Positions 1-64,000 of a DNA stretch of 64,000 nucleotides are shown here, one piece after another (within the stretch, counting starts at the first letter, position 1; the number at the start of each line of letters is the position of its first letter). The translations under genes were made by a program, and so were the position numbers. Where the stretch lies: positions 951-64,950 of the forward strand of contig JABCZG010000027.1 of the NCBI GenBank assembly GCA_013289835.1, read 5' to 3'. Below the pieces are notes generated by a model that worked only from the letters and a program-made list of their open reading frames with translations, was not told the origin of the DNA and did not search any database. The stretch comes from Acidobacteriota bacterium. GTDB taxonomy: Bacteria; Acidobacteriota; Terriglobia; Acidiferrales; UBA7541.

Positions 1-402
1 TGTGCGCTCTGGATCGCGCAACCTTCGCTTCCTCTGGTGAGCGACTAACATACAAACCAGTATGTATGTTGAGCCATTCGAAATGCAATAGGAATTTCTA
101 ACTCTTGCGGGGCTCGACATTCTCGAATTTCATACCCTCTCGCCAGTGGGCGTATGAAAAGCTGGAGGAACATTCGCTCTCATCATTTTGGTGTCGTTGC
201 AAGAGGTTGTAACCCTGCCACTCTGCGTCGGTATCTGAAAGGTTCGGCCTGTTCTGTCACGTAATCGTTTTGAGCGTGGAACACGACATGCTTCCTCTGT
301 GGTCACTCAGCAGGAATTTTTGGGCAGTTGTGTGGCAGCCCTGCCCTGACTGCTGGAACGCCGGGTGGGACGTGACGTAGATCCGCGAGTCAACTCGCCA
401 CG

Positions 403-1725
403 GTGACTTTCATGGGAGGAAAAAGCGAAATGGATACGTTAAGGCGGTTACGGAATTTCTGGATACCGGGAGTCGCGACGATTGTTCTGGGCAGCTTCAG
501 CAACGCGTTCGCTCAACAGAGCTACAAGATTACCGATTTGGGCATCAACAACAGCAAGGACAACTTCAGCATGGCCATGGGCCTCAATAAACAGGGCTGG
601 GCGGAGAACATGGATGGGACCGTGGCCCCTCCCGAGAATAGTACGTCTACGACAGTTTCCAGGGGCCGCGCGGTGATAAGCATCTACGGATTCAACATCG
701 ACCTGGGCACGCTTGGAAAACCCGGCGCCAACAGTTGGATTAACTGGGGCGGGATCAACGACCCCGGCGAAGCCGTTGGTATGTCCGAAACAGCTGCTCC
801 CGATCCGAACGGCGAAGACATTTGCGGCTTCGGCACACACCTTACGTGCGTTCCGTTTCTTTGGCGAGACGGCCACATGAGCGCTCTTCCGACGCTCGGT
901 GGAAATAACGGGCAGGCCAGCGCCATCAATAACCGCGGAGAAGTCGTCGGATTTGCCGAAGACGGCGCCGTGGACTCCACATGCCCAGCCGGCATAACCA
1001 ACAATCGGATTGCGCTGGCAGCGTTGTGGGAAAGAGGCACCGCCGAAGCCCTGCGTTTGGTGGGTAACGATGTAGACGGTGAGGCATTCGGGATCAACGA
1101 TCGAGGCCAAGCGGTAGGCTACTCGGGAAACTGCGTCGCAGCGACGCACGCCGTAATGTGGAAAGACAAAACTGTCTCCGTGCTTCAGGATCTCGGGGGT
1201 ACAGGTTCCAATTTCGCTTACGTTATTAACAACAAGGGCCAAATCGCCGGGCAAGTCGGCACTGCTGACGGCTCAACCTTCTATGCCGCGGCTTGGCTGG
1301 ATGGCGCAGACGGCGCAGTCACAAAGATCGACCTTCTGCCGGGAGATTTTGCCGCCTTCGCCACCGGCATCAACAACCGGGGCCAAGTGGTGGGAAACGA
1401 TTTTGACTCGAAGTTCGACTGGTTCCACGGCTTCATCTGGCAGGATAATGTGACAACGGACCTTAACACGCTAATTCCCGAAGATTCCGGCCTCTTCATA
1501 ATCTCGGCTAGCAATATCAATGATCGCGGGCAAATCTCGGGTATGGCCACGGTGGTCTCCGGGCCCCATGCGGGCGAGATTCACGCCTATCTTTTGACCC
1601 CCACAGACGGACGCCTAGGCGCCTCGATGGCAGATTTCGCACGTACACATCCCCAGTCCATTTTACACGGGAACGCTTGCAGCCACTTTTTACAGAGACT
1701 CAGACCCGGCCGATTCGAGCGTTAA
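403..1725 (+). CDS. Secreted HAF-family extracellular repeat protein
   Basis: 440-aa ORF with a hydrophobic, signal-like N-terminus ending AFAQQ. At least five repeats share the core (I/V)N(N/D)(R/K)GQ(V/I)(V/A/S)G: INNRGEVVG, INDRGQAVG, INNKGQIAG, INNRGQVVG, INDRGQISG. A terminal HAYLLTP motif is characteristic of HAF repeats. No PEP-CTERM tail is visible. The start is uncertain (GTG 403, ATG 412 or ATG 430). Confidence 0.75.
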   Translation: MTFMGGKSEMDTLRRLRNFWIPGVATIVLGSFSNAFAQQSYKITDLGINNSKDNFSMAMGLNKQGWAENMDGTVAPPENSTSTTVSRGRAVISIYGFNIDLGTLGKPGANSWINWGGINDPGEAVGMSETAAPDPNGEDICGFGTHLTCVPFLWRDGHMSALPTLGGNNGQASAINNRGEVVGFAEDGAVDSTCPAGITNNRIALAALWERGTAEALRLVGNDVDGEAFGINDRGQAVGYSGNCVAATHAVMWKDKTVSVLQDLGGTGSNFAYVINNKGQIAGQVGTADGSTFYAAAWLDGADGAVTKIDLLPGDFAAFATGINNRGQVVGNDFDSKFDWFHGFIWQDNVTTDLNTLIPEDSGLFIISASNINDRGQISGMATVVSGPHAGEIHAYLLTPTDGRLGASMADFARTHPQSILHGNACSHFLQRLRPGRFER

Positions 1726-1726
1726 A

Positions 1727-1834
1727 GGGCATTTTGGGAGCTTCCGCACAACACATACCAGCCGTATGCTGCGCGAAGGCGCAAGGCCGGAGATTGTCGG
1801 GGACGTTCTGGGTCATGTCGATATATTCGCGTGA
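1727..1834 (+). pseudogene. Tyrosine recombinase (integrase) C-terminal fragment
   Basis: The frame reads GHFGSFRTTHTSRMLREGARPEIVGDVLGHVDIFA*. This resembles the conserved R-H-T..a..ml..G....i...LGH..i region of tyrosine recombinases. Only about 35 codons remain, with no N-terminal domains and no catalytic-Tyr segment. Confidence 0.45.
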
Positions 1835-1992
1835 CCCAGCACGTTGACAGTAAGAGCTGGCGGAGAGGATTTCCTGACGAATTGGAGACTCGACTTCGAA
1901 GAGTCGCGCGCTAGCTCCTGATTAACGCCGTAGTCGTACATGTGCACGTCCGGATCGTGTCGTGAACGCGAGGCCTGCACAGACAGGAAAGA

Positions 1993-2022
1993 AAAGCGGG
2001 CGCCCGTGCGGGCGCCCGCTTT
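1993..2022 (-). terminator. Intrinsic terminator hairpin, usable in both directions
   Basis: Perfect 13-bp GC-rich stem: AAAGCGGGCGCCC (1993-2005), loop GTGC, GGGCGCCCGCTTT (2010-2022). On the minus strand a T-rich run (TTTTCTTTC) follows. It lies just downstream of the minus-strand remnant that ends at 2047. Confidence 0.55.
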
Positions 2023-2046
2023 CGCATTTTGAGGGATCGGCAAATA

Positions 2047-2370
2047 CTAGCGGTCGTTATCCTCGAAGGGAACGCCGGGCAGTACCGGCGTGCCTTCCAA
2101 CTGGACCGCTTGCAGGGCCGAAGGATCGAGGCCCAAGGCCTTGAGAATTGTCGGGGCCACTTGGGCGGTTTGGACTGGGGTGGAGATAGTTTTTGGCGCG
2201 AACTTGGGGTTCGAGACAAGGATCATCATGTTGGTGTCGTCGTGCGAGAAGCCGCCGCCTTCTGCCTGCTTCGCGGTGCTCTTGGAGTAGGTGACACCGT
2301 TGTTTGGAGAAACGATGATGTCGGGGCTGCGTGGGTCACCGATCGGCGGAAGGCCCGGCTTGTTGAACAA
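2047..2370 (-). pseudogene. C-terminal remnant of an alkaline-phosphatase-superfamily (nucleotide pyrophosphatase/phosphodiesterase-like) gene
   Basis: The 107-aa ORF contains ...GGGFSHDDTNMMILVSNPKF...VQTAQVAPTILKALGLDP... This resembles the last ~100 aa of type I phosphodiesterase/alkaline-phosphatase-fold enzymes. A full-length gene (over 400 aa) cannot fit, because the response-regulator gene on the other strand occupies the upstream space. Confidence 0.4.
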
Positions 2371-2473
2371 AACCTGTTCGGGGCGCGCTCGAGAGGCTAG
2401 GAAAACTTGGCAAGCGGCTGGCAGATTGTTACAGTCGAGGTACCCAGCGAATTATTTGCAGGCCACCGGCGGA

Positions 2474-3925
2474 ATGCAAGCCGAGGAGAGGCTGAGACCC
2501 ATGGGGGAAGAAACTCGCGCGGCAGTGCGTGCGGTGGAAACGCAAGAGCGGAAGGACCGCGTCCTGATTGTGGAGGACGAGGACAACGCACGCAAAGGCT
2601 ACGAACAACTTTTGCAGCGCTGGGGCTGCGATGTTCTCGGCGTGGGCACGGCGGAAGAGGCGCTGGCGAAATTTGCGGGCTATCAACCGGATGCGCTGAT
2701 CGCGGACGTGGAATTGCCGGGGATGAATGGGTTGGATCTGCTGAAACAGCTCGGGTTGGAACTGCTAGATGTTCCCGCGATTGTAATCACCGGCAAAGGA
2801 AGCGAAGAGCGCGCCGTCGCGGCCATCGAAGCCGGAGCGTTCTGGTACATCGAGAAGCCGCTGAAGGGGCCAGTGCTGCGGGCGCTGCTGGATCGCGCTC
2901 TGCGGCGAGCGCGCGATGCGCGGCAGCTCGCTGTGTTGCAGCGGCAACTGCGCGAGGCGGGGCGGCTGGGCGACCTGGTGGGCGGGTCGAAGCCGATGCA
3001 GGAAGTGATGCGCATTGTGGAAATGGCGGCGCCGAGTTCGGCATCCGTGCTGATTACCGGCGAAACGGGATCGGGCAAAGAGATTGTTGCGCGGACGATC
3101 CACAAACTTTCGCCGCGCGCGGGCGGCCCCTTCGTGGCCATCAATTGCTCGGCGATTCCGGAAACGTTGATGGAAAGCGAAATTTTCGGGCACGAGCGGG
3201 GCGCGTTCACGGGCGCGGCGGAACGGCGCATCGGCTGTTTCGAATTGGCGGATGGCGGGACGTTGCTGCTGGATGAGATTGGCGAAATGCCCGCGCCGAC
3301 GCAGGCGAAGCTCTTGCGCGTTCTGGAAGATCGAAAAGTTCGCCGGCTGGGAAGCAAGAGCGAAACGCCGGTGGATGTGCGCGTACTGGCAGCGACAAAC
3401 AAAGAAGCGGAGCAGGCGGTGAGCAGCGGGCTGATGCGGCAGGATCTTTTTTTCCGCTTGAACGTGTTTCACATCAACTTGCCGCCGCTGCGCGAACACA
3501 AGGACGACATTCCGCTGCTCGTCGAACATATTCTGCGCGACTTGAATGCCAAGCACGGGAAGCATGTGCGAGGCATCGGCGCGGAAGTTCTGGACATTTT
3601 TATGGGGCATACGTGGCCGGGAAATATTCGCGAGCTGCGAAACGTGCTGGAGCGCGCTTCCATCATGTGCGAGAAGGATTTGATTACGCGTGCGTGCCTG
3701 CCGGGAGAATTCGGGAAAAATGTATCGAAGGGACCGAGCGATCTTTCCGCCATTAAATTCCCGGTGGGGACGACGGTGGACGCGATGGAGCGCGAATTGA
3801 TTTTGCAGACGCTGGGCGCGACCGGAAACAACAAGACGCGCGCGGCGGAATTGCTGGGCATCAGCCTGAAGACGCTGCACAACAAATTGAAAGAATACGG
3901 CGGCGATCGCGCCGAGACGGAGTAG
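2474..3925 (+). CDS. Sigma-54-dependent response regulator (NtrC family: REC + AAA+ + Fis-type HTH)
   Basis: REC domain (RVLIVEDEDNARKGY..., DALIADVELPGMNG). AAA+ Walker A (GETGSGKE), GAFTGA loop, ESEIFGHERGAFTGA, and a C-terminal HTH (NKTRAAELLGISLKTLHNKL). The start is ATG 2474 or 2501; the track's 2291 start adds an implausible leader. Confidence 0.9.
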   Translation: MQAEERLRPMGEETRAAVRAVETQERKDRVLIVEDEDNARKGYEQLLQRWGCDVLGVGTAEEALAKFAGYQPDALIADVELPGMNGLDLLKQLGLELLDVPAIVITGKGSEERAVAAIEAGAFWYIEKPLKGPVLRALLDRALRRARDARQLAVLQRQLREAGRLGDLVGGSKPMQEVMRIVEMAAPSSASVLITGETGSGKEIVARTIHKLSPRAGGPFVAINCSAIPETLMESEIFGHERGAFTGAAERRIGCFELADGGTLLLDEIGEMPAPTQAKLLRVLEDRKVRRLGSKSETPVDVRVLAATNKEAEQAVSSGLMRQDLFFRLNVFHINLPPLREHKDDIPLLVEHILRDLNAKHGKHVRGIGAEVLDIFMGHTWPGNIRELRNVLERASIMCEKDLITRACLPGEFGKNVSKGPSDLSAIKFPVGTTVDAMERELILQTLGATGNNKTRAAELLGISLKTLHNKLKEYGGDRAETE

Positions 3926-3934
3926 GGACGCGGG

Positions 3935-5791
3935 ATGCAGCTGCGGCTGCGGACAAAGCTCACGCTGGTGATGACGGGGCTGGTGCTGCTCGTCGCGGCG
4001 GTCTTGTCTGGCGTGTTTGCGGCGCAACTTCTCGATCAACTGTTACAAGCCACCAGCAAGCGCGCCAGCGATCTGGCGGGGCAGGTTTTTCTTCAAGCGC
4101 AACATGCGCTGACGGACGCCGGAGAGCAGGGTTTGCGGCCGGCGTCAGACAGTCCTCAGGAAATCCACGACTACGTACGGCACGCTTTCGAAATCAATGA
4201 AGGCCTTCGCACGCAGCTGAAAGCGGCGAAAGAGAATCCGCTGATCTATGAAGTCTCCATCACGGACCATGAGGGGATGGTGCTGATCTCGACGGATGAG
4301 AACCTGCCGGGGAAATTTCTGCCGAGAAGAACGCCGCTTTCGCAATTGGTGCAGCGAAATTTCCTGCATCAAGTGAAGGTGTTGGCCAGTCCGCCACAAA
4401 TTTACGAACTTGATTATCCATTCACCAAGGGCGGGCAGCCTTTCGGAGAAGTGCGCATGGTGCTCTCTTCGGGATTTTTGTTGAATGACATCGAGCCAAG
4501 CTTGCGGACGTCTGGAACGATCGTGCTGGTGGCATTGGTGATTTCCACGCTGCTGGCGGCGGTGGTCAGCGGCGCGACGCTTGCTCCGCTGCGTGACATC
4601 GCTGCGCAACTCGACCGCATTTCCGCGGGGGAATACGATGCCCCTTCGCCAGAGGTAAGAGGCTTTGCGGGAGGCGGCGATGAACTTGGGTTAGTGAGCC
4701 GGAAAATTACGCAGGTGGGACAGCAGTTGCGCGGGGTGCATGAGATTTTCAGCACCATGCGCGAGAACATGAATTCGGTGATGGCCGGGCTGGAAGACGG
4801 TTTGCTGTTGTTCACCCGGGATTCGCGCGCGGTAATGATCAGTCCGGCGGCGGAGAAATTTCTTGGGGCTCCCGCGGGGCACTTTCTGGGGAAGCGCGTG
4901 ACGGAGATTTTTCCGGTCGGACATCCGCTGCATGAGGCGATGCGCATTGAGAGTGATGAATTGAGCGAAGTGGCTGCAGAGATCGAGCTGGAAACGAGCG
5001 AAGGGCCGAAACGCGTGAGCGTTAGCGTGCAGGCAATTCAGGAAGATGGCGAGCGCATGGGCGCGCTGGTGACGCTCCGCGACCTCGATTCGCTGGAAAG
5101 CATCAATACGCAACTGCAGGTAAGCGAGCGGCTGGCGGCGCTGGGGCGTATCACGGCAGGCGTGGCGCACGAAGTGAAAAATCCCCTGAACTCCATGCGA
5201 CTGTGGCTGGAAAATTTGAAAGAGTCGCTCCCGCCGGACCAAGAGAGCGCGTCGCAGCAAGCCGTGCAGGTGCTGGACAAAGAGATCGACCGGCTCGATG
5301 CGGTGGTCAAGCGGTTCCTGGATTTTACGCGGCCGATGGATGTGCGGCTGGAGGCCACGCAACTTTCCGAATTGTTGAAAGATGTGTTGGAACTTGCCCA
5401 GCCGCAGTTCCAGAAATCGAATATCCAGTTAGCCCAATTGCTGCCAATTGACGTACCGGTGGTCTACGTGGATCGCGCGCTGCTGAAGCAGGCGGTGCTA
5501 AATCTGGTGCTGAACGCGGCCGAAGCCATGCCGAACGGCGGTCTACTGCGGCTGGTGCTGAGCCGGCGCGGCGAAATGGCGGAGATCACGGTTGGGGACA
5601 CCGGCAAAGGAATCTTGCCGGAAAATCGTCAGAAAATTTTTCAGTTGTTCTTCACCACCCGTCCAGGAGGCAGTGGGATCGGCCTGGCGAGCGCGTTTCG
5701 AATTGTGCAGCTTCACAACGGTTCGATAGACTTTACTTCGGAGGTCGGGCGAGGCACGACGTTCCGAATCGAACTGCCGCTCGCCGCCTGA
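3935..5791 (+). CDS. Sensor histidine kinase (2 TM, HAMP, PAS-like, HisKA, HATPase_c)
   Basis: Two hydrophobic segments flank a ~150-aa extracytoplasmic region. H-box AHEVKNPLNSMRLWLENL, N-box LNLVLNAAEAM, G-boxes GDTGKGI and GSGIGLA. It lies 9 nt downstream of the regulator. Confidence 0.9.
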   Translation: MQLRLRTKLTLVMTGLVLLVAAVLSGVFAAQLLDQLLQATSKRASDLAGQVFLQAQHALTDAGEQGLRPASDSPQEIHDYVRHAFEINEGLRTQLKAAKENPLIYEVSITDHEGMVLISTDENLPGKFLPRRTPLSQLVQRNFLHQVKVLASPPQIYELDYPFTKGGQPFGEVRMVLSSGFLLNDIEPSLRTSGTIVLVALVISTLLAAVVSGATLAPLRDIAAQLDRISAGEYDAPSPEVRGFAGGGDELGLVSRKITQVGQQLRGVHEIFSTMRENMNSVMAGLEDGLLLFTRDSRAVMISPAAEKFLGAPAGHFLGKRVTEIFPVGHPLHEAMRIESDELSEVAAEIELETSEGPKRVSVSVQAIQEDGERMGALVTLRDLDSLESINTQLQVSERLAALGRITAGVAHEVKNPLNSMRLWLENLKESLPPDQESASQQAVQVLDKEIDRLDAVVKRFLDFTRPMDVRLEATQLSELLKDVLELAQPQFQKSNIQLAQLLPIDVPVVYVDRALLKQAVLNLVLNAAEAMPNGGLLRLVLSRRGEMAEITVGDTGKGILPENRQKIFQLFFTTRPGGSGIGLASAFRIVQLHNGSIDFTSEVGRGTTFRIELPLAA

Positions 5792-5793
5792 AC

Positions 5794-6384
5794 ATGACGG
5801 AAAATTCCGCCCGGACCCACAGCGTACTTCCGCGCTGCGCTGTTCGCTCATGGTTTGTTTTTCTTGGCTGCGCGACGATCGCGCTCGGCGGGTGCAGCGT
5901 TCGAAGGCGGCCGGCGATTCCATGGGCGACCGCAGTGCAGGTAAGACCCGTACCCCAACCGAACAGAACGTCCGCGAGTGAGACTCCTGAGGATCCCGTT
6001 CCCGAATTGCGATATGAGCTGCCGCCTTTTCCGCCACATCTGATCAACGCGCGAAGTGGCCCGCCACGGCCGCATGTGAACGCGCCGAGCACGGCGGGGG
6101 GCGAAGCGGAAAAGCGGGACGCGCCGATGATCGCACCGCAGCTAACTCCGGCTGAGACGACTCTTGCACAGCAGCAAACGAATCAGAGTCTCGCAATCGC
6201 CGAGAAAAACCTGATGGCCGCCAATGGAAAGAGGTTGAACGCGGCGCAGGCCGACTTGGTGTCCAAGATCAAAGGATTTATTAAGGACGCGCGGGAAGCG
6301 GCGCAAATTGGGGATTGGAGCCGCGCGCGAAGTCTTGCGAAGAAGGCGCAGGTTTTGTCGGAAGACCTTGCCGGATCGTTTTGA
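5794..6384 (+). CDS. Hypothetical lipoprotein
   Basis: Lipobox-like IALGGC after a hydrophobic leader, a Pro-rich linker and a helical C-terminus. It begins 2 nt after the kinase stop and is probably in the same operon. Confidence 0.55.
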   Translation: MTENSARTHSVLPRCAVRSWFVFLGCATIALGGCSVRRRPAIPWATAVQVRPVPQPNRTSASETPEDPVPELRYELPPFPPHLINARSGPPRPHVNAPSTAGGEAEKRDAPMIAPQLTPAETTLAQQQTNQSLAIAEKNLMAANGKRLNAAQADLVSKIKGFIKDAREAAQIGDWSRARSLAKKAQVLSEDLAGSF

Positions 6385-6483
6385 TTCCTTTTCCCACTGA
6401 ATCGTTCTACGTTCCGGCTCATTCGTCTGCCATTGCTCGGCTGTATCCACAAAGCCCTCGATTAATTGAGATAAGATGACGGT

Positions 6484-7623
6484 ATGAAGACGTTTGACGT
6501 GGCCATTGCTGGCGGAGGCGTGATTGGCGGGGCGACCGCGCTGGAACTGGCGCGCGCGGGCTTACGCGTCGGCGTTTTCGACCGGCAACAACCGGGGCAG
6601 GAAGCGTCATGGGCAAGCGCGGGGATTTTGTCGCCGGCGCCGGAAAGCCCGGGGATGATTGCGATGGTGCCGCTCGGGAAGGCGAGTCTTTCTTTGTATC
6701 CGGACTTTGTGGCGCAGGTGGAGGAAATTTCCGGGCAAAGCACGGGCTTCCGTCCGAAGGGCACGCTCGAAGCTCTATTTTCGAAAGATACCAGGGAGGA
6801 GCTCAGCACAATTATCGCGTTGCATCACGGACTGGGCTTGCAGGCGGAGCCACTTCGCCCCGAGGATGCGCGTGAGCTGGAGCCGGCGCTTAGTGAAGAG
6901 GTCGAAGCGGCGGTGCTCAGGCCGAACGAAGCCTCGATTGACAATCGCTCGCTGATGAATGCTGTGCTGGAAGCAGCGCGACGCAGCGGCGCTGAAATTT
7001 TTCCTGGCAGCGGGGTGAAAGCTATCTGGCGCGAGGGCAACCGCTGTGCCGGATTCCAGCTTCAAAACGAAAAAGTGGAAGCCAAATGGACCATCGTTGC
7101 GGCGGGCTGTTTTTCCGAAACGATCGAAGGGGTCGCGAAGTACGCGCCTGTGACGCCAGCAAAGGGCCAAATGGTTGCGCTGCGTGCCGATGACGTGGAG
7201 ATTCAGCGCGTCCTCTGGTCCGACAAGATTTATCTCGTGCCTCGGAATGACGGAAGGATCCTTGCGGGTGCCACGGTCGAGCACGTGGGCTTCGACAAGC
7301 GAACGACCGCAGGCGGGATCCAGAAAATTCTTTCCGCGGCGATCGAACTCGCGCCGGACCTCGCGAATGCGCGCATCGAAGAAACCTGGGCAGGATTGCG
7401 CCCCGATTCTCCCGACCACCTTCCGATTCTCGGCCCAACGGATGTGGATGGCCTGGTGATGGCCACGGGGCACTTTCGCAGCGGGATTTTACTCACACCG
7501 ATTACAGCGCGGTTGATTCGCCAATGGATTACGGAGCAGCGCGTAAGCGAGGATTGGAGCCGCTTTAGCCCCCTGCGTTTTCAATCCGCTGGCGCGGAGG
7601 CCGCGCAGCACGCGCTTGATTGA
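6484..7623 (+). CDS. thiO: FAD-dependent glycine oxidase (ThiO-like, DAO family)
   Basis: N-terminal Rossmann motif DVAIAGGGVIGGATALELARAG. The length (379 aa) and the C-terminal ATGHFRSGILLTPITA motif are typical of ThiO. No other thi genes are adjacent, so the exact substrate is an inference. Confidence 0.6.
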   Translation: MKTFDVAIAGGGVIGGATALELARAGLRVGVFDRQQPGQEASWASAGILSPAPESPGMIAMVPLGKASLSLYPDFVAQVEEISGQSTGFRPKGTLEALFSKDTREELSTIIALHHGLGLQAEPLRPEDARELEPALSEEVEAAVLRPNEASIDNRSLMNAVLEAARRSGAEIFPGSGVKAIWREGNRCAGFQLQNEKVEAKWTIVAAGCFSETIEGVAKYAPVTPAKGQMVALRADDVEIQRVLWSDKIYLVPRNDGRILAGATVEHVGFDKRTTAGGIQKILSAAIELAPDLANARIEETWAGLRPDSPDHLPILGPTDVDGLVMATGHFRSGILLTPITARLIRQWITEQRVSEDWSRFSPLRFQSAGAEAAQHALD

Positions 7624-7650
7624 TTTTCTTCAGAACTAAAGGAGATGCGG

Positions 7651-8436
7651 CTATCGGACCACCGGCGGCGTAATGGGCTGGGCCTGTCCCACGTCGGTGA
7701 ATTGGATTTGACTGCCATCGAGAGCAAGTTCGTGCTCCAGGACAATATCCAGTGAGGAACCGCGAGGCAGCTGTGCTTCCGGTCCGCGCGTCAGTAACAC
7801 CGCGGCCAAACCCGCGACGCCGCCAATTCCAGCGCCAATGCCGGCGCCCTTGGCACCATCGGCGATCGCGCCGATTCCCGCGCCGGCGACCGTTGTTTCC
7901 GCAACAGTCGCTACATCTTTCCCTTTGCCGCCAGGCCCGGTCACTTTGCCTTCGGAGTCCATGGTTTCGTTGCCGCCGGAATCGGCGCTGCGCGGGGCCG
8001 CGTTCAAGTCCACGGTGTAGCCGTTGGGGAGAATCAAGGTGTTCAATTTGAGCCGGAGTTCGCCCTTGCCTTTGACGCGGCCGGGGCGCTTGCTTTCGAG
8101 CAGTTCGCCGCGCAAGTACGACCCGACGGGAATCACAATGCGATTATTTTGCGTGAGCGGAAAGGAAGTGCGCAGGTAAACCGAATCGCCGACCTTGGCG
8201 CTGCGCGTGGAGATGCCGTTTTCAAGGACAACTCCGAGCCGCGTGCCAGCGGGAATGAGAATTTTTTCATACGAAGCTGCGCGTGGCGCGGGGGCAGGCT
8301 TCGACGCGGGAGCGACCGTTAGTGGAGCAGAGGTCTGTGGTCCCTCCGGCTGTTGTGCTAGCAAAGGGGTGGAGCAGGAAATGCCGGCTGCGAAAACTAG
8401 CGAAAACCGGCGAGCCACGGCATGGATGGATTTCAT
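7651..8436 (-). CDS. Secreted hypothetical protein with a Gly-zipper segment (TrbI/VirB10-like barrel region possible)
   Basis: Start chosen at MKSIHAVARRFSLVFAAGISCSTPLLAQQ, which has a signal peptide and a GGAGG Shine-Dalgarno (SD) site 5 nt upstream. Contains a Gly-rich zipper GAGIGAIADGAKGAGIGAGIGGVAG. The IPAGTRL...VIPVGSYL pattern recalls TrbI-like domains. Confidence 0.55.
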   Translation of the reverse strand: MKSIHAVARRFSLVFAAGISCSTPLLAQQPEGPQTSAPLTVAPASKPAPAPRAASYEKILIPAGTRLGVVLENGISTRSAKVGDSVYLRTSFPLTQNNRIVIPVGSYLRGELLESKRPGRVKGKGELRLKLNTLILPNGYTVDLNAAPRSADSGGNETMDSEGKVTGPGGKGKDVATVAETTVAGAGIGAIADGAKGAGIGAGIGGVAGLAAVLLTRGPEAQLPRGSSLDIVLEHELALDGSQIQFTDVGQAQPITPPVVR

Positions 8437-8564
8437 GACGGCCTCCGTCTCTGCCACTTCCGATGCGCAGAATAGCCGGAACGGATGCCTTAGTACAGCG
8501 CCTATTGCTGACAGTGCTAAAGTTCGAGATTCGAAAAATTCGTAGGGGCCATTGTTCCCTGGGA

Positions 8565-9125
8565 TCAGTCTTGGATGACTCCCGCCATAATTAGAGGAAT
8601 AAAAACGATTACCAGCGGGAGGAGCACAACGCACGCCCCAACGAATCCAGTCCACTCTAGCCCGACCTTCAGGTGCGTGCCCACGGCAGGCACCGGCCTT
8701 GGAGCAGCGTTCAATTCCGAATAATGAATTCTGCGGCCTTTTCCAAGGATGCCAGACTGCACAAAGAACCCTTCATCACCAATGGAAGCAATCGCGCCGG
8801 TTACCACAACATGGTCTTTCAGCTCACAGTGAACGAAGCGATGCTTGTCAATTCCGAGAGTCCGAACGGCTTCGCGGAACGCCACGTCTTTGGGAGTGAG
8901 GGGATGTTGCAAGGGCCGGAAAAAATGACGGCGGATTCGTTTGGGAGTTGCGGGCGTGAATTGAGAAATGAGAGGCCAAAGATAGCGCAGGGCATCCCCG
9001 TTCTCTGGGGCAATTTCAATTGGCAATGGCACCAGTTCCTTGGGTGTGGTCTGGGCGCGAAGGACAGGAGCGCCCATTGAGAGAGTAAGAAGAACTGCTG
9101 GAAGGAATATATTGTTGCGAAGCAT
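8565..9125 (-). CDS. Hypothetical secreted protein with C-terminal membrane anchor
   Basis: Start at MLRNNIFLPAVLLTLSMGAPVLRAQ (signal peptide). C-terminal TM segment FVGACVVLLPLVIVFIPLIMAGV. No family recognised. Confidence 0.5.
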   Translation of the reverse strand: MLRNNIFLPAVLLTLSMGAPVLRAQTTPKELVPLPIEIAPENGDALRYLWPLISQFTPATPKRIRRHFFRPLQHPLTPKDVAFREAVRTLGIDKHRFVHCELKDHVVVTGAIASIGDEGFFVQSGILGKGRRIHYSELNAAPRPVPAVGTHLKVGLEWTGFVGACVVLLPLVIVFIPLIMAGVIQD

Positions 9126-9409
9126 GTTCGCCTCCACAGTAAAGCGCAGCAGAGCTACTTGCCTCTCCCAGTAGCAGGCGGCATGCCAATTCCGCATTCG
9201 ACTGTGGGAAGAAAAGCCCCAGGAAAAGATTGAAAATTAAGCGTTTAGAATCGCCGAAGAGCGCAAACAGGAAGGGACTATGTCCTGCCATCCGACCCGG
9301 AGGCGGGGCTGCAATCTGCCTGCTCCAGCTGGAGGATTTACGCGGCAGAATTGACTAGTGGGCTCCGAAGTGAGTACGCTGGCAAACATTCGAGACTGAG
9401 GGTATTGAA

Positions 9410-9610
9410 ATGGCCAAGCTAGCATTGATCTACGGGATGCGATTGCTGCCGGAGGAAGATCTCGGCGAAGTGAAGGACGCGACGGTGGTGCTGAAAAATG
9501 GCCGCACAGCGCGCGTGACCATGCACCTGATCGAAGGCAGCAAGGAAGAGATCGAAACGACGTTTCGGCAGTCCATCGAAGCTTTCTTTGAGATGTATCC
9601 GGAGATTTAA
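9410..9610 (+). CDS. Small hypothetical protein (66 aa)
   Basis: ATG ORF with normal amino-acid composition. No recognisable motif. Confidence 0.35.
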   Translation: MAKLALIYGMRLLPEEDLGEVKDATVVLKNGRTARVTMHLIEGSKEEIETTFRQSIEAFFEMYPEI

Positions 9611-9613
9611 AAA

Positions 9614-9747
9614 GTTTTCAGTGATCCGTTTTCGGTTCACAGTCATTTACACTTCGTGATCTGAGTAAGCGTACGACAGCGAATCGACCTACATAGCCGA
9701 GAGGCTTACGGTCTTTTGTGCGGAACTGAAAACGGGACGCTGAGAAC
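9614..9747. repeat. Imperfect ~25-bp inverted repeat pair flanking ~85 bp
   Basis: GTTTTCAGTGATCCGTTTTCGGTTC (9614-9638) is the imperfect reverse complement of GAACTGAAAACGGGACGCTGAGAAC (9723-9747), with about 20 of 25 positions matching by eye. It fills the convergent intergenic gap. Confidence 0.4.
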
Positions 9748-9759
9748 TGACGACTCTTT

Positions 9760-10074
9760 TCACCGGTTGCCGAAATTTTCCGGATCGGCGTTGGGATCGC
9801 CGAGATTATCGTTGATGAGCACGGTGGATTGGCCAGTCAATTCGAAGCGCTTACGGCACTTGTAGCAGGCCACCAGGTCGTCCAGGCGGACCATGTACGA
9901 AGAGGCTTTCGCGAACTTCTTCCGGTCTTCTTCGCCCATGCCGCGCGGCAATTCTTTTTTCTTGCGGCAGACTTTCCAGCGCACGGGAGCTTCGAATTCT
10001 CCGCGGCAGCTGGGGCAGATAAGCTTGACCTTGCGCGTCTCTTCTTTCTCTGTGTAAAACTGTCGCTCGTCCAT
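9760..10074 (-). CDS. Zinc-ribbon protein (two CxxC pairs)
   Basis: CPSC ... CYKC pairs in a 104-aa Lys/Glu-rich protein. It starts 2 nt after the upstream deacetylase stop. Confidence 0.55.
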   Translation of the reverse strand: MDERQFYTEKEETRKVKLICPSCRGEFEAPVRWKVCRKKKELPRGMGEEDRKKFAKASSYMVRLDDLVACYKCRKRFELTGQSTVLINDNLGDPNADPENFGNR

Positions 10075-10076
10075 GG

Positions 10077-10901
10077 CTATGGGGCGGGTGTACGCACCGC
10101 TTCCGCAATTGTAACAAATTCGAGGCCGAGGTCACGCCAGCGCGGCAGCCAGTGTTCAAGAGCGGCAAGCGTTCGCGTGCGGTCGCCGTTCAATTGGCGG
10201 TGCGTGCCATCGTGCAGGCAGAGGACGTCGCCAGTACCGCTGGCGGGTGAGTTCGAGCCATTTCCTGGGTTCTTCCTTTGGGCATGATCCGCAATCGGTA
10301 GCATGCGCTGAATCAGCCATTCCGCGGGTTTTTCGCGCCAGTCTCCGGGAATCAGCGTCCACATCAGGGTTTGGTAGCCAAGCTCGCGGGCCGCGGGAAT
10401 CACCCAGGGATTCCGTAGGCCGAACGGTGGTCGAAACCATTTGGGCGGCGCGCCGGCTGCATGCGAAATGGCGTCGTGGCAGAGGCGCAGCTCGACGCGG
10501 ACCTGCATGGGGCTCAGCCGGAAAAGGTTCGGGTGTGTTTCCGTGTGATTTCCCACGACGTGTCCGCGCGCAACGGTTTCTTGGACCAACTCAGGACATT
10601 CGCGGACGAATTTGCCGATTAGAAAAAACGTTGCCTTGGCGTTGTAGTGGTCGAGAAAATCGAGCAGCTTCGGCGTGATCGCGGGATTCGGCCCATCGTC
10701 AAACGTGATCGCCAGCTTGCGCGGCGAATTGGTCCGGCGGATCGTCGGTCCGAAGAGTTGTGCACGCGGAAACGCCGCGCCGTACGCCGTGAGACCTGCT
10801 GCCGCAGCAGCAGCCGCCGCAGGCGCTTCGATGAGCCAGGGATTCACGCGCCCATTCTCGCATAGCAATTGAAGATGCGCAGCAATCTTGGGGCACGACA
10901 T
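10077..10901 (-). CDS. Polysaccharide deacetylase (NodB/CE4 family)
   Basis: NodB motifs LAITFDDGP, GHVVGNHTETH and WFRPPFG. Confidence 0.85.
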   Translation of the reverse strand: MSCPKIAAHLQLLCENGRVNPWLIEAPAAAAAAAAGLTAYGAAFPRAQLFGPTIRRTNSPRKLAITFDDGPNPAITPKLLDFLDHYNAKATFFLIGKFVRECPELVQETVARGHVVGNHTETHPNLFRLSPMQVRVELRLCHDAISHAAGAPPKWFRPPFGLRNPWVIPAARELGYQTLMWTLIPGDWREKPAEWLIQRMLPIADHAQRKNPGNGSNSPASGTGDVLCLHDGTHRQLNGDRTRTLAALEHWLPRWRDLGLEFVTIAEAVRTPAP

Positions 10902-10933
10902 ATCGTGCCCCGCAGCGCAAGGATCAATGGGTG

Positions 10934-11599
10934 TCAGGCCGGCAGGCCGCGGCGGGCCTTCAAGTCGGCGAGGAGGCGGTCCACCTCGGAGTCGCGGTCG
11001 AGGCGTGTGAGGCGCTCGGCGGTGTCGTCGGTGAGCAACTCGACTTCGGCGCTGGCAACGGCTTCGGTGTGATGCACGCGGTCCTTGAGACGATCGAATG
11101 TGGCGCTCTTGGAATTGTCGCCCATCGCGGTTTGCGCGCGGGCGGCTTTGCCGAGCGCGATACTGCGGCGATGGCGCGCGAGAAGCAAATCGCGCTTGGA
11201 CTTGGCTTCGTCGAGCTTTTGTTCGAGTTTCACGAGCGCCCCCTTCAGCGTTTCGACCTGCGCCTTCTGGTCATCCACTTGTTCGCGGTAGCTTTGCGCC
11301 AGCCGCTGCGAAGTGTGGAAGCGATCGAGCGCGGCGCGCGCCAGATCATCCTGCCCCTTGTCCACGGCGATTTCCGCTTTGCGCATCCAGTCCTTGCCGG
11401 AATCTTCGTTCTCTTGCCACTTCTTCTCCAGCATGTGCTGGTCGGCGATGGAAACCGCCACCTGCGTTTTGACCTGGAGGTATTGATTCTCCATGTCAAG
11501 AATCACCTGCTTGATCATTTTTTCCGGATCTTCAGCGCGATCAACCATGTCGTTGATATTCGCGCGAATCAATGTGCTTACTCGTTCTAAAAGTCCCAT
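10934..11599 (-). CDS. pspA: PspA/IM30 family membrane-stress protein
   Basis: The N-terminus MGLLERVSTLIRANINDMVDRAEDPEKMIKQVILDM is a close match to the PspA/Vipp1 family signature. The rest of the 221 aa is coiled-coil. Confidence 0.85.
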   Translation of the reverse strand: MGLLERVSTLIRANINDMVDRAEDPEKMIKQVILDMENQYLQVKTQVAVSIADQHMLEKKWQENEDSGKDWMRKAEIAVDKGQDDLARAALDRFHTSQRLAQSYREQVDDQKAQVETLKGALVKLEQKLDEAKSKRDLLLARHRRSIALGKAARAQTAMGDNSKSATFDRLKDRVHHTEAVASAEVELLTDDTAERLTRLDRDSEVDRLLADLKARRGLPA

Positions 11600-11679
11600 G
11601 ATGAATCTCCTTTCAAGAAACTGATGGTACGAACCACTCGAAACTTTTCAAAACACGCTCCTGCCTTTCGCAAATATGC

Positions 11680-11916
11680 TCAAGGCAAGAGCCAGACACC
11701 GCAAATCGCCACGGCAAATTTCGCAACGCACGGCAAAGATACGAGGCTGAGGGCGACGATCTTTTCAATCATGTACGCCGCGCAACTCCAGAAGTGGCGC
11801 AACAAGAAACCAAAGGCTACCGCCACGAGGATCCAAACAAAGAGAAGTTTTTCTTTCGTAGCCATTGCCATCCCCCAAGACCATTCGGCGTCCGCGGCGG
11901 GCCCTTGCGGGCCCAC
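11680..11916 (-). CDS. Small hypothetical membrane protein
   Basis: Two hydrophobic helices (LLFVWILVAVAFGFLL, LVSLPCVAKFAVAICGVWLL). It lies between the flotillin and pspA genes. The start may be an internal Met at 11871 or 11865. Confidence 0.3.
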   Translation of the reverse strand: MGPQGPAADAEWSWGMAMATKEKLLFVWILVAVAFGFLLRHFWSCAAYMIEKIVALSLVSLPCVAKFAVAICGVWLLP

Positions 11917-11934
11917 CCAGGACGGAAGCGATCG

Positions 11935-13374
11935 TTAGGCTTGCTTAGCCGGCGCCTGCGGCAGCTCCGGCTTCGGCGCTTTGTCGCCGATGATGCGGAC
12001 TTTGCTAAGCAGGTCAGACATCTGCATGCCGGAAAGCGCTTCGAAGAGCGCGGGCACCTGCGCCGCGATTTTCGTGACGTCGCCGGTCAGCTTGTAGGCG
12101 CCGGCGGCATCGCCGTTGCCTGTGGAAACGATGGTCACCTTGTCTACTTTGCTGAGCGGCTCGGCGAGAGCGCGCACGATTTCCGGCAATCCGGTGAACA
12201 GCTTGTCTATGACGGCAGCCTGGTTGTATTCCTGGAAGGCTTCCGCCTTGACGTTCATGGCTTTGGCTTCGGCTTCGCCCTTCTTGAAGATGATTTCGGC
12301 CTCCGCTTCACCCTGCGCGCGAATCGCGGAGGCGCGGCCTTCGGCTTCGGTGATCGAGCGTTGCCGCTCGGCGCTGGCGAGCGTTTCGATGCGCTGGCGC
12401 TCGACTTCGGCTGGTTTCAATACCGTGGCGATGAGTTCGCGCTCGCGACGCTCGATTTCCGCGATCTGCACCTTCACTTGAGCTTCGCGTTCAACTTGCT
12501 GCACCCTCACCGACTCCGTAATCACCTGCTGCTGCATGATGTTGGTTTCGATTTCGTAGGCTTTGTCGGCCGTGGCCTGCGCTTTCTTGGTCATTTCCAG
12601 GTAGCTGGCTTTTTTCAGGTCCAGATCGCGCTCGGCTTCGGCTTGTTTGGCGAGCGACGCGGTTTCCGCAGCGACGCGCTCCTGATCGGCTTGTGCTTTG
12701 GCGACAGCGGCGGCGCGCTGGGACTCGGCTCGCTTGATGGCAATGTCGCGATCGGCTTCGGCAGCGGCCACTTCGGCGTCGCGCTTGATGCGCGCGATGT
12801 CCGGCCGGCCCATGTTGGTGATGTACTCATTCTTGTCGCGGACTTCTTTTAGCGTGAAGCTCACGACGTCGAGCCCCATCTTGTTCATGTCCGCGGCGCA
12901 CGTGGAGCGCATGCGGTCGCCGACCATTTCCGGCTCTTTGACGATTTGCTCGACCGTAAGCTGGCCGATGATGCCGCGCAGGTGACCTTCCATCACCAGG
13001 CGAATCAATCCTTCACGCTGCTCGGGCCGCTTGGTCAGGAATTGTTCGGCGGCCGTTCGAATCGAGACGGGATCGGACTTCACCTTGAGTTGCGCCACCG
13101 CCTCGACTGTCACGGCAACTCCCTGGTTGGTGTAAAGGCTCTGCTGCGGAGCGACGTCAAACGACATCAGCTCCAGCGAGAGCTCGCGGCACTGCTCCAA
13201 CATCGGAATCAGGATCGTGCCGCCGTTTGTGACTGTTCTCGGACCACGAATGCCGTACACAATGAGCGCTTCGTGCGGTCCTACTTTGCGCAAAAGTGTG
13301 GCGAAACTGGCCATCGCAAAAAGAATGACGAGGACCAGCAGCCCGGCCATAACGGGAACCGAAAGACCAAACAT
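11935..13374 (-). CDS. Flotillin-like SPFH/band-7 protein
   Basis: Start at MFGLSVPVMAGLLVLVILFAM (TM anchor). An SPFH core (LVYGIRGPRTV..., ELMSFDV...) is followed by a long Ala/Glu-rich coiled coil (EAERD..., AEAEAK...), as in flotillins. Confidence 0.85.
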   Translation of the reverse strand: MFGLSVPVMAGLLVLVILFAMASFATLLRKVGPHEALIVYGIRGPRTVTNGGTILIPMLEQCRELSLELMSFDVAPQQSLYTNQGVAVTVEAVAQLKVKSDPVSIRTAAEQFLTKRPEQREGLIRLVMEGHLRGIIGQLTVEQIVKEPEMVGDRMRSTCAADMNKMGLDVVSFTLKEVRDKNEYITNMGRPDIARIKRDAEVAAAEADRDIAIKRAESQRAAAVAKAQADQERVAAETASLAKQAEAERDLDLKKASYLEMTKKAQATADKAYEIETNIMQQQVITESVRVQQVEREAQVKVQIAEIERRERELIATVLKPAEVERQRIETLASAERQRSITEAEGRASAIRAQGEAEAEIIFKKGEAEAKAMNVKAEAFQEYNQAAVIDKLFTGLPEIVRALAEPLSKVDKVTIVSTGNGDAAGAYKLTGDVTKIAAQVPALFEALSGMQMSDLLSKVRIIGDKAPKPELPQAPAKQA

Positions 13375-13446
13375 AAAGACCTCCCTTTTCCACTCACCTC
13401 CGGACTGTTCGAATCGTTCCTCAGTCCGAGAAATTCTTTGCAAACG

Positions 13447-14052
13447 TCACTTCGTAAATTCTTCCCACTTCTTTACGTAGGCGATGCCGTTCTCGTAGCG
13501 CGTGATCGCGACTTCCGTACCATTCGGAAGCGGCGTGCCATCCTCGCTGCGCGCGCCGATGCTCTTGCGCACGCCGTGCTGCTCGAAAATCACTTCCCCG
13601 GTGCCATCTGCACGGATGGGCGAACTGATGGTGCCGACTGTGCCTTCGATGCGGTAATTCCAGTCCAACATCTGCGAATCGTTCACTTTCACGATGCGCG
13701 CCATGAACTTGAACACCACGCCTGCTCCGAAGACTCCCGCGGCGATGGCGATGAAGAGTGCGACCATCGCTACCAGCTTCGAATGGATCGAGAGGATGTA
13801 GCCAACGCCTCCGAACCACGCCAAGAACGTCATGATGGTCATGGCGTTGAACCAGGAGAGGCCGCCGCGGGCATGCGCCGCTCCGCGTCCTGCGACTCCA
13901 CGTCCTGCCATTCCACCAGCGTGATGCCCGCCATGAAACGGCAAGTGCAAGCGGGTCGGCAGATGGATGTGCGCCGCGCCTCCAAGGAACGAAAGCACGC
14001 TGAGCAAAAAACCCACGATGAAGCAGAGAAGATAAAAATCAGACCAGGTCAT
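13447..14052 (-). CDS. NfeD-family membrane protein
   Basis: Start at MTWSDFYLLCFIVGFLL. It has several TM helices and a C-terminal OB-like segment (GTVGTISSPIRADGTGEVIFEQHGVRKSIGARSEDGTPLPNGTEVAI). It sits immediately upstream of the flotillin gene, the classical NfeD-SPFH pairing. Confidence 0.75.
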   Translation of the reverse strand: MTWSDFYLLCFIVGFLLSVLSFLGGAAHIHLPTRLHLPFHGGHHAGGMAGRGVAGRGAAHARGGLSWFNAMTIMTFLAWFGGVGYILSIHSKLVAMVALFIAIAAGVFGAGVVFKFMARIVKVNDSQMLDWNYRIEGTVGTISSPIRADGTGEVIFEQHGVRKSIGARSEDGTPLPNGTEVAITRYENGIAYVKKWEEFTK

Positions 14053-14134
14053 GACACACCTCGAGCGCGACGATTTCATTGCGCAACTTGCGGTTGCGGT
14101 GCGCGGGCCGGAATTCGAGACGCGAACCTACGAC

Positions 14135-14662
14135 TTAGTTCTGGAGAGTTGTTGGCGGCGGATGCCCGCTGCCTCTTTGGCCGTTCTTGCTATGGGTCCC
14201 AGGATGCAAAACCTCCGACAAGCGCTCGGCAAGGTCGGGCGTGCGGAGAATTTCCGCGAGCAGCAGAATCGCCCGCCGGGAATCTTCATGCTGCGCGATC
14301 GCGAGAAGCCCACGTTGCAGCTCTGGATCCGCCGTGAACTGCTCGGCGCCGGCGAAAAGCCAGGAATCGACCTTCGCGTCAATGGCGCGCAACTCGGACT
14401 GAAGTCCGGGCGTATAGCCTTCGGGATCGTCCACGAGAAACCCCGGGTAAACCCGAAAGAAACGTGCCAGAAGCTCACGCGTGGTGTGCGTCAGGTGCGG
14501 CCGCGCGCCGTTTTCGATTTGCGAGAGATACGCCTGGCTTAAGCCGCGGCCAATCTCGCGCTTCATCGCGGCGGCCAGCTCCTGCTGGGTCATGGAGCGG
14601 CCCAGGCCACGAAGCGAACCTTCGACGGAGCGTAGGGAACGGAGTTTGTCGCCGAGTTTCAT
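14135..14662 (-). CDS. XRE-family HTH transcriptional regulator with unknown C-terminal domain
   Basis: HTH: MTQQELAAAMKREIGRGLSQAYLSQIENGARPHLT. Start at MKLGDKLRSLR. Confidence 0.75.
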   Translation of the reverse strand: MKLGDKLRSLRSVEGSLRGLGRSMTQQELAAAMKREIGRGLSQAYLSQIENGARPHLTHTTRELLARFFRVYPGFLVDDPEGYTPGLQSELRAIDAKVDSWLFAGAEQFTADPELQRGLLAIAQHEDSRRAILLLAEILRTPDLAERLSEVLHPGTHSKNGQRGSGHPPPTTLQN

Positions 14663-14773
14663 GGGGGACCTGCCTATTGCAATCTGCAAATAGCATATTA
14701 CATTCCGCTATTCTGTCAAGCGGAAAATTATCCCTGTTTTCAATCACTTACAGCCACTTCTTGGATTGGTTGC

Positions 14774-16165
14774 TTATTCCGGCTTGCGCAAGGACTGCAG
14801 GTCGATTCCCAGCTGTTGGCACTTCTTATAGAGGTGACTGCGCTCGAGACCCAGCGCGCGCGCCACATTGGTCATGTGAAAGTTGTGGCGGCGAATCTCC
14901 GCCAACATCACTTCCCTCTCGAATGCTTCCGTGCGTTCCGCCAGCGTGCCGGTTGCGTTTCCAGATGAGCCTGATGCTGCGCTCGCAGCGTCGCCCTCCG
15001 ACGTTGGCAGAATCAGGCGAACGTCCGCGGCGGTAATGTTTTCGTCCGCAGCTAGCAAAATGAGCCGCTCCACGACATTGCGGAGTTCGCGCACATTTCC
15101 CGGCCACCCGTACTTACGCAATTCCGCGATGGCATCGTCCGCAAAAATCTTCTGCTTCCATCCATTCTGCGCCGCCACTTGCCCGGCAAAATGCGCGGTC
15201 AATTCCGGAAAGTCTTCCGGGCGTTCGCGAAGCGGCGGCAACGTTAGCGGAAAAACATAAATGCGGTGAAAAAGGTCGCGGCGGAACGCGTTCTGCTTCA
15301 CCAGCTCTTCCAGATTCCGGTGCGTGGCCACGACGACGCGCACGTTCACACGAATGGGTTTGTCGCCGCCAACGCGTTCGACCTCGCCTTCCTCCAACAC
15401 GCGCAACAGCTTCGCCTGCATGGCCACCGGCATATCGCCGATTTCATCCAGAAACAACGTGCCGCCGTCCGCTTGTTCGAATTTACCGACATGCTTGGCC
15501 GCAGCTCCGGTGAAGGCGCCTTTCTCGTGACCAAAAAGCTCCGATTCGATCAACTCCGCCGGAACCGCCGCGCAATTCAAAGTAATAAACGGATTCTCAT
15601 GCCGCGGCGATTTCTCATGAATCGCGCGAGCAACAAGCTCTTTCCCCGTGCCGGTTTCGCCCAGGATGCACACCCGCGTTTCGCTCGCGGCCACGCGCTC
15701 GATCTGCGCCATCAGTTTCTTCATCGCCGGCCCCGAGCCGACGAGTTCGTGCTTTCCCAAACGATGGCGCAGCTCGCGATTTTCATCTTCCAGCCGCGAA
15801 AGGCGCAGCGCATTTTCGACCGTCAGCAGCAGCTTGTCCGTCGACAGCGGCTTTTCCAGAAAGTCGAGTGCGCCAAGCTTCGTGGCCTTCACCGCCATTT
15901 CAATATTGGCCTGTCCGGAAATGAGGATGATCGGCGTCTTGACTCCTGCCTTCTTCAAATCTTCCAGCAACTCCAAACCGCTGCGCCCGGGCATCACCAC
16001 ATCCGAAAGAATAAGATCGAAGGATTCCGTCCGGAGAAGCTCCACGGCACGCGCGGCATTGTCGCAAACTGTCGCTTCATGCCCCGCCAGGCGGAACGCG
16101 CGCGAAAGCGATGCCAGGGTGTTCGGGTCGTCATCAACGAGGAGCAGGTGAGCTTTGCGCGGCAA
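14774..16165 (-). CDS. Sigma-54-dependent response regulator (NtrC family)
   Basis: REC domain (HLLLVDDDPNT..., DLILSDVVMPGRSG). AAA+ domain (GETGTGKE, GAFTGA, ESELFGHEKGAFTGA) and C-terminal HTH (NVARALGLERSHLYKK). Confidence 0.9.
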   Translation of the reverse strand: MPRKAHLLLVDDDPNTLASLSRAFRLAGHEATVCDNAARAVELLRTESFDLILSDVVMPGRSGLELLEDLKKAGVKTPIILISGQANIEMAVKATKLGALDFLEKPLSTDKLLLTVENALRLSRLEDENRELRHRLGKHELVGSGPAMKKLMAQIERVAASETRVCILGETGTGKELVARAIHEKSPRHENPFITLNCAAVPAELIESELFGHEKGAFTGAAAKHVGKFEQADGGTLFLDEIGDMPVAMQAKLLRVLEEGEVERVGGDKPIRVNVRVVVATHRNLEELVKQNAFRRDLFHRIYVFPLTLPPLRERPEDFPELTAHFAGQVAAQNGWKQKIFADDAIAELRKYGWPGNVRELRNVVERLILLAADENITAADVRLILPTSEGDAASAASGSSGNATGTLAERTEAFEREVMLAEIRRHNFHMTNVARALGLERSHLYKKCQQLGIDLQSLRKPE

Positions 16166-16186
16166 GCATCAGTCCTTTAGCGCGCG

Positions 16187-18046
16187 CTAATCGGAAGCGG
16201 CGGCGAGAGTCGGCGGCGTGCTTTTCGTCTCGGAAGCAGTCTCCTTCGAAACGATGACCACGCCAGACTGGCGCTGCGGCAGATCCATTCGGAACGTCGT
16301 GCCGCGCTCTTCCGAACTGGTCACGGAAATCGTTCCGTGATGGTCACTGACGACCGACTGCACAATCGCAAGTCCCAGCCCGGTTCCCTGCAATTTTGTC
16401 GTGTAATAAGGTGTGAACAATCGCGAGCACTCTTCCGGCGTAAGGCCCTTGCCGGTGTCCGAAATTTCGATGCGCGCGTTGCCATCGTGCTCCGAAGTTC
16501 TCAGCGTAAGCGTCCCGCCCGCGGGCATGGCATCCAGCGCATTGAGGATCAAATTCTGAAACGCGCGATGGAGCAAATCCGGGTCCGCATCAATCTCCGG
16601 CAAAGGATCGGTCAAGAACAACTCCGGCGTAATCGTCGGTTTCCCCACCTCGTTGAACTGCGGCTCGAAGAGCCGCACCGCATTTCGCAGCGACTCATTC
16701 ACGTTCACGCGCGCAAACTGCGGCGCAGGCATCTTCGAAAAATCGCTGAAGCGCGTGACGATGGTGTTGAGATTCGCCAGTTCCGTCTTCAACGTCGCCG
16801 TGGACTCGTTGAAAACTTCCAGGAACTGCTTGGCCTCAAGCTTGCGAGCCTTCTGCAGATTTTCCACCGTAATTTGCATGGGAAAAAGCGGATTGCGCAA
16901 TTCATGCGCCAAACGCCGTGCCAGTTCGCGCCACGCCGCCACGCGCTCGGTCTGCACCAGCCGTTCTTTCTGCGCCGCCAGCGTCTGCGTCATGTGATTG
17001 AAAGCTTCGGCCAGTTGTCCGATTTCATCGCCGCCGCGGACGTCAATGTGCGTGTCCCATCTTCCAGCGGCCACTTCGCGCGCGCCCTCCGCAAGCTCTT
17101 CCACCGGCTTAGTAATGCGCGCGGAAATCCAGAACGCCATCAATAGTCCGACGAACAGCGCACCCGCGCCCACAGCCACCGCGATCTTCACAATTTTGTT
17201 GGTCAGAAGAACAAGTTCTTTGCGCGAACTCCCCACCAGAAAAATGCCCAGCAATTCATTATTCCTTCCCATCAGCGGAATGGCGTGAAACGCTTCCGCA
17301 TCGGCCGGATCACTCGACCAATCGATCGTGCGCACCAGCGGGCGTGGCTGCTTTTGAATCTGCTCGACAAGGGGAGCAAACCGTTCGGGCTGCTCGACGT
17401 CTCCTTTCGCGGAAATCAGCGCCGCGGGAACAAAAGCTTGTTCCAAATTCGTGTAAATCAGCGTACGCATTCCGGCAGGCAGGACCAGCGATTCCAGAAA
17501 TTTCTTATCGAGGCGGCGCCCGCCAACAATGTAAAACGGCTTGGGAACATTCGGTTGTGTGCGAACCACCGTCAACGAGAGAGCCACCTCCGTCGGAAGT
17601 TCTTCCCGCGACAGAAAAGCGGAAGAGGTATTCCAATCGGCGGTCGAAACAAGCCAATCATTCTTATAACCGACGCGCGCGGGATACTGCGCCGAGGAAA
17701 TCAAGGTCCCATCGCTATTCACGAATTCCACAAAATCCAAGCCATGATCTTGCGCCGCGCCATTGGCATCGCGCACATATAGGGATTGGTCCGCGTTGGG
17801 TCGCCCCAGGTCAATGGCCATGCGCAGCGTCACTTCCGCATTCGCAATGTTTTCCACCTGACGCGCGATCTCTTCCCCGCGCTGCGCAAATTCTTTGTTG
17901 AATTGAGCGACGAGCGCTTCCGTGCGCTGCGCGTCCATCTCTTCGAACGCCTCGCGCGTGTAGTACGTCACGCCGTAGGCCACCACCGTCACGGAGGCAA
18001 AAATGATGAGCAATACGATGAGCAGCAGTTTTGTTCGAAAGCTCAT
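16187..18046 (-). CDS. Sensor histidine kinase (large periplasmic domain, HAMP, HisKA, HATPase_c)
   Basis: Two TM segments bracket a ~270-aa periplasmic domain. H-box AHELRNPLFPMQITVENL, N-box LILNALDAM, G-boxes DTGKGL and GTGLGLAIV. Confidence 0.9.
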   Translation of the reverse strand: MSFRTKLLLIVLLIIFASVTVVAYGVTYYTREAFEEMDAQRTEALVAQFNKEFAQRGEEIARQVENIANAEVTLRMAIDLGRPNADQSLYVRDANGAAQDHGLDFVEFVNSDGTLISSAQYPARVGYKNDWLVSTADWNTSSAFLSREELPTEVALSLTVVRTQPNVPKPFYIVGGRRLDKKFLESLVLPAGMRTLIYTNLEQAFVPAALISAKGDVEQPERFAPLVEQIQKQPRPLVRTIDWSSDPADAEAFHAIPLMGRNNELLGIFLVGSSRKELVLLTNKIVKIAVAVGAGALFVGLLMAFWISARITKPVEELAEGAREVAAGRWDTHIDVRGGDEIGQLAEAFNHMTQTLAAQKERLVQTERVAAWRELARRLAHELRNPLFPMQITVENLQKARKLEAKQFLEVFNESTATLKTELANLNTIVTRFSDFSKMPAPQFARVNVNESLRNAVRLFEPQFNEVGKPTITPELFLTDPLPEIDADPDLLHRAFQNLILNALDAMPAGGTLTLRTSEHDGNARIEISDTGKGLTPEECSRLFTPYYTTKLQGTGLGLAIVQSVVSDHHGTISVTSSEERGTTFRMDLPQRQSGVVIVSKETASETKSTPPTLAAASD

Positions 18047-19662
18047 GGTTTAGCTCCGGAGGGCGCAGTGGCCGGCGGATTCGCCGGACTCCCGGCGGAA
18101 TTCGAATTGCCAGCCTGCGCCTGCGCAGGTTCCGGCAAATCAAGCCACACATCCGCAAGGTGCCATTCGCCCCAGCGCGCCGGCATCCAGTCCCGAACAT
18201 TCTGACCTACTCCGACATATTCCGGCAATGCGACCAGCGGGAGAACGCGGCGCTCTTCCAATAATTTTTTCTCGCGCGCATAAAGCTGCTCCGGGTCGGT
18301 CGAAGTCACAGCACTCTCATTGGAATCTCCAAGACGAAGCGCACCGATGAACGATTCCAGCTCGAGCCGCGAAGAAAGCGTGGAATAGTGCCACGCAAAG
18401 AGATGTAAGCCGGTGGTGGTGTCGGTTGAACTCGCCGTAGTTGCGGTGCCGCGCGGTATAACGCGATTTACAATTTGCACGAGAATCGCTGCTTGCCGCG
18501 CGTTGATCGCCACGCGTTCTCCCAGAAGTTTTGCCAAATCACCGGGCGCGTCCACGCGCAGCCGCAGCGACTCTGCGCCGCCACCCGCGTTGGCGGGAAG
18601 CGCGGCGCGAATTTCCCTCGCTCGTGCGATGTTGGTCTCCATCGTGAAGAGGAAAGCATATCCCGAGAGCCACTGCGGCAAAAGGGCCGCTGCAGGTTCG
18701 GCTTGCTTCTGCAGCAACACGTTGGCCATGGTCTGCCGGTCGAGCGAGAGGGAGAGCGCCTCGCGCAACTGCGCGTCCGCCACCGCAGGCTGCGTGTCAT
18801 CGAAACGCAAACCATACAGAACGACCGGCGACGACGACCACACGCGCAGATTATCCTGCATGGCGCGCCGCACGAGATCCGGAGACAGTTCCACCAGATC
18901 GGCTTTGCCCAATTGCAAATCAAAGAGCTGCCGCAGCAGCGGAACGCCCAGCGTCACATCAATGGCATCCAGAAAGGGCCTGCCCGACCACGTCTCCTCA
19001 TTCGCGCGGAAGTGCAGATGCGTTGACTTCCCTTCGCTGCGCACAAGCGCGGCGCTAGAACCTTCCGCGGGCGCGGAATCAGACTTGTCCACACTCTTCG
19101 AAGTTTCTTTCGTCTCCGCCACAAAAAATGGCCCCGTCCCAAGCAACGTGCCATCCGGCTGCACGCGATACACAAAAAAACGGCCCGACGCCAACTCCTC
19201 GAGCAGATCCGGCATGGCAGTTGCCGATTGAATCACAACGCTGCTCCCGGTCGCCGTAATCTGCTGCCCTTTGGGAAGCAGCGGTTGGAGTGCCACCACA
19301 ACATCCGTCGGCGTGAGTGTCGAACCATCCGAGAATTTCACACCGGCCCGCAACGTAAACTGCCAGCGCTTGAACGTCGCATCGTGCGTCCATTCCGTCG
19401 CCAACTGCGGCTGAAACCGTCCGTAATTGTCCAGCACCTCCAGCCGGTCAAACACCAGCGCCGCCAATTTTTCGTTCGTGGCCGACTCCATCGCTCCCGC
19501 CTTCCATTCCCTCGGATCCAGCGACAAACCTGTCTCTCTCAACTCTACTTGCAGAGTTCCGCCGTACCTCGGCCGAACTGAGGATCCCGCCGCGGGCGGA
19601 AAAAGCAGCAGGAGACCGAGCACGCTAATGATTGCAAGCCAGGGATATTCGAAATGCTTCAT
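18043..19662 (-). CDS. Family-5 (peptide/nickel-type) ABC substrate-binding protein homolog
   Basis: Signal peptide, then the RYGGTLQVELRE...LDP start typical of SBP_bac_5. Its stop overlaps the kinase start by 4 nt. No ABC permease or ATPase genes are nearby. Confidence 0.75.
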   Translation of the reverse strand: MKHFEYPWLAIISVLGLLLLFPPAAGSSVRPRYGGTLQVELRETGLSLDPREWKAGAMESATNEKLAALVFDRLEVLDNYGRFQPQLATEWTHDATFKRWQFTLRAGVKFSDGSTLTPTDVVVALQPLLPKGQQITATGSSVVIQSATAMPDLLEELASGRFFVYRVQPDGTLLGTGPFFVAETKETSKSVDKSDSAPAEGSSAALVRSEGKSTHLHFRANEETWSGRPFLDAIDVTLGVPLLRQLFDLQLGKADLVELSPDLVRRAMQDNLRVWSSSPVVLYGLRFDDTQPAVADAQLREALSLSLDRQTMANVLLQKQAEPAAALLPQWLSGYAFLFTMETNIARAREIRAALPANAGGGAESLRLRVDAPGDLAKLLGERVAINARQAAILVQIVNRVIPRGTATTASSTDTTTGLHLFAWHYSTLSSRLELESFIGALRLGDSNESAVTSTDPEQLYAREKKLLEERRVLPLVALPEYVGVGQNVRDWMPARWGEWHLADVWLDLPEPAQAQAGNSNSAGSPANPPATAPSGAKP

Positions 19663-20458
19663 ACTCTCCGGTCTTAAGGTTTCGGACTACAGCAATCGCC
19701 CCGTCGTGGGGTCCAGCAAACTCTGCATCAGATGGAATTTGCTCCGAGCCGAGCGAAAGGACTGGCCCAGGCAGCGCAACAGGCTGGTCGTACGCGACAA
19801 TATGCTGCTCTTCGACCCGATAGGCCGTAATCTGGTCGGCATCTGTCCAGTCCTTGCGTGCGCTGGCCAGGACGTTCCAACCATCGTCGCAAGTGCTGTG
19901 GATGGTTGTGATCTCATTACCCCAACCTGCAAAACTTTCTAACTCCTTATCACTGTGATCTAACAATCGGGCGCGCCCATCAATGCCTGCCGCAATGAAT
20001 AGACCCGATGGTTCATCGGATTTCAAGGCCAGGAATCCAGCAGAAAAAAAAGGCTTGATGTGCAACCTGATTCCGCTCTCAGCGTAGATCTCGCCCGTAA
20101 AATAGGTGCCTGATGAATCCCATTTTGCTCCGTTGTCGATCAAGTATGGCCCAGCGGAGAGAAGGCTTACCCCCACCAGTTCCTTTTCCTCATCTGAGCT
20201 GCACTCGATCCGAAGGGAATCTAGCGGCCCGAGAGGGTTGATGGAGCAGAGAAGCTTCGGAAAGCTCGCAACGAGACGCGGGTTGCCATTCTCGCTGAAC
20301 TGGAAAAGTTGCCCTCGCGGAGCTCGCGATTGCGGGCCCGAATGAGGGATAGGAAGAGATTTCATGAGCGACCAAGTGGTTTCCTGACGCTGATAGATGG
20401 ACAACTCTTTTTGGCCAAAGACAGCTATGCGCTGCTGATTCTGTTCTGAAGGTCTCAA
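19625..20458 (-). CDS. Hypothetical protein (possibly the distal part of an interrupted gene)
   Basis: 277-aa ORF from a TTG. It is in the same frame as the upstream ORF 20504-21067, separated only by one TAG and 15 sense codons. No family recognised. Confidence 0.45.
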   Translation of the reverse strand: MRPSEQNQQRIAVFGQKELSIYQRQETTWSLMKSLPIPHSGPQSRAPRGQLFQFSENGNPRLVASFPKLLCSINPLGPLDSLRIECSSDEEKELVGVSLLSAGPYLIDNGAKWDSSGTYFTGEIYAESGIRLHIKPFFSAGFLALKSDEPSGLFIAAGIDGRARLLDHSDKELESFAGWGNEITTIHSTCDDGWNVLASARKDWTDADQITAYRVEEQHIVAYDQPVALPGPVLSLGSEQIPSDAEFAGPHDGAIAVVRNLKTGEYEAFRISLACNH

Positions 20459-20503
20459 GAACTTTAGGTCGAGAATGGGGCTTTCCTGTCTCCAAATAAG
20501 CTC

Positions 20504-21067
20504 CTACACAAGCGTTACCCTTCGCGAACTGGGATCGCCGGGTGGAACCGTTCCAAGCGCTACGCGCTCAAAGGAAAAACGGGATAGCCCATTCTCCACG
20601 AGCTCAGCGATCTCGATCGCGCCGGAGAGATTTTCGGAAAAGGTCAACCGTACCGCGGCAGAAGATGAATCATCGTGTGAAACTTTGTGCCCGCGACTCT
20701 GAAGCTCTCTTTCAAATGTCTGGCTAAGACTAGTTATCTGGTCGGAACTCAGCGAAGAGAGATTGCGAACTCGAACGCTGACCCCCTCGCGAGAGTTCAA
20801 AAGGGAGGCTACCTTATGGGCAAGAGCGCGCGCTGCGTCTTCGAGTGAGTCAGCGCGCGAGGCAATCGGAACGAAGAGTAGCGCGAATCCCAAAGCTAGG
20901 TAGAAAAGAGTGCAGCCGAGAGAGCGCCGCGGGGACAATTTTTGCTTGGCGGACACGGGGTTCCGGGTTGATGATATCACGGCTGCAAACGAAGGTCGGT
21001 GCGGCGCTCGGACCTTTGCCGCGGCGGCGCGGTAAGACGCTTGGACAAAGGAATTTTTTCGAGCCAA
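20504..21067 (-). CDS. Hypothetical membrane-anchored protein (possibly the proximal part of an interrupted gene)
   Basis: TM/signal-anchor segment LFYLALGFALLFVPIASRA. It ends at TAG 20504-20506, in frame with the next ORF. Confidence 0.45.
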   Translation of the reverse strand: MARKNSFVQASYRAAAAKVRAPHRPSFAAVISSTRNPVSAKQKLSPRRSLGCTLFYLALGFALLFVPIASRADSLEDAARALAHKVASLLNSREGVSVRVRNLSSLSSDQITSLSQTFERELQSRGHKVSHDDSSSAAVRLTFSENLSGAIEIAELVENGLSRFSFERVALGTVPPGDPSSRRVTLV

Positions 21068-21162
21068 AGTCGGTATCTAGCACCAGCGAAACGAATTGCC
21101 CCGGCCAGCCGTCCATGTAGAAGCCAGGTATCCCCGGGAATGCATCTTCAGGAGCGAACGGA

Positions 21163-24100
21163 ATGAAGCCCATGCCCACGCGAGTGAACGTCTTATTGTG
21201 GCTAAGTCTGGCGCTAGCGGTCTGCCTGGCCGCAACGCCGGCCAAAGCGCCTGCACAGGCGGCCGCCGACCAAGTGCCCGACGGCCCCACCAAGCTTCTC
21301 CGGTATGCTGATATTTCTAAGGACAAAGTAGTCTTCGCCTACGCCGGCGATCTCTGGATTTCTTCGCGCGAAGGCGGCAATGCGCGCCGGCTCACCTCGC
21401 ACGTAGGCGACGAGCTCTTTCCGAAATTTTCTCCTGACGGAAAATGGATCGCCTTCACCGGCGAGTACGACGGCAACCCCGACGTGTATGTGATTTCTTC
21501 CGAAGGCGGCGAGCCCAAGCGCCTGACCTTCCATCCCTCGAACGACATCGTCCTCGGCTGGACGCCCGACGGCAAAAACATCCTCTTCCGCTCCGACCGT
21601 TTCAGCGCGCCCCCGGGCCGCTTCACCAAACTGTTCCTCGTCTCTCCGCAAGGCGGCACGGCCAAGCAGCTACAAATTCCGCGCGGCGATTTGACATCGT
21701 TCTCGCCCGACGGCACCAAAGTCGCCTACATCGAAACCTCCCAGGAATTCCGCACCTGGAAGCGCTACCGCGGCGGCTGGAACCTGCCCATCGCCATCTA
21801 CGACCTCAAGAAAAATACCTACGAAGAATTACCCAAGTCCGCCGGCATGGACATGTTCCCCATGTGGCACGGCAACGCCATTTATTTCATCAGCGACCGC
21901 GACGGCGTGATGAATCTCTACAGCTACGACCTCGGCTCCAAGCAAACGAAAAAGCTCACCGACTACAAGGAGTACGACATTAAGTGGCCGAGCCTCGGGC
22001 CTGACGCCATCGTCTACGAAAACGGCGGCGTGCTCTACGAGTTCAATCTTGCCAGCGGCAAGACGCGCAATCTCCCCATCATCGTGCGCGCGGAAGACAT
22101 CGAAGCCCGCGCGGAGTTCAAAAGTGTCGCGCAGAATGTCGGCAGCTTTGCCATTTCGCCTTCCGCCGCCCGCGCCGTCATGGAAGCCCGCGGCAACATC
22201 TTCACCGTTCCCGCCGAACACGGCAGCATTCGCACTCTGACCACGCAACATTCCAGCATCCACGAACTGAATCCCGCATGGTCGCCGGACGGCAAGTGGA
22301 TCGCCTATCTCTCCGACAAAACCGGCGAGTATGAGCTCTACACGCGCCCACAAATGGGCGGCGAAGAAACACGCATCACCACCGACGGCGGAGTCTACCG
22401 CTACGGCCCGGCTTGGTCGCCGGACAGCAAGAAGCTTCTCTACTGGGACAAACTGCACAAACTTTGGTACGTCAGCGTCGAGGATAAGAAGCCCGTCCTT
22501 GTGGACGAGGCCGGCTACGGCGATATCACCGACGGAAGCTGGTCGCCGGACAGCCTGTGGCTCACCTATTCGAAACCGCATCGCCGCGGCTCGAACGACA
22601 TCTATCTGTACTCGCTCGGCACCAAGAAAGTCACGATGGTTTCCGCCGGTTTTTACAATGACACGAATCCGGTCTTTGATCCTGGCGGCAAGTACCTCTA
22701 TTTCATTTCCTCGCGTTACTTCTATCCAAGCATCGGCCAGCTCGACCAGCGCTACAACTACTACACCACCGATGGCGTCTTCGCCCTCACGCTGAAGGCC
22801 GATGAAGCCTCTCCCTTCAAGCCGGAAAGCGACGAAGAAAAAGCTGCCGACGAAAAGAAGGACAAGGACGAGAAGAAGGACGAAAAGGCCAAGAAGGACG
22901 AAAAGAAGGCCGACGCCAAAGCCGGCGATGCCAAATCCGACGAACAAAAGGATGAAAAGAAAGACGAGAAGAAAGAAGAGAAGAAACCCGAGCCGGTAAA
23001 ACCCATCCAGATTGACTTGGATGGCCTCGCCTCGCGCATCGCCCCCGTGCCCGTCGCTCCCGGAATCCTCAGCTCTCTCGTCGCGCGCAAAGACAAATTC
23101 TTCTACGTCACAACACCGCAAGAAGCGCGGCAATTCGGCACCAACGACCACGGTCCCAAGAGCGCTCTTCACGTCTACGACATCACGAAACGCGAGGACA
23201 AAGTTCTGCTCGACGGCATTGACGGCTTCGACCTCGACAAGGAAGGCAAAAAAGTTCTCTACAAAGCCGGACCCGTCTTCGGCATCGTCGAAGCCATCCC
23301 CGGCAAGGCCAAAGTCGGCGAAGGCAAGCTGAACCTCGGCGAAATGCAAGTGAAAGTGAACCCGCGCGAGGAATGGCGCCAGGTCTTCCACGAAGCGTGG
23401 CGCATCGAACGCGATTTCTACTGGGATCCCGCGATGACCGGCCACGATTGGAAAAAAATCGGCGAGCGCTACGAAGCGCTTTTGCCCTGGGTCGCGCATC
23501 GCAGCGATCTGAACTACCTCATCGGAGAAATGATCTCCGAGCTCAGCACCTCGCACACCTACGTCGGCGGCGGCGATCAACCCCAGAAGCCGCACGTCAG
23601 CGTCGGCTTGCTCGGCGCCGATTTCGAACCTGACGGCGGCTATTTCAAGATCACGAAAATCTATCCCGGCGAAAACTGGAACGACAACACGCGCTCCCCG
23701 CTGACCGAGCCCGGCCTCAAAGTAAAAGCCGGCGACTATCTGATCGCCGTGAACGAACAAGAAGCGAGTTCGAGCCAGGACGTCTATTCCTACTTCCAGG
23801 AGCTCGCCGGAAAACTAGTCACGCTGAAGATCAATACCAAACCCAGCCGCGAAGGAGCGTGGGAAATCACCGTAAAGCCCGTCCCCAACGAAAGCGGCCC
23901 GCGTTATCTCGCCTGGATCGAAGCGAACCGTCGCAAGGTCGAAGAAGCCACCGGCGGCCGCATCGGCTACATGCACGTGCCGGACACCACCATCCCCGGC
24001 ATCATCGCCTTCGACAAGCAATTCACCGCGCAGCTCGATAAAGACGGCATCATCGTCGACGAGCGCGATAACTCCGGCGGACAAATTCCCGATTTCTACA

Positions 24101-24564
24101 CGGAAAAACTGAAGCGCACGTTGCTCGCGTTAGTCGCCCCGCGCGACACGAAAGACGTCCCTTGGCCGCCCGTCGCCATCTACGGCCCCAAAGTCATGAT
24201 CGTCAACGAACTCGCCGGCTCCGGCGGCGACGCCTTCCCGTGGTTTTTCCATCGCGAAAAAATCGGTCCCATCGTCGGAACGCGCACCTGGGGCGGCTTG
24301 GTCGGCATCGGCAACGTGCAGCCCCTGCGCGACGGCGGCTTCGTCACCGCGCCCGGCTTCGGCTTCTGGAGCGTGGACAATGGCGGCGAATGGGTCGTCG
24401 AACAGCACGGCGTCGATCCGGATTTCGTCGTGCCTCAGCGCCCCGACCTCGTCGTCGCCGGCCACGATCCGCAACTCGAAAAAGCCATCGAGCTCGCCAA
24501 CGAAGCATTGAAGTCCTACAAGCCCATTCCGCCAAGGCCAAAATATCCCGTGGCCAAGCAATAA
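21163..24564 (+). CDS. Tricorn-protease-like S41 peptidase (PD40 beta-propellers + PDZ + S41 domain)
   Basis: 1133 aa with a signal peptide. PD40-type repeats (FSPDGKWIAF, WTPDGKNILF, FSPDGTKVAY, WSPDGKWIAY, WSPDSKKLLY, WSPDSLWLTY). PDZ-like segment (GLKVKAGDYLIAVNEQE). C-terminal S41 region (ERDNSGG..., NELAGSGGDAF, TWGGLVG). Confidence 0.85.
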   Translation: MKPMPTRVNVLLWLSLALAVCLAATPAKAPAQAAADQVPDGPTKLLRYADISKDKVVFAYAGDLWISSREGGNARRLTSHVGDELFPKFSPDGKWIAFTGEYDGNPDVYVISSEGGEPKRLTFHPSNDIVLGWTPDGKNILFRSDRFSAPPGRFTKLFLVSPQGGTAKQLQIPRGDLTSFSPDGTKVAYIETSQEFRTWKRYRGGWNLPIAIYDLKKNTYEELPKSAGMDMFPMWHGNAIYFISDRDGVMNLYSYDLGSKQTKKLTDYKEYDIKWPSLGPDAIVYENGGVLYEFNLASGKTRNLPIIVRAEDIEARAEFKSVAQNVGSFAISPSAARAVMEARGNIFTVPAEHGSIRTLTTQHSSIHELNPAWSPDGKWIAYLSDKTGEYELYTRPQMGGEETRITTDGGVYRYGPAWSPDSKKLLYWDKLHKLWYVSVEDKKPVLVDEAGYGDITDGSWSPDSLWLTYSKPHRRGSNDIYLYSLGTKKVTMVSAGFYNDTNPVFDPGGKYLYFISSRYFYPSIGQLDQRYNYYTTDGVFALTLKADEASPFKPESDEEKAADEKKDKDEKKDEKAKKDEKKADAKAGDAKSDEQKDEKKDEKKEEKKPEPVKPIQIDLDGLASRIAPVPVAPGILSSLVARKDKFFYVTTPQEARQFGTNDHGPKSALHVYDITKREDKVLLDGIDGFDLDKEGKKVLYKAGPVFGIVEAIPGKAKVGEGKLNLGEMQVKVNPREEWRQVFHEAWRIERDFYWDPAMTGHDWKKIGERYEALLPWVAHRSDLNYLIGEMISELSTSHTYVGGGDQPQKPHVSVGLLGADFEPDGGYFKITKIYPGENWNDNTRSPLTEPGLKVKAGDYLIAVNEQEASSSQDVYSYFQELAGKLVTLKINTKPSREGAWEITVKPVPNESGPRYLAWIEANRRKVEEATGGRIGYMHVPDTTIPGIIAFDKQFTAQLDKDGIIVDERDNSGGQIPDFYTEKLKRTLLALVAPRDTKDVPWPPVAIYGPKVMIVNELAGSGGDAFPWFFHREKIGPIVGTRTWGGLVGIGNVQPLRDGGFVTAPGFGFWSVDNGGEWVVEQHGVDPDFVVPQRPDLVVAGHDPQLEKAIELANEALKSYKPIPPRPKYPVAKQ

Positions 24565-24600
24565 AATCCGTTTCGTAAATCACGCTGCTCACTCACAAAC

Positions 24601-24636
24601 AAAAAGGACCGGCGAAAAGCCGGTCCTTTTTGTTTT
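24601..24636 (+). terminator. Rho-independent terminator (bidirectional shape)
   Basis: AAAAA-GGACCGGC (24606-24613), loop GAAAA, GCCGGTCC (24619-24626), then TTTTTGTTTT. It lies 37 nt after the tricorn-like gene stop. Confidence 0.8.
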
Positions 24637-24662
24637 GCAAGCGCGGCACGCAGCCGCATCCT

Positions 24663-24782
24663 TCATTTGAACGCCACTTCCATTTCCAAACCGCTAGCCG
24701 GGTGACGCGGTCCGCGAAACTGGCGGAGGATCAATCTCTGGCTGATCTGGTCAAGCGCGGCGGTGCTTGCCTTCCGACTCAT
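24663..24782 (-). CDS. Possible 39-aa small protein
   Basis: The ATG at 24782 is preceded by GGGAGGAA with a 5-nt spacer. The product is MSRKASTAALDQISQRLILRQFRGPRHPASGLEMEVAFK. The only support is the strong SD. Confidence 0.25.
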   Translation of the reverse strand: MSRKASTAALDQISQRLILRQFRGPRHPASGLEMEVAFK

Positions 24783-24885
24783 GATCGTTCCTCCCTTCCA
24801 GCGTCGCGTCCCGGGCCACCCGCAGGGGTGTTGGCTAGCGGAGCTCGCTCGCATCGACATCAGCCGATGCGAATTTTTCTGAAAG

Positions 24886-26295
24886 CTAAGGCCTCTTCGG
24901 CTGCCGTTTCTGCGCCGAAGCCGAAGCCGTCGGCGTCACATCTTCCGACCCATCGTCCGCAGAACTGCTGCTCACTCCCGAAAACGCCGACCGCATCACG
25001 TCATTCGCAAAGAAATTCTTCCCATCCATCGGCACCATCATGATCTGCAGCTTGTCCGACAGCCGCTCCGCGATAATCTTCTGAATCAGCATCGGATTCG
25101 ACTTCAGCACCGCCGCCTCGAATTTCATCCGCTCGGAATCCGCCGCAGCCGTCACCCGGATGCGATTCGCGTCCGCGTCCGCCGTCACGCGAATCCGATT
25201 CGCCTCCGCGTCCGCCAGATTCTTCTGCCGCTCGATCTCCGCCTTGCTATCAATAATTTTCGCTTGTGCCGCCGCTTCCGCATTTTGCAGCGTGGACTCC
25301 TTCCGCGCCTCCGCCTCCAGCTTGCTCTGCTCGATCTGTTTCTGTTTCAGCGGCAGCGTGTACTGCATCGCGTCCGCTTCCGCCTTGGCCTGCAGCACGC
25401 GCACCTGTGCCTGCGCCTCCGCCTGCTTCACCTCGCGCGCCTTCTGCGCTTCCGCTTCCAGCTCCGCAATCTTCACTTCTTTCCCCTTGATCTCCGTCTC
25501 CGTGCCCAGTCGCTCGTTCTCCTGCTCCTTCAGCAGCAGTCCTTCGAGCCCCTTGGCGTATTCCTCCGGCAGTTTCAAGTCGCGCAGCAAAACTTCGCGC
25601 ACCACAATCCCGTCGCTCGCCAGCCGCGTAGTAATCGCGTCCGCCGCCTTGGTGCGCAGCTCCTCCCGCTTCGTCGCAAAAATTTCCCGCGTGATGTAAT
25701 TGGGCGCCAGTTGCCGGTAAATCGTCGAAACCACCGGAGCCACCACCTGCTCCCCCACCGGCTGCGGCAGATTCGTGTGAATCGAATCCAGCCTCTTGGG
25801 GTCCAGCCGGTACCGCACGGAAACCGCCAGCCCGATGTTCAACCCTTCGCGCGCCTGCACCGTCAGCACGTCACCCTTGTGCTTTGGATCTTCGGCCACC
25901 TGCGTCGAATACACTTGCTCGCGCGTGTCGTAGATCGCCACGGAATCCACCAGCGGCGTAACCACATGCACGCCGGGATACAACGTACCCGGCCGCGCGC
26001 CCCAGATTTGGCTGACGCGTACGCCGGCCGTTCCATCCGGAATCACCACCACGCTCTCCGTAATCAAGAACGCCAGCACTCCCGCCGCAAACAATTGTAG
26101 CGCCAGCCTCCATCGCACCGGCCGGAAAGGGCGCCGAGCCAGCGCACCCACCTCCCCGCCGCCTTCCTCCGTCTTCCCCCGCGACAGCAACCGCCTCAAT
26201 TGCTCCGACAGAAAAATGTCATACGCCACCAGCGCCCCCGCGCTCCCAAACAGCACTGCCCCCACAATCGTCAACAAATATTTCAATGCCAGCAT
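24886..26295 (-). CDS. SPFH/band-7 (prohibitin/HflK-C-like) membrane protein with long coiled-coil tail
   Basis: N-terminal TM helices, an SPFH core (VVIPDGTAGVRVSQIWG...VHVVTPLVDSVAIYDTRE), then a ~200-aa EA/KQ-rich coiled coil. SD AAGGGAG lies upstream of ATG 26295. Confidence 0.85.
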   Translation of the reverse strand: MLALKYLLTIVGAVLFGSAGALVAYDIFLSEQLRRLLSRGKTEEGGGEVGALARRPFRPVRWRLALQLFAAGVLAFLITESVVVIPDGTAGVRVSQIWGARPGTLYPGVHVVTPLVDSVAIYDTREQVYSTQVAEDPKHKGDVLTVQAREGLNIGLAVSVRYRLDPKRLDSIHTNLPQPVGEQVVAPVVSTIYRQLAPNYITREIFATKREELRTKAADAITTRLASDGIVVREVLLRDLKLPEEYAKGLEGLLLKEQENERLGTETEIKGKEVKIAELEAEAQKAREVKQAEAQAQVRVLQAKAEADAMQYTLPLKQKQIEQSKLEAEARKESTLQNAEAAAQAKIIDSKAEIERQKNLADAEANRIRVTADADANRIRVTAAADSERMKFEAAVLKSNPMLIQKIIAERLSDKLQIMMVPMDGKNFFANDVMRSAFSGVSSSSADDGSEDVTPTASASAQKRQPKRP

Positions 26296-26328
26296 CGCCT
26301 AACTCCCTTCTGTTCCATTTCCGGAGCC

Positions 26329-26550
26329 AGTAGCACAGACACTCTTGTCTGTGCTCTTAGCTCTCGGCCAAACCCCAGTAGCACAGACACTCCTGTCTGT
26401 GCTCTTAGCTCTCGGCCAAATCCCAGTAGCACAGACACTCTTGTCTGTGCTCTTAGCTCTCGGCCAAATCCCAGTAACACAGACACTCTTGTCTGTGCTC
26501 TTAGCTCTCGGCCAAATCCCAGTAGCACAGACACTCCTGTCTGTGCTCTT
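26329..26550 (+). repeat. Tandem array A: 4.6 copies of a 48-bp REP-like unit (GTAG + 10-bp-stem hairpin)
   Basis: Unit starts at 26329, 26377, 26425, 26473 and 26521, an exact 48-nt period. Each unit is CCAGTAGCACAGACACTC(T/C)TGTCTGTGCTCTTAGCTCTCGGCCAAA(T/C)C. The hairpin is AGCACAGACA-CTCT/CTCC-TGTCTGTGCT. Confidence 0.95.
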
Positions 26551-26617
26551 CATTGCAAATCCTGTAGCTCAGGCCGTCCATGCGCCCGCCAATAGAGCGC
26601 CCATAACCACCACTCAC

Positions 26618-26815
26618 TCACCGCCCCGAATACGCCCGCGCCACCCGCACCGTCCCGTACCCCAATTCCGTCCTCCGCGCAGGAACCCGCCCAGCCGTAG
26701 CCGGCCGCATCATCCAAAACGCCCCGCGCAACAGCATCCAGTTCAATCCCGCCGCAGCCCCAGCCGCAAACATCGTCGTAACCACCAGCCCGGCAAAATG
26801 CAGCAAACCGCTCAT
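26618..26815 (-). CDS. Possible small membrane protein (65 aa)
   Basis: The ATG at 26815 is preceded by GGAGG with a 6-nt spacer. It has one clear TM helix (LLHFAGLVVTTMFAAGAAAGLNWMLL). It sits between the two hairpin arrays, upstream of and co-oriented with the SPFH gene. Confidence 0.35.
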   Translation of the reverse strand: MSGLLHFAGLVVTTMFAAGAAAGLNWMLLRGAFWMMRPATAGRVPARRTELGYGTVRVARAYSGR

Positions 26816-26957
26816 GACGTGCCTCCAAATCCTGCGATTTGGTGAATCGCACGCCCATGCCCTATTCGAATGTATTGGAAATAAACGACTTACAGGAAAG
26901 CCCTGCCCAAAACTCCGTGGCCCACGTTACACGTCGTGTCGCCCTACCCGCACATCC

Positions 26958-27212
26958 GCCTTTGTAGCACAGTCACTCCTGACTGTGCTCTTCTCCTCTA
27001 TCCCCGGATCTGCCTTTGTGGCACAGCCATTCCTGGCTGTGCTCTTCTCCTCTACCCCCGGATCTGCCTTTGTGGCACGGCCATTCCTGGCTGTGCTCTT
27101 CTCCTCTATCCCCGGATCTGCCTTTGTGGCACAGCCATTCCTGGCTGTGCTCTTCTCCTCTACCCCCGGATCTGCCTTTGTGGCACAGCCATTCCTGGCT
27201 GTGCTCTTCTCG
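26958..27212 (+). repeat. Tandem array B: 4.7 copies of a 54-bp REP-like unit
   Basis: Unit starts at 26958, 27012, 27066, 27120 and 27174, an exact 54-nt period. Each unit is GCCTTTGT(A/G)GCACAG(TCA/CCA)-(CTCC/TTCC)-(TGA/TGG)CTGTGCTCTTCTCCTCTA(T/C)CCCCGGATCT. The first copy has stem TCA/TGA; later copies have CCA/TGG. Confidence 0.95.
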
Positions 27213-27221
27213 CCCATCCGC

Positions 27222-27246
27222 GTAGGGGCACGATACATCGTGCCCC
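27222..27246 (+). repeat. Single REP-type element: GTAG + palindrome GGGGCACGAT/ATCGTGCCCC
   Basis: GTAGGGGCACGATACATCGTGCCCC lies directly after array B. It has the classical REP layout of a GTAG head followed by a GC-rich palindrome. Confidence 0.7.
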
Positions 27247-27424
27247 TCTGGCTCTCCGTGTAGGGCTCGCCTTCCGAGGCGGGCCGCTCCCGCAGCGCCG
27301 TAGGCGCACCACAATTTAGCCCAGCCCGTAAGGGCTGGGAATCGTAGCCAGAAAAAATCCCAAGCACCGGAGGTGCGACACCCCTCCGCGCCCTTTGCCT
27401 CCCGGACGCGATTGTGAGACGGAG

Positions 27425-27575
27425 GGATCCTCCAATCCTTCCCAACCTGCCAACCTTTAAACCTTCAAACGTTCAAACGGTCCTTCTCCCCATCCCCGCA
27501 TCTGCCTTCGTAGCACAGTCACTCCTGACTGTACTCTTCTCCCTATTCGCACTGGCGCACGGTCCATCGTGCCCA
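27425..27575 (+). repeat. Mosaic of repeat modules (CCAACCTTCAAAC module, solitary B-type hairpin, degenerate GCACG palindrome)
   Basis: 27430-27478 (CCAATCCTTCCCAACCTGCCAACCTTTAAACCTTCAAACGTTCAAACG) matches 30668-30708 and 30970-31008. 27503-27540 is a solitary copy of the array-B unit (CTGCCTTCGTAGCACAGTCACTCCTGACTGTACTCTTCT). 27556-27575 is a degenerate copy of the 27222 palindrome. Confidence 0.8.
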
Positions 27576-27724
27576 CTCCCCCGCGTCAACCCTAGCTATC
27601 GACTTGGTCATAAAACCCCCACACTCCCGCGCACACGATTCAAAACTGCGACATGATCGCCTTCTTGCGCGCCGGACTGACGCAAGACCGTCTTGCCCGC
27701 GAGACGAGCCAGAGGTGGCAGACA

Positions 27725-27973
27725 ATGAATTGGATAGCCAGCACGCTAAGTCTCCTGGCGTTAGGCATCGGCACTCTTTTTTTTGCTTGGCGGGGCCATA
27801 TCTCGGGCGAACTCGCTATGGCACGTTTCTTTCGGATGTACCGGCCTAACCGGCAAGACCATCCTTTCGCTTTCTACTTCTATCTCGCCCTCCTCATCGT
27901 GGTGGGCACCGTTGAGATTGTCTGGGGAATCCTTATATTCTTGCGTCTCCTAAGACCGCTTCCCTGGCGCTGA
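27725..27973 (+). CDS. Small hypothetical membrane protein
   Basis: Start at MNWIASTLSLLALGIGTLFFAW. A second TM helix is FAFYFYLALLIVVGTVEIVWGILIFL. Confidence 0.4.
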   Translation: MNWIASTLSLLALGIGTLFFAWRGHISGELAMARFFRMYRPNRQDHPFAFYFYLALLIVVGTVEIVWGILIFLRLLRPLPWR

Positions 27974-28002
27974 GCGGAACGGTCCTTCGCCCCTCGCCTC
28001 CC

Positions 28003-28950
28003 TCATTTCTTAACGAATTCCCCCAAATGCTCGCTGCTGGGGTATTGAAAAATGGGCTCAATTGCGACTTCGTTTTGTAATTCATTTCGCGCATCTCCCC
28101 AAGGAATTATGCAGCCAGTCTTTGGTTTGTCGGGAGCAGCAGCGCATTTTGCCCATTCCTGACCTCGTCCGAATTGATCTCGCCACTCGGCTGCTATCTG
28201 CAAACGGTCAGGCAAAAATCGAAGCTGCAAGACGACTTCACCTCTACTATCTTTGATCTCTAGCGCGCTATCGGTGTAATTCTTGTCCCAAATTTCAGGC
28301 TGCGCGGCTACGGTCCAACGATTCTTTTCGATGCTGGCTATTTTCTTACCCGATCTGTCGAGCACCGGAGTTGATATTTCCATGCCGTTCTTGCCCCTCT
28401 CAATTCGCAATCCGGCATTTCGTGCGAATACCCCGAAGTTCACGGGATTTTCCTGCCCCACGTAAATCATTTTCGACCCAGAATCGCCGCCAATCTCAAT
28501 TATCGGAATGAATGGCGTGTAGCACTCTCCCCAAAATGAACGAAATGAGCACAGCTGTCCTTCAAGAGCAGCAGACTTCTCCACTCTCCACTGTCCGTAA
28601 GCGAGCGAATAAAATCCGATCACAAAAATACATGCAGTGACGGTTGCTCCCCAAATTTTTCGTTCCGCAGATTTCGGCCTTTCTAAATGAATCTCAACTA
28701 AAAGTACGGTAATTACAGCACACAGAAACCACGAGAGCCATTTCCACATTACTGGCATTTGAGGAGGCACCAACGAAGCGATGAAGAAAACCAAGTCGAG
28801 CAGCAGCAAAATACCTTTTTCTTTTTGCCGAATCGGCTTTGATGCTTGTTGTCCTTCAGAGGGCGCCAAAAGCCACAAAGAAAGTGCTGCTTCCAGGACA
28901 AGAATCGCGCTAAAAATGACTGTAATTGGTTGCAACGGGTCGTCGCGCAT
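28003..28950 (-). CDS. Hypothetical membrane protein (4 TM + ~190-aa soluble domain)
   Basis: 315-aa ORF in the lower-G+C island. It has four N-terminal hydrophobic helices. The C-terminal domain has no motif I recognise. Confidence 0.55.
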   Translation of the reverse strand: MRDDPLQPITVIFSAILVLEAALSLWLLAPSEGQQASKPIRQKEKGILLLLDLVFFIASLVPPQMPVMWKWLSWFLCAVITVLLVEIHLERPKSAERKIWGATVTACIFVIGFYSLAYGQWRVEKSAALEGQLCSFRSFWGECYTPFIPIIEIGGDSGSKMIYVGQENPVNFGVFARNAGLRIERGKNGMEISTPVLDRSGKKIASIEKNRWTVAAQPEIWDKNYTDSALEIKDSRGEVVLQLRFLPDRLQIAAEWRDQFGRGQEWAKCAAAPDKPKTGCIIPWGDARNELQNEVAIEPIFQYPSSEHLGEFVKK

Positions 28951-29005
28951 GCCAACTGGATTATATACCGTACCATGAGGTACATAAGCCCGGGCAGATG
29001 CGCGG

Positions 29006-29863
29006 TTGAACAGGCGGACCGATGTTTGCCCGGGGTGTAATATGCCGATTCAGAAGTGTCCCATGTGTTTGGAAACGAAGAAGGTCGTTTCGAGCCATCT
29101 CTACCCGGCGGCCCTGTACGTTAACTGCCGATCTGCTAATGACGCAAGTCCCGTGCGAATGGGAGACGGCGTGGTAATGCAGACGGATCGCCAAATGCAG
29201 GACTATCTGCTATGCGAGGAATGCGAAGATATACTGAATAGGGGCGGAGAGAAGTGGACGAATCCGAAGCTCGCCCGGCTAAACAAAACGTTTCCCCTGT
29301 ACGAAATTCTGGTGAAGGGCCCGACCGGCCACGCGGATGAGACGGGAGGGATTTACTTCGCGTCTTCGAATCCGGAAATAGATGTTGAGAAAATGACTCA
29401 TTTCGCCCTGGGCATTTTCTGGAAGGCTTCCGTCTATTCCTGGAAGGCGAACGAAAGAAACCCGATGATTCAGCTTGGGCCTTATGGAGATCTTATCCGC
29501 TTATGGCTACGGGGTGAGAGGGCCTTCCCCGAGGGCGTGTGCCTGAGTGTTCTCGTGGCCCGGCCCGAACAAGCACTGATCGTCCTCAACGGGCCTAGCG
29601 CGACAAGCCTGAGAGGTTGGCATGCATTTTTGCTCAATGTACCCGGTGTGTCGTTCATTCTCAATGTAGGGAGGCATATGGATCCCGAAATGATATTGAC
29701 CTGCTTCCATGAAAGTCCCCAGCACCCCGTCTTCGTATCAGACGAGATCATGGGGCTCGTCTGGAAGCGGTTCGTTGAGCAATTCCTGGAGTCCCGAAAA
29801 ACGAAGAGTTATTTGGCGGCGAAGGCAAAGCGCTCGCCTATTGGTAAGCCCGAGGTGAAGTAA
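29006..29863 (+). CDS. Hypothetical Cys-rich (zinc-ribbon-like) protein
   Basis: N-terminus CPGC-x6-CPMC and later CEEC. Weak resemblance to degenerate HNH/treble-clef N-termini (SHLYP...CEECE), without the catalytic His-Asn-His pattern. An alternative start is ATG 29042. Confidence 0.55.
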   Translation: MNRRTDVCPGCNMPIQKCPMCLETKKVVSSHLYPAALYVNCRSANDASPVRMGDGVVMQTDRQMQDYLLCEECEDILNRGGEKWTNPKLARLNKTFPLYEILVKGPTGHADETGGIYFASSNPEIDVEKMTHFALGIFWKASVYSWKANERNPMIQLGPYGDLIRLWLRGERAFPEGVCLSVLVARPEQALIVLNGPSATSLRGWHAFLLNVPGVSFILNVGRHMDPEMILTCFHESPQHPVFVSDEIMGLVWKRFVEQFLESRKTKSYLAAKAKRSPIGKPEVK

Positions 29864-30264
29864 TGCTCACGATTCCGGGAAAGATCGTTCGAGGGCTTGG
29901 CGCGGCGTCACAAACCCTCATATTCCAGATGCCACATTTCGTTGAATCCCATCCTGAATTGGAGAAATGTGCGCTGCGGACTATAAACGTGATTCTGGAG
30001 TGCCAGCTTGAAATCATCTCGCCATCATTCGTGATTGGTCCCATTCAGTGGCATCCGAACGCCCGGCCTGAGATGTTCGGCTTTCGCTCAATCCTTCTCG
30101 AGTTCGATCAACCGCAACTAGTGAGCGACGCTTGGCTTTATTTGCCCTACAATTCGCCTCATCGGACAAATCCGTTCCATGCTGAAATCCTTGCGCCAGA
30201 GCTACGACTAGATGACGCAGCGACATGCAAGATCCGAATTACCGCTGGAAAGGTGTTCGCGTGA
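29863..30264 (+). CDS. DUF120 / CTP-dependent riboflavin-kinase-like domain protein
   Basis: GKIVRGLGAASQ...LRTINVIL...PYNSPHRTNPFHAEILAPELRLDDAATCKIRI aligns by eye with archaeal RibK (G.VVSGLGEG...GTLNL...P..T.H..E.IEIIAP..LR..L.DGD.I.I). Its ATG overlaps the upstream TAA (TAATG). Confidence 0.45.
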   Translation: MLTIPGKIVRGLGAASQTLIFQMPHFVESHPELEKCALRTINVILECQLEIISPSFVIGPIQWHPNARPEMFGFRSILLEFDQPQLVSDAWLYLPYNSPHRTNPFHAEILAPELRLDDAATCKIRITAGKVFA

Positions 30265-30282
30265 CGAAATAGCGCTTGGGCG

Positions 30283-30314
30283 CCCCGTCCTCGGCCTTGG
30301 AGGGCGGGGGTTTT
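30283..30314 (+). terminator. Rho-independent terminator
   Basis: CCCCGTCCTC (30283-30292), loop GGCCTTG, GAGGGCGGGG (30300-30309; one G-U pair), then GTTTTG. Confidence 0.6.
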
Positions 30315-30370
30315 GACTCTTCCTCGACTTCCAGCGACGCGCTTCCGCCCCGATCCGCATCCACTTGCAG

Positions 30371-31010
30371 ACAAACCACTTATAATTATCACTTGACAAT
30401 AGGTACGGACCTGCTATAATGGCTTTGTTGCTTCGGCACTGATCCTTGGCGCCCGGCCCTCATGCCCTCGCCCCGAGCAGTCCTTCTAACTCCTTCAAGA
30501 TCATCAGTCCTCACTCAGTTACCTTCTTGCCAACAGACCGTACCCATAAATCCTTTAGACGCAACACTTGCAGACTCCCTCGCATGTGCTGCAAACAAAC
30601 GACTTACGCCAAACCTAAGTCCTGTAGATGCAACACTTACAAAAAACCCCGGGGTGGGCTCCCGAACCTCCCAATCTTCAAACCTGCCAACCTTCCAACC
30701 TTCAAACGATCCCCGCCCTAACTCCTTTCTCCTCACATCCTTAGCAGCCCCCCACCCACTAACCCCCATCGAATCACATCCTTACAAAAATCATAGGGGG
30801 GCCACTTCTTCCCCCGCGTGCTCCGAGCCTCTCGGAGAGGGGGGTACTCCTCTTTTCCATAGTCACCAAAATATCTCACGCCCTTTCTTTTCAAGCACTT
30901 ACAAATTGCCCATTTTCTATCCCCTTTGTTTTGACATTCATCCATGTAATGGGGGGTATGGCCCCCTACCAACGTTCCAACCTTCAACCTTCCAACCTTC
31001 AAACGTTGCC
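30371..31010 (+). repeat. Promoter-bearing dispersed repeat, copy X (possible ncRNA or mobile leader)
   Basis: It aligns block by block with the reverse complement of 61921-62370. Shared blocks include TATCACTTGA, GCTATAATGG, CATGCCCTCGC, GTCCTTCTAACTC, CAGTTACCTT.TTGCCAACAG, AAATCCTTTAGA.GCAACACTTGCA, GTGCTGCAAA.AAACGACTTACG, TAAGTCCTGTAGATGCAACACTTACAAAAAACC, and ATTGCCCATTTTCTATCCCCTTTGTTTTGACATTCATCCAT. Copy X carries about 140 nt extra (about 30655-30795). Confidence 0.85.
30393..30420 (+). promoter_or_regulatory. Consensus sigma-70-type promoter at the head of repeat copy X
   Basis: TTGACA (30393-30398), a 16-nt spacer, TATAAT (30415-20), with an AT-rich stretch upstream (CTTATAATTATCAC). 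The same architecture is conserved in the inverted copy at 62324-62351. Confidence 0.6.
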
Positions 31011-31071
31011 CCCATGCGGACCCGCCCCGCGCCCGTCAACGCAGTATGCTAGGCTAATCTTGAGAACAGAG

Positions 31072-32217
31072 ATGAACCGCGGATCAGGCTTACGCATCGG
31101 CAAAATTCTTGGAATCCCCATCTACCTCCACTCAACGTGGATCTTTATTTTTGCCGCCTTCACCTACATCATCGCCATGCAGTTCAAGGAGCAGCATCCC
31201 GCCTGGTCGGACACCCAGCATTGGGTCGTCGGCGTCCTCACCAGCCTGCTCTTTTTCGCCTCGGTGGTCTTCCACGAGCTCTCCCACAGCGTCGTGGCCC
31301 AGCATTACAAGATTCGCGTCCTTTCCATCACCCTGTTTCTCTTTGGCGGCTTGGCGCGCATCGAGCGCGATCCGTCCAAGGCCATCCAGGAATTCAACAT
31401 CGCCATTGCCGGACCGCTGGCCAGCGGATTCCTCGCCGCCTGCTTTTTTGGTTTGACCAAGCTTTTCCCGTTCGATCAATCGGTTGGAGCGATGGCCCTC
31501 TGGCTCTGCCAGACGAACGCTGCACTCGCCGTTTTCAACCTCTTGCCGGGATTTCCGCTCGACGGCGGAAGAATTTTCCGCGCCATCGTTTGGGGAGCGA
31601 CCAAGAGTTTCGAGAAAGCGACTCGTGCCGCAGGCTCCAGCGGAAAGATCATCGCCTACGCCTTAATCGTCGGCGGCGCCTGGGAAGTCTTTCACGGCTA
31701 TGTTCAATCAGGGCTCTGGACCGCCTTCATCGGCTGGTTCCTCCTGAACGCCGCCCAGGAAAGCGTCGCTCAGGTGGCTATCCGCGCAAACTTGGCCGGC
31801 CTCAGCGCCGCCGATGTGATGAGCCCCGAAGTTCCCACCGTGGACGGCCACATCACGCTCGAGGACTACGGCGCGGAAGTGCTGCGCACCGGCCGCCGCT
31901 GCCACATCGTTCTGATGGGCGACCGCCTCTCCGGCCTGATGAACGTCCACTCCCTGAATTCCGTGCCGCGCGAGGAGTGGGCGCACAACTCCGTGCAGTC
32001 CGCCATGATTCCGCGCGAGAAAATTCTGTGGACTTCGCCCGACGAGCCGCTGCTCCGTTTGCTCGAACGGTTGCTCACCACGGACATCAATCAAATGCCG
32101 GTGGTGAGCAGTTCCGGCGAAGGCGATTCCCATGTCGTTGGCATGGTCACGCGCGATTCCATTCTCCGCGTAGTGCAAACGCGCACCGAGCTAGGCCCAC
32201 TCGCCGCGGAGAAATAA
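31072..32217 (+). CDS. Site-2 protease (M50 family) with C-terminal CBS pair
   Basis: HELSHSVVA (HExxH) and FNLLPGFPLDGGR motifs in a multi-TM N-terminal half. The C-terminal half has two CBS-like modules (...VMSPEVPTV..., ...INQMPVV...VVGMVTRDSIL). Start at MNRGSGLRIGKILGIPIYLH. Confidence 0.85.
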   Translation: MNRGSGLRIGKILGIPIYLHSTWIFIFAAFTYIIAMQFKEQHPAWSDTQHWVVGVLTSLLFFASVVFHELSHSVVAQHYKIRVLSITLFLFGGLARIERDPSKAIQEFNIAIAGPLASGFLAACFFGLTKLFPFDQSVGAMALWLCQTNAALAVFNLLPGFPLDGGRIFRAIVWGATKSFEKATRAAGSSGKIIAYALIVGGAWEVFHGYVQSGLWTAFIGWFLLNAAQESVAQVAIRANLAGLSAADVMSPEVPTVDGHITLEDYGAEVLRTGRRCHIVLMGDRLSGLMNVHSLNSVPREEWAHNSVQSAMIPREKILWTSPDEPLLRLLERLLTTDINQMPVVSSSGEGDSHVVGMVTRDSILRVVQTRTELGPLAAEK

Positions 32218-32240
32218 ATGGATCGCGGAGTCGTAAGTGA

Positions 32241-32370
32241 ATTTTGTTTTGAAGCGAAAAGTCTTTTGAGAATTTTCGAGCGAAGTTTCTTGTGGATTTT
32301 ATTTTGAAGCGAAAAGCATCTGAGAGTGTTCGAGCAAAGTTCTTGTGAATTTTGCGGCGAAAGGAAAAAA
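32241..32370. repeat. AT-rich tandem repeat, ~54 bp x 2.4
   Basis: ATTTTGTTTTGAAGCGAAAAGTCTTTTGAGAATTTTCGAGCGAAGTTTCTTGTGG, then ATTTTATTTTGAAGCGAAAAGCATCTGAGAGTGTTCGAGCAAAGTTCTTGTGA, then ATTTTGCGGCGAAAGG. It fills the whole gap between the convergent M50 and P450 stops. Confidence 0.85.
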
Positions 32371-33765
32371 TTAATCCGCAACCGCCGATTGCGCGCTGAT
32401 CGAATTGTCGCGCAGGCCACGCTGCTGGCGGCTTTCCAGCAGGACGCGCACACCATGCCGCGGCCGCAGCGTGATCGAAGCCAGCGGCACCACCGGATGA
32501 TTCGCCACCAGCCGCAACCGAAACTTCTGCGCGATCGTCGCGAGAAGTAGCGCCGCTTCCATCAGCGCAAACGAATTCCCGATACACTGGCGCGGCCCGC
32601 CGCCAAACGGGAAATACGCGAACCGCGGCAGCCGTTTCAGCAAGTCGCCTTCCCAGCGTTCGGGAAGGAATTTTTCTGGCGTGTCATACCAGCGCGGATC
32701 GCGGTGCACGACCCACTGCGCCATGGCCACGCCCATTCCTTTTGTCACGGGATAGCCGGCAACCTCGTGGTCCTCGACCACAAGGCGTGCCATGCCCCAC
32801 GCGGCGGGATAAAGCCGCAAAGATTCCGTAATGACGTGCCCGGTATAAGCAAGTCTCGGTAAGTCGTCGAACGAAGGAGGCCGGCCACCGAGAACGGAAT
32901 CGAGTTCAGCATGCAACTTTGCTTCGACCGCGGGATTTTGCGCCAGCAGCCACCACGTCCAGGAAAGCGTGCTGGCCGTGGTTTCATGCCCCGCTAAAAA
33001 CAAAGTAATCGTTTCGTCGCGAAGCTGCTTGTCCGTCATGCGCGAACCATCTTCATCCTGCGCCGCAAGCAACATGGAGAGCAGATCGCCGGCGTCGCGG
33101 CCGGAAGCGCGGCGCTCCGCGATAATTCTATAAAGAATTTTTTCGATTTGCGCCACTTCCCTTTTCACGCGCAGATTCGTGGGCGTGGGCACCCAGTGCG
33201 GAATTAAAATCGTGCGCCGAAAATCGGCGCCGATTTCGAGCAAGAGTTCGAGCGATTTTCCAACGTCGCGCGCATCGCGTGCCACGTCGGCGTCGAACAA
33301 AGTTTTTCCGACAATCTGCAGCGTCAGCCGCATCATTTCTTTGTGCGCGTCGCGTTCTTCACCATCGCGCCAATCTTCGATGAGCCGCTGCGTGTACTCG
33401 ACCATGGTGCTCGCATACGAAGTGATGCGCCCTCGATGAAACGCCGGCTGCGCCAGGCGCCTCTGCCGCAGCCAGAATTCTCCTTCGCTCGTGAGCAAGC
33501 CTTCGCCAAAAACGTGGCGGTTCGCGCGAAGGACTTTCCCTTTCGTAAATTTGCGCGCGTTGGTAACGAGCACTTCTTCAATCGCGTCGGGATGATTGAT
33601 AAAAATAGATTTGAAATTCAGTACGCGCATTCCCGCGACGTCGCCATAATCGCGCGCGAGCTTGGTGAAATATTCGAGCGGATTCGCGTTGAGCGGGCCA
33701 AACGACCAACCCTTGAATCCGTCGGTTGGACCGGGAGGAAATTTGTTACGGGTCGCGTCCGCCAT
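32371..33765 (-). CDS. Cytochrome P450
   Basis: Heme-thiolate loop FPFGGGPRQCIGNSFA, I-helix LFLAGHETTAS, and ExxR (ESLR). Confidence 0.9.
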   Translation of the reverse strand: MADATRNKFPPGPTDGFKGWSFGPLNANPLEYFTKLARDYGDVAGMRVLNFKSIFINHPDAIEEVLVTNARKFTKGKVLRANRHVFGEGLLTSEGEFWLRQRRLAQPAFHRGRITSYASTMVEYTQRLIEDWRDGEERDAHKEMMRLTLQIVGKTLFDADVARDARDVGKSLELLLEIGADFRRTILIPHWVPTPTNLRVKREVAQIEKILYRIIAERRASGRDAGDLLSMLLAAQDEDGSRMTDKQLRDETITLFLAGHETTASTLSWTWWLLAQNPAVEAKLHAELDSVLGGRPPSFDDLPRLAYTGHVITESLRLYPAAWGMARLVVEDHEVAGYPVTKGMGVAMAQWVVHRDPRWYDTPEKFLPERWEGDLLKRLPRFAYFPFGGGPRQCIGNSFALMEAALLLATIAQKFRLRLVANHPVVPLASITLRPRHGVRVLLESRQQRGLRDNSISAQSAVAD

Positions 33766-33837
33766 AAAACGATGCTATGCCCGCGCTCGTATTGCGTCAA
33801 CGCGGTGGACTCACGACTGTACCGCAAGCGCTGGAAC

Positions 33838-35199
33838 TTAGTTAAGCAGAGTGCGGATTCGGCGAAGAGATGATGCGAATTGATCGGCGTTGTAGGCGGA
33901 GGGATTTTCGAGTTGTTGGAAGAGGGCGTTGATGGCGGCGCGGACTTCGGGGGCGTTGGCGGGCTTGGCGTCTTTGCTGTAGGCGATGTAGAGCGAATCG
34001 ATGGCCATGGTGGCTTGCTCGGCGGCGCGCTCGTCGGCGAGGGAGATATTTTCGGCGTCATCGGAAATCTGCTGGAGCATGTGCAACGCAAGAGTTTGAT
34101 TGTATGGCATGGTGGCCAGGTGTTCGGCGATTCTCTGGACTAGCGGCGCGGCAGCGGAGGCGGCGGAGGCAACGGCGTTGCGATCGGAATTGAGTTTGCT
34201 CATTTCGCCGGAAACAAGTAGCAACTGTCGATCCAATTCTTGCGCGCTTGCGGAATCGATTTGCTTCGCCAGCAAACGAAAGACGGTGTATCTGGAACTG
34301 TTCCACGCCGGATCGCCGGGGCGACGCCCGGCGAAACCATGTTCCTGGCGCCAACTGTCTTTTGCGGGGCCCAGGGAATGGTGGCAGGCGAAACAGGAAA
34401 GTTCGGAATACTCGGGCCACACATCTTTTTTGTCGAAGCGTTCGTTTTTTGCGCGCCAGGTGAGTCTTTCCATTTCTGCGCGCAATTGCACGGCCTGGCC
34501 GGTGCTCCATTCGCGAACGCCAACCCACGCGGCATCTTCGACGGGTTTACCGGGCTCGGATTCGCGCGGGACTTTCCAGTGGCGCGGCATCACGGCGGAA
34601 AACGAATCGAGTTCGAAATAGAGGTCAGGATGGCCAGCCGCGATCATCTCGTGGTCCACAAATTTGTTTTTTGTTCCAAGATGGCATTCGAGGCATTTTT
34701 CGGTGCGATGAATCACGTCGCGCGTGTCCGCCATTCCTAGCGCGACGGATTTTTCATGCGGCCACGAACGCGTGGTGTGTGGACCCAGCCATGCCGAAGC
34801 GGGTCCGTGGCAATTCTCGCAGGAGACGCCCTCGGAGATTTCGAACGCGCGGCCGCGCTGTTCGGGCGGCGGATTCAGTGCGTGACACGCCAGGCACTTT
34901 GGCGATTCTTCGGCCTTCGCGCCGAGTTTCAGAATTCGAGCCATGCGTTCGCCGACGTCTCCGGTCAGCGCCTGGTAGGCGCGGCTGTGCTTGTCCTGGA
35001 TGATCCAAGTGGAATATTCGTTTTGGAAAATCCGACTGCCGGCGATGGGTTTTACGCTGCCGTGGCAACTCGTTGCCGCGCAGGAGCCTGGGCCGATGTA
35101 TTTGATGGGCTCATTCTGGGCAGAAAGCACCGCCGGGATAGCCAGGAACCATGCGCAGAGGACAACGCGAAGGATGCAGAGGTTGGAGAATTTGCGCAT
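33838..35199 (-). CDS. Secreted multiheme c-type cytochrome (4 CxxCH + 1 Cx4CH) with helical C-terminal domain
   Basis: Start at MRKFSNLCILRVVLCAWFLAIPAVLSAQ (signal peptide). Heme motifs CAATSCH, CLACH, CENCH, CLECH and CFACH. The last ~200 aa are heme-free. Confidence 0.8.
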   Translation of the reverse strand: MRKFSNLCILRVVLCAWFLAIPAVLSAQNEPIKYIGPGSCAATSCHGSVKPIAGSRIFQNEYSTWIIQDKHSRAYQALTGDVGERMARILKLGAKAEESPKCLACHALNPPPEQRGRAFEISEGVSCENCHGPASAWLGPHTTRSWPHEKSVALGMADTRDVIHRTEKCLECHLGTKNKFVDHEMIAAGHPDLYFELDSFSAVMPRHWKVPRESEPGKPVEDAAWVGVREWSTGQAVQLRAEMERLTWRAKNERFDKKDVWPEYSELSCFACHHSLGPAKDSWRQEHGFAGRRPGDPAWNSSRYTVFRLLAKQIDSASAQELDRQLLLVSGEMSKLNSDRNAVASAASAAAPLVQRIAEHLATMPYNQTLALHMLQQISDDAENISLADERAAEQATMAIDSLYIAYSKDAKPANAPEVRAAINALFQQLENPSAYNADQFASSLRRIRTLLN

Positions 35200-35414
35200 T
35201 CGGTGTGCCGGCGAATCTGTTTGCTTATATCGTTTGCGACTCAGTGAAGTCAACGGGGCGAGGTGTCTTTTTCGCTGCGCGTCGCGAAAAGCCAAAGGGG
35301 CGCTATTTACAGCGCGGGTTCCTGCCAGTAGTATGCAGGGGATTCAGCACGCCACTTTGCGCCGCGCATCGCAATCGCAGCATCGCCGGCGCTTTTCTCG
35401 CGAGACGGGGCGCC

Positions 35415-37145
35415 GTGATCTTCGACGACCTACGGGCCATTCAGCTTCGCCATGGCTTCCTGCCAAAGGCGGAATTGGAGGGCCTCTCACAACGCACCCA
35501 GACGCCACTCTATCAGCTTCATAGTGTCGCGAGTTTTTATCCCCATTTTCATCTGGTGCCGCCGGCCAAAGCGGAAATTCGCGTGTGCGCGGACATGAGC
35601 TGCCGGTTGAATGGCGCGTGCGAGCTTCGCGCGGATGTGGAGCGGCGATTTGCCGACGCGCGCCCAGAGGATGTGCAGATTCGCGATGTTTCGTGTCTTG
35701 GGCGCTGCGATCACGCGCCTGCTGTATCCATCAACGATGCGATTTTCACGGATGTGAGCGGCGAACACGCCGAGGAGATTGCGCGGCGCGCGATCCGCGG
35801 GGAGGACATTCACGAGCCGCATCCGGAGCAGGCGCGGGTGGAGTGCAAGGCGGATCCTTATGGTGATGGCGCGGCGCAAAACGAACGATATGACGTCGTT
35901 CGAAAGCTTGCGCAATCGCGCGCGTTCGAAAACGTTATTGCACAGCTGAAAGCGGCCGAGCTGCGTGGGATGGGCGGGGCGGGATTTCCTACGAGCATGA
36001 AGTGGGATCTGGTGCGAAAAGAGGCCGACCCGGTCAAATATATTGTGTGCAACGCGGATGAGAGCGAGCCGGGCACGATTAAAGACCGCTTCATCATGAC
36101 GCATCTGCCGCATTTGCTGATCGAAGGGATGATCCTCGCGGGGATGGTCACCGGCGCAAAGCGCGGGATCCTTTACATCCGGCACGAATATCATCTGCAG
36201 GAAGAAATTCTTGGTGAAGAGATTCGACGCTGTTATCGGGCGGGGCTGCTGGGAAAAAGCATTCTTGGAACACCGCTGGCGTTTGATCTGGAAGTTTTTG
36301 TCAGCCCCGGCGGATACATTTGCGGGGAAGAGTCGGCGCTGCTGGAGGCCATCGAAGGGCACCGCGCGGAGCCGCGCAACAAACCTCCTTTTCCGGTGCA
36401 AGCAGGTCTCTGGCAGAAACCGACGGTCATCAACAATGTCGAGACATTTATTAACGTCCCGCAGATTCTGGCGCGGGGAGTGGATTGGTTTGCAGCGCAA
36501 GGCGCAGGGGTGTCGCGCGGGTTGAAATTTGTTGGCGTCAGCGGGCACGTGGCGCGGCCGGGGATTTTCGAAGTGGCCATGGGGACGCCGATGCGCGAGG
36601 TAATTTTCAAACACGCGGGCGGAATTCGCGGCGGCCGCGAATTGAAAGCGTTTGCGCCGTCCGGACCGTCGTCAGGGTATCTTCCTGCTTCGATGGTTGA
36701 TGTGCGTCTGGATTTCAAGGCGCTTGCCGAAGCCGGCTCGATGCTGGGATCCGGAGCGATCGTTGTGTGCGACGACAGTACTTGCATGTTGGACATGGCG
36801 CTGGCTGCGGTGCGCTTTTATCGCAATGAATCGTGCGGCAAATGCGTTCCCTGCCGCGTGGGGTCGCAGAAAATGACGGATATGCTGGTGCGCTGGACGC
36901 AAGGCGGATTGCCCGAATCGCAATATCTGGCGGACCTCGCGCTGCTCGAGGAACTGTCGCAGGCCATGAGTTTAACTTCGATCTGCGGGCTTGGGCAGAT
37001 TGTTCCTGCGCCGATTCAGTCAGTGCTGAAACATTTTCGGGCTGAAATTGACGCGCATGTTTTGAAGGGGCAGTGTCCGAGCGGGATTTGTTTTACGCCT
37101 GCTGCGCGTGCGGGAGAAGCGCAGCGCGTTGGGATTCGACCTTGA
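35415..37145 (+). CDS. Fused NuoE-like/NuoF-like NAD(P)H dehydrogenase flavoprotein
   Basis: NuoE-type 2Fe-2S ligands (CADMSC ... CLGRC). NuoF motifs GMGGAGFPT (FMN), CNADESEPGT (NADH) and ESCGKCVPCRVG (4Fe-4S). GTG 35415 is chosen because the 35151 start would overlap the divergent cytochrome gene. The start is uncertain. Confidence 0.85.
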   Translation: MIFDDLRAIQLRHGFLPKAELEGLSQRTQTPLYQLHSVASFYPHFHLVPPAKAEIRVCADMSCRLNGACELRADVERRFADARPEDVQIRDVSCLGRCDHAPAVSINDAIFTDVSGEHAEEIARRAIRGEDIHEPHPEQARVECKADPYGDGAAQNERYDVVRKLAQSRAFENVIAQLKAAELRGMGGAGFPTSMKWDLVRKEADPVKYIVCNADESEPGTIKDRFIMTHLPHLLIEGMILAGMVTGAKRGILYIRHEYHLQEEILGEEIRRCYRAGLLGKSILGTPLAFDLEVFVSPGGYICGEESALLEAIEGHRAEPRNKPPFPVQAGLWQKPTVINNVETFINVPQILARGVDWFAAQGAGVSRGLKFVGVSGHVARPGIFEVAMGTPMREVIFKHAGGIRGGRELKAFAPSGPSSGYLPASMVDVRLDFKALAEAGSMLGSGAIVVCDDSTCMLDMALAAVRFYRNESCGKCVPCRVGSQKMTDMLVRWTQGGLPESQYLADLALLEELSQAMSLTSICGLGQIVPAPIQSVLKHFRAEIDAHVLKGQCPSGICFTPAARAGEAQRVGIRP

Positions 37146-37146
37146 T

Positions 37147-39318
37147 ATGACGACTGCCGCTACACCTCCGGGAATGGTGGACATCACGCTCGACGGGAAC
37201 GTCGTACGTGTGCCTGCGGGCGTGAGCGTTTTTGACGCGGCGCGCATGAATGGCGTCAACATCCCTACTCTTTGCCATTTGCAGAACCAGACTCCTGTGG
37301 GGGTGTGCCGGCTTTGCGTTGTGGACACGGGCGCGCGCGTTCTCACCGCTTCCTGCGTTCGAACGGTCGAGCCGGGGATGAAGGTGGTCACAAATTCGGA
37401 GAAAGTTCTGAATGCGCGCAAGACGCTGCTTGAGTTGATGATGTCCGATCATCCTTCGCCTTGCGTGCGACAACAGAATTCGGGCGATTGCGAATTGGAA
37501 ATGCATGCGAGGGCGGCTGGGGCTTCTCAAGCGCGATTCGCAAAGCGCACGGTCGCTCGCGGCAAGGATGATTCATCGCTGGCAATCGCTGTGGATCACG
37601 ACGCCTGCATTCTGTGCGACCGGTGCATCCGCGGATGTGATGAGGTAAAAAGCAATTTTGTGCTCGGGCGTATGGGCAAAGGGTACTCCGCAGGAATTGC
37701 ATTCGATCTGAATTCGCCGATGGGGGATTCCACGTGCATTTCTTGCGGCGAGTGCATGGTGTCCTGTCCCACGGGTGCGTTGACGAACAAGAGCGTCGTC
37801 GGCACTGCGATTGCGGCGGGGCCTGATGCGCAGGGCTTCGAGGCGGAAGATCTTCTGCAGATTCCCGTTTTCAAGGGAGTTTCCGGGACATTTCTTGAGC
37901 TCAATCGCGGCGCGATCGTCAAGCGCCGGTTCCGCAAGGGCGATCTCATGTGCCGCGAAGGGGAGTTCGGGTCGACAGCGTTCTACATTCTGGAAGGCAA
38001 GGCCAAAGTATCCATTTCCACGCCCATTGCGCACGTGAAGACGCAGGGTGGGGCCAAGGGATTTTTCAAACGACTTACCAGCACGCTGGTCGCGCGCGAG
38101 GAGGACAAGCGCGAGGGGGAAACGCGGGACAGGACGATTCCGATTGATGCTTCCGTGGATCTTTCGTATGGGAACCCCGTAGCGGAACTTGGGCCCGGCG
38201 ATCTATTTGGCGAAATGACGTGCATGAATTTTTACCCGCGGTCGGCGACGGTGGTTGCGGAATCGGATGTGGTCGCGTTCGAAATGCTGCGGAATGTTCT
38301 GGATATCATGCTGAAGAACAAGACGTTTCGCGCGCAACTGGATCAAACGTACCGGCGGCGGGCTCTGGAAAATCATCTGCGCGGCGTCCCCATGTTCGCA
38401 GACCTCTCGGCTGATTTCATCGAGCACCTGAAGGAGAGTGTGGAGTTGCAGCGATTTGCTCCCGGCCAGACCATCGCGCTGCAGGGCGAGCCGGCGGACT
38501 GTTTCTATCTGGTGCGCATCGGCTTTGTGAAGATTTCGGAAAATTATCCGGGCGGCGAGATGGTGCTCGCGTATTTATCGCGCGGTGATTATTTTGGAGA
38601 GATCGGATTGCTGGGCGGTGGGATTCGAACGGCGACTTGCACGGCGCTGGACCACGTTGAGGTTGTACGGATTTCAGGTGATGATTTCCGCGACATGGTC
38701 GCGCGTTTTCCGAGCGTTCGAACGGGGCTGGAAACCGTGGCGTCGGAGCGGCGCGCGGCGAATCAGCAGCGCATGCAGATGGTTCATAACGTCTCCATCG
38801 ATCAATTTTTGTCACAAGGATTGATGGAAGCGCAGAGCCTGCTGATTCTGGATTTGCAGAATTGCACGCGTTGCGATGCTTGCGTGAATGCCTGCGCGGA
38901 CGCACATGACGGCGTAACGCGGCTGGTGCGCGATGGGTTGCGTTTCGATCAATATCTTGTGGCCACAAGCTGCCGGCAGTGCCGCGATCCGCTGTGCATG
39001 GTGGGCTGCCCGGTTGGCTCGATTCGAAGGCGGAATTCGCTGGAAGTGATTATTGAAGATTGGTGCATCGGGTGCGGGCTGTGCGCGCAGAATTGTCCAT
39101 ACGGAAATATTAATTTGCATCCGTTTGAAGTGATGGTGGACGATCCGGAGCGGGCTGGGCGGAAGAAGGCGGCGATCAAGCAGAAGGCGACGTCGTGCGA
39201 TCTTTGCACGCATTTGAAAGAGCCGAGTTGCGTGTATGCGTGTCCGCATGATGCGGCGCATCGCGTGGATCCCAGGACATTTTTCGCCGAGATGCTTGGG
39301 CAGGGTTCCACGAAATGA
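37147..39318 (+). CDS. FeS protein: NuoG-type N-terminal FeS module + 2 cyclic-nucleotide-binding domains + DmsB/HybA-type 4x[4Fe-4S] module
   Basis: N-terminal 2Fe-2S ferredoxin fold (VDITLDGNVVRVPAG...CHLQ...GVCRLCVV). 4Fe-4S motifs CILCDRCIRGC and CISCGECMVSCP. Two CAP-type cassettes (FGEMTCMNFYPRSATVVA, FGEIGLLGGGIRTATCTA). C-terminal motifs CTRCDACVNAC, CRQCRDPLCMVGCP, CIGCGLCAQNCP and CDLC...CVYACP. No HTH. Confidence 0.8.
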   Translation: MTTAATPPGMVDITLDGNVVRVPAGVSVFDAARMNGVNIPTLCHLQNQTPVGVCRLCVVDTGARVLTASCVRTVEPGMKVVTNSEKVLNARKTLLELMMSDHPSPCVRQQNSGDCELEMHARAAGASQARFAKRTVARGKDDSSLAIAVDHDACILCDRCIRGCDEVKSNFVLGRMGKGYSAGIAFDLNSPMGDSTCISCGECMVSCPTGALTNKSVVGTAIAAGPDAQGFEAEDLLQIPVFKGVSGTFLELNRGAIVKRRFRKGDLMCREGEFGSTAFYILEGKAKVSISTPIAHVKTQGGAKGFFKRLTSTLVAREEDKREGETRDRTIPIDASVDLSYGNPVAELGPGDLFGEMTCMNFYPRSATVVAESDVVAFEMLRNVLDIMLKNKTFRAQLDQTYRRRALENHLRGVPMFADLSADFIEHLKESVELQRFAPGQTIALQGEPADCFYLVRIGFVKISENYPGGEMVLAYLSRGDYFGEIGLLGGGIRTATCTALDHVEVVRISGDDFRDMVARFPSVRTGLETVASERRAANQQRMQMVHNVSIDQFLSQGLMEAQSLLILDLQNCTRCDACVNACADAHDGVTRLVRDGLRFDQYLVATSCRQCRDPLCMVGCPVGSIRRRNSLEVIIEDWCIGCGLCAQNCPYGNINLHPFEVMVDDPERAGRKKAAIKQKATSCDLCTHLKEPSCVYACPHDAAHRVDPRTFFAEMLGQGSTK

Positions 39319-40295
39319 GAATGGACAAGACACAGCGCGGATGGGCCTTGGCGGCGGCCGCAATTCTCATGGTGTCGGCTGTGATCTACGTGCTTTATGC
39401 GCTTGGTTCGACGCAAGGACCGCGCGGTAGTAGCGCGATTGGCCTGACTTTTGGCGTCATCGGTTTCGCGTTTATGATTTTCGCGGCGCTGCTCGGGGCG
39501 CGGAAGCGGGTTCCGACTTGGCGTGTTGGGCGTGCACAGACCTGGATGCGCGGGCATCTTTGGCTCGGTTTTCTGGCGCTGCCGATTATTCTTTTTCATG
39601 GCGGATTTCATTTTGGCGGGACGCTCACGCGAGTTTTGATGTGGCTGCTCATTATCACGGTGTTTAGCGGGGTGTTTGGCGCGGCGCTGCAACATTATAT
39701 TCCGCGGGTGATGACTGCGGAGGTGCCGCTGGAGACGATTTACGATGAGATTGGGCACGTGCGATCGCTGCTTCGCGAAGAAGCCGATCGCGCGGTCGAA
39801 TCCGTGTGCGGTCCGATCGGCCTAGACAAAACTTCCGATGCGGAGGTTCGACGCGCTGGGGGATTCACGGCATTGCGCGCGATTGCCGCGTCTGCCGTAC
39901 CACTAAGGACATCGGCTGCGGTCAGCGCGGGCGCAAGCGCGGCCGTTGCGGCTGCACCGGAGATTATTTTGTTAAGCGAAGAGGAAAGTGCGCCGCTACG
40001 CCGATTCTATTTGCAAGAGATGCGGCCGTTTCTCGAGCATCCGGAGCGGCGCGGGCAACGGCTCGGGGATGAGCAGAAGGCGGCCTGCGCGTTTGCGGGA
40101 TTACAAACTTTGCTGCCTGCTGCGGCGCGCGCGACGCTCGACGATCTTACGGATATTTGCGACGAGGCGCGGCAACTGCAGCGGCAGGCGCGGCTGCATC
40201 ACTGGCTGCATGGGTGGTTGCTGGTGCATATTCCGCTTTCGCTTGCGCTGATTTTGCTCGGCGTGGTTCATGCGGTGATGGCGCTGCGCTACTAA
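39315..40295 (+). CDS. Integral membrane protein, putative diheme cytochrome b
   Basis: Five predicted TM helices. His pairs lie 14 positions apart in two helices (HLWLGFLALPIILFH and HIPLSLALILLGVVH). The start overlaps the upstream stop (ATGA). Heme binding is an inference. Confidence 0.6.
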   Translation: MRMDKTQRGWALAAAAILMVSAVIYVLYALGSTQGPRGSSAIGLTFGVIGFAFMIFAALLGARKRVPTWRVGRAQTWMRGHLWLGFLALPIILFHGGFHFGGTLTRVLMWLLIITVFSGVFGAALQHYIPRVMTAEVPLETIYDEIGHVRSLLREEADRAVESVCGPIGLDKTSDAEVRRAGGFTALRAIAASAVPLRTSAAVSAGASAAVAAAPEIILLSEEESAPLRRFYLQEMRPFLEHPERRGQRLGDEQKAACAFAGLQTLLPAAARATLDDLTDICDEARQLQRQARLHHWLHGWLLVHIPLSLALILLGVVHAVMALRY

Positions 40296-40304
40296 CAGGA
40301 AAAC

Positions 40305-41777
40305 GTGGCACGCACACGCACAACGAAAAAACTGGCGCAGCGGATCGACCTCAATTACTTCAAGAGGCCGACGCCGCTGAAGCGGGCGAAATTCTGGCTC
40401 AGCGTGCTTCTGCCGCTGCTTGCGCTGGTGTGGATTGCGGAGCGGACTGTTTTCAGGGACTCGCGCGTTTACAGCAGCGGACGGCTGTCGGAACCGCATG
40501 CGGTGCTTGAAAAAGAATGCGCGGCGTGTCACGTGCTGCAAGCCGGGGCGTTTTCCGCGAAGGCTGCCGATAACGCTTGCCTCGCGTGTCACGACGGGCC
40601 GATCCATCATGTCAATCAGACAAAATCGCTTGAATGCGCAGCTTGCCACTCGGAACACCGCGGCCGCGTGAACGTTCGCGCGGCAAGCGATCAGAGCTGC
40701 GCGGAATGTCATGGGGACTTGAAAGCGAGCGGCGGAGCGATACATTTCGCGTCGCGCATTCACAGCTTTGAAGATGGACACCCGGAGTTTGCGAGGCTGC
40801 GTGACGGGGCGCGCGATCCGGGGACGATCAAGCTCAATCACGCGATTCACATGAAGGCGATTCGGCGTGGGCCCAATGGGCCGATGGTCAGGCTTGAATG
40901 CCGCAATTGTCACCATGCGACCGCAGTAGATGCGGACTTGACCTACGCTGATCCGAAGTACCGCGCCGCGAGCGTGAGCTACAAAGATAGCGACGAAGTG
41001 CTTACGATTCAGGCGGGAACACTCTCGCCTTCCCATCCAATCAGCGGACGCGAGCGGATGGCGCCGGTGAAATTCGCGAGTGCTTGCGCGGCCTGCCACT
41101 TGCTTACATTCGATAAGCGATTTGACGACGGCGTTCCACACGATAAGCCGGAAATCATATATGCGTTCCTCGTGAAGAAATTCCGCGAGTATATCGCGGC
41201 GCACCCGGCGGAGCTACGCGTGCAACGTGATCCGAGCCGAGACATTACGGGAAAGCCCATGGCGCCGGAGGCTCGCATCCTCACGCCTGCGCAGTGGGTT
41301 GCGGAGCGCACCGGCGAAGCCGAGGAACTTTTGTGGCGCAAGACCTGCAACCAATGCCACAAGTTGACTCCTTCTGCAAAAGGTTTGCCAGGAAGGATTG
41401 AGCAATCGGTCCGAGAAAGTGACGCTGGCAAAGGCAATGACAACTCCGTTGAACTGCCATACGTCGTGGCGGCGAACACCACACTGCAGTGGATGCCGCA
41501 TGCGAGATTCGATCATTCAGCGCACACGGGATTTACCTGCGTGAGTTGCCATGCGAAAGCGCTTACGAGCACGGAGGCTAGCGATATTTTGTTGCCGGGG
41601 ATTGCGACTTGCCAGAAGTGCCATGCGCCGGGGGCGGAACATGCGGAGTCGCGGTGTTTCGAATGCCATACGTATCATGATTGGTCGAAGCGCAAGGAAG
41701 TGACGCCGGCGTTTACGCTGCCCGCGCTGCGAACCGGACAGGTTCGCGTTGAAACTCATTCGAACGATGGACGATAA
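40305..41777 (+). CDS. Membrane-anchored decaheme c-type cytochrome
   Basis: N-terminal signal anchor (FWLSVLLPLLALVWIA). Ten CxxCH motifs: CAACH, CLACH, CAACH, CAECH, CRNCH, CAACH, CNQCH, CVSCH, CQKCH, CFECH. GTG start. Confidence 0.85.
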   Translation: MARTRTTKKLAQRIDLNYFKRPTPLKRAKFWLSVLLPLLALVWIAERTVFRDSRVYSSGRLSEPHAVLEKECAACHVLQAGAFSAKAADNACLACHDGPIHHVNQTKSLECAACHSEHRGRVNVRAASDQSCAECHGDLKASGGAIHFASRIHSFEDGHPEFARLRDGARDPGTIKLNHAIHMKAIRRGPNGPMVRLECRNCHHATAVDADLTYADPKYRAASVSYKDSDEVLTIQAGTLSPSHPISGRERMAPVKFASACAACHLLTFDKRFDDGVPHDKPEIIYAFLVKKFREYIAAHPAELRVQRDPSRDITGKPMAPEARILTPAQWVAERTGEAEELLWRKTCNQCHKLTPSAKGLPGRIEQSVRESDAGKGNDNSVELPYVVAANTTLQWMPHARFDHSAHTGFTCVSCHAKALTSTEASDILLPGIATCQKCHAPGAEHAESRCFECHTYHDWSKRKEVTPAFTLPALRTGQVRVETHSNDGR

Positions 41778-41808
41778 TGCGGCGGAAGAAGAGACGCCAG
41801 GGCCAAAG

Positions 41809-42075
41809 ATGAAACGACATCTTCTGACGATACTAATGAGTTTGGTGGCCGCGGTAATCAGCGGCGGGATTTTCGTTATTGCATTGTTTCATCAATTTGC
41901 GCTGGTGGAAGTGGCGGCGAGCATTCTCACGGGCCTGCAGGTGCTTTTCCTCAGTTCTTCGATTGGCGATCTTCTGGATGAAAAGAAAGAGCCGAATCGT
42001 GCGAGGAATTCCGCGGTGGTGTTGGTGACGGTGTTTTTGGTGGCGTTTTATTCCTTCACGCGGTATTTCCACTAG
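41809..42075 (+). CDS. Small hypothetical membrane protein
   Basis: MKRHLLTILMSLVAAVISGGIFVIALF plus two more hydrophobic helices. Alternative starts at 41749 (TTG) or 41767 (ATG) would overlap the cytochrome stop. Confidence 0.4.
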   Translation: MKRHLLTILMSLVAAVISGGIFVIALFHQFALVEVAASILTGLQVLFLSSSIGDLLDEKKEPNRARNSAVVLVTVFLVAFYSFTRYFH

Positions 42076-42098
42076 AGCAGGATTCCGAGCCCGCAATT

Positions 42099-42131
42099 AA
42101 AAAGACAAAACCTCACCCCTGAAGGGGTGAG
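42099..42131 (-). terminator. Rho-independent terminator of the phosphofructokinase gene
   Basis: Read on the minus strand: CTCACCCC, loop TTCA, GGGGTGAG, followed by GTTTTGTCTTTTT. Confidence 0.7.
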
Positions 42132-42191
42132 CTACAGCATCGTTTGCCACAACGGCGCTTGCTGGAACGGTCTTGCAATGAAGCGGCGAAT

Positions 42192-43400
42192 CTATGCGAC
42201 CTCGTTGGTCATCAGGAAAAGGGGGCGCATTTCGAAGCTGGCATATTGCGGGCGGAGGCGGTCGGTGTTGTATTGCTCCTTGACGTTGACGAGCTTTTTC
42301 GTGGAAGTAACGGTCTCTAGCGGAATGTTGTCGTAATGACCGTTTTTGAGGACGACGAGGCGCCCGCTGATTTTTTTCAGGAGCAGATCGAGAGCGAGAT
42401 TGCCGTAAGCCATGGGAGCGATGGAATCAATGGCGTCGGGGTCGCCGCAACGCACGAGATAGCCTAGTTTTTGGGCGATGACGTCGATTTTTTTGCCGTT
42501 GTTGAATTTAGCGGAGATATCCCTCACTCGTTCGGCGACGATATCGCCGATGCCACCGAGCTTTTTGTGGCCGAAGGCGTCGGCTGCCTCGCCTTCAAAA
42601 ACCATTTCGCCGCCTTCGAACATGGCGCCTTCCGAAACAAGGACGATCGAGTATTTGCTGGGATTCTTGCGGCGATCCGCGACCAGCAACTCGGTGAGAT
42701 GCTCGATATTGAACTTAAATTCGGGGATGACGCAGCGGTTAGCCGCGCCGGCCATGGTGGGAAGCATGGCGGTGAAGCCGGCGTAACGGCCGAAAACTTC
42801 AAGGACCATGAAGCGTTCGTGGGAGCCCGCGGAGGTCCGCAAACTATTGACCATTTGAATCGTGCGCGTGACGCAGGTGCTGAATCCGATGCAGTAATCC
42901 GTGCCCGGAACGTCGTTGTCCATGGTCTTGGGAATGCCGATGACTTTGAAGCCTTCTTTGTGGAGACGAACGCCATAGCTGAGCGTGTCATCGCCGCCAA
43001 TGGGAATCAGCGTGTCGATGCCCAGCCAAGCGAGGTTCTTGAGGATCTCGGGTGTGAGGTCGTTTTTCTCGGCGGTGAATTTGTCCTTGAGATGAGCGGG
43101 GACGTTGGCCTTGGAGACTCGGCCGGGATTGGTGCGGGAAGAATGGAGAAATGTGCCGCCGGTGCGGCCGGCGCGATCGACGATTTCCTCGTCGAGGAGA
43201 AAGAAGTTGTCAGAGTTGTCGAAGTCCTTCTCGCGGACCATATCCACGAGGCCCGCCCAGCCGTGGCGAATGCCAATGACCTGGTAGCCCTCGCGGATGG
43301 CGCGGAGAGTGACGCCGCGGATGGCGGGGTTGAGACCGGGAACGTCGCCCCCTCCGGTCAAGATGCCGATAACGCCTTTTTTGGTGTTGCCGTTTGCCAT
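42192..43400 (-). CDS. pfp: 6-phosphofructokinase, pyrophosphate-dependent type
   Basis: GILTGGGDVPGLNPAIRG, IGGDDTL and GIPKTMDNDV. Asp in GGDD and Lys in PKT are the residues that distinguish PPi- from ATP-dependent PFKs. Start at MANGNTKKGVIG. Confidence 0.75.
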   Translation of the reverse strand: MANGNTKKGVIGILTGGGDVPGLNPAIRGVTLRAIREGYQVIGIRHGWAGLVDMVREKDFDNSDNFFLLDEEIVDRAGRTGGTFLHSSRTNPGRVSKANVPAHLKDKFTAEKNDLTPEILKNLAWLGIDTLIPIGGDDTLSYGVRLHKEGFKVIGIPKTMDNDVPGTDYCIGFSTCVTRTIQMVNSLRTSAGSHERFMVLEVFGRYAGFTAMLPTMAGAANRCVIPEFKFNIEHLTELLVADRRKNPSKYSIVLVSEGAMFEGGEMVFEGEAADAFGHKKLGGIGDIVAERVRDISAKFNNGKKIDVIAQKLGYLVRCGDPDAIDSIAPMAYGNLALDLLLKKISGRLVVLKNGHYDNIPLETVTSTKKLVNVKEQYNTDRLRPQYASFEMRPLFLMTNEVA

Positions 43401-43664
43401 GGGACTGAAGATCGCCCTTTCGTGGGATGCCGAACAGGAAATTATCACCTCAAGCGCAAGTTTTAGGAAGAGCAGACTCCCGTTTTTTCGGGAGAGGCAC
43501 TCCAGCGAAAAATATCATCGAATGAATCGGGAAATTCAATTGGACTTGCCCCGGTCTGGCCCCTAGATTGAATGGTCTCCGACCCGCTGAGGGAAGCGGG
43601 GGAATGTGCGTCCGACTAAGCGGCCTGCGGTGACCAGGCCACCTGCCGGGTTGCGGAAAGTTCG

Positions 43665-45200
43665 ATGACCGCCACGGCCCAACCTTCACGAATTCGAGTG
43701 CAACCCTCGTTTGTCCGCTATCAGTATGAGACCGCGTATGACGAAATGTTCAGCGCTCCGGGTGTGCCGCGAGAGCACTACCAGGCGCTGCATCGGACGC
43801 TGCTGGGGATGCCGCAAGAGGAGCTGCTTAAACGGCAGCAGGCGGCCGACCTGACGTTCCTGCACGAGGGCATTACGTTCACCGTTTACGGCAGCAAGGA
43901 GGGGACGGAGAAGATTTTTCCGAACGACCTGGTGCCGCGGATCATTCCTTCCATCGAGTGGGCAAAAATCGAGAAGGGGCTGACGCAGCGCTTGACGGCA
44001 CTGAATATGTTCCTGCGGGACATTTATCACGAAGGGCGGATTCTTTCGGAAGGGCTTATCCCGCGGGAGCTGGTTTACAGCTGCAAACATTTCCGGCGGG
44101 AAATGCGCGGATTGAACGTACCGAGAGACACGTATGTGAGCATCTGCGGGACGGACCTGGTGCGCTTGCCGGACGGAAGCTTTGCGGTGCTCGAAGACAA
44201 TCTGCGTGTGCCCAGCGGTGTTTCGTACATGCTGGCGAACCGCAAGGTGCTGAAGCGCGTGTTCCCGACGATGTTCCGGGATTACGGCGTCTGGCCTGTG
44301 GACCACTACCCGCAGGCTCTTCTGGCTACGTTGCGGAGCTTGACGCCGGAAAATTGCCAGTACCGGCAGGATCCGACGACGATTTTATTGACCCCTGGCG
44401 TATCCAACTCCGCGTACTTCGAACACACCTTTCTGGCGCAGCAGATGGGCATCGAGCTGGTGGAGGGGCGCGACCTGCTGGTGCATGACAATGTGGTGTA
44501 CATGAGAACCACGGCGGGCCTGCGGCGGGTAGATGTGATTTATCGCCGGGTGGATGACGACTTTCTGGATCCACTGTGCTTCCGGCCGGATTCTATTTTG
44601 GGAGTTCCGGGGCTCTTCAATGCGTATCGAGCGGGAAATGTGACGCTGGCCAACGCCATCGGGACGGGCGTGGCGGATGACAAAGCGGTGTATGCGTACG
44701 TGCCTGAGATCATCAAGTTCTATTTGAACGAAGAAGCCATTCTGCCTAATGTGCCCACGTTCTTGATGACCAACGGCAAGCACCGTAATCATGTACTGCA
44801 AAACCTTGAAAAAATGGTGGTCAAGGCCGTGGGAGAATCGGGCGGTTACGGAATGCTGATCGGTCCGCACAGTACGGCGCAGCAGCGGGAGGAATTTCGC
44901 GCGCGGGTTCTGGCCGAGCCCCGGAACTATATCGCGCAGCCGACTCTGTCGTTGTCTTGCGCGCCTTGCCTGATTGATGGCGAAGTCGAGTCGCGGCACA
45001 TTGATTTGCGGCCGTACATCCTGATGGGTGAGAAAGTGACGCTGGTGCCGGGAGGGCTGACGCGTGTAGCGCTGCGCAAGGGATCGCTAGTGGTGAATTC
45101 GTCGCAGGGCGGCGGGAGCAAGGATACCTGGGTGCTGCGGGAAGGCAACGGTGAGGACCGCGTGGCGAAAATCACCAGCTTTGAACGCAAGGCTGGCTGA
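43665..45200 (+). CDS. Circularly permuted ATP-grasp protein (COG2308-type)
   Basis: 511 aa. Overall pattern (YDEMF...VPR.HY..L, ...[27 protein letters not shown]...) and its position upstream of alpha-E and transglutaminase genes. Confidence 0.75.
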
Positions 45201-45266
45201 GAAAGCATGGGAACGATGAGGCCACCGAGAAACTACTTCATGAAAACATTCCGGCGGGAGGCCGGG

Positions 45267-46223
45267 ATGCTTTCGCGCGTGGCGGACAGCTTGTACTGGA
45301 TGAGCCGGTATCTGGAACGCGCGGAGCACACCGCGCGGCTTGTGGACGTGGAGTTGCAACTGTGGCTGGATCAATCGCCGGAAACGGGAGCGGGGCGCTG
45401 GAGATTTCTGCTGGAAGGATTGCATGCGCCGGGGGCGAAGGGCGCGGTGGACGCGGCGAAGTTGATGAATGCGCTGGTATTCAGCCGCACGAATGCGTCC
45501 TCGATCGTGTCGTGCATCGCGACGGCGAGGGAAAATTTGCGGCACGTGCGGGAACAATGCAGCTCGGAGATGTGGGAGCAACTGAACCGGTTGTACCTGG
45601 ATGTGATGCAGACGAATCCGGATGAGGCTTGGATGCTGAAGTCGCACGGATTTTTCAGGGCGGTGCAGGAGGGCGCCCACCTTTTTCAGGGAATTACCGA
45701 TGCGACGATGAGCCATGGGGAAGGCTGGCAGTACATTCAGCTGGGGCGGTACGTGGAACGGACGGACACGCTGGCTTCGTTGATGGAAGCGCATTTCAAA
45801 CGAAATGCGCAGCCGGCGGATCAAGTGGTGGAAAGTGCGGAGTACCTGGAATGGGTGGCGTTGTTGCGAAGCTGCCTGGCGTTTGAGGCGTACTGCAAAG
45901 CGTATACGGCGGAGATCCGGCCGCTGCGCGTGGCGGAATTCCTGATTCTGACGCCGGAGTTTCCGCATTCGGTGCGGTTTTCGGTGGACCGCATCAACGC
46001 GGCTCTGCACGTCATCGGAGACTTGACGGAGCGGCGGGAGAAATCGCCGACGCGCATTGCGGGAAGGCTGCGGGCGCAGCTGAGCTTCAGCCAGATCGAG
46101 GAGATCATGGGGCAGGGGCCGCACTCGTATCTGGAGAATGTGCGGAGTGAATGCGCGGCGATTCACAGCGCGATTCACGAGATTTATTTTGACTATCCGA
46201 TTGAGTCGGAGATGGCGTCGTAA
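45267..46223 (+). CDS. Alpha-E domain protein (COG2307-type)
   Basis: The N-terminus MLSRVADSLYWMSRYLERAEHTARLVDV is the hallmark start of this family. Confidence 0.8.
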   Translation: MLSRVADSLYWMSRYLERAEHTARLVDVELQLWLDQSPETGAGRWRFLLEGLHAPGAKGAVDAAKLMNALVFSRTNASSIVSCIATARENLRHVREQCSSEMWEQLNRLYLDVMQTNPDEAWMLKSHGFFRAVQEGAHLFQGITDATMSHGEGWQYIQLGRYVERTDTLASLMEAHFKRNAQPADQVVESAEYLEWVALLRSCLAFEAYCKAYTAEIRPLRVAEFLILTPEFPHSVRFSVDRINAALHVIGDLTERREKSPTRIAGRLRAQLSFSQIEEIMGQGPHSYLENVRSECAAIHSAIHEIYFDYPIESEMAS

Positions 46224-46241
46224 TTTTTCGAACGGAGTGAT

Positions 46242-47201
46242 ATGGCGTATTCGGTGCGGCACATCACGCGGTTTCGGTATGAACCGGCGGTGCGGGAAAG
46301 CGTGATGGAGGTGCGGCTGCAGCCGCGAACGGATATGCGGCAGCGTTGTCTTTCGTTTTCGCTCGACGTGACTCCGCGGGCCAACATCATGGTGTATAGG
46401 GATTTTTTTGGGAACGCCGTGCACCACTTTGATATTCCGGGGCAACATGAGGTGGTGGAAGTGGCGGCGCAGGCGATTGTGGAGGTTCTGCCGCCGACGC
46501 CTTCGCTGGCCACTTATGCATGCGATTGGGAAGAGCTTGATGAGCGCGTGGCGGAGGGGGATTACTGGGAGATGCTGCTTCCCAGCCATTTCGCGCGGCC
46601 GACGGAGCTATTGGAAAAGTTGCGGGCTGAGCTGAAGCTTCGGCGGCAGGGGAATCCGCTGGAGTTGCTGCAGGAATTGAATACGGAACTGTATGAATCT
46701 TTCGAGTACGCTCCAAACACGACGAAAGTGGATTCGCCGATTGATGATGCGCTGGAGGCGCGGCGGGGAGTTTGCCAGGATTTCGCGCACATTATGATTG
46801 CGCTGGTGCGGCAGCTGAAAATTCCGTGCCGGTATGTGAGCGGGTATTTGTACCACGAGGACAAAGTGAAGGACCGCTCACCGGCCGGCGCGACGCATGC
46901 GTGGGTGGAGGCTTATCTCGGAGAGATGGGATGGGTGGCGTTTGACCCGACGAACAATTTGCCGGGCTGTGAGCGGCATATTCGCGTGGCCGTGGGGCGC
47001 GACTACGCCGATGTTCCGCCGACGCGCGGCGTGTACAAGGGAGAGGCGGCTAGCGAATTGAGCGTGCTTGTGTCGGTCGCCCCGATCGATGCGCCGGAGC
47101 CAGAGGAATTGCCGCCCGTCATGGTGATACGATCCAAACCATTGAACTCGGCTTCGAGTTTGGCGCTTGACCACCAGCAGCAACAGCAGCAACAACAATA
47201 A
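46242..47201 (+). CDS. Transglutaminase-family protein (Bact_transglu_N + transglutaminase core) with poly-Gln tail
   Basis: Catalytic-core motifs GVCQDFAHIMIAL, HAWVEAY and GWVAFDPTN. It ends in HQQQQQQQQ. Confidence 0.85.
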   Translation: MAYSVRHITRFRYEPAVRESVMEVRLQPRTDMRQRCLSFSLDVTPRANIMVYRDFFGNAVHHFDIPGQHEVVEVAAQAIVEVLPPTPSLATYACDWEELDERVAEGDYWEMLLPSHFARPTELLEKLRAELKLRRQGNPLELLQELNTELYESFEYAPNTTKVDSPIDDALEARRGVCQDFAHIMIALVRQLKIPCRYVSGYLYHEDKVKDRSPAGATHAWVEAYLGEMGWVAFDPTNNLPGCERHIRVAVGRDYADVPPTRGVYKGEAASELSVLVSVAPIDAPEPEELPPVMVIRSKPLNSASSLALDHQQQQQQQQ

Positions 47202-47210
47202 AAATATTCG

Positions 47211-47792
47211 TTAAAGCTCGATGCGTGTGCCCAGGACTGCGAGAAATTTCGCGAGCCAGGCTGGATGTGCTGGCCAGGCTGGCGCGCTGACGAGATTTCC
47301 GTCGGTGATGGCTTCGGTCATGGCGAGATTGACGTACGTGCCGCCGGCGCGGGTGACATCGGGACCGACGGCGGGATAGGCGCTGCACTTCTTCCCTTCC
47401 AGGACGCCGGCAGCTGCGAGAATCTGCGCTCCGTGGCAAACGGATGCGATGGGTTTGTTGGCCTTTGAAAAGTGATGGACGATTTCGATGACGCGCGGGA
47501 TCAGCCGAATATATTCGGGGGCGCGGCCGCCGGGGAGAACGAGGGCGTCGTACTCTTCAGGCTTGATCTGATCGAAGGTGGCGTTGAGAGCGAAATTGTG
47601 GCCGCGCTTTTCAGAGTAGGTTTGGTCGCCCTCGAAATCGTGGATAGCGGTGCGGACGGATTCGCCTGACTTTTTGCCGGGGCAGACGGCGTGAACGGTG
47701 TGGCCCACCATCAGGAGCGCTTGGAATGGGACCATCACTTCGTAATCTTCAACGTAATCGCCGACAAGCATCAGAATGGATTTCTTGGACAT
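47211..47792 (-). CDS. DJ-1/PfpI family protein
   Basis: 193 aa. [13 protein letters not shown] and the nucleophile elbow [11 protein letters not shown]. Confidence 0.85.
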
Positions 47793-47865
47793 GAGCGCCT
47801 CCGGAAAGCGAAAAGGATAGCAGAAAGAAGATGCGCGGCCGAAGGCCGCCGGTACGATCGTATAC

Positions 47866-47904
47866 AGAAAAAATAAGGGCGGCCCAGTCGATCGGGCCGC
47901 CCTT
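47866..47904 (-). terminator. Rho-independent terminator of the HAD-family gene
   Basis: Minus-strand read: AAGGGCGGCCC, loop GATCGACT, GGGCCGCCCTT, followed by ATTTTTTCT. The stem is 11 bp. Confidence 0.8.
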
Positions 47905-47918
47905 GTATCAGGGAACGT

Positions 47919-48755
47919 TTACGCGCCTGAGGTAGCGTTGATTTGTGGCGCTTCGGCGACAGACACATGCTCGGTGGAATCCTGGATGGTGAGCCGGTCG
48001 GTGCGCATTTTGTCCCATTCGAGCAGCGTCAGGCCGTAGGAAGCGAACAGGCGGCGGATGCGCGCCGAGTCCCAGCGCAACACTTTTTCGAGAACCGGGA
48101 CGAGCACGCTCATGGCGTTATCGCTGATGACGGTGCGCTTGGCGACGCGCGTGATGAACTTGGCTTCGGAGACGGCGATCGTGAGCCCGTCATATTGATT
48201 GACGTGCATCATCACGGGAATATCGGAACTGCCGTCGCCCATGTAGATGATCTGGTCGTGGCTGATGCCGAGGCTCGCGCGGAGTTCCTCGAGCACGGTG
48301 ATTTTGCCCCAGCCGGCCGAGGCGCGAATGATGGAATCCACTTCGCCGGTGGCTTCGTTGTAGCGAAAGCGCGTGCCAAAGATGCGATTCGGGGGAACGA
48401 TGCCCTCGAGCGCCGACTGGATAATTTCCTGCGGCGCGGCGGAGATCACGTTGAAATGAAATTTGTAGCCGTCCGCAAGATTTTCGAGCGCGCGCGCAAA
48501 CAGCGCGACGTCGTTCTTCAGGCGGATGCGTTTGCCGGTTTCCGCGAGGTGTTCGCGGCGCACGCGGCGGAAATCCGGGTCATGGAGAATCAGGTAGCTG
48601 AGCTCCGCGCCCTGTTGGACGAGGTTCATCTCCGCCAGGCCCTTGACCTTGTCATGGAAGCCGTTAAAGCCGATGAGTTCGCTCAGCACCACTCCTGAGT
48701 CGTTGAAGCTGAGCGTCTGGTCGAAATCGCTGGCCAGTAAGAATTGTTTGGTCAT
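47919..48755 (-). CDS. HAD-superfamily (IB-like) hydrolase
   Basis: Motif I LASDFDQTLS and motif IV YMGDGSSDIPVM. 278 aa. Confidence 0.65.
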   Translation of the reverse strand: MTKQFLLASDFDQTLSFNDSGVVLSELIGFNGFHDKVKGLAEMNLVQQGAELSYLILHDPDFRRVRREHLAETGKRIRLKNDVALFARALENLADGYKFHFNVISAAPQEIIQSALEGIVPPNRIFGTRFRYNEATGEVDSIIRASAGWGKITVLEELRASLGISHDQIIYMGDGSSDIPVMMHVNQYDGLTIAVSEAKFITRVAKRTVISDNAMSVLVPVLEKVLRWDSARIRRLFASYGLTLLEWDKMRTDRLTIQDSTEHVSVAEAPQINATSGA

Positions 48756-49102
48756 GTACTAGTACTCCTGTTGCTGCCTTTCTTGGCGAGTCCGCCCTGG
48801 GAAGCCTCCCGCAACCTCTCTACCAACACCATACCCGCGTTACTCCCCAGGTGCCCCACGAATTATTTTGATGGGTGCTATGCGTTAAAAGTGTGAACGA
48901 TTCATTATACCTTGATTAGATGTGCCGTACCTATAAAAGGTTAAAAGGAAAGGAGATGGGCGTTCCAGAACGCAACATAATGCAGCAAGTTTCGTAGGCA
49001 GAAAGACATAGCTAGGGGCGAAGAAGAGGAGAAACCAAGCGACGAGAGGGGGGCCCTCTACCTTGACAATGGATCCGGCGAAGCCGAAGTCGGGGTTGCC
49101 AA

Positions 49103-50089
49103 CTAAAGCCTAATAGCGTCCATTTTAGGCTTTTCGTAGACGTCATCCTCGCCTGGGTAGCGGAGGCGGTCCTCGAAGCGGCCAGTCTCTTTTGCCAGCG
49201 CCCAGACCAGGCTCTCCCCGGCAGGAACTGTCTTCGGCTCGCTGCGAAAAACGGGATCCTCAAACGCCAGCGAAGCGTCAATCCATTGCCACCCGGCAGT
49301 CTCGAAGGCCGCCATCACGTCGGGAAGCACGAAAGCATTCAAAGGGTTGAAATGCATCAGCAGCGTGTGGCGAATGTCGCGGCCCAGCACGTCCAGAGCA
49401 AGCTGCCGGTAAAACGCCGCGCGATCCAGGAGATGCCCGATCAAGTAGTCACGATAAGGGGCGACTGGTGACTTCGGGTCTTTCCCGAGACGGTCGACGA
49501 AGCGCTGACTGACGTACCAGTCGGAAGCGTCAATGGTGACGTGGCCGACGCGGTAGCCGCGCTCCTTCAGCAACGCGCGAAAGCGGTCGCGCTTCTCCGC
49601 GGTGTCGCCTTCCTTCAAAAACGGATAGCGAAACAACGCGGTGCGGTTGTGATACGGAGCGATTACTTTTTCATTCTTCAGAAAATCGACGGCAAAGTCG
49701 GCGTAGCTGGTCTGCTCGCCATAAAATTTATGTGAATAGGAATGATTGCAGATGAGGTGGCCCGCCTGGTCCCAGGCGGAAACCAGTTTGGCGCCGTCGG
49801 CGTCGTCCACACGCATCCCACAAACGAACAGGGAGGCGCGGACGTCTTTCGCGGAAATCGCTTTCAGAATGCGTCCGTTGGCCTCCTGCCATCGGACGAT
49901 GGAGCCCAGTGAGAGCGTGGGATCGTCCATCGTGAGCGCGACCTGGGGACGCGCGGAATTGTTGGGAGTGGTCTTCGGCGTAGTGCTTTGCAGAAAAGAG
50001 AAAGCACGAAGCTCGGGCGGGAGGAGTTGAGAATAAGCCGCGACCGAGGCGGCTTTTACGGTAGAAGAGAGGAATCTACGACGTTTCAT
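49103..50089 (-). CDS. Tat-signal polysaccharide deacetylase-family (CE4) protein
   Basis: Start at MKRRRFLSSTVKAASVAAY (twin-arginine leader). NodB-like motifs ALTMDDP, NHSYSH and FRYPFL. It lies 10 nt downstream of the multiheme gene. The track's 50527 start overlaps that gene and is rejected. Confidence 0.7.
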   Translation of the reverse strand: MKRRRFLSSTVKAASVAAYSQLLPPELRAFSFLQSTTPKTTPNNSARPQVALTMDDPTLSLGSIVRWQEANGRILKAISAKDVRASLFVCGMRVDDADGAKLVSAWDQAGHLICNHSYSHKFYGEQTSYADFAVDFLKNEKVIAPYHNRTALFRYPFLKEGDTAEKRDRFRALLKERGYRVGHVTIDASDWYVSQRFVDRLGKDPKSPVAPYRDYLIGHLLDRAAFYRQLALDVLGRDIRHTLLMHFNPLNAFVLPDVMAAFETAGWQWIDASLAFEDPVFRSEPKTVPAGESLVWALAKETGRFEDRLRYPGEDDVYEKPKMDAIRL

Positions 50090-50099
50090 GGCAGCGACC

Positions 50100-53000
50100 T
50101 CAGTAAAAAGAGTCCAACCACTCTCGGGCGCGAGTGAAGAAGGACGAGTACGAGGGCAAGGATGTCGATGAGGACGAAGTGGAGCGAGGCTGCTCCACAG
50201 CGTCGTCTGTGACGATGTAGGGTTCGCCCGTGCTCGGATGAATGTAGAGTGAGCGCATTTCCGCGCGGTTGAGCGGGCGAGCGCCGCGCCGACCAAACAC
50301 GGCGAGCTGGTTCCCGGATTCATCCACCGCCCTGTCACGATCAATACCTTTGGAAATGGCCAGCGCGGGGCCGCGCGTGTGGGCCGTGGCAATGAGTTTA
50401 GGCGTGGGTCGCGGGCTAAATCCCGAAAAATGCGCGGAGTCATCCCACGGAGAGAGAATTTGCAGGACGCGAAGCCCGTTCTTCCCGTCGGCAACGAAGG
50501 CGAACGCGCTGGCTGCAACCATTCCAATCTTGACGTCGTTCACGTCGTTGAGCTGGCCTTCTGCGCTAAAGATTTGATCCAGCTTAGGCGCGTCGGGTTT
50601 TTCAACGTCAACAATCGCAATTCCCTGCTTCCCTGCCGAAACGTACGCGTACGTGCGAGCGACGTAAACGTTTCGAGCATCTTCGACAGGAACGAGCGCA
50701 TTTGCGACGGGCTTCGGCTGGGAAAGATCGGTAACGTCGAGAACCTTTAGGCCGTCGCGATCCACGACAAATGCGTAGCGGAATTGCACGGCGATGCCAC
50801 GAGGATCGTTGAGCGCGGGCGCACCGATGTTGGCCGTCACGCGCGGAGCAAGCGGATTATCGAGATCTACCACAACAAGCGCCTTGTCCGTGAGGACGTA
50901 GGCGTATGTCCCGACGATGGAGATGCGGCGCGCGCCTGTGAGCACGCCGCCGGGATTGAAAGCTAAAGCGCGCTTCAAGAAATTGTTGGCAGGATTGCCG
51001 TCGAGTAGCGTGCCTACGCCGGGACTTTTCGATTTGAGACTCGGGTCGCCGATGATCACGAGTCCTTCTTCTTTGTCCGCGACGTAGAGGAAGCCATACA
51101 GCAGATGGATGGCTTGCTCCTCGTTCTCCGGCAATGGCTGCCGCAGTGGATCGACACCGAGCGTCGTCGGAGAAGCAACGGCTAGAGCGTTTTTCGTCGG
51201 AACGTAAAAACGCTGGCCGATGGGCGAAACCGGCGCGGTGGACATTTTCTCTGAGAACCCTTTGTTATCAATGTTGGCGATGTCAAAGACGCGAAGACCG
51301 CCCGGTCCCGTCGCGGCATAGGCATATTCGCCGCGAGCCTGGATATCAAGGACGTTGCCCGTGTGTTCTGCGGCGGTGCTTAGTTCGCGGTGATGCTCCA
51401 GGAATTTCTTGTAATTGTCCGGATAGGCGACGCGCTGTAGATCGCTGCCGTAGATGGCTTCCGGCTCATCGTGTTCCGCGACGGCGACCGCTTCGAAACC
51501 TTTATTGCCCGTGGCTACGTAAACGTAGCGGCCCATGAAATTCATGAAGTTGGTGCCCTGCAACAGCAGTTGCGCCATCCACGCGTTATTGTCATTCTGC
51601 GCGGAGACGTGGCAATCGCTGCACTGCTTCGTTTCTTTGGCGCGCACCGTATGTGGCACGAACGTGGAAAACGCCTGGCCGGAAAAACCGGGCGTGGAAA
51701 TGGTTTGCTGCGTGTAGTAAAGCCACTCGCGATTGGCATTTTGCGAACTCACCAAGACCGCGCAAGACGATCGCGCGGGAGCGACGCGGTGGCCGGTGAC
51801 CGTGCCGTCCACGCCCAGCATATAGATGTCATCGCGCAGAACCTGAAAGTTGTAGCTGGTGTAATTTCTCGTGAGCAAGCCTTCGTTGTGCAGCATCGGC
51901 TTACGCGCATTTGCAGTCATCTGTAAATGGCAGCCGAAACAGGTGGGCGTCCACGACGTGTGGCACGAATAGCAAGTCATACTGCTATTCGCATGGGCGA
52001 GGGTTGCGTCATCGCTGGGCATTTGCGAGGGAACGACACCGTTTTTGTTCAGCAGTTTCGCGCGCATCGACTTCATGCTGAAGTGCACGTTGCCGGGAGT
52101 AATCGTGTCCAGCGTCTGAACGATTTCCCATTCCTTATTTTCCTCCGACATCGAACGCTGAATCACTTTGTCGCCGCGCCACTCGAATCGCCGCAAACCC
52201 CACGGCGTGCGCAGCGTGTCCAAATGTCGCCCGCCTTCCGGCGCTGCGGGCCCTGACGTGATCAGCGCCGCTTTCTTTCGAATCGTGCCGTGGCAGTCAA
52301 TGCAATCAATTTCCACTGCGGCTCGCGGCTCGCCGTAGATTTTTCCGTTGCCGTGATTGTCCTGTGCGAAATGGCAATCGTTGCACTGCATCCCTTTTTC
52401 AAGATGGATGTCGGCCAGATGGACGGCCTTCCCGAAGCGGTCTGGATCATCGAACGCGATTTTCCCGCCGTCTTTATCGAGCCAGTTCCCTTTGCGATCG
52501 TGATTGAAAACGGCGCGGAACACCCAGCCATGACCATGGAAGTCCGCGAACTGTGTAGCCTTCAATTGTTTGTTGAATTCCGCGCTGCCAACATTTTCCA
52601 GAAACTTTTCATCGCCCCACAATCCGCGGACAGCTGCTCCTTCGGGATTACGCACAAACGATTGGTAGCGCTGCTCTTCAGTGGGATTGCGCTGCTCTTT
52701 CGGATACATTTTGTCGCCGTCAATTTCGTTGTCCCACCATGTGAGTCCGAAATACGTTGTGACCATATTCGTTCCGGGGTGAATGTGGCAAATCATGCAT
52801 TGGCTCGACGGAATGGAACGCGTGAACGTGTGCCGGATGGGGTGGCCGGATTCATTTTTCCGAATTGTGGGATCGGACGAGGCACTGAAGCCGGAGTGCC
52901 CAAATCCCGCGTACGCGCCGGAGTGCGCCGGATCGCGGTCGTTTGCGTAAATCACGTGGCATGCGGTGCAGCCGCTTGCGCGGTAGTCTCCAGGATGATC

Positions 53001-53945
53001 GTCGGTGCCGGGCAGAGAAAGAATCGGATCGAGCAAACGTGTTTTCTGCAGGCCGAGAAAAACGGGATCGGTGCGAAGCTCCGTGCCGAACCCGCGGTCG
53101 CTGAGTTTGTCATCGGGTTTCCCCGGATCCTCTTCGCGGGTGGGATTGCCGATTTCCGCTTTCTTGCGCCCGCCCCGCTCAAAAACCCGCAAGACATTCC
53201 CGGGCTGCGAAGTTTCCCAGCGAAAAAGAGGATCGAGTTCCGGAAGGACTCCCTTGGCGCGCGTCTCCTCTGGAGTGGGACTCGGAAACGTTTTGATGGA
53301 TTTCGGCTTTCCATCGCGGTCGTAGCTTTCGCCGAAACGTGCATTTTTTGTCGGATAGCCGCCATTGTTGTAAAGCGCGGCGCCCCACAGCAATCCGGCG
53401 TGCGTCATCATGCTGGTAGACACAGCGCGGGTTTCGGTGGCGTGACAGCCCAATGTGCCGCACGTCTCCGGAGCCACACGCAGATCACCGGGGTTGACGA
53501 ACTTGATGTACTCCGCGGATTCCTTCAGCCACTTGGTGTAGGTGCGCTCGGGAAGCGCGGAGCGATTTCGGAAGGAAGGATCACGCGGCTGGACGTGCGC
53601 CTTTTCTTTCGCGGAATTGTATTCGGCAGAATTCGGTGCGGTACCCGGCGCAAGGGAAATGGAGACGTTGCCACCGTGGCAATCCGTGCAACCGAGGCGA
53701 ACGGTCTTCGTGGGATGCATCGTCGGCTCATCGGTCGAGGTGTGGCAGGAAATGCAGCCAGCGGATTTGCGGTCGGCTTCTTCCTGGGATTGGCCGCGGA
53801 AAAAGTTTGGCGATGCGTCTCGCGATGGATGAGCGCCGGAAGCGGTCGGAGCGGAGCGAAGAGCGAATAATAAAGATAACGCGGAGACGCCGAGTGCGCT
53901 GAGAACTCGCAGAGGAGAGGGAACGCGTAGGCGTTTGTTGGTCAT
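50100..53945 (-). CDS. Large secreted multiheme cytochrome c fused to an LVIVD-repeat beta-propeller region
   Basis: Signal peptide. Nine CxxCH motifs (CISCH, CTDCH, CTACH, CMICH, CNDCH, CIDCH, CYSCH, CFGCH, CSDCH) plus one Cx4CH (CGTLGCH) in the first ~780 aa. The last ~450 aa carry six LVIVD-type repeats (GLRVFDI, GLVIIGD, ALVVVDL, GLKVLDV, GIAIVDV, GLRVLQI). Confidence 0.85.
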
Positions 53946-53957
53946 GATGCGCGCATC

Positions 53958-56198
53958 TCAGAACGTAAGCTTTACCGAGCCGAAAAGCGAGAACAGCGTG
54001 CGGCTCGTATAAATGTCTATGAAACCCTGACCGGGCTGAAGGGCGGAAGCGCCGCCGGTGAGGACGACGTTTTCCGAGAGCGGCGGGCGGTATTCGACGC
54101 CGACGCCGAAATCTTCGCCAATCGTGTGGTGAATCGGAGACTGAAAAAGAATGAATTCCAACGGCTCGGTGCGTTCGAAGCGGAGATAGTTAAAATTCGC
54201 AAAGCCTTTCAGCTTGGGCGTGATATCAAAATCGGCGCCGGCATTCGCGATAAAGATGCCGGGGTTGACGAAATTGGCCTGGCCTTCTTCTTTGCTGGAG
54301 CGCAGAGATGGAATCAGGCTACCGGACGAGGTGAGCAGAATGCCGGAACCGAGGAGCCGAATCGCTTCCCGGTTCCAAAAACTGAACAGACCGCCAGCAA
54401 AATTGGGAAGATCATCGATGGCGTCGAAGCCGCGTGCACGGCCATCGCGAGGATTGGCGTCGCCGGAAGTGTAGAACGTCGAAACGCGGTAGCGGATCCA
54501 GTCCTTATCGTAGGAGAGTTCCACTGCGGCCATCTGCGCGTTGATGGTGACGGGCCTTCCCGCGATGGGATTGAACGTGTCTTCTCCCACGGCTTGATAA
54601 AAAGCGTGGGTGAGATTGAGGCGGCGAATGTGGCCGCTGCCCAGCCAGCCGAAATAGCCGACGCGGATGCCATGAAGAATCGGGCCGGCACCCGGATTCT
54701 GATTGATCACGTTGCCGACGGGCGCAGGGCGGACCAGGAAACCGTTGTCGTCATAGTGCAGGCTGGGATCGTCTTTGTTCCACGCGCCGACGAATTCCGC
54801 CGTGTAGCCGGGGAAAAAGAAATCCTGCAAGTACACGTTGCCGAGGACCACCTGCTGATGGCGGCGGTCGAAGGTGTTGAGGCCGCTGTTGGTGTTTTTC
54901 TCGAGAAGATGAAAATAGGCGACGTTGTATTCGATGCGATCGGAATGGAGATCGCCGAAGATTCGCAACGCAGGCTGCTCGTCCACGAAAAGAAAGCCGC
55001 GGAAATCGGCGTTGAATTGCTGGATGCCCGCGCGCGCGGAAATGAAATCATAGTTGGGGCCAAGATCGTGGAGTTTCACTTCGACGAAAGCTTCCTGCAG
55101 GCCGAGGTGATCGTCAAAGCGATTGGTTCCACTTCGAGGGCTGGGGCCTACGATGCCCAGTTCTCGCACATCCAAATCGTTCAGGCTGATCTCGGGCGTG
55201 ATTCGAATGCGCCAGTCCACAGGCTTGAAGGAAGCATCGCCATGAAATAAATCAAAACTGAAGCGCAGCGTTTGATCGAAGAACGCTTGCTCGCCGCGCC
55301 CGAAGAATCCCGAACTGCCCGGGCGCTCCGCGCTGACGTTGCTGGGGGAAGGGACGCGGCGGCCGTCAAAAAAAGTTTCGGAGGAAGCGGTGATGTTCAG
55401 AAAGGTTTGCTGGCCGAGAAATGCCGGCCAGATCGGCTCATCGCCCTTGAAGCGATTGCGGTTGAAAGGATCGTACCAGTGGGGCTTGGTATAGATGTAT
55501 TCGCCTTTTTGCGAATAGCGGCGATAGTCGGGTTGCTCGAGAGCCCAGCGATTGGGAACGGTGTTGTAGATGTCGGCGACCGGAGGCAGCGCGTCCGGCG
55601 AAATATTTTCAATGTAGCTGGGATCGGAGTCGAGACGATGGCGAAACTCGCGATAGGTGCCGAAGGAAGGTTGCCCTTCGGCGGAAAGTGCGGGACCTAG
55701 CTCGGGGAGACGCGGGAGGCGGGAACGCGCTTCCATGGCTGCGGCGGTTACGAGAGAGATTTCCAGAGTCAGTACTTCGTTGGGCTGAAGAGCGACATCG
55801 GAAAGAACGAAAGGCGCGTAGTCCTTGGCTTCGACGCGAAGTTCGTAATGGCCTGGTGGCAAGGGGAACAACCGAAAAACGCCCTCCGCCGAGGCAGTGC
55901 CGGAAAAGAGCCGGCCGGACTGCAGATTGCGCACCGTAAGCGCGGCTCCGGGGACGGGCAGCGCGATGTTGGAAAAGCCTGCATCGCGTACGATGCCATC
56001 GAGCGCGGCCGTGTTTTGCGCCTGCTGGCGAGGAATGCGCGTGGGGGAACCTTGTTCGTGGGATTGCGCTGCGGGGCTCTGCGCTGGCGTGGATGTCTGC
56101 TGCCGCGGAGTTGCAGCGCCGGGCGGGGAAGAAAGGAACGAAAAACAGCAAGCCGCGCAGAACGCGCGTCGCACTCGCCGCGGGGAGAAGAAGTTCAT
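53958..56198 (-). CDS. Outer-membrane beta-barrel protein with N-terminal CarboxypepD_reg-like domain
   Basis: Signal peptide. A carboxypeptidase-regulatory-like fold (LDGIVRD...GVFRLFPLPPGHYELRVEAKDYAP), then ~580 aa of alternating beta-strand pattern ending in the aromatic terminus ...GSVKLTF. No TonB plug motifs noticed. Confidence 0.65.
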   Translation of the reverse strand: MNFFSPRRVRRAFCAACCFSFLSSPPGAATPRQQTSTPAQSPAAQSHEQGSPTRIPRQQAQNTAALDGIVRDAGFSNIALPVPGAALTVRNLQSGRLFSGTASAEGVFRLFPLPPGHYELRVEAKDYAPFVLSDVALQPNEVLTLEISLVTAAAMEARSRLPRLPELGPALSAEGQPSFGTYREFRHRLDSDPSYIENISPDALPPVADIYNTVPNRWALEQPDYRRYSQKGEYIYTKPHWYDPFNRNRFKGDEPIWPAFLGQQTFLNITASSETFFDGRRVPSPSNVSAERPGSSGFFGRGEQAFFDQTLRFSFDLFHGDASFKPVDWRIRITPEISLNDLDVRELGIVGPSPRSGTNRFDDHLGLQEAFVEVKLHDLGPNYDFISARAGIQQFNADFRGFLFVDEQPALRIFGDLHSDRIEYNVAYFHLLEKNTNSGLNTFDRRHQQVVLGNVYLQDFFFPGYTAEFVGAWNKDDPSLHYDDNGFLVRPAPVGNVINQNPGAGPILHGIRVGYFGWLGSGHIRRLNLTHAFYQAVGEDTFNPIAGRPVTINAQMAAVELSYDKDWIRYRVSTFYTSGDANPRDGRARGFDAIDDLPNFAGGLFSFWNREAIRLLGSGILLTSSGSLIPSLRSSKEEGQANFVNPGIFIANAGADFDITPKLKGFANFNYLRFERTEPLEFILFQSPIHHTIGEDFGVGVEYRPPLSENVVLTGGASALQPGQGFIDIYTSRTLFSLFGSVKLTF

Positions 56199-56406
56199 GC
56201 GCTCGGCCTAAATGAATGGCTGAAAAAATCGGAATCGCGTACTAGATAACAATATCGAGAAGCAACGAGCAACAGTTTTCCCCAGCGGGGAGACACATTC
56301 GATAACGCGCTCTGACGCTTCCGCCATTCACCAGTACGCCGCAAGCGGCGGGCAAATCCGTTGAGCGCTCCTGAATGACTGTGATACGAAGAAATGTACT
56401 CCCACG

Positions 56407-58035
56407 ATGAAAATTGTTCACACACTGCGAAAGCCGGCGGAATCCCGGCACGCGCTGCAAGCCCGCCAGGAGACGCTGGCGCTGGGCGTGGCTCTGGCGT
56501 TGGGAATCGCCGGGGCGCTGTTGATGTTGTTGATCGGATGCGGAGGCGGTGGCGGCACAACAGTTGCGCCGCCAATCATTCCGCCGGTGCAGGCACTGCA
56601 AGTGGCCGACGTACAGAATGTTGTGACGGCGGCGGTGAATTCGGTGAATGTGGACATGGTGGTCGCGGTGGTGGACCGCGCGGGATTTGTGCTGGGAGTC
56701 TTTCGAACGCAAAACGCCCCGGCCACGGCGATTGGAAATTTCGGGCAGACGCAAGACGCAAATGATGTGGCTGTGGCGCTTGCGCGGACGGGCGCTTTTT
56801 TCAGTAATGATCAAGCTCCGCTCTCGTCCCGCACCGTGCGCTTCATCAGCGGGATTCATTTTCCGCCCGGCGTAACGAACCAGCCGCCTGCGGATCTCTA
56901 CGGAATCGAAAACACGAATCGCGGCTGCACGCTGATCAATAGCCCAGCGTTCGAAAACGGGATTCCTCCGTCGCTGGCGCTTGGCGGCGGATTCGGGCTC
57001 GGAATTCTCACAGGAAAAGCCGACATCAACGATTCGAATGCAGCCGACGTGAATCCCGGCGGCGTTCCCATTTTCTATAAAAATGTTGTGGTTGGCGGAA
57101 TCGGTGTCGTGACTTCCTCTAGCAATCTGAATGTCGCGGAATATGCCGCGTTCGCCGGCAGCACCACGCAGCGCGGTGGTCCGGGAGACAATTTTGGCCC
57201 GACGCCCGCTGCGCCTGGAGTGGTTTTCATTGGCGGAATTGCCTTGCCTTTCGTGGATCAAATTTCACTGCCTTCCGGTTTTTCCGGAGGGCCGGTTGCA
57301 GGTACGGGAAGTTTCTTGGTCGCTCCCGCAAACAGCCAGGGACAGCCGCCCGAAGGCGACTTGATCACTCCCGCGCCAGGGCCATTGGGAGGATTGAGCG
57401 CAGCTGATGTAACGGGCATTCTAAACAATGCTGAAGCGACGGCCAACACCACGCGCGCGGCGATTCGATTGCCGCTCGGTTCGAAAGCACGGATGGTGAT
57501 CGCCGTCGCGGATCTGGATGGAACCATCATTGGATTGCGGCGCATGCAGGATTCCACGGTGTTCAGCATTGACGTCGCCGCAAGCAAGGCGCGAAACATG
57601 GTGTACTTCAATAGCGCTTCACGAACGGCAGCCGACCTGAACGGCGTGCCGATGGGCACCGCGGTCACGAATCGCACCATCAGTTTTGGAGCACAGCCGC
57701 TCTATCCACCGGGAATCGATGGTTCCAGCGCCGGTCCATTTTTTAGTTTATATGCGATGGATGTTGCAAATCCCTGCACGCAAGGATTCCAAAGCGGAGC
57801 GGCGAATTCGAACAAGAGCGGAATCGTTTTCTTCCCTGGCAGCGCGGGCTTGTATCGCAACGGCACTCTGGTGGGCGGATTGGGAGTGAGCGGTGACGGC
57901 GTAGACGAAGACGACTACGTGACGAATGGCGGAACGGCAGGACTCGAAGCACCGACAAATATTCGGGCCGATCAAATCATGGACCAGGGCGTGCGGCTTC
58001 CCTATTTCAAATTCCCCAGAAATCCCACCGACTGA
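56407..58035 (+). CDS. Lipoprotein with two GlcG/HbpS-like (DUF336) domains
   Basis: Lipobox LLIGC followed by a Gly run. Two DUF336-like cores (MVVAVVDRAGFVLGVFR... and MVIAVADLDGTIIGLRRM...SIDVAASKARN...GGLGVSGDGVDEDDYV). Confidence 0.65.
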   Translation: MKIVHTLRKPAESRHALQARQETLALGVALALGIAGALLMLLIGCGGGGGTTVAPPIIPPVQALQVADVQNVVTAAVNSVNVDMVVAVVDRAGFVLGVFRTQNAPATAIGNFGQTQDANDVAVALARTGAFFSNDQAPLSSRTVRFISGIHFPPGVTNQPPADLYGIENTNRGCTLINSPAFENGIPPSLALGGGFGLGILTGKADINDSNAADVNPGGVPIFYKNVVVGGIGVVTSSSNLNVAEYAAFAGSTTQRGGPGDNFGPTPAAPGVVFIGGIALPFVDQISLPSGFSGGPVAGTGSFLVAPANSQGQPPEGDLITPAPGPLGGLSAADVTGILNNAEATANTTRAAIRLPLGSKARMVIAVADLDGTIIGLRRMQDSTVFSIDVAASKARNMVYFNSASRTAADLNGVPMGTAVTNRTISFGAQPLYPPGIDGSSAGPFFSLYAMDVANPCTQGFQSGAANSNKSGIVFFPGSAGLYRNGTLVGGLGVSGDGVDEDDYVTNGGTAGLEAPTNIRADQIMDQGVRLPYFKFPRNPTD

Positions 58036-58044
58036 ATCCCGAAA

Positions 58045-58341
58045 TTATCTGCGAGGCGCTGATTTTTTGCCGTGGGCCATTTTGGTCAGGGTTTGTGTGT
58101 AGGCCTTGATGGTTTCCGGAACAGCGTGGCTGTAAACAAACTGTCCTTCGCGGCGGCAGTCGATCAGTCCAGCTTCGCTCAAAATTTTTAAATGGTGTGA
58201 AACCGTTGCCGGAGTAACCCCGCGCATCGAGACGATCTCGCCACAGTTCATGTGGTCGTTGTTCGAGATAGCTTCAAGAATCCTAAGGCGCGTCTCGTCG
58301 GCCAGAGCTTTCGATATTTTTTCCACCTGAGCGCGGTCCAT
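58045..58341 (-). CDS. ArsR/SmtB-family transcriptional regulator
   Basis: LADETRLRILEAIS...NCGEIVSMRGVTPATVSHHLKILSEAGLI. Start at MDRAQVEKISKAL. Confidence 0.8.
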   Translation of the reverse strand: MDRAQVEKISKALADETRLRILEAISNNDHMNCGEIVSMRGVTPATVSHHLKILSEAGLIDCRREGQFVYSHAVPETIKAYTQTLTKMAHGKKSAPRR

Positions 58342-58535
58342 AGGTCTCCCCGAAGTGTAACGGACATCTCCTCGTCCCGCCAGAGAGGCCCCAGCAGCAA
58401 AATCCGCCCAAACAATCATGCAACCGAATGTTTCGATGTTCATCTAACTATCGAAATGAAGGAAGCCGGGGAAGCGGGTCAAGACGGGTAGCAGCAAAGG
58501 CTTCCCGAATAAGGCGAACTAAACAGGAGACGACC

Positions 58536-59285
58536 ATGAAGAGACTCGAAGGGAAAGTGGCACTGGTTACGGGCGGAAACAGCGGCATCGGGCTGGCAAC
58601 GGCCAAGCGGCTACAGGAAGAGGGCGCGAAAGTTGCCATCTCCGGCCGCAGCAAGAAAACACTGGATGAAGCGGTGAAAACAATTGGAAATGGCGTGGTG
58701 GCAGTGCAAGCAGACGTGGCCAAGCTCACGGAGGTGGACAAGCTGTATGCGGAAGTCTCAAAGAAGCTCGGCAAAATCGATGTGTTGTTCGTGAACGCGG
58801 GAGTCGCAAAGTTCGCGCCACTCGCCGATACGTCCGAGAGCGTGTACGACGAACAGTTTGACATCAACATCAAGGGAGCGTACTTCACGATCCAGAAGGC
58901 GTTGCCGTTTCTAAATGACGGCGCGTCCATCATCTTGAATACCAGCGTGGCGGATCGCAAAGGCACGGCGGGCGCCAGCGCGTATTCGGCGACCAAAGCG
59001 GCGCTGCGTTCGCTCGCGCGGACGGCAGCGGCGGAACTGGTGGGGCGCGGCATCCGCGTGAACACCGTTGCTCCGGGGCCGATCGTGACGCCCATTTTTG
59101 GAAAAACCGGGCTTCCACAAGAGGCGATCGATGAATTCGCAAAAGATATCATTGCCAAGGTTCCGATGAAGCGATTTGGTCAGCCGGAGGAAGTAGCCGG
59201 AGCGGTGGCCTTCCTGGCATCGCAAGACGCGTCATACATCACGGGCGTGGAGATCAACGTGGACGGGGGAATGGGCCAGATATAA
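58536..59285 (+). CDS. Short-chain dehydrogenase/reductase (SDR)
   Basis: TGGNSGIG cofactor motif, NAG, and a YSATK active site. AGGAGA SD upstream of ATG 58536. Confidence 0.9.
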   Translation: MKRLEGKVALVTGGNSGIGLATAKRLQEEGAKVAISGRSKKTLDEAVKTIGNGVVAVQADVAKLTEVDKLYAEVSKKLGKIDVLFVNAGVAKFAPLADTSESVYDEQFDINIKGAYFTIQKALPFLNDGASIILNTSVADRKGTAGASAYSATKAALRSLARTAAAELVGRGIRVNTVAPGPIVTPIFGKTGLPQEAIDEFAKDIIAKVPMKRFGQPEEVAGAVAFLASQDASYITGVEINVDGGMGQI

Positions 59286-59355
59286 ATAGTGGTTCCAGCG
59301 GTGTATGTCGAACGAGGCGGGCGCGAGCTCGCCTCGTTTTGTTTTTGAAAGGCAG

Positions 59356-60252
59356 TCATTTGGAGCCGCCGGAGGGATCGGGGGACGCCGCCGAATTCAC
59401 GTCCAGAAACCATTTGTGCGCGGTGTCATTCGGAGCGTAACAGTTGCCGTCCGGTGCGTACTTCGCAGGGCAGCGCGCGGTGAACTCTTTGCGGCGCGGC
59501 GATTGCGCGAATTGCCAGACGGCAGCGTTGCCGATTCCACTTGATGAAGGCGGGGGCGGGGTATCCGGGAAAGCGCAGCCGGGTGATGGCGGACACGAAT
59601 CGTTGTAGGCCCAGATGGTGAAGTCGTGTGAGGCGGCGTTGTCGCGAATGTCATCTGCTGTGGTAATGGTCAAGCCAGGGCTTTCCTTGACTGGCATGCC
59701 GGAGCAATAGACGCCGGAGCTAAGGCCTGCTTTTGTGAGTTCGTCGTGCCACGCGCGAAGATAGGCGTGGTAGGAGGCGGGCAGCCGGCCACCTTCTTCG
59801 ATATCGAGAAAAATGATCGTGCCGGGAGCAAAGCCTTCGGCTTTCGCGGCGGCTGCGGCATTTTTTCCGTCTTGAACTCCTTTGGCGATGGCTCCCGCTT
59901 CATTTTTGAACTCCTTGCTATCGCGGCCGCGGTAAAGAACGAGAAAACCAAAACCCTGTGCAAGGAAGAGCTTGCGCTTGCCGCGCCAACTGTTTGTTTT
60001 TTCTCCTGGGGGCGGGCTCAGCCAATAACTAGCGAACGTGAAGGATTTGCGAAGGATAGGAAGCGCCGCGTCACCGGGGTAAATGTTGCGGTCGAAGCCG
60101 AGATAGAAGTTCTGGCTGCTCTTTGGAGCCATTGCGGCTTGCGGGGAGATGCCGAAAGCTAAGAAGTTCGCGATGATAAGAATCGCGGCAGCAGGAACGG
60201 CTCGGAGATTTGATGTTTTTCCAGGCATCGAATTGTCACCAACTTTTTGCAT
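59356..60252 (-). CDS. DUF1906 (Rv2525c-like glycoside-hydrolase-fold) secreted protein
   Basis: Signal-like N-terminus. GFDRNIYPGD..., FLVLYRG..., IIFLDIEEGG..., WAYNDSC pattern. The start could be ATG 60228. Confidence 0.55.
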   Translation of the reverse strand: MQKVGDNSMPGKTSNLRAVPAAAILIIANFLAFGISPQAAMAPKSSQNFYLGFDRNIYPGDAALPILRKSFTFASYWLSPPPGEKTNSWRGKRKLFLAQGFGFLVLYRGRDSKEFKNEAGAIAKGVQDGKNAAAAAKAEGFAPGTIIFLDIEEGGRLPASYHAYLRAWHDELTKAGLSSGVYCSGMPVKESPGLTITTADDIRDNAASHDFTIWAYNDSCPPSPGCAFPDTPPPPSSSGIGNAAVWQFAQSPRRKEFTARCPAKYAPDGNCYAPNDTAHKWFLDVNSAASPDPSGGSK

Positions 60253-60308
60253 CGTAAGAGCGGCAACTGGGCCCCGACCGGGTCAGGGTAAACTTGGCGC
60301 ACTCCATA

Positions 60309-61721
60309 TTAACCCTCGCGGAGTTTGTGGCCGGCGAGATTGCCGAGGCCGTCGTAGGCGGCATATTTGTAGGTTTCACTGAGCGTGGGATAGTTGAAAA
60401 CCTGTTCGATGAATTCGTCGATCGTAAGTCCGTTGTCGAGAACCATCATGCCGATGTGAATGAGTTCGGTGGCAATTTCGCCGATGATGCTTACGCCGAG
60501 GAGTTTTCTATCGCCGCGGGCGAAGATGAGTTTGAGCATGCCTGCGGTGTCGCCGGTGATGTGCCCTCGCGCATTATTTTCGTAAAGAGCGCGGCCAACG
60601 ACGTAATCAAGTTTCTTTTCCTTGCAGGATTCCTCGGTCTCGCCGGCCGCTGAAATTTCTGGAATGGTGTAGATACCCATGGGCAGAAGCGAGGCGACAC
60701 GCTGTTTATACTTCAGGTGAAAGGCGTGGCAGATAGCGACACGGCCCTGCTCCATCGAAGTGGAAGCTAAAGCGGGAAAACCGATCACATCACCAGCGGC
60801 GTAAATGTGGGGAACGGCGGTGCAATAGTGTTCGTCCACGGCGATGTAGCCACGGTCGTTGATGGAGAGACCGGTTTTTTCCAGCGCGAGGCCGTCCACG
60901 GCGGCGCGGCGCCCGGCGGCGAAGAGCGCGGCGTCGGTTGCGAGGACTTTGCCGCTCTTCATGGTGAGGCGAACCCCGGTTGCGGAGTTTTCGGTTTTAA
61001 CGGGGCGCTCGTTGAACCAGAAGTGCATGCCGAGCGCCGCTAAGCGGTCACGCAGACGATCCGAAATTTCGTTATCGAGAAATGGAAGAAGGCGATCGCG
61101 GCCATCCACGAGAGTGACGTCAACGCCGAGGGCTTTGAAAATGGAGGCGTATTCACAACCGATGACGCCGCCGCCGATCACGGCGAGGCTCTTGGGGATG
61201 CGGTCCATCTGCAGAAACGTGTCCGAGTCAAAGGTATGAATGTCGTCGAAGGCGATCTCCGAGGGGCGATGCGGCTTGGAACCGGTGGAAATGAGAATGA
61301 CATCGCCTTTCAGGCGGCGCGTGCCATTCGGTCCCGAAACAGCGACGGTGTGCGAATCTTCGAAGGAGGCCTGGCCGCGAATTAGTTCGATCTTGTGTAG
61401 CGCGAGATTTTTCAGGATGCGCTGGCGCTCCATGTCCACCACTTCGCGCTCGTGGTGCATGAAGTCGTGGACGGTGAGATTTTCTTTCAGCGAGTAGTCA
61501 ATTCCGTAGAGGCCGCGTTGCTTCAAGCCGGAGAAGTAAAGCGCAGATTCGCGAAGCGTTTTGCTGGGGACCGTGCCGGTGTTGATGCAACTGCCGCCCA
61601 TGTGCTCGGCGCGTTCGATGACGGCGACGCGCTTGCCGAAATACGCGGCCTGGGCGCCGCCCTTTTCACCGGCGGGCCCGCAGCCAATCACGATCAGGTC
61701 AAACGTGTCGCTTGCAGTCAC
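60309..61721 (-). CDS. sthA: Soluble pyridine nucleotide transhydrogenase (Si-specific)
   Basis: FAD motif VIGCGPAGE. The site GGSCINTGTVPSK has a single Cys (second Cys replaced by Thr), as in SthA rather than lipoamide dehydrogenase. NAD motif VIGGGVIGCEYA. Confidence 0.8.
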   Translation of the reverse strand: MTASDTFDLIVIGCGPAGEKGGAQAAYFGKRVAVIERAEHMGGSCINTGTVPSKTLRESALYFSGLKQRGLYGIDYSLKENLTVHDFMHHEREVVDMERQRILKNLALHKIELIRGQASFEDSHTVAVSGPNGTRRLKGDVILISTGSKPHRPSEIAFDDIHTFDSDTFLQMDRIPKSLAVIGGGVIGCEYASIFKALGVDVTLVDGRDRLLPFLDNEISDRLRDRLAALGMHFWFNERPVKTENSATGVRLTMKSGKVLATDAALFAAGRRAAVDGLALEKTGLSINDRGYIAVDEHYCTAVPHIYAAGDVIGFPALASTSMEQGRVAICHAFHLKYKQRVASLLPMGIYTIPEISAAGETEESCKEKKLDYVVGRALYENNARGHITGDTAGMLKLIFARGDRKLLGVSIIGEIATELIHIGMMVLDNGLTIDEFIEQVFNYPTLSETYKYAAYDGLGNLAGHKLREG

Positions 61722-61920
61722 GCATTCCTCCGCAGGTATCCCAGAGCTGGACCAGCTGGCTGTACTCGGGAGGATTGTAGGAGAACTGGGGTGCTGCCGT
61801 CGAACTTTCTTGCCAATGAGTAATGAACAGTCTCAGAGGGATAGGCGCGAGTCAGAGGACCGGGGAACGGTGGCCGATACTTCAGAAAGTTAAAGTAATA
61901 CTTCAGGGATTTCATTGGGG

Positions 61921-62370
61921 ACCCCCTACCACCCATTCGATGGATGAATGTCAAAACAAAGGGGATAGAAAATGGGCAATTTGTAAGTGGCTGAAAACAC
62001 AGTGGCGACCGAATTTTGGTGCCGATGGGAAAAGAGGAGCACCCCCACTCCGAGCGGCTCTGAGCGCGGGAAGGTAGCAGCGCCTCCCACTCCCGGTTTT
62101 TTGTAAGTGTTGCATCTACAGGACTTATGTTTTTCGTAAGTCGTTTATTTGCAGCACCTGCGAGGGGGCGTGCAAGTGTTGCATCTAAAGGATTTACGGA
62201 CGCTAACTGTTGGCAATAAGGTAACTGATAGGGAGGGATGGAAGGGGAAAGAGTTAGAAGGACCGCGTGGCGCGAGGGCATGACAGGCGAGGCACGAAAA
62301 AACAGTGCCAGCGCAACCAAACCATTATAGCGGGTCGGTACTCTTTCTCAAGTGATAACTCCAAGTGCTT
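61921..62370 (-). repeat. Promoter-bearing dispersed repeat, copy Y (inverted relative to copy X)
   Basis: Reverse complement aligns with 30371-30968 (see copy X). It lacks the ~140-nt block present in X. It lies ~200 nt upstream of, and co-oriented with, sthA. Confidence 0.85.
62324..62351 (-). promoter_or_regulatory. Sigma-70-type promoter at the head of repeat copy Y
   Basis: Minus-strand read: TTGAGA (62351-62346), a 16-nt spacer, TATAAT (62329-62324). Positions are homologous to the promoter of copy X. Confidence 0.55.
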
Positions 62371-62601
62371 TGCTTGCAGCGGGTTGGCGGAGTCCTCCGC
62401 GACGCTGAGGATTGCAAGTGTGTCTGGAATGGGCCTCAACAGAAGGTTGGGACGCCACGCTCAGCGGGCAGCGCTGCTTGGTCCCTGGGTGCTAGCTTCG
62501 GCGACATAGAATGCGCATCAGCCCATATAGGGCACGTGCATTCGGCGAACCATCTGGGCCACCAGAATCTGAAGGAATTGGCATCGCGGGAGATCAGGAC
62601 G

Positions 62602-62976
62602 TCATAATTGCCCGTCCCGTAAGGCGCGCAACACCTCGGGGGGTAATTGAGTTGGGGGCGCGGTCGCGAGAAGCAGTTTTTCAAATTGGCGCGCCGGGTC
62701 CAGCCGCGATTGAACGGCGCTTTTCGTTTTGAGGGTTACGGTCCCTCCATAGGCGAGCCATTCCCGACCGCCCGGATCGCGGAGAAACGCGCCGCGATAG
62801 CCCAGAGCGGGAGGGGCAGGCAAGTCTTCAACTGAGGGCTGAAGGCCCGCCCATAGGCTTTCCAATTCCCCGGCCGCCTGACCGGCAACGCTCCAGGTTG
62901 GGTCGGGGCGCCCGGAAAAGATGAGCGCGCCGCCGATCCATGAAGCCGTCTTCTTATCTGATTTTGATGTGGCCAT
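62602..62976 (-). CDS. Hypothetical protein, paralog of the N-terminal domain of the upstream gene product
   Basis: 124 aa. ALIFSGRPDPTWSV...LGYRGAFL parallels DIFSGRPNPVIEV...LGYRGLLI of ORF 62954-63829. Its ATG overlaps the upstream gene's end by 23 nt. Confidence 0.5.
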   Translation of the reverse strand: MATSKSDKKTASWIGGALIFSGRPDPTWSVAGQAAGELESLWAGLQPSVEDLPAPPALGYRGAFLRDPGGREWLAYGGTVTLKTKSAVQSRLDPARQFEKLLLATAPPTQLPPEVLRALRDGQL

Positions 62977-63829
62977 GCATGACCACCATGAACGTGCAAA
63001 AGGTAGTGTAGGGGCTGCGGTTGGCAGTGCGCGGATCGGGGATCAGGTGATTGCTGTTATCCACGTTTCTCACGGGAGTGCCGCCCGGCTTATGGCTCCA
63101 AAAACCATTCCGCCCTTTCCGGAACCAGTGAAAGTCAACGCCAGGCCAGATAACCAAGGCAACGAGATGCCCCTCTTTGGGGCACTTGTTGTTGGCGCCC
63201 GGTGTGCTGATCAGGTCGTCTTTCACTGCGGCCGGACCTACGGATGCACAATTAAGCGCGGTGTACATGGAACCCGCGGCCAGGCCGGGCTGAGCGAAAG
63301 TGTCCGTCCTGTAATTTGTCGCATAATTGTAGCAATTATTGAAGGGCTGACGTTGCGGCACATTCCACCAGGCGGGCTCGTAGAGCGGGCCGCACTCACA
63401 ATGATGATGATGCCGCCGCTTGTGGCGCTCTTTGTCTTTGTCTTCGGCGCGTTCCTTTTTAGATCGCGCGACTTCTTTCCGAAACATCTCGGTGAAGCCC
63501 GGTCCAAGCGAAAGCCCCCGAAGAAGACCGGCATCTCCAGAGATGAAATCCTCGAAGTGTTCGTCCTCGGCGCGGCGCGAAAAACGAGAGCCAAAGAGAT
63601 TGCCGTGCAAATATCGAAAGCTGCGTGGCAAGCCGGCCGACACAGCACCGATTTGTTCGATTAGCAATCCGCGATAGCCAAGAATCAGATCAGGTTCTGA
63701 TGCTCCCCGCCCCGCCAACTTGCGGCTAGGCCGCAGCCGACCCAAGATCTCGTCAGCCTCGGGGCCCTGCACCTCGATAACGGGATTGGGGCGTCCGCTG
63801 AAGATGTCAACCGTGATTCGAAGTGCCAC
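62954..63829 (-). CDS. Hypothetical two-domain protein: small N-domain, charged His-rich linker, Cys/His hydrolase-like C-domain
   Basis: 291 aa with no signal peptide. The linker is KKERAEDKDKERHKRRHHHH. The C-domain has QPFNNCYNYATN (candidate nucleophile Cys) and GHLVALVIWPGVDFHWFRKGRNGFWSHKPG (candidate His). This order recalls papain-fold/NlpC-P60-type hydrolases; the family is not identified. Confidence 0.55.
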   Translation of the reverse strand: MALRITVDIFSGRPNPVIEVQGPEADEILGRLRPSRKLAGRGASEPDLILGYRGLLIEQIGAVSAGLPRSFRYLHGNLFGSRFSRRAEDEHFEDFISGDAGLLRGLSLGPGFTEMFRKEVARSKKERAEDKDKERHKRRHHHHCECGPLYEPAWWNVPQRQPFNNCYNYATNYRTDTFAQPGLAAGSMYTALNCASVGPAAVKDDLISTPGANNKCPKEGHLVALVIWPGVDFHWFRKGRNGFWSHKPGGTPVRNVDNSNHLIPDPRTANRSPYTTFCTFMVVMHGHIKIR

Positions 63830-64000
63830 GACAGGCCTCCTTCCGGCTAATCAAGAGAGTCCGCTTTGGACCTCGTGAACGTGAAAGAATTGAACCACCA
63901 AGTCCTTGACGGAATAGTGGCTGGGATGAGCAATTCGTTTCACGATTCCTCAGCCAGGTAGGAGTGCAAACTTGAGCCGCCGTTCCGCCGTTTGAGATTC

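Follow-up and report, generated by a model that had tools for sequence, protein, structure and literature searches.

Candidate small-RNA genes with a common repeat-derived 3' tail in Candidatus Acidiferrales-type Acidobacteriota

Two homologous dispersed repeats, X and Y, are present in the 64-kb stretch of DNA analysed here (64,000 nucleotides, further called the window). We regard them, with about even confidence, as old paralogues within a clade-specific family of noncoding transcription units of Candidatus Acidiferrales-type Acidobacteriota, and their sequences make it most likely that they are small-RNA genes sharing a common hairpin-forming, repeat-derived 3' tail. This reading draws on the architecture of the element, its conservation pattern, the distribution of its copies, its non-coding character and the coupling of promoter and tail, each of which is documented below. 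Acidobacteriota of Candidatus Acidiferrales are uncultured and among the most abundant soil bacteria, and, to our knowledge, almost nothing is known about RNA-level regulation in them. If the reading is true, the family provides a testable set of highly expressed ncRNA candidates with predicted start sites.

Architecture of the two copies

BLASTN within the window delimits X at 30366-30961 on the + strand and Y at 62378-61924 on the - strand. An earlier note on this DNA had described homologous dispersed repeats and had estimated their identity by eye at 75-85%, which is right in both respects: ~80% identity is found in two BLASTN blocks, the first with 79.8% over 297 nt (30366-30658 vs. 62378-62086; E = 4e-66) and the second with 80.1% over 186 nt (30781-30961 vs. 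62107-61924; E = 6e-38). The blocks are separated by an insertion of ~140 nt in X (about 30660-30800), which is absent from Y (alignment A1). Since the similarity begins at 30366, the homology starts upstream of the -35 hexamer, as had been noted, but by ~27 nt instead of ~20 nt; it stops at 30961. The 400-550-nt repeat that was reported is real, but it is a mosaic of separable modules rather than a single unit, and it consists of a conserved core of ~290 bp plus unrelated exchangeable modules. From 5' to 3', the core is composed of an upstream box, a promoter, a 5' hairpin, a G-depleted, C-rich stretch of 90 nt, a triple of 26-nt units, the middle one of which is inverted, an A6 run and, after it, a G-run. 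Short swappable modules are located 3' of it. The features are as follows.

X, + strand
30350..30392: conserved upstream box (ATCC..CAAACCACTTAYAAKTAAT), the 5' boundary of the family core; X-Y similarity from 30366
30393..30420: sigma-70-type promoter TTGACA-16 nt-(TGC)TATAAT; 12/12 consensus matches; predicted start near 30427
30435..30453: 5' hairpin GGCAC..loop..GCGCC
30457..30546: G-depleted, C-rich stretch (G 12%, C 42%), predicted to be single-stranded (unpaired in the consensus fold)
30547..30572: repeat unit 1 (TAAATCCTTTAGACGCAACACTTGCA); pattern match, alignments A3 and A5
30582..30607: repeat unit 2, inverted (GCATGTGCTGCAAACAAACGACTTAC); complementary to units 1 and 3
30616..30641: repeat unit 3 (TAAGTCCTGTAGATGCAACACTTACA); the best-conserved unit, 0.95 in A3
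30641..30659: A6 run, then C/G run (AAAAAACCCCGGGGTGGGC); 3' end of the conserved core, alignments A3 and A5
30643-30650: target site of an insertion sequence (IS), within the A6/C-run segment
30660..30801: X-specific inserted modules, not in Y; gap in alignment A1
30802..30844: 42-nt hairpin module (..GCTCCGAGCCTCTCGGAGAGGGGGG); a weak terminator-like hairpin plus CTCTTTTCC overlaps its 3' end
30845..30961: 3' block, with 50 nt identical to Y (CACTTACAAATTGCCCATTTTCTATCCCCTTTGTTTTGACATTCATCCAT) and a G-run at the end
30963..31016: 8-nt tandem repeats (AACCTTCN), situated after X and before the protease gene; not in Y

Y, - strand
62324..62351: promoter TTGAGA-16 nt-TATAAT; 11/12 consensus matches; predicted start near 62317
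62291..62309: 5' hairpin GGCAC-TGTTTTTTC-GTGCC
62197..62288: G-poor, C/U-rich stretch, homologous to X 30457-30546 (alignments A1 and A3)
62102..62196: three-unit tail (unit 1, 62196-62171; inverted unit 2, 62161-62136; unit 3, 62127-62102)
62083..62101: A-run, then G-run (AAAAACCGGGAGTGGGAGG); alignment A3
62042..62082: 42-nt hairpin module, then a weak terminator-like hairpin plus TCTTTTCCC; alignment A1
61924..62041: 3' block, homologous to X 30845-30961

In the insertion of X, 8-nt tandem repeats occupy 30665-30711 and a further module has CATCCTTACAAAAATCATAGGGGGG at its end; the inserted modules recur at five other loci (L043, L031, L106, L113 and L016). The same tandem repeat, AACCTTCN, is found again at 27436-27482. 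The 3' block of X is 91-95% identical to L084, L072, L033, L051 and L076. A candidate second promoter in this block (TTGACATTC...) was rejected, as a -10 hexamer is absent at usable spacing.

Conservation of the promoter

The two promoters are as the earlier note had given them and are the only sites with at least 11/12 consensus matches on either strand of the window; in X, the -10 hexamer is preceded by TG. Conservation across 14 aligned copies amounts to 0.92 for the -35 hexamer, 0.88 for the -10 hexamer and 0.58 for the start-site region, which bears out the conserved promoter that had been proposed. The best-conserved columns overall are the promoter hexamers and the 5' stem, with 0.88-0.96 identity, vs. 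0.2-0.65 in loops and spacers. The copies each appear to carry a conserved promoter of their own, as is expected of small-RNA genes.

Distribution and persistence of the family

That the element is multicopy, as had been expected, follows from the 25 core copies found in at least 10 Candidatus Acidiferrales-type MAGs. A metagenome scan for further cores yielded five loci, three of which are the same locus. Pairwise identity is ~75-82% among all copies, whether paralogous or orthologous, and this uniformity is what one would expect of old copies under constraint, and not of a recent burst. Judged by their flanks, core copies persist at some orthologous loci with sharp boundaries. In the pair L060/L078, both flanking genes are common (83% and 91% amino-acid identity for the best tblastx match per flank), and the nucleotide similarity sets in sharply ~45 nt before the -35 hexamer and ends shortly after the G-run. 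The downstream gene is also common to L091 and L003, and likewise to L047 and L004. At L003, L004 and L099, only the promoter and the hairpin are retained, which counts against the reading as RNA genes.

Variation was also found within populations. Metagenome contigs that are otherwise identical (L116 vs. L117/L118) differ in whether they have the 42-nt hairpin module, and an IS1595-family insertion with the target-site duplication AAAACCCC is carried by the population variants L122 and L123.

Known RNAs and coding potential

The earlier note had found no match to RNase P, tmRNA, SRP or 6S RNA, and Rfam scans likewise gave no match to a known RNA family, at gathering thresholds for X and Y and under permissive settings for X. 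With Rfam 15, a gathering-threshold scan of the whole window, through which Y was covered, returned only Acido-Lenti-1, elsewhere in the window, and a scan of 30300-31100 at E-values up to 10 gave two chance-level matches of 13-15 bits. The Acido-Lenti-1 copy is located at 27294-27339 on the - strand. Nothing relevant was retrieved by Rfam from 18 related loci or by a scan for tRNA and tmRNA, and literature searches turned up nothing specific on an Acidobacteriota repeat or sRNA of such kind. The short contigs L132-L134 were considered as possible transcripts; they include the promoter and are therefore DNA assemblies.

A small protein or a translated leader, starting at a conserved ATG (30462) and continuing without a stop across the units to give an ORF of 196 aa in X, is very improbable in our estimation. 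The ATG is kept in 13 of 14 copies, and its frame is stop-free in 13 of 14 as well, one of which starts with ATA while another has a +1 frameshift. Moreover, five stops arose by substitution in the other open frame, the mutational routes that lead to a stop being about equally numerous (18 vs. 22), and indels are mostly multiples of three or compensated. Against coding stand the absence of codon-position periodicity (0.30/0.34/0.345 at positions 1/2/3; permutation p = 0.34), frameshifts in L060, L115 and, by eye, L114, start codons changed to ATA in L082 and to GTG in L095 and L097, the lack of a ribosome-binding site, the low complexity of the product and a protein search that gave only 27 weak, nameless database matches. 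The openness of the frame itself is expected from a G content of 12-15%. Judged by periodicity, frame and ribosome-binding site, the X/Y element is non-coding. A small reverse-strand ORF in the 3' block (MDECQNKGDRKWAICK...) was also rejected, as its few substitutions are, by eye, mostly non-synonymous and include cysteine codons.

Metagenome pipelines have called the 196-aa ORF of X as a gene. Spurious ORFs that run through such elements enter metagenome annotation in this way, and the 196-aa product is worth flagging.

Structure of the predicted RNA

The stem columns of the 5' hairpin are 94% paired over 14 copies; a compensatory change and a G-U pair were seen once each. The hairpin was found in most of 23 copies, with varying inner pairs and loop sizes, and it is retained with differing sequences, e.g., GGCAC/GTGCC, GGCGCG/CGCGCC and GCGGC/GCCGC. 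The G-depleted stretch of X includes the conserved motifs GTCCTTCTAACTCCTTC and CAGTTACCTTCTTGCCAAC, and GUCCUUCUAACUCCUUC is likewise a conserved motif. No other 400 nt of the window are as poor in G as the X region (13.8% G vs. 30% overall).

Covariation, which the earlier note had looked to for support, did not rise above controls in the core: in alignment A3 (14 copies), 84-87% of the cells are paired and the covariation measures equal those of shuffles. The units pair at 77-79%, compared with at most 41% in slid controls. For the helix of units 1 and 2 (65 loci, 79% paired), 57 cells are changed on both sides vs. 39.1 in shuffles, and none of 500 shuffles reaches 57; covarying pairs, however, are no more numerous than in shuffles, and one or two inherited subfamily changes may be the source of the both-sides signal. 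In the helix of units 2 and 3, no covariation was found. Overall, the covariation is only suggestive. The folding energy of X is no better than that of shuffled sequences (z = -0.03), and that of Y is moderately better (z = -2.4). The mismatches in the hairpins are mostly C.A/A.C on the strand of the element, i.e., G.U on the opposite strand (305 vs. 97), which may indicate that the palindromes function through that strand or at the DNA level.

No canonical intrinsic terminator was found on the element strand in X, in Y or at the convergent-context loci L051, L033, L076 and L031. The terminator-like matches at 30827-30851 (X) and 62056-62036 (Y) are weak hairpins of 4-7 bp followed by CTCTTTTCC, and they lie inside the optional module. 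The tail was also considered as a terminator of a convergent gene, and this was rejected, as genes 3' of the tail are not enriched for opposite orientation.

The three-unit tail beyond the core

The three-unit tail is far more widespread than the ~290-bp core, and the exact 22-mer of unit 3 occurs at more than 114 loci. At 40 of 94 tail loci, the same strand carries, 90-500 nt upstream, a promoter that matches the consensus at 10 or more of 12 positions, vs. 1 of 94 in each of three control arrangements. In 24 of these 40 promoter-linked tails, the 5' part belongs to other, non-homologous families; known stable RNAs were not found upstream of other tails. Approximately half of the near-consensus sigma-70 promoters in ~0.94 Mb of sequence, a sample picked for carrying the tail, precede one 26-nt repeat unit, and this share in a tail-bearing sample suggests that a considerable layer of short transcription units is still hidden from view.

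The abundance of the units also fits a different explanation, according to which X and Y are DNA-level mosaics built from intergenic repeats like REP, BIME or MITE sequences, be they selfish or structural, with palindromic units that act as DNA, e.g., as sites for a transposase, gyrase or a nucleoid protein, and a promoter that is carried along or incidental. We consider this unlikely. The units are short, extragenic, imperfect palindromes in many copies, as in REP/BIME/REPIN elements, and often stand without an X-type core; tails point either way with respect to the genes beside them; and the intergenic content upstream of the orthologues of the M50 gene next to X is wholly different between lineages. 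The presence or absence of modules between near-identical contigs, the use of the A/C-run as an IS target and a mismatch spectrum that favours pairing of the opposite strand point in the same direction, as do the classical GTAG-tagged palindromes in the same genomes. Most units, however, read TTTAGATGC, and GTAG is confined to CCTGTAGATGC variants, including unit 3 of X and Y; the conserved GTAG/CGTC that marks the palindrome end in REP sequences was not found in the units. Furthermore, the core is kept with sharp edges at orthologous sites, its conserved columns are the promoter hexamers and not the whole sequence, and the paralogues are old, with ~20% divergence. Inspection of X, Y and the orthologous pair revealed no bounding terminal inverted repeats or target-site duplications, and the two boundaries of the core (the GCTATCCC-type upstream box and the 3' G-run) bear no inverted-repeat relationship to one another. 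Finally, the coupling in orientation between tail and promoter (40 vs. 1) has no obvious DNA-level explanation.

Neighbouring genes

The genes and the box flanking the two copies are as follows.

31047-31055, + strand: conserved TGCTAGGCT -10-like box of the M50 gene itself
31072..32217, + strand: M50 (site-2-type) metalloprotease gene in the flank of X, assigned by Pfam families
60309..61721, - strand: pyridine nucleotide-disulphide oxidoreductase gene in the flank of Y, co-oriented with it (PF07992, PF02852 and PF00070)

Across the copies, the downstream genes belong to unrelated Pfam families. The next gene is co-oriented in 14 of ~20 copies (11 independent) and convergent in 5-6 of ~20. 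Because the downstream genes are unrelated and some are convergent, the element is not an obligate leader. A single class of co-oriented functional genes, as would be expected downstream of a cis-regulatory leader or riboswitch, was not found, and the element was seen to be independent of the orientation and function of its neighbours, as small-RNA genes are.

The possibility must nevertheless be weighed that the element is a cis-acting promoter with a long C-rich leader for the downstream gene, e.g., an attenuator dependent on Rho or a 5' UTR that confers stability, propagated as a "mobile" promoter; we deem this alternative unlikely. RNA that is C-rich, G-poor and unstructured resembles Rho loading sites, and the body of the element is of this kind. 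Most copies point into a co-oriented gene, no terminator lies between the element and such a gene, and in three orthologous pairs the element has stayed in front of one and the same gene. In addition, homologous promoter regions upstream of unrelated genes have already been described (PMC3575422). However, a leader does not account for the copies with a convergent next gene, which encodes a 415-aa secreted protein at L051, has a strong terminator of its own at L033 and is a PurH-like ORF, assigned by N-terminal sequence only, at L031. The downstream genes lack a common function, and 380-680 nt separate the element from the start codons. The -10-like box of the M50 gene is kept in all orthologous loci, and those loci are without the X core, which was therefore gained and lost, a point that also weighs against the reading as RNA genes. 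In part of the population, the natural IS1595 insertion even parts the core from the M50 gene. The earlier note had left the choice between an ncRNA gene and a promoter/leader cassette; the first option is preferred, whilst an obligate cassette is disfavoured by the convergent copies and by the M50 gene with its own -10 box and its element-free orthologues.

Proposed mode of action

If X and Y are small-RNA genes, their transcription, 3'-end formation and action are inferred to be as follows. The strong sigma-70 promoter, with its upstream box and extended -10, would start an RNA ~7 nt past TATAAT. This RNA would consist of a short 5' hairpin, a G-depleted, C/U-rich, single-stranded stretch of ~90 nt with CUCCUUC-like motifs and a repeat-derived 3' domain, in which unit 1 may pair with the inverted unit 2 and is followed by the near-invariant unit 3, the A6 run and the G-run. 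The terminal structures could protect the ends of the RNA, and either the open middle or unit 3 would be the working part, for which G-rich ribosome-binding regions (by base pairing) or a protein are possible partners. As a canonical terminator is lacking, the 3' end would be formed by Rho, the body being like a Rho loading site, or by trimming to the hairpins, and read-through into co-oriented genes may occur.

A more far-reaching version, which appears rather doubtful, is a superfamily of modular ncRNAs, in which at least four non-homologous 5' heads are fused to one invariant 3' domain with a three-part switch. Unit 1 would mask unit 2, which otherwise masks unit 3, the A6 run and the G-run, and unit 3 would serve as a common docking platform for a protein or an RNA. 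The variable head and constant scaffold would resemble guide-RNA scaffolds or a clade-specific chaperone-binding sRNA module, and new combinations might arise via module exchange at the G-runs.

Comparison with known systems

The units of the X/Y family resemble the REP/BIME elements of enterobacteria and REPIN doublets, since they are short, extragenic and hairpin-capable through their alternating orientation, occur at many loci, form mosaics with other short motifs and vary in content within populations. In contrast, the unit sequence of the X/Y family is nearly invariant across genera, the GTAG tag of REP sequences is present in a minority of the units, most copies having TTTAG, and the units are arranged as a constant triple (forward, inverted, forward) ahead of A6 and a G-run, the orientation of this triple being tied to a strong upstream promoter. 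RAYT/TIRYT-type genes have been noted in cultured Acidobacteria (PMC3733652).

Putative mobile promoters were defined by an identity of 80% or more over a minimum of 50 nt upstream of non-paralogous genes in one genome, within a window of -150 to -50 (Matus-Garcia, Nijveen and van Passel, 2012; PMC3575422). Like these, X and Y are located upstream of unrelated genes within and across genomes and match no Rfam family. Their identity of 79.8% over 297 nt was counted as reaching the threshold, but the element lies outside the -150 to -50 window. Unlike mobile promoters, they are found 380-680 nt from start codons, the copies are old and constrained, about a third of them face convergent genes, and the identity is ~80% over 300 nt instead of >90% over 50-100 nt (PMC3575422).

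Correia elements of Neisseria, which are promoter-bearing miniature transposable elements, are likewise dispersed intergenic repeats that bring promoter activity and RNA hairpins next to genes, but in X and Y the core lacks bounding terminal inverted repeats and a target-site duplication, the promoter is at the 5' edge and fires inward, and the core is kept at orthologous sites. Acido-1 and Acido-Lenti-1 are, like X/Y, clade-restricted noncoding motifs; unlike these, the X region matches no Rfam family.

The multicopy small RNAs Qrr1-5, LhrC1-5 and the csRNAs differ from the X/Y element, which spans at least 220 nt, lacks the hairpin-plus-U terminator and has a 3' domain that is a dispersed repeat common to unrelated 5' families. 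Like the X/Y family, however, they comprise several paralogous noncoding units per genome with their own promoters, and they combine structured ends with an open middle, a conserved C/U-rich single-stranded stretch that could pair with ribosome-binding sites.

The Two Copies and Their Parts

Both copies of the repeat, X at 30366-30961 (+) and Y at 62378-61924 (-), are headed by the promoters that an earlier note had read by eye. That of X, TTGACA-16 nt-TATAAT, lies at 30393-30420 (+), exactly where the note had placed it, matches the consensus at 12/12 positions and has a TG ahead of the -10; that of Y is TTGAGA-16 nt-TATAAT at 62351-62324 (-). No other sigma-70 site with at least 11/12 matches was found on either strand of the whole window. 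The identity between the copies, estimated earlier at 75-85%, was computed by BLASTN as 79.8% in a first block of 297 nt (30366-30658 vs. 62378-62086, E = 4e-66) and as 80.1% in a second block of 186 nt (30781-30961 vs. 62107-61924), with ~140 nt in X (roughly 30660-30800) absent from Y. The repeat had been drawn at 30371-31010; the copies are indeed homologous, but the homology stops at 30961, and 30963-31016 is an 8-nt tandem repeat. The parts are as follows.

X 30435-30453 (+), Y 62309-62291 (-): 5' hairpin, downstream of the promoter
~90 nt: G-depleted, C-rich stretch (12% G, 42% C) with conserved motifs GTCCTTCTAACTCCTTC and CAGTTACCTTCTTGCCAAC
X 30547-30572, 30582-30607, 30616-30641: three 26-nt units, TAAGTCCTTTAGATGCAACACTTACA, forward, inverted and forward (units 1 to 3, the tail)
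After unit 3: A6 run, then G-run, closing the core of ~290 bp
Behind the core, X only: optional pieces, i.e., an 8-nt repeat array and a module with the end ...CTTACAAAAATCATAGGGGGG
X 30802-30844, Y 62082-62042: 42-nt hairpin module common to both copies
After this module, X and Y: 3' block, containing 50 nt identical between them
27436-27482, 30665-30711, 30963-31016: 8-nt repeat arrays (AACCTTCN / AACGTTCN)

The most G-poor 400-nt segments of the whole 64 kb are those of the X region (13.8% G vs. 30%). Arrays of the same 8-nt kind also follow the G-run at five of the fetched genomic or metagenome loci (L043, L031, L106, L110, and L094).

Relatives, Conservation and Age

A 22-mer of the unit matched >114 genomic stretches among the matches listed, nearly all of them in Acidobacteriota MAGs (Candidatus Acidoferrum/Acidiferrum, "gp2", or uncultured Acidobacteriota); the lineage of the carriers is Terriglobia, Candidatus Acidiferrales. 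With an HMM of the promoter and head, the X-type core was found in 25 non-redundant copies, spread over at least 10 genomes, with six copies in MFD03346.bin.1.51 and four in MAG38, which bears out the suspicion that the element is multicopy; the window holds none besides X and Y. The order of the parts is identical in all core copies, and conservation is distributed over them as follows.

Column identity across core copies
-35 hexamer: 0.92
-10 hexamer: 0.88
5' stem: 0.94-0.96
Unit 3: 0.95
Start-site region: 0.58
Loops and spacers: 0.2-0.65

Several copies are orthologous. L060 (MAG38) and L078 (MFD03346.bin.1.51) have both flanking genes in common, the best tblastx matches on the two sides being at 83 and 91% amino-acid identity, and their alignment is random until ~45 nt ahead of the -35 and ~80% identical from there through the core. 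L091 and L003 share the downstream gene COX1, and L047 and L004 share xseA. Since paralogs and orthologs have diverged to about the same extent (75-82% identity), the sequences fit core copies that are old and held by selection rather than a recent burst. The core has also been gained and lost: orthologs of the M50 metalloprotease gene downstream of X (31072..32217, +), with ~80% amino-acid identity, have quite different upstream regions, none of which contains it.

Coding Potential

That the element is a translated ORF is highly improbable. A conserved ATG opens a stop-free frame in 13 of the 14 aligned copies (one with ATA instead and one with a +1 frameshift), while the other open frame has collected five stops, and public metagenome annotations (L120, L121, and L124) call a 196-aa gene through X (30462-31052, +). 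However, the variability has no codon periodicity (0.30, 0.34, 0.345; p = 0.34), L060, L115 and, as judged by eye, L114 have a broken or shifted frame, three copies start with ATA or GTG, and there is no ribosome-binding site. The coding reading was rejected on these grounds. Only 27 database proteins match, all nameless. In all likelihood, the 196-aa ORF is spurious and owes its existence to the low G content.

Coupling of Tails to Promoters

A repeat mosaic acting at the DNA level, to which the promoter is incidental, is quite unlikely. A sigma-70 match of at least 10/12 lies 90-500 nt upstream on the same strand in 40 of the 94 tail-bearing loci whose flanks were long enough, as compared to 1/94 on the opposite strand of that region, 1/94 downstream pointing away and 1/94 downstream pointing back; the background of 0.046 sites per strand-kb predicts ~2% per region. 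Of these 40 loci, 24 are not X-type and belong to several other 5' families, many C-rich and G-poor; a few non-X-type loci hold a short terminated unit ahead of the tail. Among the promoter-bearing loci, 24 have a next gene in the orientation of the tail and 15 one in the opposite orientation. Rfam recognized no RNA in 18 promoter-bearing loci except an unrelated fluoride riboswitch. A fluoride riboswitch (RF01734) lies just 3' of the tail of L087 on the same strand.

At L021, L026, L085, and L087, an operator-like palindrome, TTGCACAATTTTGGTGCAA, adjoins unit 1 upstream. The tails of L030, L034, L029, L058, L065, and L025 are preceded, at a distance of 100-250 nt, by units of ~60-80 nt that combine a strong promoter with an AGGTAA motif, a GC hairpin and a T-run; these are possibly small RNAs, and have no Rfam match.

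Predicted Structure

In the consensus fold, the 5' hairpin is kept, the C-rich stretch is open, and unit 2 pairs with unit 3 in a helix that CCCC/GGGG closes. In the 14-copy alignment, 84-87% of cells are paired vs. at most 48% when the alignment is slid. The covariation check proposed in the earlier note gave no excess for the core, values in this alignment being equal to those of shuffles. Among 65 tails from all contexts, the unit 1-unit 2 helix has 57 cells changed on both sides vs. 39.1 when shuffled, a number attained in none of 500 shuffles; the signal comes mostly from UA/AU and GC/UA pairs, which separate subfamilies. The unit 2-unit 3 helix has no excess in these tails, and its center is mismatched in about half of the copies. 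As the excess is seen in the former helix only, unit 2 appears to track unit 1; unit 3, which is nearly invariant, would then probably stay free, at least in part. Mismatches on the promoter strand are lopsided (305 C.A/A.C vs. 97 G.T), which would fit palindromes that matter on the opposite strand or at the DNA level, and just as well a pressure on the promoter strand to lose G. In folding energy, X is no different from shuffled sequence (z = -0.03), and Y is somewhat more stable than it (z = -2.4).

Neighboring Genes and the 3' End

The genes downstream of core copies are mutually unrelated: M50 protease, pyridine nucleotide-disulphide oxidoreductase, CCG/4Fe-4S protein, Rieske oxygenase, AsmA, thiolase, fumarase-type lyase, COX1, XseA, KsgA, and PAP2. 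When genes were called simply by ORF and GC3, 14 copies, of which 11 are independent, aim into a co-oriented gene, and 5-6 meet the 3' end of a convergent one. A cis-acting promoter and leader cassette is an unlikely reading of the family. Read-through into co-oriented genes is possible, and no canonical intrinsic terminator was found on the element's strand in X, Y, L051, L033, L076, or L031. An obligate leader role is disfavored because the convergent cases include well-defined genes (L051, L031, and L033); that of L033 has a strong terminator of its own. A TGnTAGGCT -10-like box ~20 nt ahead of the M50 ATG (31047-31055), kept in every lineage (L125, L127, L128, L130, and L131), implies that this gene has a very short leader of its own.

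Module Turnover and Nearby Repeats

The core is stable, and the sequence behind the G-run is unstable. Three contigs of one metagenome locus differ only in that two (L117 and L118, compared with L116) have an insertion of the 42-nt hairpin module behind the G-run and an extra 17-nt repeat, a tandem duplication. In part of the window's own population (L122 280-2571 and L123), unit 3 is immediately followed by a 2,292-bp IS1595-family element; this element has GGGACTAGGTATTTGTTGAAAA as its terminal inverted repeat, an 8-bp target-site duplication AAAACCCC (window 30643-30650), a transposase gene and a 334-aa passenger gene, and is absent from the window, L120, L121, and L124.

At ~20 loci (among them L049 563-640, L103, L090, L110, L067, and L107), the G-run leads into yet another module: GTTATGGTTAACYAG, a hairpin with locus-variable but complementary arms, then TCCTGA, with an ATG 6-9 nt past a GGAGG-like run opening a mini-ORF of 3-12 codons.

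Elsewhere in the window, a 1.35-kb intergenic "repeat hub" holds a full-length Acido-Lenti-1 RNA (RF01687; 27294-27339, -; 53.8 bits, E = 2.4e-9). At 26279-26566 and 26939-27222, plus 27485-27542, there are two tandem arrays, one of 5 x 48 nt and one of 5 x 54 nt, in which every unit is a GTAGCACAG..CTGTGCT hairpin, a classical GTAG-tagged palindrome; related GTAGC hairpins recur across many fetched loci. A solitary unit 2-like fragment, GGAAATAAACGACTTACA, at 26877-26894 (+) adjoins the motif ATTCGAATG, also found ahead of promoters in another tail-associated family (L014, L056, and L036). Inverted repeats I1 and I4 (188 nt at 73%, 42 nt at 81%; 3143-3654 vs. 15066-15577) and, further out, I7 (5749-5780 vs. 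16276-16307, 32 nt at 91%) together look like two opposite-oriented paralogous genes; their common motif translates to GNIRELRN, typical of sigma-54 activators.

Interpretation

The reading favored here, to which we give an even chance, is that the element is a family of putative paralogous noncoding transcription units. Each unit would be headed by the strong promoter; its RNA would start with the protective 5' hairpin, continue into an open C/U-rich body and end in a repeat-derived 3' domain, the 3' end being made by Rho or by trimming. The RNA might act in trans via the open body or the invariant unit 3.

Literature searches returned no description of the element. Among known kinds, it comes closest to REP/BIME mosaics, sibling sRNA families, putative mobile promoters (PMC3575422), and Correia elements. 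Because it misses at least one defining feature of each of these, it is filed as a member of none.

What the first reader, a model, noticed from the sequence alone, without database searches (positions are those of the whole stretch)
33838..42075. Candidate NAD(P)H-to-periplasm electron conduit: NuoEF-like flavoprotein, FeS/cNMP protein, putative diheme-b membrane protein and multiheme cytochromes
Five + strand genes are tightly packed (35415-42075): a 1-nt gap, a 4-nt ATGA overlap, then a 9-nt gap. A secreted cytochrome gene (33838-35199) diverges from a shared ~215-bp control region. The predicted parts are: (1) a cytoplasmic NAD(P)H-oxidising FMN/FeS head (NuoE+NuoF fusion); (2) a 724-aa FeS wire ending in a DmsB/HybA-like 4x[4Fe-4S] module; (3) a 5-TM protein with bis-His-like pairs; (4) a membrane-anchored decaheme c. 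The logic resembles Hmc/Tmc/Qrc-type transmembrane redox complexes. The differences are a built-in NAD(P)H dehydrogenase head and no recognisable quinone-site subunit (no NuoH- or NrfD-like protein). From memory, not from a search, I know of no characterised complex with this composition. It could drive or reverse electron flow between the NAD(P)H pool and periplasmic or extracellular acceptors without quinones.
Basis: partly seen in the sequence, partly recalled or inferred. Interest (0 to 1): 0.78.

Follow-up and report, generated by a model that had tools for sequence, protein, structure and literature searches.

The report
NADH-fed transmembrane cytochrome electron conduit
This soil acidobacterial gene cluster most likely builds a wire that carries electrons from NADH inside the cell, through iron-sulfur clusters and a new two-heme membrane protein, to multiheme cytochromes outside the inner membrane; it is a variant of a cluster that has been named twice (PCC4, ptd) but never tested.

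Summary

- **Conservation.** NuoEF, FeS-cNMP, the 5-TM protein and the decaheme are collinear in 67 of 67 eligible Acidobacteriota loci. The same set recurs, in at least three other gene orders, in Planctomycetota-type contigs.
- **The 5-TM protein.** It matches no Pfam or NCBIfam model and no PDB sequence or fold. It carries invariant WX3HX13H motifs on TM3 and TM5 and SGXXG on TM4. This is the signature published for the inner-membrane protein of "PCC4" clusters (He et al. 2017).
- **Prior art.** A 2024 preprint calls a matching cluster "ptd". No experiment was found for either PCC4 or ptd, and the published guess is a quinone-linked role in Fe(II) uptake.
- **New evidence here.** The same cNMP–4x[4Fe-4S] / diheme-b / decaheme core is joined to different NAD(P)H flavin modules. 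It has NuoEF plus a HoxU-like module here, and a fused FAD Pyr_redox domain in Sphingobium. This supports NAD(P)H coupling.
- **Missed parts.** A 1281-aa LVIVD multiheme protein and a barrel-like outer-membrane protein, 8-12 kb away, co-occur across three phyla. They probably belong to the system.
- **Still unproven.** Quinone independence, direction of electron flow and the substrate.

Verdict: a new variant of a described but uncharacterised kind.

The parts
33838..35199 (-). cytA: a secreted c554-like cytochrome with 4 CXXCH and 1 CX4CH, plus a heme-free helical C-terminal half. It is the 'tetraheme' of PCC4/ptd-type clusters.
   Evidence: Pfam Cytochrome_C554, E 3.7e-11. Motifs and signal peptide. 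A homologue lies divergent and adjacent in 58 of 69 Acidobacteriota loci and is present in 66 of 69. It is present in 17 of 22 long Planctomycetota-type loci. The Sphingobium homologue is 27% identical, E 3e-42, with 4 CXXCH.
35200..35414 (.). Divergent intergenic region between cytA and the NuoEF operon. Its length is uncertain because the NuoEF start is uncertain.
   Evidence: One sigma-70-like match at 35306-35334 on the + strand, which is not above the shuffle expectation.
35415..37145 (+). NuoE-NuoF fusion: the NADH/FMN site, N3-type [4Fe-4S] and N1a-type [2Fe-2S]. It has no extra ferredoxin domains, so it is not the bifurcating HydB type.
   Evidence: Pfam 2Fe-2S_thioredx 7e-24, Complex1_51K 1e-42, SLBB, NADH_4Fe-4S 3e-25. 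TIGR01959 scores 459 bits, below the 558.65 cut-off. Motifs GMGGAGFPT and ADESEPGT, and Cys 58/63/94/98 and 474/477/480/524.
37147..37809 (+). FeS-cNMP protein, N-terminal HoxU/NuoG-N/HydA-N-like module: [2Fe-2S] plus 2x[4Fe-4S]. The His-ligated cluster site is degenerate.
   Evidence: NCBIfam HoxU 4.6e-48 and [FeFe]-hydrogenase A6 4.8e-59, both below cut-off. PDB hits 7q4v and 6tg9 over residues 10-220. The Cys of these three clusters are 100% conserved in 28 sequences, but C106 and C115 only 25%.
37864..38736 (+). Two cyclic-nucleotide-binding domains, at about aa 240-400 and 410-530, lying between the input and output FeS modules.
   Evidence: Pfam cNMP_binding 1.7e-37. Both phosphate-binding cassettes keep FGE-x8-R-[ST]-A. 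C359 is invariant.
38824..39276 (+). C-terminal HydN/DmsB-like module with four [4Fe-4S] motifs (16 Cys). It is cytoplasmic, with no Tat signal.
   Evidence: Motifs at 573, 609, 640 and 684. NCBIfam HydN 1.7e-15 and DmsB 5.8e-13. Cys conserved at 89-100%. PF13247 gives a weak hit and a clear one in the Sphingobium homologue.
39315..40295 (+). Inner-membrane protein with 5 TM helices and a helical cytoplasmic domain of about 170 aa between TM4 and TM5. It is a predicted diheme cytochrome b of the PCC3/PCC4 'IMP' type.
   Evidence: Invariant W77xxxH81x13H95 (TM3), S118GxxG122 (TM4) and W301xxxH305x13H319 (TM5) in 39 sequences that are 35-53% identical. No Pfam, NCBIfam or PDB hit. AF2 pLDDT 79. 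No fold match. Sub-threshold DUF4405 in 40 of 58 members and Ni_hydr_CYTB in 20 of 58. The family has 2449 cluster representatives at 50% identity.
40305..41777 (+). Membrane-anchored decaheme cytochrome c. The N-terminus is cytoplasmic and the heme domain periplasmic.
   Evidence: 10 CXXCH and a TM at about 28-50. Pfam Cytochrome_C7 and Cytochrom_c3_2. It follows the IMP in 59 of 62 Planctomycetota-type loci and in all Acidobacteriota loci. The Sphingobium homologue has 10 CXXCH.
41809..42075 (+). Small 3-TM ORF. It is probably a real gene but not a conserved member of the cluster.
   Evidence: Homologues lie 0.1-6 kb away or are absent in related loci. No family hit.
50100..53945 (-). Secreted 1281-aa multiheme protein (9 CXXCH plus 1 CX4CH) with C-terminal LVIVD beta-propeller repeats. 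It is a likely distal redox partner or terminal enzyme.
   Evidence: Pfam LVIVD 4.6e-24. Motifs. Homologues lie near the cluster in 33 Acidobacteriota loci and 10 Planctomycetota-type loci, and are adjacent in L108, L161, L163 and L166. It is 47% identical over 1293 aligned positions to a Sphingobium protein next to the same cluster.
53958..56198 (-). 746-aa protein with a signal-like N-terminus, a CarboxypepD_reg domain and a C-terminal ...VKLTF. It is a candidate outer-membrane barrel paired with the LVIVD cytochrome.
   Evidence: Pfam CarboxypepD_reg 6.6e-13. Sequence. The same upstream position recurs in L108 and in Sphingobium, where it is 38% identical over 550 aligned positions, E 1e-113. 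The barrel fold was not tested.

Best explanation
The cluster encodes a multi-subunit transmembrane electron conduit fed by cytoplasmic NADH.

**Proposed path**
1. NuoEF oxidises NADH at FMN.
2. Electrons pass through N3 into the HoxU-like [2Fe-2S]/2x[4Fe-4S] module of the 723-aa protein.
3. They then cross, or are gated by, its two cyclic-nucleotide-binding domains to reach the C-terminal four-cluster ferredoxin module.
4. That module docks on the cytoplasmic helical domain of the 5-TM protein.
5. Two b-hemes carry the electrons across the membrane: H81/H305 on the cytoplasmic side and H95/H319 on the periplasmic side.
6. The electrons reach the anchored decaheme, then the soluble c554-like cytochrome.
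7. They probably end at the LVIVD multiheme protein and its outer-membrane partner.

**Energetics.** The net effect is regulated export of reducing equivalents from NAD(P)H to a periplasmic or extracellular acceptor. No proton-pumping subunit is present, so the role is more likely NAD+ regeneration or supply of reductant than primary energy conservation.

**Shown**
- The domains and cofactor motifs.
- The opposed topology.
- The invariant bis-His pairs.
- Gene linkage across phyla.
- Replacement of the flavin module.

**Inferred**
- Physical complex formation.
- Direct FeS-to-heme-b transfer.
- Outward direction.
- cNMP gating.
- The identity of the acceptor.
For: **Cofactors and topology**
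- Domains and cofactor motifs.
- The FeS proteins lack export signals. The c-type cytochromes have a signal peptide or signal anchor.
- In the IMP, the loops at 1-10 and 63-80 are strongly basic and the large domain follows TM4, so it is N-in. TM3 and TM5 both run in-to-out with their His pairs in register.

**Gene linkage**
- The ATGA overlap of FeS-cNMP with the IMP and the 1- and 9-nt gaps fit co-translation.
- The core is collinear in 67 of 67 Acidobacteriota loci.
- In Planctomycetota-type loci the IMP is followed by a decaheme in 59 of 62. NuoE/F plus FeS-cNMP lie within 10 kb in 19 of 22, in at least three orders and orientations, with NuoE and NuoF sometimes unfused.
- All FeS ligands of the input and output modules are conserved at 38-61% protein identity.

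**Swapped flavin module**
- Sphingobium herbicidovorans has a Pyr_redox (FAD/NAD) domain fused to 2xCNB and the 4Fe-4S module, followed by an IMP homologue (H102/H116 and H274/H288) and a decaheme. A cytA homologue, a barrel-like protein and an LVIVD cytochrome lie alongside.
- The ptd description lists an FAD/NAD(P) oxidoreductase with the same cNMP-FeS, FRD-like TM protein and decaheme.

**Thermodynamics (established knowledge)**
- NADH at -320 mV lies well below typical c-heme potentials.
- The membrane potential favours outward movement of electrons.
Against: - There is no experiment on any member of this family.
- Three of 22 long Planctomycetota-type loci, and also L084, have only the IMP-decaheme pair. 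The pair may therefore work without the NADH module, for example with quinol.
- Diheme-b proteins of the Ni_hydr_CYTB type, to which the IMP is weakly similar, usually have a quinone site.
- He et al. 2017 proposed quinone coupling and inward flow from Fe(II).
- The His-ligated cluster of HoxU/NuoG is missing, so the intra-protein FeS path is uncertain.
- The roughly 320 aa of CNB domains between the FeS modules might break the chain rather than gate it.
- The LVIVD and outer-membrane genes are 8-12 kb away in this window, separated by unrelated genes.
Confidence: 0.58

Rival explanations
1. Quinone-linked reading, as in the published PCC4 model. The 5-TM diheme-b protein is a quinol:cytochrome c (or cytochrome c:quinone) oxidoreductase like CbcL/CbcBA or FdnI/HyaC. 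The NuoEF/FeS-cNMP proteins either reduce quinone at this protein, acting as a non-pumping NADH:quinone reductase, or are an accessory branch.
For: - Sub-threshold similarity to Ni_hydr_CYTB, collinear with the profile.
- Some loci hold only the IMP-decaheme pair.
- He et al. 2017 propose exactly this.
Against: - The conserved cytoplasmic domain of about 170 aa, and the tight and often overlapping linkage to a cytoplasmic four-cluster ferredoxin module, are not features of quinone-only b subunits.
- Three different NAD(P)H flavin modules are recruited to the same core.
- No NrfD- or NuoH-like subunit is present.
- None of this excludes a quinone site.
Confidence: 0.22
2. Inward flow. The system takes electrons from an extracellular or periplasmic donor (Fe(II), Mn(II), reduced humics, or a low-potential donor) through the cytochromes and b-hemes, and reduces NAD(P)+ in the cytoplasm.
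For: - PCC4 was found through Fe(II) oxidisers.
- ptd occurs in nitrite oxidisers.
- NuoEF-type modules are reversible in other enzymes (established knowledge).
Against: - Moving electrons inward works against the membrane potential, and Fe(II)- or nitrite-level donors lie far above NAD+. No energy-coupling subunit is present to drive this (inference).
- The hosts here, Acidoferrales, are reported as Fe(III)-reduction candidates and heterotrophs.
Confidence: 0.1
3. There is no common machine. The NuoEF/FeS-cNMP pair is a soluble cNMP-regulated diaphorase or redox sensor, and the IMP and cytochromes are a separate system that happens to lie next to it.
For: - Two cNMP domains suggest signalling.
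- Signalling genes occur next to some clusters.
Against: - Linkage survives rearrangement across Acidobacteriota, Planctomycetota-type and Alphaproteobacteria loci.
- The start and stop codons overlap.
- The output FeS module has no other evident acceptor encoded nearby.
Confidence: 0.06

Closest known systems
'PCC4' gene cluster and its inner-membrane protein (He, Barco, Emerson, Roden 2017, PMC5566968), and the 'ptdABCDEFG' operon (bioRxiv 10.1101/2023.11.21.568154)
   Same: - A 5-TM IMP with WX3HX13H on TM3 and TM5 and SGXXG on TM4.
- An adjacent decaheme.
- A tetraheme c554-like cytochrome.
- An Fe-S gene upstream of the IMP, which carries cNMP domains in ptd.
- An extra NAD(P)-type redox protein.
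- A porin-like partner.
- Presence in Planctomycetes.
- Function unknown in both papers.
   Different: - The input here is a NuoE-NuoF fusion plus a HoxU-like module fused onto the cNMP-FeS protein.
- No separate pentaheme gene lies in the window.
- The distal partners are an LVIVD decaheme and a CarboxypepD_reg protein 8-12 kb away.
- The host is a soil acidobacterium, whereas the described clusters are mostly marine.
- Sequence homology to the published proteins could not be tested, because only accession numbers were available.
Tmc/Hmc (and Dsr, Qrc) transmembrane redox complexes of sulfate reducers
   Same: The logic is the same: periplasmic multiheme c, an integral b-type cytochrome and a cytoplasmic FeS protein, with electrons crossing the membrane.
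   Different: - The parts are not homologous. No NarI/HdrE-like b subunit, HdrD-like CCG protein or NrfD-like subunit was found.
- Those complexes have no NADH/flavin head and no cNMP domains.
NOX/FRE ferric-reductase-domain enzymes, and the Fre-MsrQ system
   Same: - NAD(P)H passes to a flavin and then to two bis-His b-hemes stacked across the membrane, reaching an acceptor outside.
- The HX13H pairs sit on the third and fifth helices.
   Different: - The flavin module is a separate FMN/FeS complex of the NuoEF type with a long FeS relay.
- The acceptor is a decaheme cytochrome.
- Pfam Ferric_reduct does not match the window protein.
Complex I N-module / HoxEFU diaphorase
   Same: NuoE, NuoF and a NuoG-N/HoxU-like [2Fe-2S] plus [4Fe-4S] module.
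   Different: - Scores fall below the equivalog cut-offs.
- The His-ligated cluster site is lost.
- No membrane arm, hydrogenase or formate dehydrogenase partner was seen among the cluster genes or the flanking genes scanned.
- It is fused to cNMP and four-cluster modules.
Geobacter CbcL / CbcBA inner-membrane cytochromes
   Same: A diheme-b membrane protein is paired with a periplasmic multiheme c at the inner membrane of metal reducers. This comparison is from memory and was not tested here.
   Different: - Those are quinol oxidases of the HydC/FdnI family with no cytoplasmic FeS/NADH partner.
- The IMP here reaches Ni_hydr_CYTB only below threshold.

Membership tests
PCC4 / ptd-type cluster | IMP with five TM helices, WX3HX13H on TM3 and TM5, and SGXXG on TM4 | tested here: met
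   W77-H81-H95, S118-G119-G122 and W301-H305-H319 are all invariant in alignment A1. TM segments. Feature definition.
PCC4 / ptd-type cluster | Decaheme cytochrome c next to the IMP | tested here: met
   10 CXXCH, with a 9-nt gap after the IMP.
PCC4 / ptd-type cluster | Tetraheme periplasmic cytochrome in the cluster | tested here: met
   cytA has 4 CXXCH (plus one CX4CH), a signal peptide and the Cytochrome_C554 domain.
PCC4 / ptd-type cluster | Separate pentaheme cytochrome | tested here: not met
   Only three multiheme genes lie in the 64-kb window. A 5-CXXCH paralogue of cytA is present in many Planctomycetota-type loci.
PCC4 / ptd-type cluster | Porin gene in the cluster | tested here: inconclusive
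   The candidate at 53958-56198 (-) has a signal-like N-terminus and a C-terminal ...VKLTF, and is conserved next to the LVIVD gene. It lies 12 kb away, and the barrel fold was not tested.
PCC4 / ptd-type cluster | Fe-S gene (with cNMP domains in ptd) directly upstream of the IMP | tested here: met
   The FeS-cNMP stop overlaps the IMP start. Domains.
PCC4 / ptd-type cluster | Sequence homology to the published PCC4/Ptd proteins | not testable with these tools
   Only accession numbers are given in Table S7.
Hmc/Tmc/Qrc/Dsr complexes | NarI/HdrE-like cytochrome b, HdrD-like CCG protein or NrfD-like subunit | tested here: not met
   No such Pfam or NCBIfam hit in any of the six proteins. The only related hits are weak: QrcA at 2.9e-5 and DsrO at 9e-10, both far below cut-off.
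Complex I N-module / HoxEFU | NuoE, NuoF and NuoG-N/HoxU with the His-ligated [4Fe-4S], plus a catalytic or membrane partner | tested here: not met
   The NuoE and NuoF domains are present but below equivalog cut-offs. The His/Cys site is incomplete and 25% conserved. No partner subunits were found among the cluster genes or the flanking genes scanned.
Ferric reductase domain (FRD/NOX) superfamily | Two HX13H pairs on the third and fifth helices, and a match to PF01794 | tested here: inconclusive
   The His pattern is met. PF01794 does not hit the window protein and hits one homologue at E 0.0079.
Prokaryotic cytochrome b561 / Ni_hydr_CYTB | Match to PF01292 above the gathering score | tested here: not met
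   The best score is 24.2 bits against a cut-off of 30.1. Twenty of 58 members match below threshold, and none for the window protein.
MtrCAB-type porin-cytochrome | MtrA/DmsE-family decaheme (TIGR03508) | tested here: not met
   No hit for the decaheme. cytA gives only E 0.0022 at 17.5 bits against a cut-off of 192.

The most novel reading that the evidence does not exclude
A quinone-independent NADH:multiheme-cytochrome transmembrane oxidoreductase that is gated by a cyclic nucleotide. It is built on a diheme-b family with no Pfam model and no solved relative. It is widespread in dominant soil Acidobacteriota and in Planctomycetota. It feeds a conserved LVIVD multiheme enzyme at the cell envelope. 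If so, cells could switch direct export of NADH electrons on and off without using the quinone pool.
Probability: 0.35. Interest if true: 0.85.

Novelty: new variant of a known kind. Interest (0 to 1): 0.62.

Why it matters
**Abundance.** Acidoferrales are among the most abundant soil bacteria and have been proposed as major Fe(III) reducers. How they move electrons out of the cell is not known.

**Size of the family.** The IMP family has 2449 cluster representatives at 50% identity and relatives in at least 594 species genomes. Even so, it has no Pfam model, no structure and no experiment.

**What a direct NAD(P)H link would mean.**
- The cluster would define a route for extracellular or periplasmic electron transfer that bypasses quinones and is under second-messenger control.
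- It would revise the published quinone/Fe(II)-uptake model for PCC4.
- It would give the 'completely unknown' ptd operon a testable function.

**A tractable system.** Sphingobium herbicidovorans MH is a cultured host that carries the full set of genes on its 959-kb plasmid pMSHV.

Tried and rejected
**Searches and models that gave nothing**
- The search for related loci with the diverse alignment A1 failed because it had no conserved stretch. I redid it with A2.
- The genome scan returned only close relatives at 64-86% identity. Distant context had to come from a second protein search plus contig look-ups and from the metagenome scan.
- The AF2 model of the decaheme was unusable at pLDDT 39.7, so no fold search was run on it.
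- The Foldseek search of the IMP model against PDB gave nothing below E 0.15.
- Sequence and profile searches of the IMP against PDB sequences gave nothing.
- tblastn of the IMP against plasmids found nothing. The FeS-cNMP query did find the Sphingobium cluster.
- The listing of cluster members gave almost no taxon names.

**Ideas considered and dropped**
- The small ORF 41809-42075 is not conserved in place, so it is not a subunit.
- A dedicated nucleotide cyclase is not part of the system. Cyclase genes lie near the cluster in only 4 of about 165 loci.
- The NuoF is not of the electron-bifurcating HydB type, because it lacks the extra ferredoxin domains.
- Membership of Hmc/Tmc/Qrc is rejected.

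**Literature**
- Searches with NuoEF, cNMP, multiheme, LVIVD and Acidoferrum terms found nothing specific.
- Two later searches found the ptd preprint and He et al. 2017.

Full report
**Observation**

- **cytA (33838-35199, -)** is a 453-aa protein with a cleavable signal peptide, four CXXCH and one CX4CH. It has a Cytochrome_C554 domain.
- **The + strand genes** are NuoE+NuoF (35415-37145), a 723-aa FeS/cNMP protein (37147-39318), a 326-aa membrane protein (39315-40295) and a decaheme (40305-41777). They are separated by 1, -4 and 9 nt.
- **The small 3-TM ORF** follows after 31 nt.
- **The NuoEF start is uncertain.** The frame is open from 35151, and JGI calls a 90%-identical homologue 23 residues longer.
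- **The flanks** are a P450 gene and a phosphofructokinase gene.
- **The host** is an acidobacterium of the Ca. Acidoferrum / Acidoferrales group.

**Anatomy of the cytoplasmic proteins**

NuoEF has the full set of N-module features:
- the N1a-type Cys (58/63/94/98);
- the FMN loop GMGGAGFPT;
- the NADH motif ADESEPGT;
- the N3 Cys (474/477/480/524).

It has no extra ferredoxin domains.

The 723-aa protein has four parts.
1. Residues 1-220 resemble HoxU, the NuoG N-terminus and the HydA N-terminus. They carry a [2Fe-2S] and two CX2CX2CX3C motifs.
2. The His-ligated cluster site is incomplete (H102, C106, C115). It is conserved in only 25% of 28 homologues.
3. Two cyclic-nucleotide-binding domains follow. 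Both keep the canonical FGE-x8-R-[ST]-A cassette, so by established knowledge of CNB domains they should bind cAMP or cGMP.
4. Residues 560-710 carry 16 Cys in four [4Fe-4S] motifs of HydN/DmsB type.

Neither protein has an export signal.

**The membrane protein**

- It matches no Pfam or NCBIfam model.
- It has no PDB relative by sequence or profile.
- Its AlphaFold model (pLDDT 79) has no fold match below E 0.15.
- The family is nevertheless large: 2449 cluster representatives at 50% identity.

An alignment of 39 members that are 35-53% identical shows these invariant residues:
- W77, H81 and H95 on TM3;
- S118, G119 and G122 on TM4;
- W301, H305 and H319 on TM5.

The charge distribution puts the N-terminus, the very basic 63-80 loop and the helical domain of about 170 aa between TM4 and TM5 in the cytoplasm. 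TM3 and TM5 therefore both run in-to-out with their His pairs in register. That is the geometry for two stacked b-hemes, as in cytochrome b and the ferric-reductase domain.

Sub-threshold Pfam matches point to the same superfamily. DUF4405 matches 40 of 58 members and Ni_hydr_CYTB matches 20 of 58, collinear with the profile.

**Conservation**

*Acidobacteriota.*
- At least 594 species-representative genomes encode a relative of the membrane protein.
- In the 80 best loci, NuoEF, FeS-cNMP, the IMP and the decaheme are collinear in 67 of 67 loci long enough to judge.
- cytA is present in 66 of 69 loci and is divergent and adjacent in 58.
- The small ORF is not conserved in place.

*Planctomycetota-type clade.* This is a distant clade of the IMP, 34-46% identical. 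Its named members are Gemmataceae, Isosphaeraceae and Planctomycetaceae.
- The IMP is followed by a decaheme in 59 of 62 loci. The other three are ORF-calling or divergence problems.
- NuoE/F plus FeS-cNMP lie within 10 kb in 19 of 22 long loci.
- At least three gene orders and orientations occur, sometimes with NuoE and NuoF unfused.
- One or two c554-like cytochromes, with 4 and 5 CXXCH, are usually present.

Linkage that survives rearrangement argues for a functional unit.

- The 1281-aa secreted protein at 50100-53945 (-) has 9 CXXCH, one CX4CH and LVIVD propeller repeats.
- Just upstream of it lies a 746-aa protein (53958-56198) with a CarboxypepD_reg domain and a C-terminal ...VKLTF.
- Homologues of the LVIVD protein lie near the cluster in 33 Acidobacteriota loci and 10 Planctomycetota-type loci. 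In several they are directly adjacent.

**The Sphingobium version**

The 959-kb plasmid pMSHV of Sphingobium herbicidovorans MH carries the whole set:
- a single protein with Pyr_redox (FAD/NAD), two CNB domains and the four-cluster module;
- an IMP homologue (27% identical, with H102/H116 and H274/H288);
- a decaheme with a cytoplasmic FHA domain;
- a cytA homologue (27%);
- a homologue of the 746-aa protein (38%);
- an LVIVD cytochrome (47% identical over 1293 aligned positions).

The LVIVD protein is the best conserved part across phyla. That suggests it is an enzyme rather than a simple wire.

**Prior art**

He et al. 2017 (PMC5566968) described 'PCC4'.
- Subgroup II has an Fe-S gene upstream of the IMP. 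It occurs in Proteobacteria and Planctomycetes.
- They defined the IMP by five TM helices, SGXXG on TM4 and WX3HX13H on TM3 and TM5. The window protein has exactly these motifs.
- They proposed a quinone-active cytochrome b serving uptake of electrons from Fe(II).

A 2024 preprint (10.1101/2023.11.21.568154) named 'ptdABCDEFG'.
- PtdA is a pentaheme.
- PtdB is a porin.
- PtdC is an FAD/NAD(P) oxidoreductase.
- PtdD is a tetraheme.
- PtdE is a cNMP protein with 4Fe-4S clusters.
- PtdF is a ferric-reductase-like TM protein.
- PtdG is a decaheme.
- Its function is stated to be completely unknown.

As far as I read, neither paper reports an experiment on the cluster. Neither mentions a NuoEF/HoxU head, the LVIVD protein or soil Acidoferrales. 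I could not align the published proteins, because only accession numbers were available. Membership therefore rests on motifs and composition.

**Mechanism**

The best-supported reading is an electron conduit with these steps:
1. NADH to FMN.
2. N3 to the HoxU-like clusters.
3. The C-terminal four-cluster module.
4. Two b-hemes.
5. The anchored decaheme.
6. The c554-like cytochrome.
7. Probably the LVIVD protein and its outer-membrane partner.

The strongest new argument is modular substitution. Two non-homologous NAD(P)H flavin modules were seen here, and a third is known by description. All are attached to the same CNB/four-cluster/IMP/decaheme core. In both fused forms the CNB domains sit between the flavin input and the FeS output, which suits a gating role.

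Outward flow is favoured by the redox potentials and by the membrane potential. No pumping subunit is present. The likely role is therefore regulated disposal or delivery of reducing power, not primary energy conservation. All of this is inference.

Quinone independence is not shown. Some loci have only the IMP-decaheme pair, and related b-cytochromes carry quinone sites.

**Verdict**

It is not a wholly new kind of system. It is a new variant of the PCC4/ptd cluster type, which has been described but never characterised. This variant has an NADH head, a soil acidobacterial host and LVIVD partners. Interest is moderately high because the family is abundant and untested, and because the data here point to a different coupling (NAD(P)H) than the published model.

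Noticed in passing
window 50100-56198 (-): A secreted 1281-aa LVIVD-repeat multiheme protein and an upstream 746-aa CarboxypepD_reg protein ending in ...VKLTF co-occur with the cluster in Acidobacteriota, Planctomycetota-type and Sphingobium loci. The LVIVD protein is the best conserved component across phyla, at 47-55% identity.
   Followed up: partly
L134:497-1792; L165:700-2537; L085:4461-6206; L167:11162-12961: Signalling genes or domains sit next to some clusters. L134 has a cNMP-binding Ser/Thr kinase. L165 and L085 have GAF and class III cyclase genes. The Sphingobium decaheme has a cytoplasmic FHA domain at its N-terminus. Cyclases lie nearby in only 4 of about 165 loci, so they are not core parts.
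   Followed up: partly
window 37147-39318 (aa 102-115, 269, 359): The His-ligated [4Fe-4S] site typical of HoxU/NuoG is degenerate: C106 and C115 are conserved in only 25% of homologues. By contrast, C359 inside the first cNMP phosphate-binding cassette is invariant and C269 is 89% conserved. The role of these Cys is unknown.
   Followed up: no
window 39315-40295 (aa 165, 282): Two Cys in the cytoplasmic helical domain of the membrane protein (C165, C282) are at least 90% conserved across Acidobacteriota and Planctomycetota-type members. They could form a metal, disulfide or docking site.
   Followed up: no
L024, L025, L041, L043, L049, L052, L059, L062, L064, L081: Contigs that are 67-73% identical to the Acidoferrum protein carry MAG labels such as Verrucomicrobiia, Methylomirabilota, Eisenbacteria, Betaproteobacteria and Limnocylindrales. 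Mis-binning is more likely than true taxonomic spread.
   Followed up: no
L044 and L051: Two separate contigs of one MAG (DATBBY01, SMAG_U5771) each carry a copy of the cluster at 66-67% identity to the window protein. The genome may hold paralogous copies, or the bin may be mixed.
   Followed up: no
window 32371-33765 (-): A cytochrome P450 gene lies just beyond cytA. It keeps that position in many close relatives, sometimes with a methyltransferase between them, but not in distant lineages.
   Followed up: partly
window 43665-47201 (+): A trio of genes: circularly permuted ATP-grasp, Alpha-E and transglutaminase-like. It looks like an operon unrelated to the finding.
   Followed up: no
window 42112-42131: A strong GC-rich hairpin with a T-tail lies on the - strand just downstream of the phosphofructokinase gene, between the convergent gene ends. 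It may terminate transcription from both sides.
   Followed up: no
window 21163-24564 (+): A 1133-aa tricorn-protease-like protein with PD40 propeller, Tricorn C1/PDZ and Peptidase_S41 domains.
   Followed up: no

Follow-up and report, generated by a model that had tools for sequence, protein, structure and literature searches.

Within the window, by which we mean the whole 64,000-nucleotide stretch of acidobacterial DNA that was analysed, an unbroken open reading frame encodes a 723-residue protein equal in length to its closest homologues. From N- to C-terminus it carries a [2Fe-2S] and two [4Fe-4S] cluster sites, two cyclic nucleotide-binding (CNB) domains in tandem, and a four-cluster C-terminus resembling DmsB and HydN (Table 1). 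The motifs from which the initial annotation had deduced this arrangement are all present: CILCDRCIRGC (residues 154–164), CISCGECMVSCP (197–208), FGEMTCMNFYPRSATVVA (354–371), FGEIGLLGGGIRTATCTA (483–500) and HPSPCVRQQNSGDCELE (102–118). Its observation that the chain has no helix-turn-helix (HTH) or other output domain agrees with the Pfam search of the protein, and the existence of the architecture is confirmed far beyond chance.

Table 1. Features of the 723-residue protein and of the gene cluster around it, in window positions.
Feature	Position	Strand	Basis
Periplasmic tetrahaem cytochrome c, c554-like, divergent	33838..35199	-	Pfam Cytochrome_C554, 44 bits; four CxxCH; N-terminal hydrophobic segment
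NuoE-NuoF fusion, candidate NADH/FMN input, HoxE/HoxF-like	35415..37145	+	Pfam 2Fe-2S_thioredx, Complex1_51K (145 bits), SLBB, NADH_4Fe-4S; NCBIfam nuoF_fam, 458 bits
HoxU-like / CNB / CNB / four-cluster ferredoxin protein, 723 aa	37147..39318	+	Pfam, NCBIfam, alignments, motif check, AF2, Foldseek
[2Fe-2S] ferredoxin fold, residues 10–84; Cys43, 54, 57, 70	37174..37398	+	Pfam Fer2_4, 59.1 bits
Degenerate His-ligated [4Fe-4S] site; H102, C106, Q109, C115	37450..37491	+	Alignment to HydA1/FdsA
Two [4Fe-4S] sites; Cys154/157/160/164 and Cys197/200/203/207	37585..37791	+	Pfam Fer4 families, Fer4_Nqo3; Cys conserved family-wide
CNB domain 1 (CNB-1), residues 240–400, with low-confidence ~45–55-residue insert (~residues 291–344)	37864..38346	+	Pfam; AF2 secondary structure and pLDDT; PDB alignments to PKA-R
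Phosphate-binding cassette 1, FGEMTCMNFYPRSATVVA	38206..38259	+	Conservation; aligns with Bcy1 cassette FGELALMYNSPRAATVVA
CNB domain 2 (CNB-2), residues 401–546, including long C-terminal helix (511–546)	38347..38784	+	Best Pfam stretch 435–520; AF2
Phosphate-binding cassette 2, FGEIGLLGGGIRTATCTA	38593..38646	+	Conservation; aligns with Bcy1 FGEVALLNDLPRQATVTA
Four-cluster [4Fe-4S] ferredoxin module, residues 561–715, 16 Cys	38827..39291	+	Pfam Fer4_9/Fer4_7/Fer4_10/Fer4_11; NCBIfam HydN and DmsB partial matches
Membrane protein, 326 aa, five TM helices, ~165-residue cytoplasmic helical insert; candidate dihaem b-type cytochrome	39315..40295	+	TM prediction
Decahaem cytochrome c with a membrane anchor (single TM helix at the N-terminus), ten CxxCH	40305..41777	+	Pfam Cytochrome_C7, Cytochrom_c3_2, Paired_CXXCH_1

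The AF2 model of the protein has a mean pLDDT of 86 and a pTM of 0.78, and Foldseek and phmmer liken its middle to the tandem CNB domains of PKG and PKA-R and its N-terminus to NuoG, HydA and FdsA. Relatives number more than 5,000 90%-identity clusters (E <= 1e-10) and, at the stricter E < 1e-30, 1,470 clusters of 50% identity, and GTDB species-representative genomes hold at least 567 similar stretches. Residue conservation was scored over 150 diverse representatives drawn from 50%-identity clusters. The CNB domains and the Fe-S modules are conserved to much the same degree (88–90% against 85–94% in close relatives, 40% against 44–53% in distant ones).

The likeness of the N-terminus to NuoG and formate dehydrogenase, part of the original reading, is upheld by the Fer2_4 and Fer4 matches and by the alignment of residues 10–220 with the N-termini of HydA1, FdsA and NuoG; Foldseek superposes this part on 7t2r_A, 8a6t_A and 6tg9_A (NuoG/HydA/FdsA type) with an rmsd that is mostly ~2–4 Å and reaches 6.2 Å. 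The four [2Fe-2S] cysteines are kept in 71–75 of the 74–82 representatives that have a residue at those columns, and several Pfam 4Fe-4S families match residues 147–215 and 600–705. The His-ligated cluster expected after the [2Fe-2S] fold had been thought degenerate, HPSPCVRQQNSGDCELE having only two Cys, and the alignment agrees: the motif reads HxxxCxxQxxxxxC against HxxxCxxCxxxxxC, with Gln at the second Cys. Family-wide, position 109 has no Cys among its five most frequent residues, Asn is commoner than Cys at position 115, and Cys occupies position 106 in only 29/57; the site is evidently lost across the family. Like the HoxEFU diaphorase, the NuoEFG N-module, FdsABG and the HydABC N-terminus, the protein thus adjoins NuoE and NuoF and has the [2Fe-2S] plus 2x[4Fe-4S] fold in its first 220 residues, but it differs from them in the lost His-ligated site and in a chain that runs on, first into the CNB domains and then into the ferredoxin module with its four clusters. 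Its best NCBIfam matches are partial, to [FeFe]-hydrogenase A6 (200 bits, residues 11–221) and HoxU (163.7 bits). We rejected membership of HoxU (equivalog cut-off 333 bits; no HoxYH in the cluster) and of NuoG (117.6 bits against a cut-off of 470; no Nuo membrane genes in the cluster), and a bifurcating HydABC-type function was dropped because the NuoE-NuoF fusion has standard NuoE and NuoF domains only by Pfam.

All 16 C-terminal Cys fall into four CxxCx(2-7)Cx3C groups, in keeping with the DmsB/HybA-like end that had been described, and are 92–100% conserved among the diverse representatives; no other part of the protein is as well conserved as this module. DmsB, FdnH, NarH, HybA and HydN likewise have four Cys groups, but here a Mo-bisPGD partner is lacking and two CNB domains precede the module. 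Family scores fall well below the cut-offs both for HydN (57 bits against 260) and for DmsB (49.2 against 214.1). Pfam searches of the cluster and its flanking genes found neither a molybdopterin or hydrogenase catalytic partner nor a hydrogenase, formate dehydrogenase or quinone module. FdnH pairs with FdnI and NarH with NarI, in each case a ferredoxin subunit with a dihaem b membrane subunit, and the module of the present protein similarly adjoins a candidate dihaem b membrane subunit.

Between the two Fe-S regions, Pfam cNMP_binding (PF00027, CAP_ED) matches at 127.7 bits (cut-off 27.5, E 1.7e-37) in three stretches over two domains, which bears out the pair of CNB domains first recognised by motif. 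AF2 pLDDT is ~85–97 across both CNB cores; Foldseek assigns the CNB fold (beta-barrel plus alphaB/alphaC) a probability of 1.0 to the PKG/PKA-R structures 4z07, 6h4g and 3of1, and phmmer alignments with 3of1 and 5j3u extend from the first phosphate-binding cassette through CNB-2. Helices modelled at 382–412 join the two barrels, and CNB-2 ends in helices 511–520 and 522–546, from which a disordered 8-residue linker (pLDDT <50 at 547–554) leads into the ferredoxin module. Both cassettes have the canonical length and match the pattern FGE[LIV]AL...PR[ST/A]A, with Glu356/Arg365 in the first and Glu485/Arg494 in the second. Among the diverse representatives cassette 1 keeps G355 in 131/131, E356 in 128/131, R365 in 131/140 and A367 in 119/136, and cassette 2 keeps G484 in 135/136, E485 in 121/136, R494 in 114/137 and A496 in 109/139; for the two together, over the 150 representatives, Gly is 99–100%, Glu 89–98% and Arg 83–94% conserved. 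The ligand-contacting Glu and Arg persist in orthologues down to ~40% identity and in two phyla, an outcome in favour of the initial annotation, which had named loss of the phosphate-binding residues as a reason to abandon its reading. At the hinge-contact position where a canonical cassette has Leu, CNB-1 has C359 (119/134). The beta2-beta3 Gly position holds Gly275 in 116/136 for CNB-1 and Ala450 (91/141) or Ser for CNB-2; E. coli CAP presumably has Ala at this position as well. In canonical cassettes the Glu contacts the ribose and the Arg the phosphate, and canonical cAMP binders keep the beta2-beta3 Gly (Gly169 of PKA RI-alpha) together with the phosphate-contacting Arg (PMC2246266). The conserved Glu and Arg suggest that the tandem may bind a cyclic nucleotide, cAMP or cGMP. 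PKA-R and PKG resemble it in having two consecutive CNB domains (CNB-A/CNB-B) with canonical cassettes, linked by the alphaB/C helix of the first domain; they differ in that the present protein and its cluster have, by Pfam, no kinase partner, inhibitor sequence or dimerisation/docking domain, in the ~50-residue insert and hinge-contact Cys of CNB-1, and in relative domain orientation (rmsd 12–21 Å).

The start codon of the downstream membrane protein gene overlaps the stop codon of the CNB gene (ATGA). Its topology was deduced from TM prediction and charge distribution, and it has two pairs of histidines, His81/His95 and His305/His319, that are invariant in homologues of 26–45% BLASTP identity (28–38% in MAFFT alignments); the members of each pair are 14 residues apart, and the pairs lie on two TM helices at matching membrane depths. 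Pfam finds no match to the window's membrane protein. Among its homologues there are sub-threshold matches, to Ferric_reduct in one distant case (27.6 bits, cut-off 28) and weakly to DUF4405/Ni_hydr_CYTB in others. The AF2 model, made from a shallow alignment, is poor (pLDDT 63.6), and Foldseek and a profile search of PDB sequences gave no meaningful fold or sequence relative in the PDB. The protein belongs to a new family, and from the His pattern and the sub-threshold matches it probably carries two b-haems. The NOX, ferric-reductase-domain and MsrQ (YedZ) proteins work by the logic proposed here, passing electrons from a cytoplasmic nicotinamide nucleotide through two transmembrane haems to a periplasmic acceptor, and also have two His pairs on two helices; the window's protein differs from them in that neither Pfam nor the PDB gives it a significant match, in its large cytoplasmic insert and in its TM helices, of which it has five where they have six, and its predicted input is a complex-I-type FMN/Fe-S chain, not an FNR-like FAD domain.

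The NuoE-NuoF stop lies 2 nt ahead of the ATG of the CNB gene, and the two genes are, to judge by this arrangement, translationally coupled. The mechanical open reading frame of the fusion begins at 35151 and its likely start is GTG 35415; for the tetrahaem cytochrome, start-codon analysis favours ATG 35199, which is followed by a signal peptide. The cluster was counted in 86 related loci (with the nuoEF, CNB, membrane protein and decahaem set in ~80 Acidoferrales) and in 91 more distant ones: NuoEF is present in 84/86 and 83/91 respectively, the membrane protein gene adjoins the CNB gene in 83/86 and 78/91, the decahaem cytochrome (with 8–10-haem counterparts in some distant loci) is present in 84/86 and 76/91, and the tetrahaem cytochrome adjoins the cluster in 76/86 and 56/91. 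Loci examined one by one, with CNB proteins 40–59% identical to that of the window, have it too, and two of these (L090 and L091) are planctomycete. The cluster thus recurs in Acidoferrales, in Planctomycetota and in a further acidobacterial clade, sister to the first. Ten flanking genes have unrelated functions by Pfam, and a promoter and terminator scan returned chance-level matches only. The Fe-S anatomy behind the initial annotation's “iron-sulfur electron-transfer protein” therefore stands, but the protein is not free-standing: it serves as connector subunit in a conserved cluster of NuoEF, b-type membrane protein and multihaem cytochrome c. In a Rosetta-stone variant (P0189) NuoE-NuoF and the CNB protein are fused in one chain, some lineages encode the HoxU part by a separate gene, and FHA-domain fusions to the CNBx2-FeS core occur; full fusions, with the CNB pair exactly between the two Fe-S modules, make up 58/150 representatives. 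The conserved core is, from this comparison, CNBx2 plus 4x[4Fe-4S].

Class III cyclases of two unrelated types lie near the cluster in some lineages. GAF-type cyclases, orthologous at 41% identity, adjoin it in L084 and in the planctomycete L090, and a CHASE2-type cyclase is found within 10 kb in 12 sister-clade acidobacterial loci, directly downstream of the cluster in 6 of them. By tblastn, neither the window nor 80 Acidoferrales loci have a cyclase or phosphodiesterase (PDE) within ±12 kb. Overall 15/91 loci have a cyclase within 10 kb, which is not far above chance where genomes are rich in cyclases; what is suggestive is their conserved position alone.

Taken with these findings, we put at about even chances the proposal that the cluster specifies an undescribed transmembrane conduit from NADH to periplasmic cytochromes, with its Fe-S connector under allosteric cyclic-nucleotide control. 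The CNB protein would be the central connector of a five-gene respiratory-type complex, in which cytoplasmic NADH is oxidised by the NuoE-NuoF fusion (FMN, [2Fe-2S], [4Fe-4S]) and electrons pass to the HoxU-like N-terminus ([2Fe-2S], two [4Fe-4S]) and then to the C-terminal four-cluster ferredoxin. From there they would reach the membrane protein of five helices, whose two proposed bis-His b-haems would be stacked from one face of the membrane to the other, and the membrane-anchored periplasmic decahaem cytochrome, and probably go onward to the tetrahaem cytochrome. Hmc and Tmc of sulfate reducers and Geobacter Cbc likewise move electrons through the membrane by joining Fe-S proteins of the cytoplasm to a membrane cytochrome b and to multihaem cytochromes c of the periplasm, with no sequence relationship detected between the membrane subunits; none of them is known to include a CNB domain or an NADH dehydrogenase module. 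On binding cAMP or cGMP the tandem would move a hinge formed by the CNB-2 helix and the 8-residue linker into the ferredoxin, and so make or break the path between HoxU-like part and ferredoxin module or between ferredoxin module and membrane subunit. That a cyclic nucleotide thus mechanically connects or disconnects a complex-I-type NADH/FMN/Fe-S input and a four-cluster ferredoxin feeding new dihaem membrane and periplasmic multihaem cytochromes, as an NADH-to-outside electron valve in abundant soil bacteria of the Acidobacteriota and Planctomycetota, is a tentative proposal, somewhat less likely than not. The Fe-S wire of the connector may be continuous regardless of ligand. The gating originally suggested was intramolecular, which need not hold, since some lineages encode the HoxU-like part separately. 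A fast post-translational switch would make physiological sense because export of electrons from inside to outside spends both NADH and membrane potential.

The same complex could also operate with a CNB tandem that is a constitutive scaffold, or that binds a nucleoside, an NAD(H)-derived nucleotide or some other metabolite, and with no cAMP/cGMP switch, which we consider unlikely. In trypanosome PKA-R the ligand of the CNB fold is a nucleoside, and in CooA it is haem. Non-cNMP ligands of CNB folds are known (PMC2246266; PMC10959531), most loci have no nearby cyclase or PDE, and CNB-1 is unusual in its conserved Cys for Leu and its large insert. Nevertheless, both cassettes are of canonical length and keep the phosphate Arg and ribose Glu at 83–98% in two phyla, whereas families that bind other ligands typically lose these residues (PMC2246266), and two unrelated cyclase types are linked to the cluster in different lineages. 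Rather doubtful is a role in which the tandem does bind a cNMP but controls assembly or localisation, for example docking of the NuoEF-FeS part onto the membrane b-cytochrome, or oligomerisation: the position of the CNB pair exactly between the Fe-S modules in the full fusions argues against it, but in split-gene lineages the tandem simply forms the N-terminal part of the subunit that carries the four-cluster ferredoxin, FHA-fused variants suggest regulated protein–protein interaction, and the ~165-residue cytoplasmic domain of the membrane protein could be a docking site.

Electrons might run the other way: donors in the periplasm or outside the cell, Fe(II) for example, would reduce NAD+ by way of the cytochromes and b-haems. 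A host lineage linked to iron cycling and the reversibility, in principle, of NuoEF/HoxEFU-type modules would fit such a course. We think it improbable on bioenergetic grounds, as electrons would have to go to the negative side of the membrane from the positive one, against its potential, the donors of the periplasm mostly lie far above NAD+/NADH in potential, and the cluster has no ion-translocating subunit to pay for it. More improbable still is a redox or second-messenger sensor in which the Fe-S clusters are sensory cofactors and not a conduit; a signalling domain is present and some relatives have FHA domains, but the protein lacks an output domain, the order of its seven cluster sites is that of genuine electron-transfer subunits, its gene is, in two phyla, translationally coupled to those for an NADH dehydrogenase module and for cytochromes of the membrane and periplasm, and in P0189 it is fused to NuoEF. 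The membrane subunit could instead reduce quinone, the decahaem protein then being a quinol oxidase.

If the cyclic nucleotide-controlled conduit is correct, a second messenger would act on the protein itself, and not by way of transcription or phosphorylation, to switch the passage of electrons within an Fe-S chain of respiratory type, which to our knowledge would be the first case of its kind, and the cluster would define both a new NADH:periplasmic-cytochrome transmembrane complex and a new membrane cytochrome family. Literature searches found no published description of a CNB/Fe-S oxidoreductase architecture, and in its main text the CNB census PMC2246266 says nothing of partners of ferredoxin or Fe-S type. 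For uncultured Acidoferrales the cluster is a concrete candidate route by which cytoplasmic reducing power could reach extracytoplasmic acceptors, with control of a costly leak. Genes for multihaem cytochromes led to the proposal that Ca. Acidoferrum reduces Fe(III), and Ca. Acidoferrales has been proposed as a lineage that dominates Fe(III) cycling in acidic soils of the tropics (PMC7980381); since the hosts of the cluster include Ca. Acidoferrales, it offers a testable route for the delivery of electrons outward.

The target is a 723-residue protein whose reading frame is intact and whose length, counted from its ATG, exactly matches that of its closest homologues; an alternative GTG start lies at 37108. 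The initial annotation had described a NuoG-like iron-sulfur N-terminus, two cyclic nucleotide-binding (CNB) domains and a DmsB/HybA-like C-terminus with four Cys clusters, and Pfam, NCBIfam, alignment to PDB sequences and a motif check confirm this architecture, with every motif it quoted present at its position in the protein. The Pfam cNMP_binding model scores 127.7 bits (cut-off 27.5) and so supports the CNB domains, Fer2_4 covers residues 10-84, NADH-G_4Fe-4S_3 matches residues 91-125 below threshold, and 4Fe-4S families match residues 147-215 and 600-705; as had been proposed, the Pfam scan finds no HTH or any other output domain. NCBIfam relates residues 11-221 to [FeFe]-hydrogenase group A6 (200 bits), HoxU (164 bits) and NuoG N-termini, and residues 566-711 to HydN, DmsB and AegA-type four-cluster ferredoxins, every score lying far under the equivalog cut-off. 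A PDB-sequence search aligns residues 10-220 with HydA1 (7q4v), FdsA (6tg9) and NuoG, and the C-terminus holds 16 Cys in four groups. Databases name the homologues only as 'cyclic nucleotide-binding domain-containing protein' or 'CRP-like cAMP-binding protein/Fe-S-cluster-containing hydrogenase component'.

An AF2 model built on a 61-sequence alignment (mean pLDDT 86.2, pTM 0.78) is of low confidence only at residues 1-7, 721-723, 300-327 (within an insert in CNB-1) and 547-554, the last being an eight-residue linker that joins CNB-2, at the end of its long C-terminal helix, to the ferredoxin module. In a Foldseek search the N-terminus matches NuoG/HydA/FdsA (rmsd 1.9-6.2 Å, mostly about 2-4 Å) and the middle matches the tandem CNB structures of PKG and PKA-R (probability 1.0); the search finds no solved structure that covers the whole chain. 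In the alignment with HydA1, FdsA and NuoG the His-cluster motif HxxxCxxCxxxxxC has become HxxxCxxQxxxxxC. The suspicion that this site is degenerate holds family-wide: Cys occupies position 106 in just 29 of 57 sequences, the residues listed for position 109 include Pro, Gln, Glu and His with Cys absent from the five commonest, and at position 115 Asn is commoner than Cys. The His-ligated cluster has been lost throughout the family, and its loss is no local oddity of the target.

Conservation was measured on the best 150 of 1,470 clusters recovered at E < 1e-30 in an exhaustive search of 1.84 billion cluster representatives; these are 38-83% identical to the target (full-length ones 41-56%). 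In the canonical phosphate-binding cassette, as defined in PMC2246266, the Arg is the phosphate anchor; the same paper reports a co-conserved Gly between beta2 and beta3. Both cassettes of the target are of canonical length, phmmer aligns them with the cassettes that contact cAMP in yeast PKA-R (FGELALMYNSPRAATVVA and FGEVALLNDLPRQATVTA), and their phosphate-binding residues are conserved among orthologues: Gly 131/131, Glu 128/131, Arg 131/140 and Ala 119/136 in cassette 1 (CNB-1), and Gly 135/136, Glu 121/136, Arg 114/137 and Ala 109/139 in cassette 2 (CNB-2). The beta2-beta3 Gly is kept in CNB-1 (116/136), and CNB-2 has Ala or Ser there. Per-domain identity is 88-90% for the CNB cores, 85% for the HoxU-like module and 94% for the ferredoxin module among 120 close homologues, and 40%, 44% and 53%, respectively, among distant full-length representatives, in which only the CNB-1 insert and the inter-domain linkers drift to 15-20%; these figures show that the CNB cores are no decaying spacer. 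The initial annotation had itself raised a degenerate spacer as the alternative, and on the tests it named this reading fails. We consider it rather probable that the CNB domains bind a cyclic nucleotide. Three cysteines in these domains are also conserved, and might render the sensor thiol- or redox-sensitive. The CNB-1 insert terminates in a conserved IPIDAxxDL-like motif, with Asp334 in 72/84 and Pro332 in 58/81 of the insert-bearing sequences.

The target's gene belongs to a compact cluster. The NuoE-NuoF fusion upstream carries the Pfam domains 2Fe-2S_thioredx, Complex1_51K, SLBB and NADH_4Fe-4S and scores 458 bits on NCBIfam nuoF_fam. The order nuoEF, target, membrane protein, decahaem cytochrome is found in essentially all of 80 close loci (GTDB species representatives, nearly all Acidoferrales or Acidobacteria gp2 soil MAGs), where the target is the cluster's most conserved protein (81-93% identity; membrane protein 61-86%, decahaem cytochrome 54-75%). 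Farther away, the related locus L081 (43% identity) has NuoEF and a divergent multihaem cytochrome, and L086, L089, L090 and L091 have NuoEF, target, membrane protein and an 8-10-haem cytochrome in varying order. Another 91 loci, most of them drawn from a metagenome scan, include 83 with nuoEF, 78 with the membrane protein and 76 with the decahaem cytochrome; the named sources in the distant branch are Planctomycetia, Gemmatales, Gemmataceae and Isosphaerales.

Coordinates of the target, its neighbors and features at related loci (window positions unless a locus is named)
Feature	Position	Strand	Remarks
Cytochrome P450 gene	32371-33765	-	Pfam p450, 293 bits
Tetrahaem c554-like cytochrome			divergent from nuoEF; signal peptide
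NuoE-NuoF fusion	likely start GTG 35415		ends 2 nt ahead of target ATG
Target	37147-39318	+	ATG start
Cys269	37951-37953		beta3 of CNB-1; retained in 106/134
CNB-1 insert	38017-38178		residues 291-344, about 50 residues; low AF2 confidence
Cys359	38221-38223		at the canonical hinge-contact Leu position of cassette 1; 119/134 representatives
Cys498	38638-38640		beta7 of CNB-2; retained in 100/136
326-aa membrane protein			overlaps target stop (ATGA); five predicted TM helices
Decahaem cytochrome			ten nt past membrane-protein gene; one N-terminal TM helix, ten CxxCH motifs
Phosphofructokinase-family gene	42192-43448	-	downstream of cluster; syntenic in 35/86 loci
Circularly permuted ATP-grasp, Alpha-E domain and transglutaminase-like genes	43665-47201	+	three-gene set
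CHASE2-type cyclases	L127:5998-8367, L144:14522-16882	-	near cluster
FecR-like genes	L127:8427-9341, L144:16976-17782		beside CHASE2-type cyclases
P0142	L088:2463-4682		CNBx2-ferredoxin relative with FHA
Very large proteins with faint LVIVD-repeat matches	L085:3241-6819, L087:12239-17086, L090:18666-22493		near cluster

The 326-residue membrane protein matches no Pfam family, its AF2 model is poor, and neither fold search nor profile search found a relative. Its family comprises 4,626 matches; among the 120 listed none has a Pfam domain and the named entries are all 'hypothetical protein'. Four His are invariant among homologues at distant loci (26-45% identity by BLASTP, 28-38% in MAFFT alignments): one helix bears His81 and His95, another His305 and His319, with a spacing of 14 residues in each pair. 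The positive-inside distribution, in which the N-terminus and the 62-80 loop carry basic residues, would place His81/His305 near the cytoplasmic face and His95/His319 near the periplasmic face, a pattern expected of two bis-His b-haems stacked across the membrane. One distant homologue falls just short of the Pfam Ferric_reduct threshold (27.6 bits, cut-off 28) and others match DUF4405 and Ni_hydr_CYTB weakly. Judged from sequence, the protein is a candidate for a new dihaem cytochrome b family.

Variant architectures indicate which parts belong together. P0189, a homologue of 1,483 residues in a planctomycete gene context, joins NuoE-NuoF and the entire target in one chain, Rosetta-stone evidence that the two would act as one unit. 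L084 has a split form: the HoxU-like part is encoded by a gene of its own (395 aa), which stands between nuoEF and the gene for a 530-aa CNBx2-ferredoxin protein. Full fusions account for 58 of the 150 representatives, and another 48 have no HoxU part; some of these bear FHA domains or a third stretch of CNB sequence in its place. Two loci, L085 and L088, have no nuoEF nearby, and there the genes for the membrane protein and a multihaem cytochrome come directly after the CNBx2-ferredoxin gene. What stays invariant is therefore a core of CNBx2 plus 4x[4Fe-4S], the membrane protein and a multihaem cytochrome, to which the NADH module is the usual input. The CNBx2-ferredoxin relatives P0142 and P0157 carry one or two phospho-Thr-binding FHA domains, N- or C-terminal, and an FHA protein gene adjoins the CNBx2-ferredoxin gene in L088; these features suggest an extra Ser/Thr-kinase input in some lineages.

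The cluster probably encodes an NADH-linked transmembrane electron-transfer complex. In such a cytoplasm-to-periplasm conduit electrons would pass from NADH to the FMN and Fe-S centers of NuoEF, through the HoxU-like [2Fe-2S] and 2x[4Fe-4S] to the 4x[4Fe-4S] of the target, and then by two b-haems of the membrane protein to the decahaem cytochrome c and further cytochromes or acceptors. The layout resembles FdnGHI and NarGHI, in which a four-cluster subunit sits atop a dihaem b subunit, and recalls NAD(P)H-driven electron export of the NOX/MsrQ type. Outward flow would be assisted by the membrane potential and would dissipate it. Flow in reverse, toward NAD+, is disfavored, since it would oppose both the membrane potential and the redox gap to NAD+ and the cluster has no ion-pumping subunit; we therefore favor NADH oxidation as the direction. 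Since such an electron valve would be costly, fast control of it would make sense. The CNB pair lies exactly between the two Fe-S modules, and the C-terminal helix of CNB-2, the moving element in other CNB proteins, runs straight into the ferredoxin module; our best mechanistic guess is that ligand-driven repositioning would close or open the electron path. Ligand-controlled docking onto the membrane subunit, instead of internal switching, is equally compatible with these observations. The earlier proposal that a cyclic nucleotide might gate electron transfer is partly supported, and sharpened by the nuoEF, membrane protein and cytochrome context; we hold gating of electron flow by cyclic-nucleotide binding as a tentative reading, at or a little below even chances.

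Two planctomycete loci, L084 and L090, each have a class III cyclase of GAF type next to the cluster; the two cyclases are orthologues (41% identity over 576 residues) despite the split architecture of one locus and the fused architecture of the other, and a class II phosphodiesterase lies nearby in L084. Twelve loci of a sister acidobacterial clade, whose targets are 65-71% identical to that of the window, have an unrelated class III cyclase of CHASE2 type within 10 kb; in six of the twelve it is directly downstream and convergent. No cyclase lies near the cluster in the window or in the 80 Acidoferrales loci, and the overall frequency (15/91 loci) is not clearly above chance for cyclase-rich genomes, so that as a hint of cyclic-nucleotide signalling this adjacency is suggestive only. 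A FecR-domain gene precedes the CHASE2-type cyclase in the sister clade, and the two may be a sensor pair that feeds a cyclic-nucleotide signal.

Full-text literature, of which our coverage was incomplete so that absence is weak evidence, yielded no CNB-containing Fe-S oxidoreductase, and a CNB census of 30 families mentions no ferredoxin or Fe-S partners in its main text (PMC2246266). The target is a novel combination of known modules, and the whole complex with its membrane subunit appears undescribed. Ca. Acidoferrum/Acidoferrales have been proposed, from multihaem cytochrome genes, as abundant Fe(III)-cycling soil acidobacteria (PMC7980381), which fits an electron-export role of the cluster.

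The P450 gene follows the divergent tetrahaem cytochrome on its strand, 72 nt downstream, and accompanies the cluster in 51/86 loci, in the Acidoferrales branch only, an odd pairing with a periplasmic cytochrome. The phosphofructokinase-family gene has no evident functional tie to the cluster, and the ATP-grasp/Alpha-E/transglutaminase-like set looks unrelated to the target. Finally, the distant lineages of L085, L087 and L090 encode very large proteins near the cluster, 1,192-1,615 aa long, that match LVIVD repeats faintly; those of L085 and L090 also show faint multihaem-cytochrome matches, and CxxCH motifs number nine in the L085 protein and none in that of L087. These proteins may be outer or extracellular partners of the conduit.
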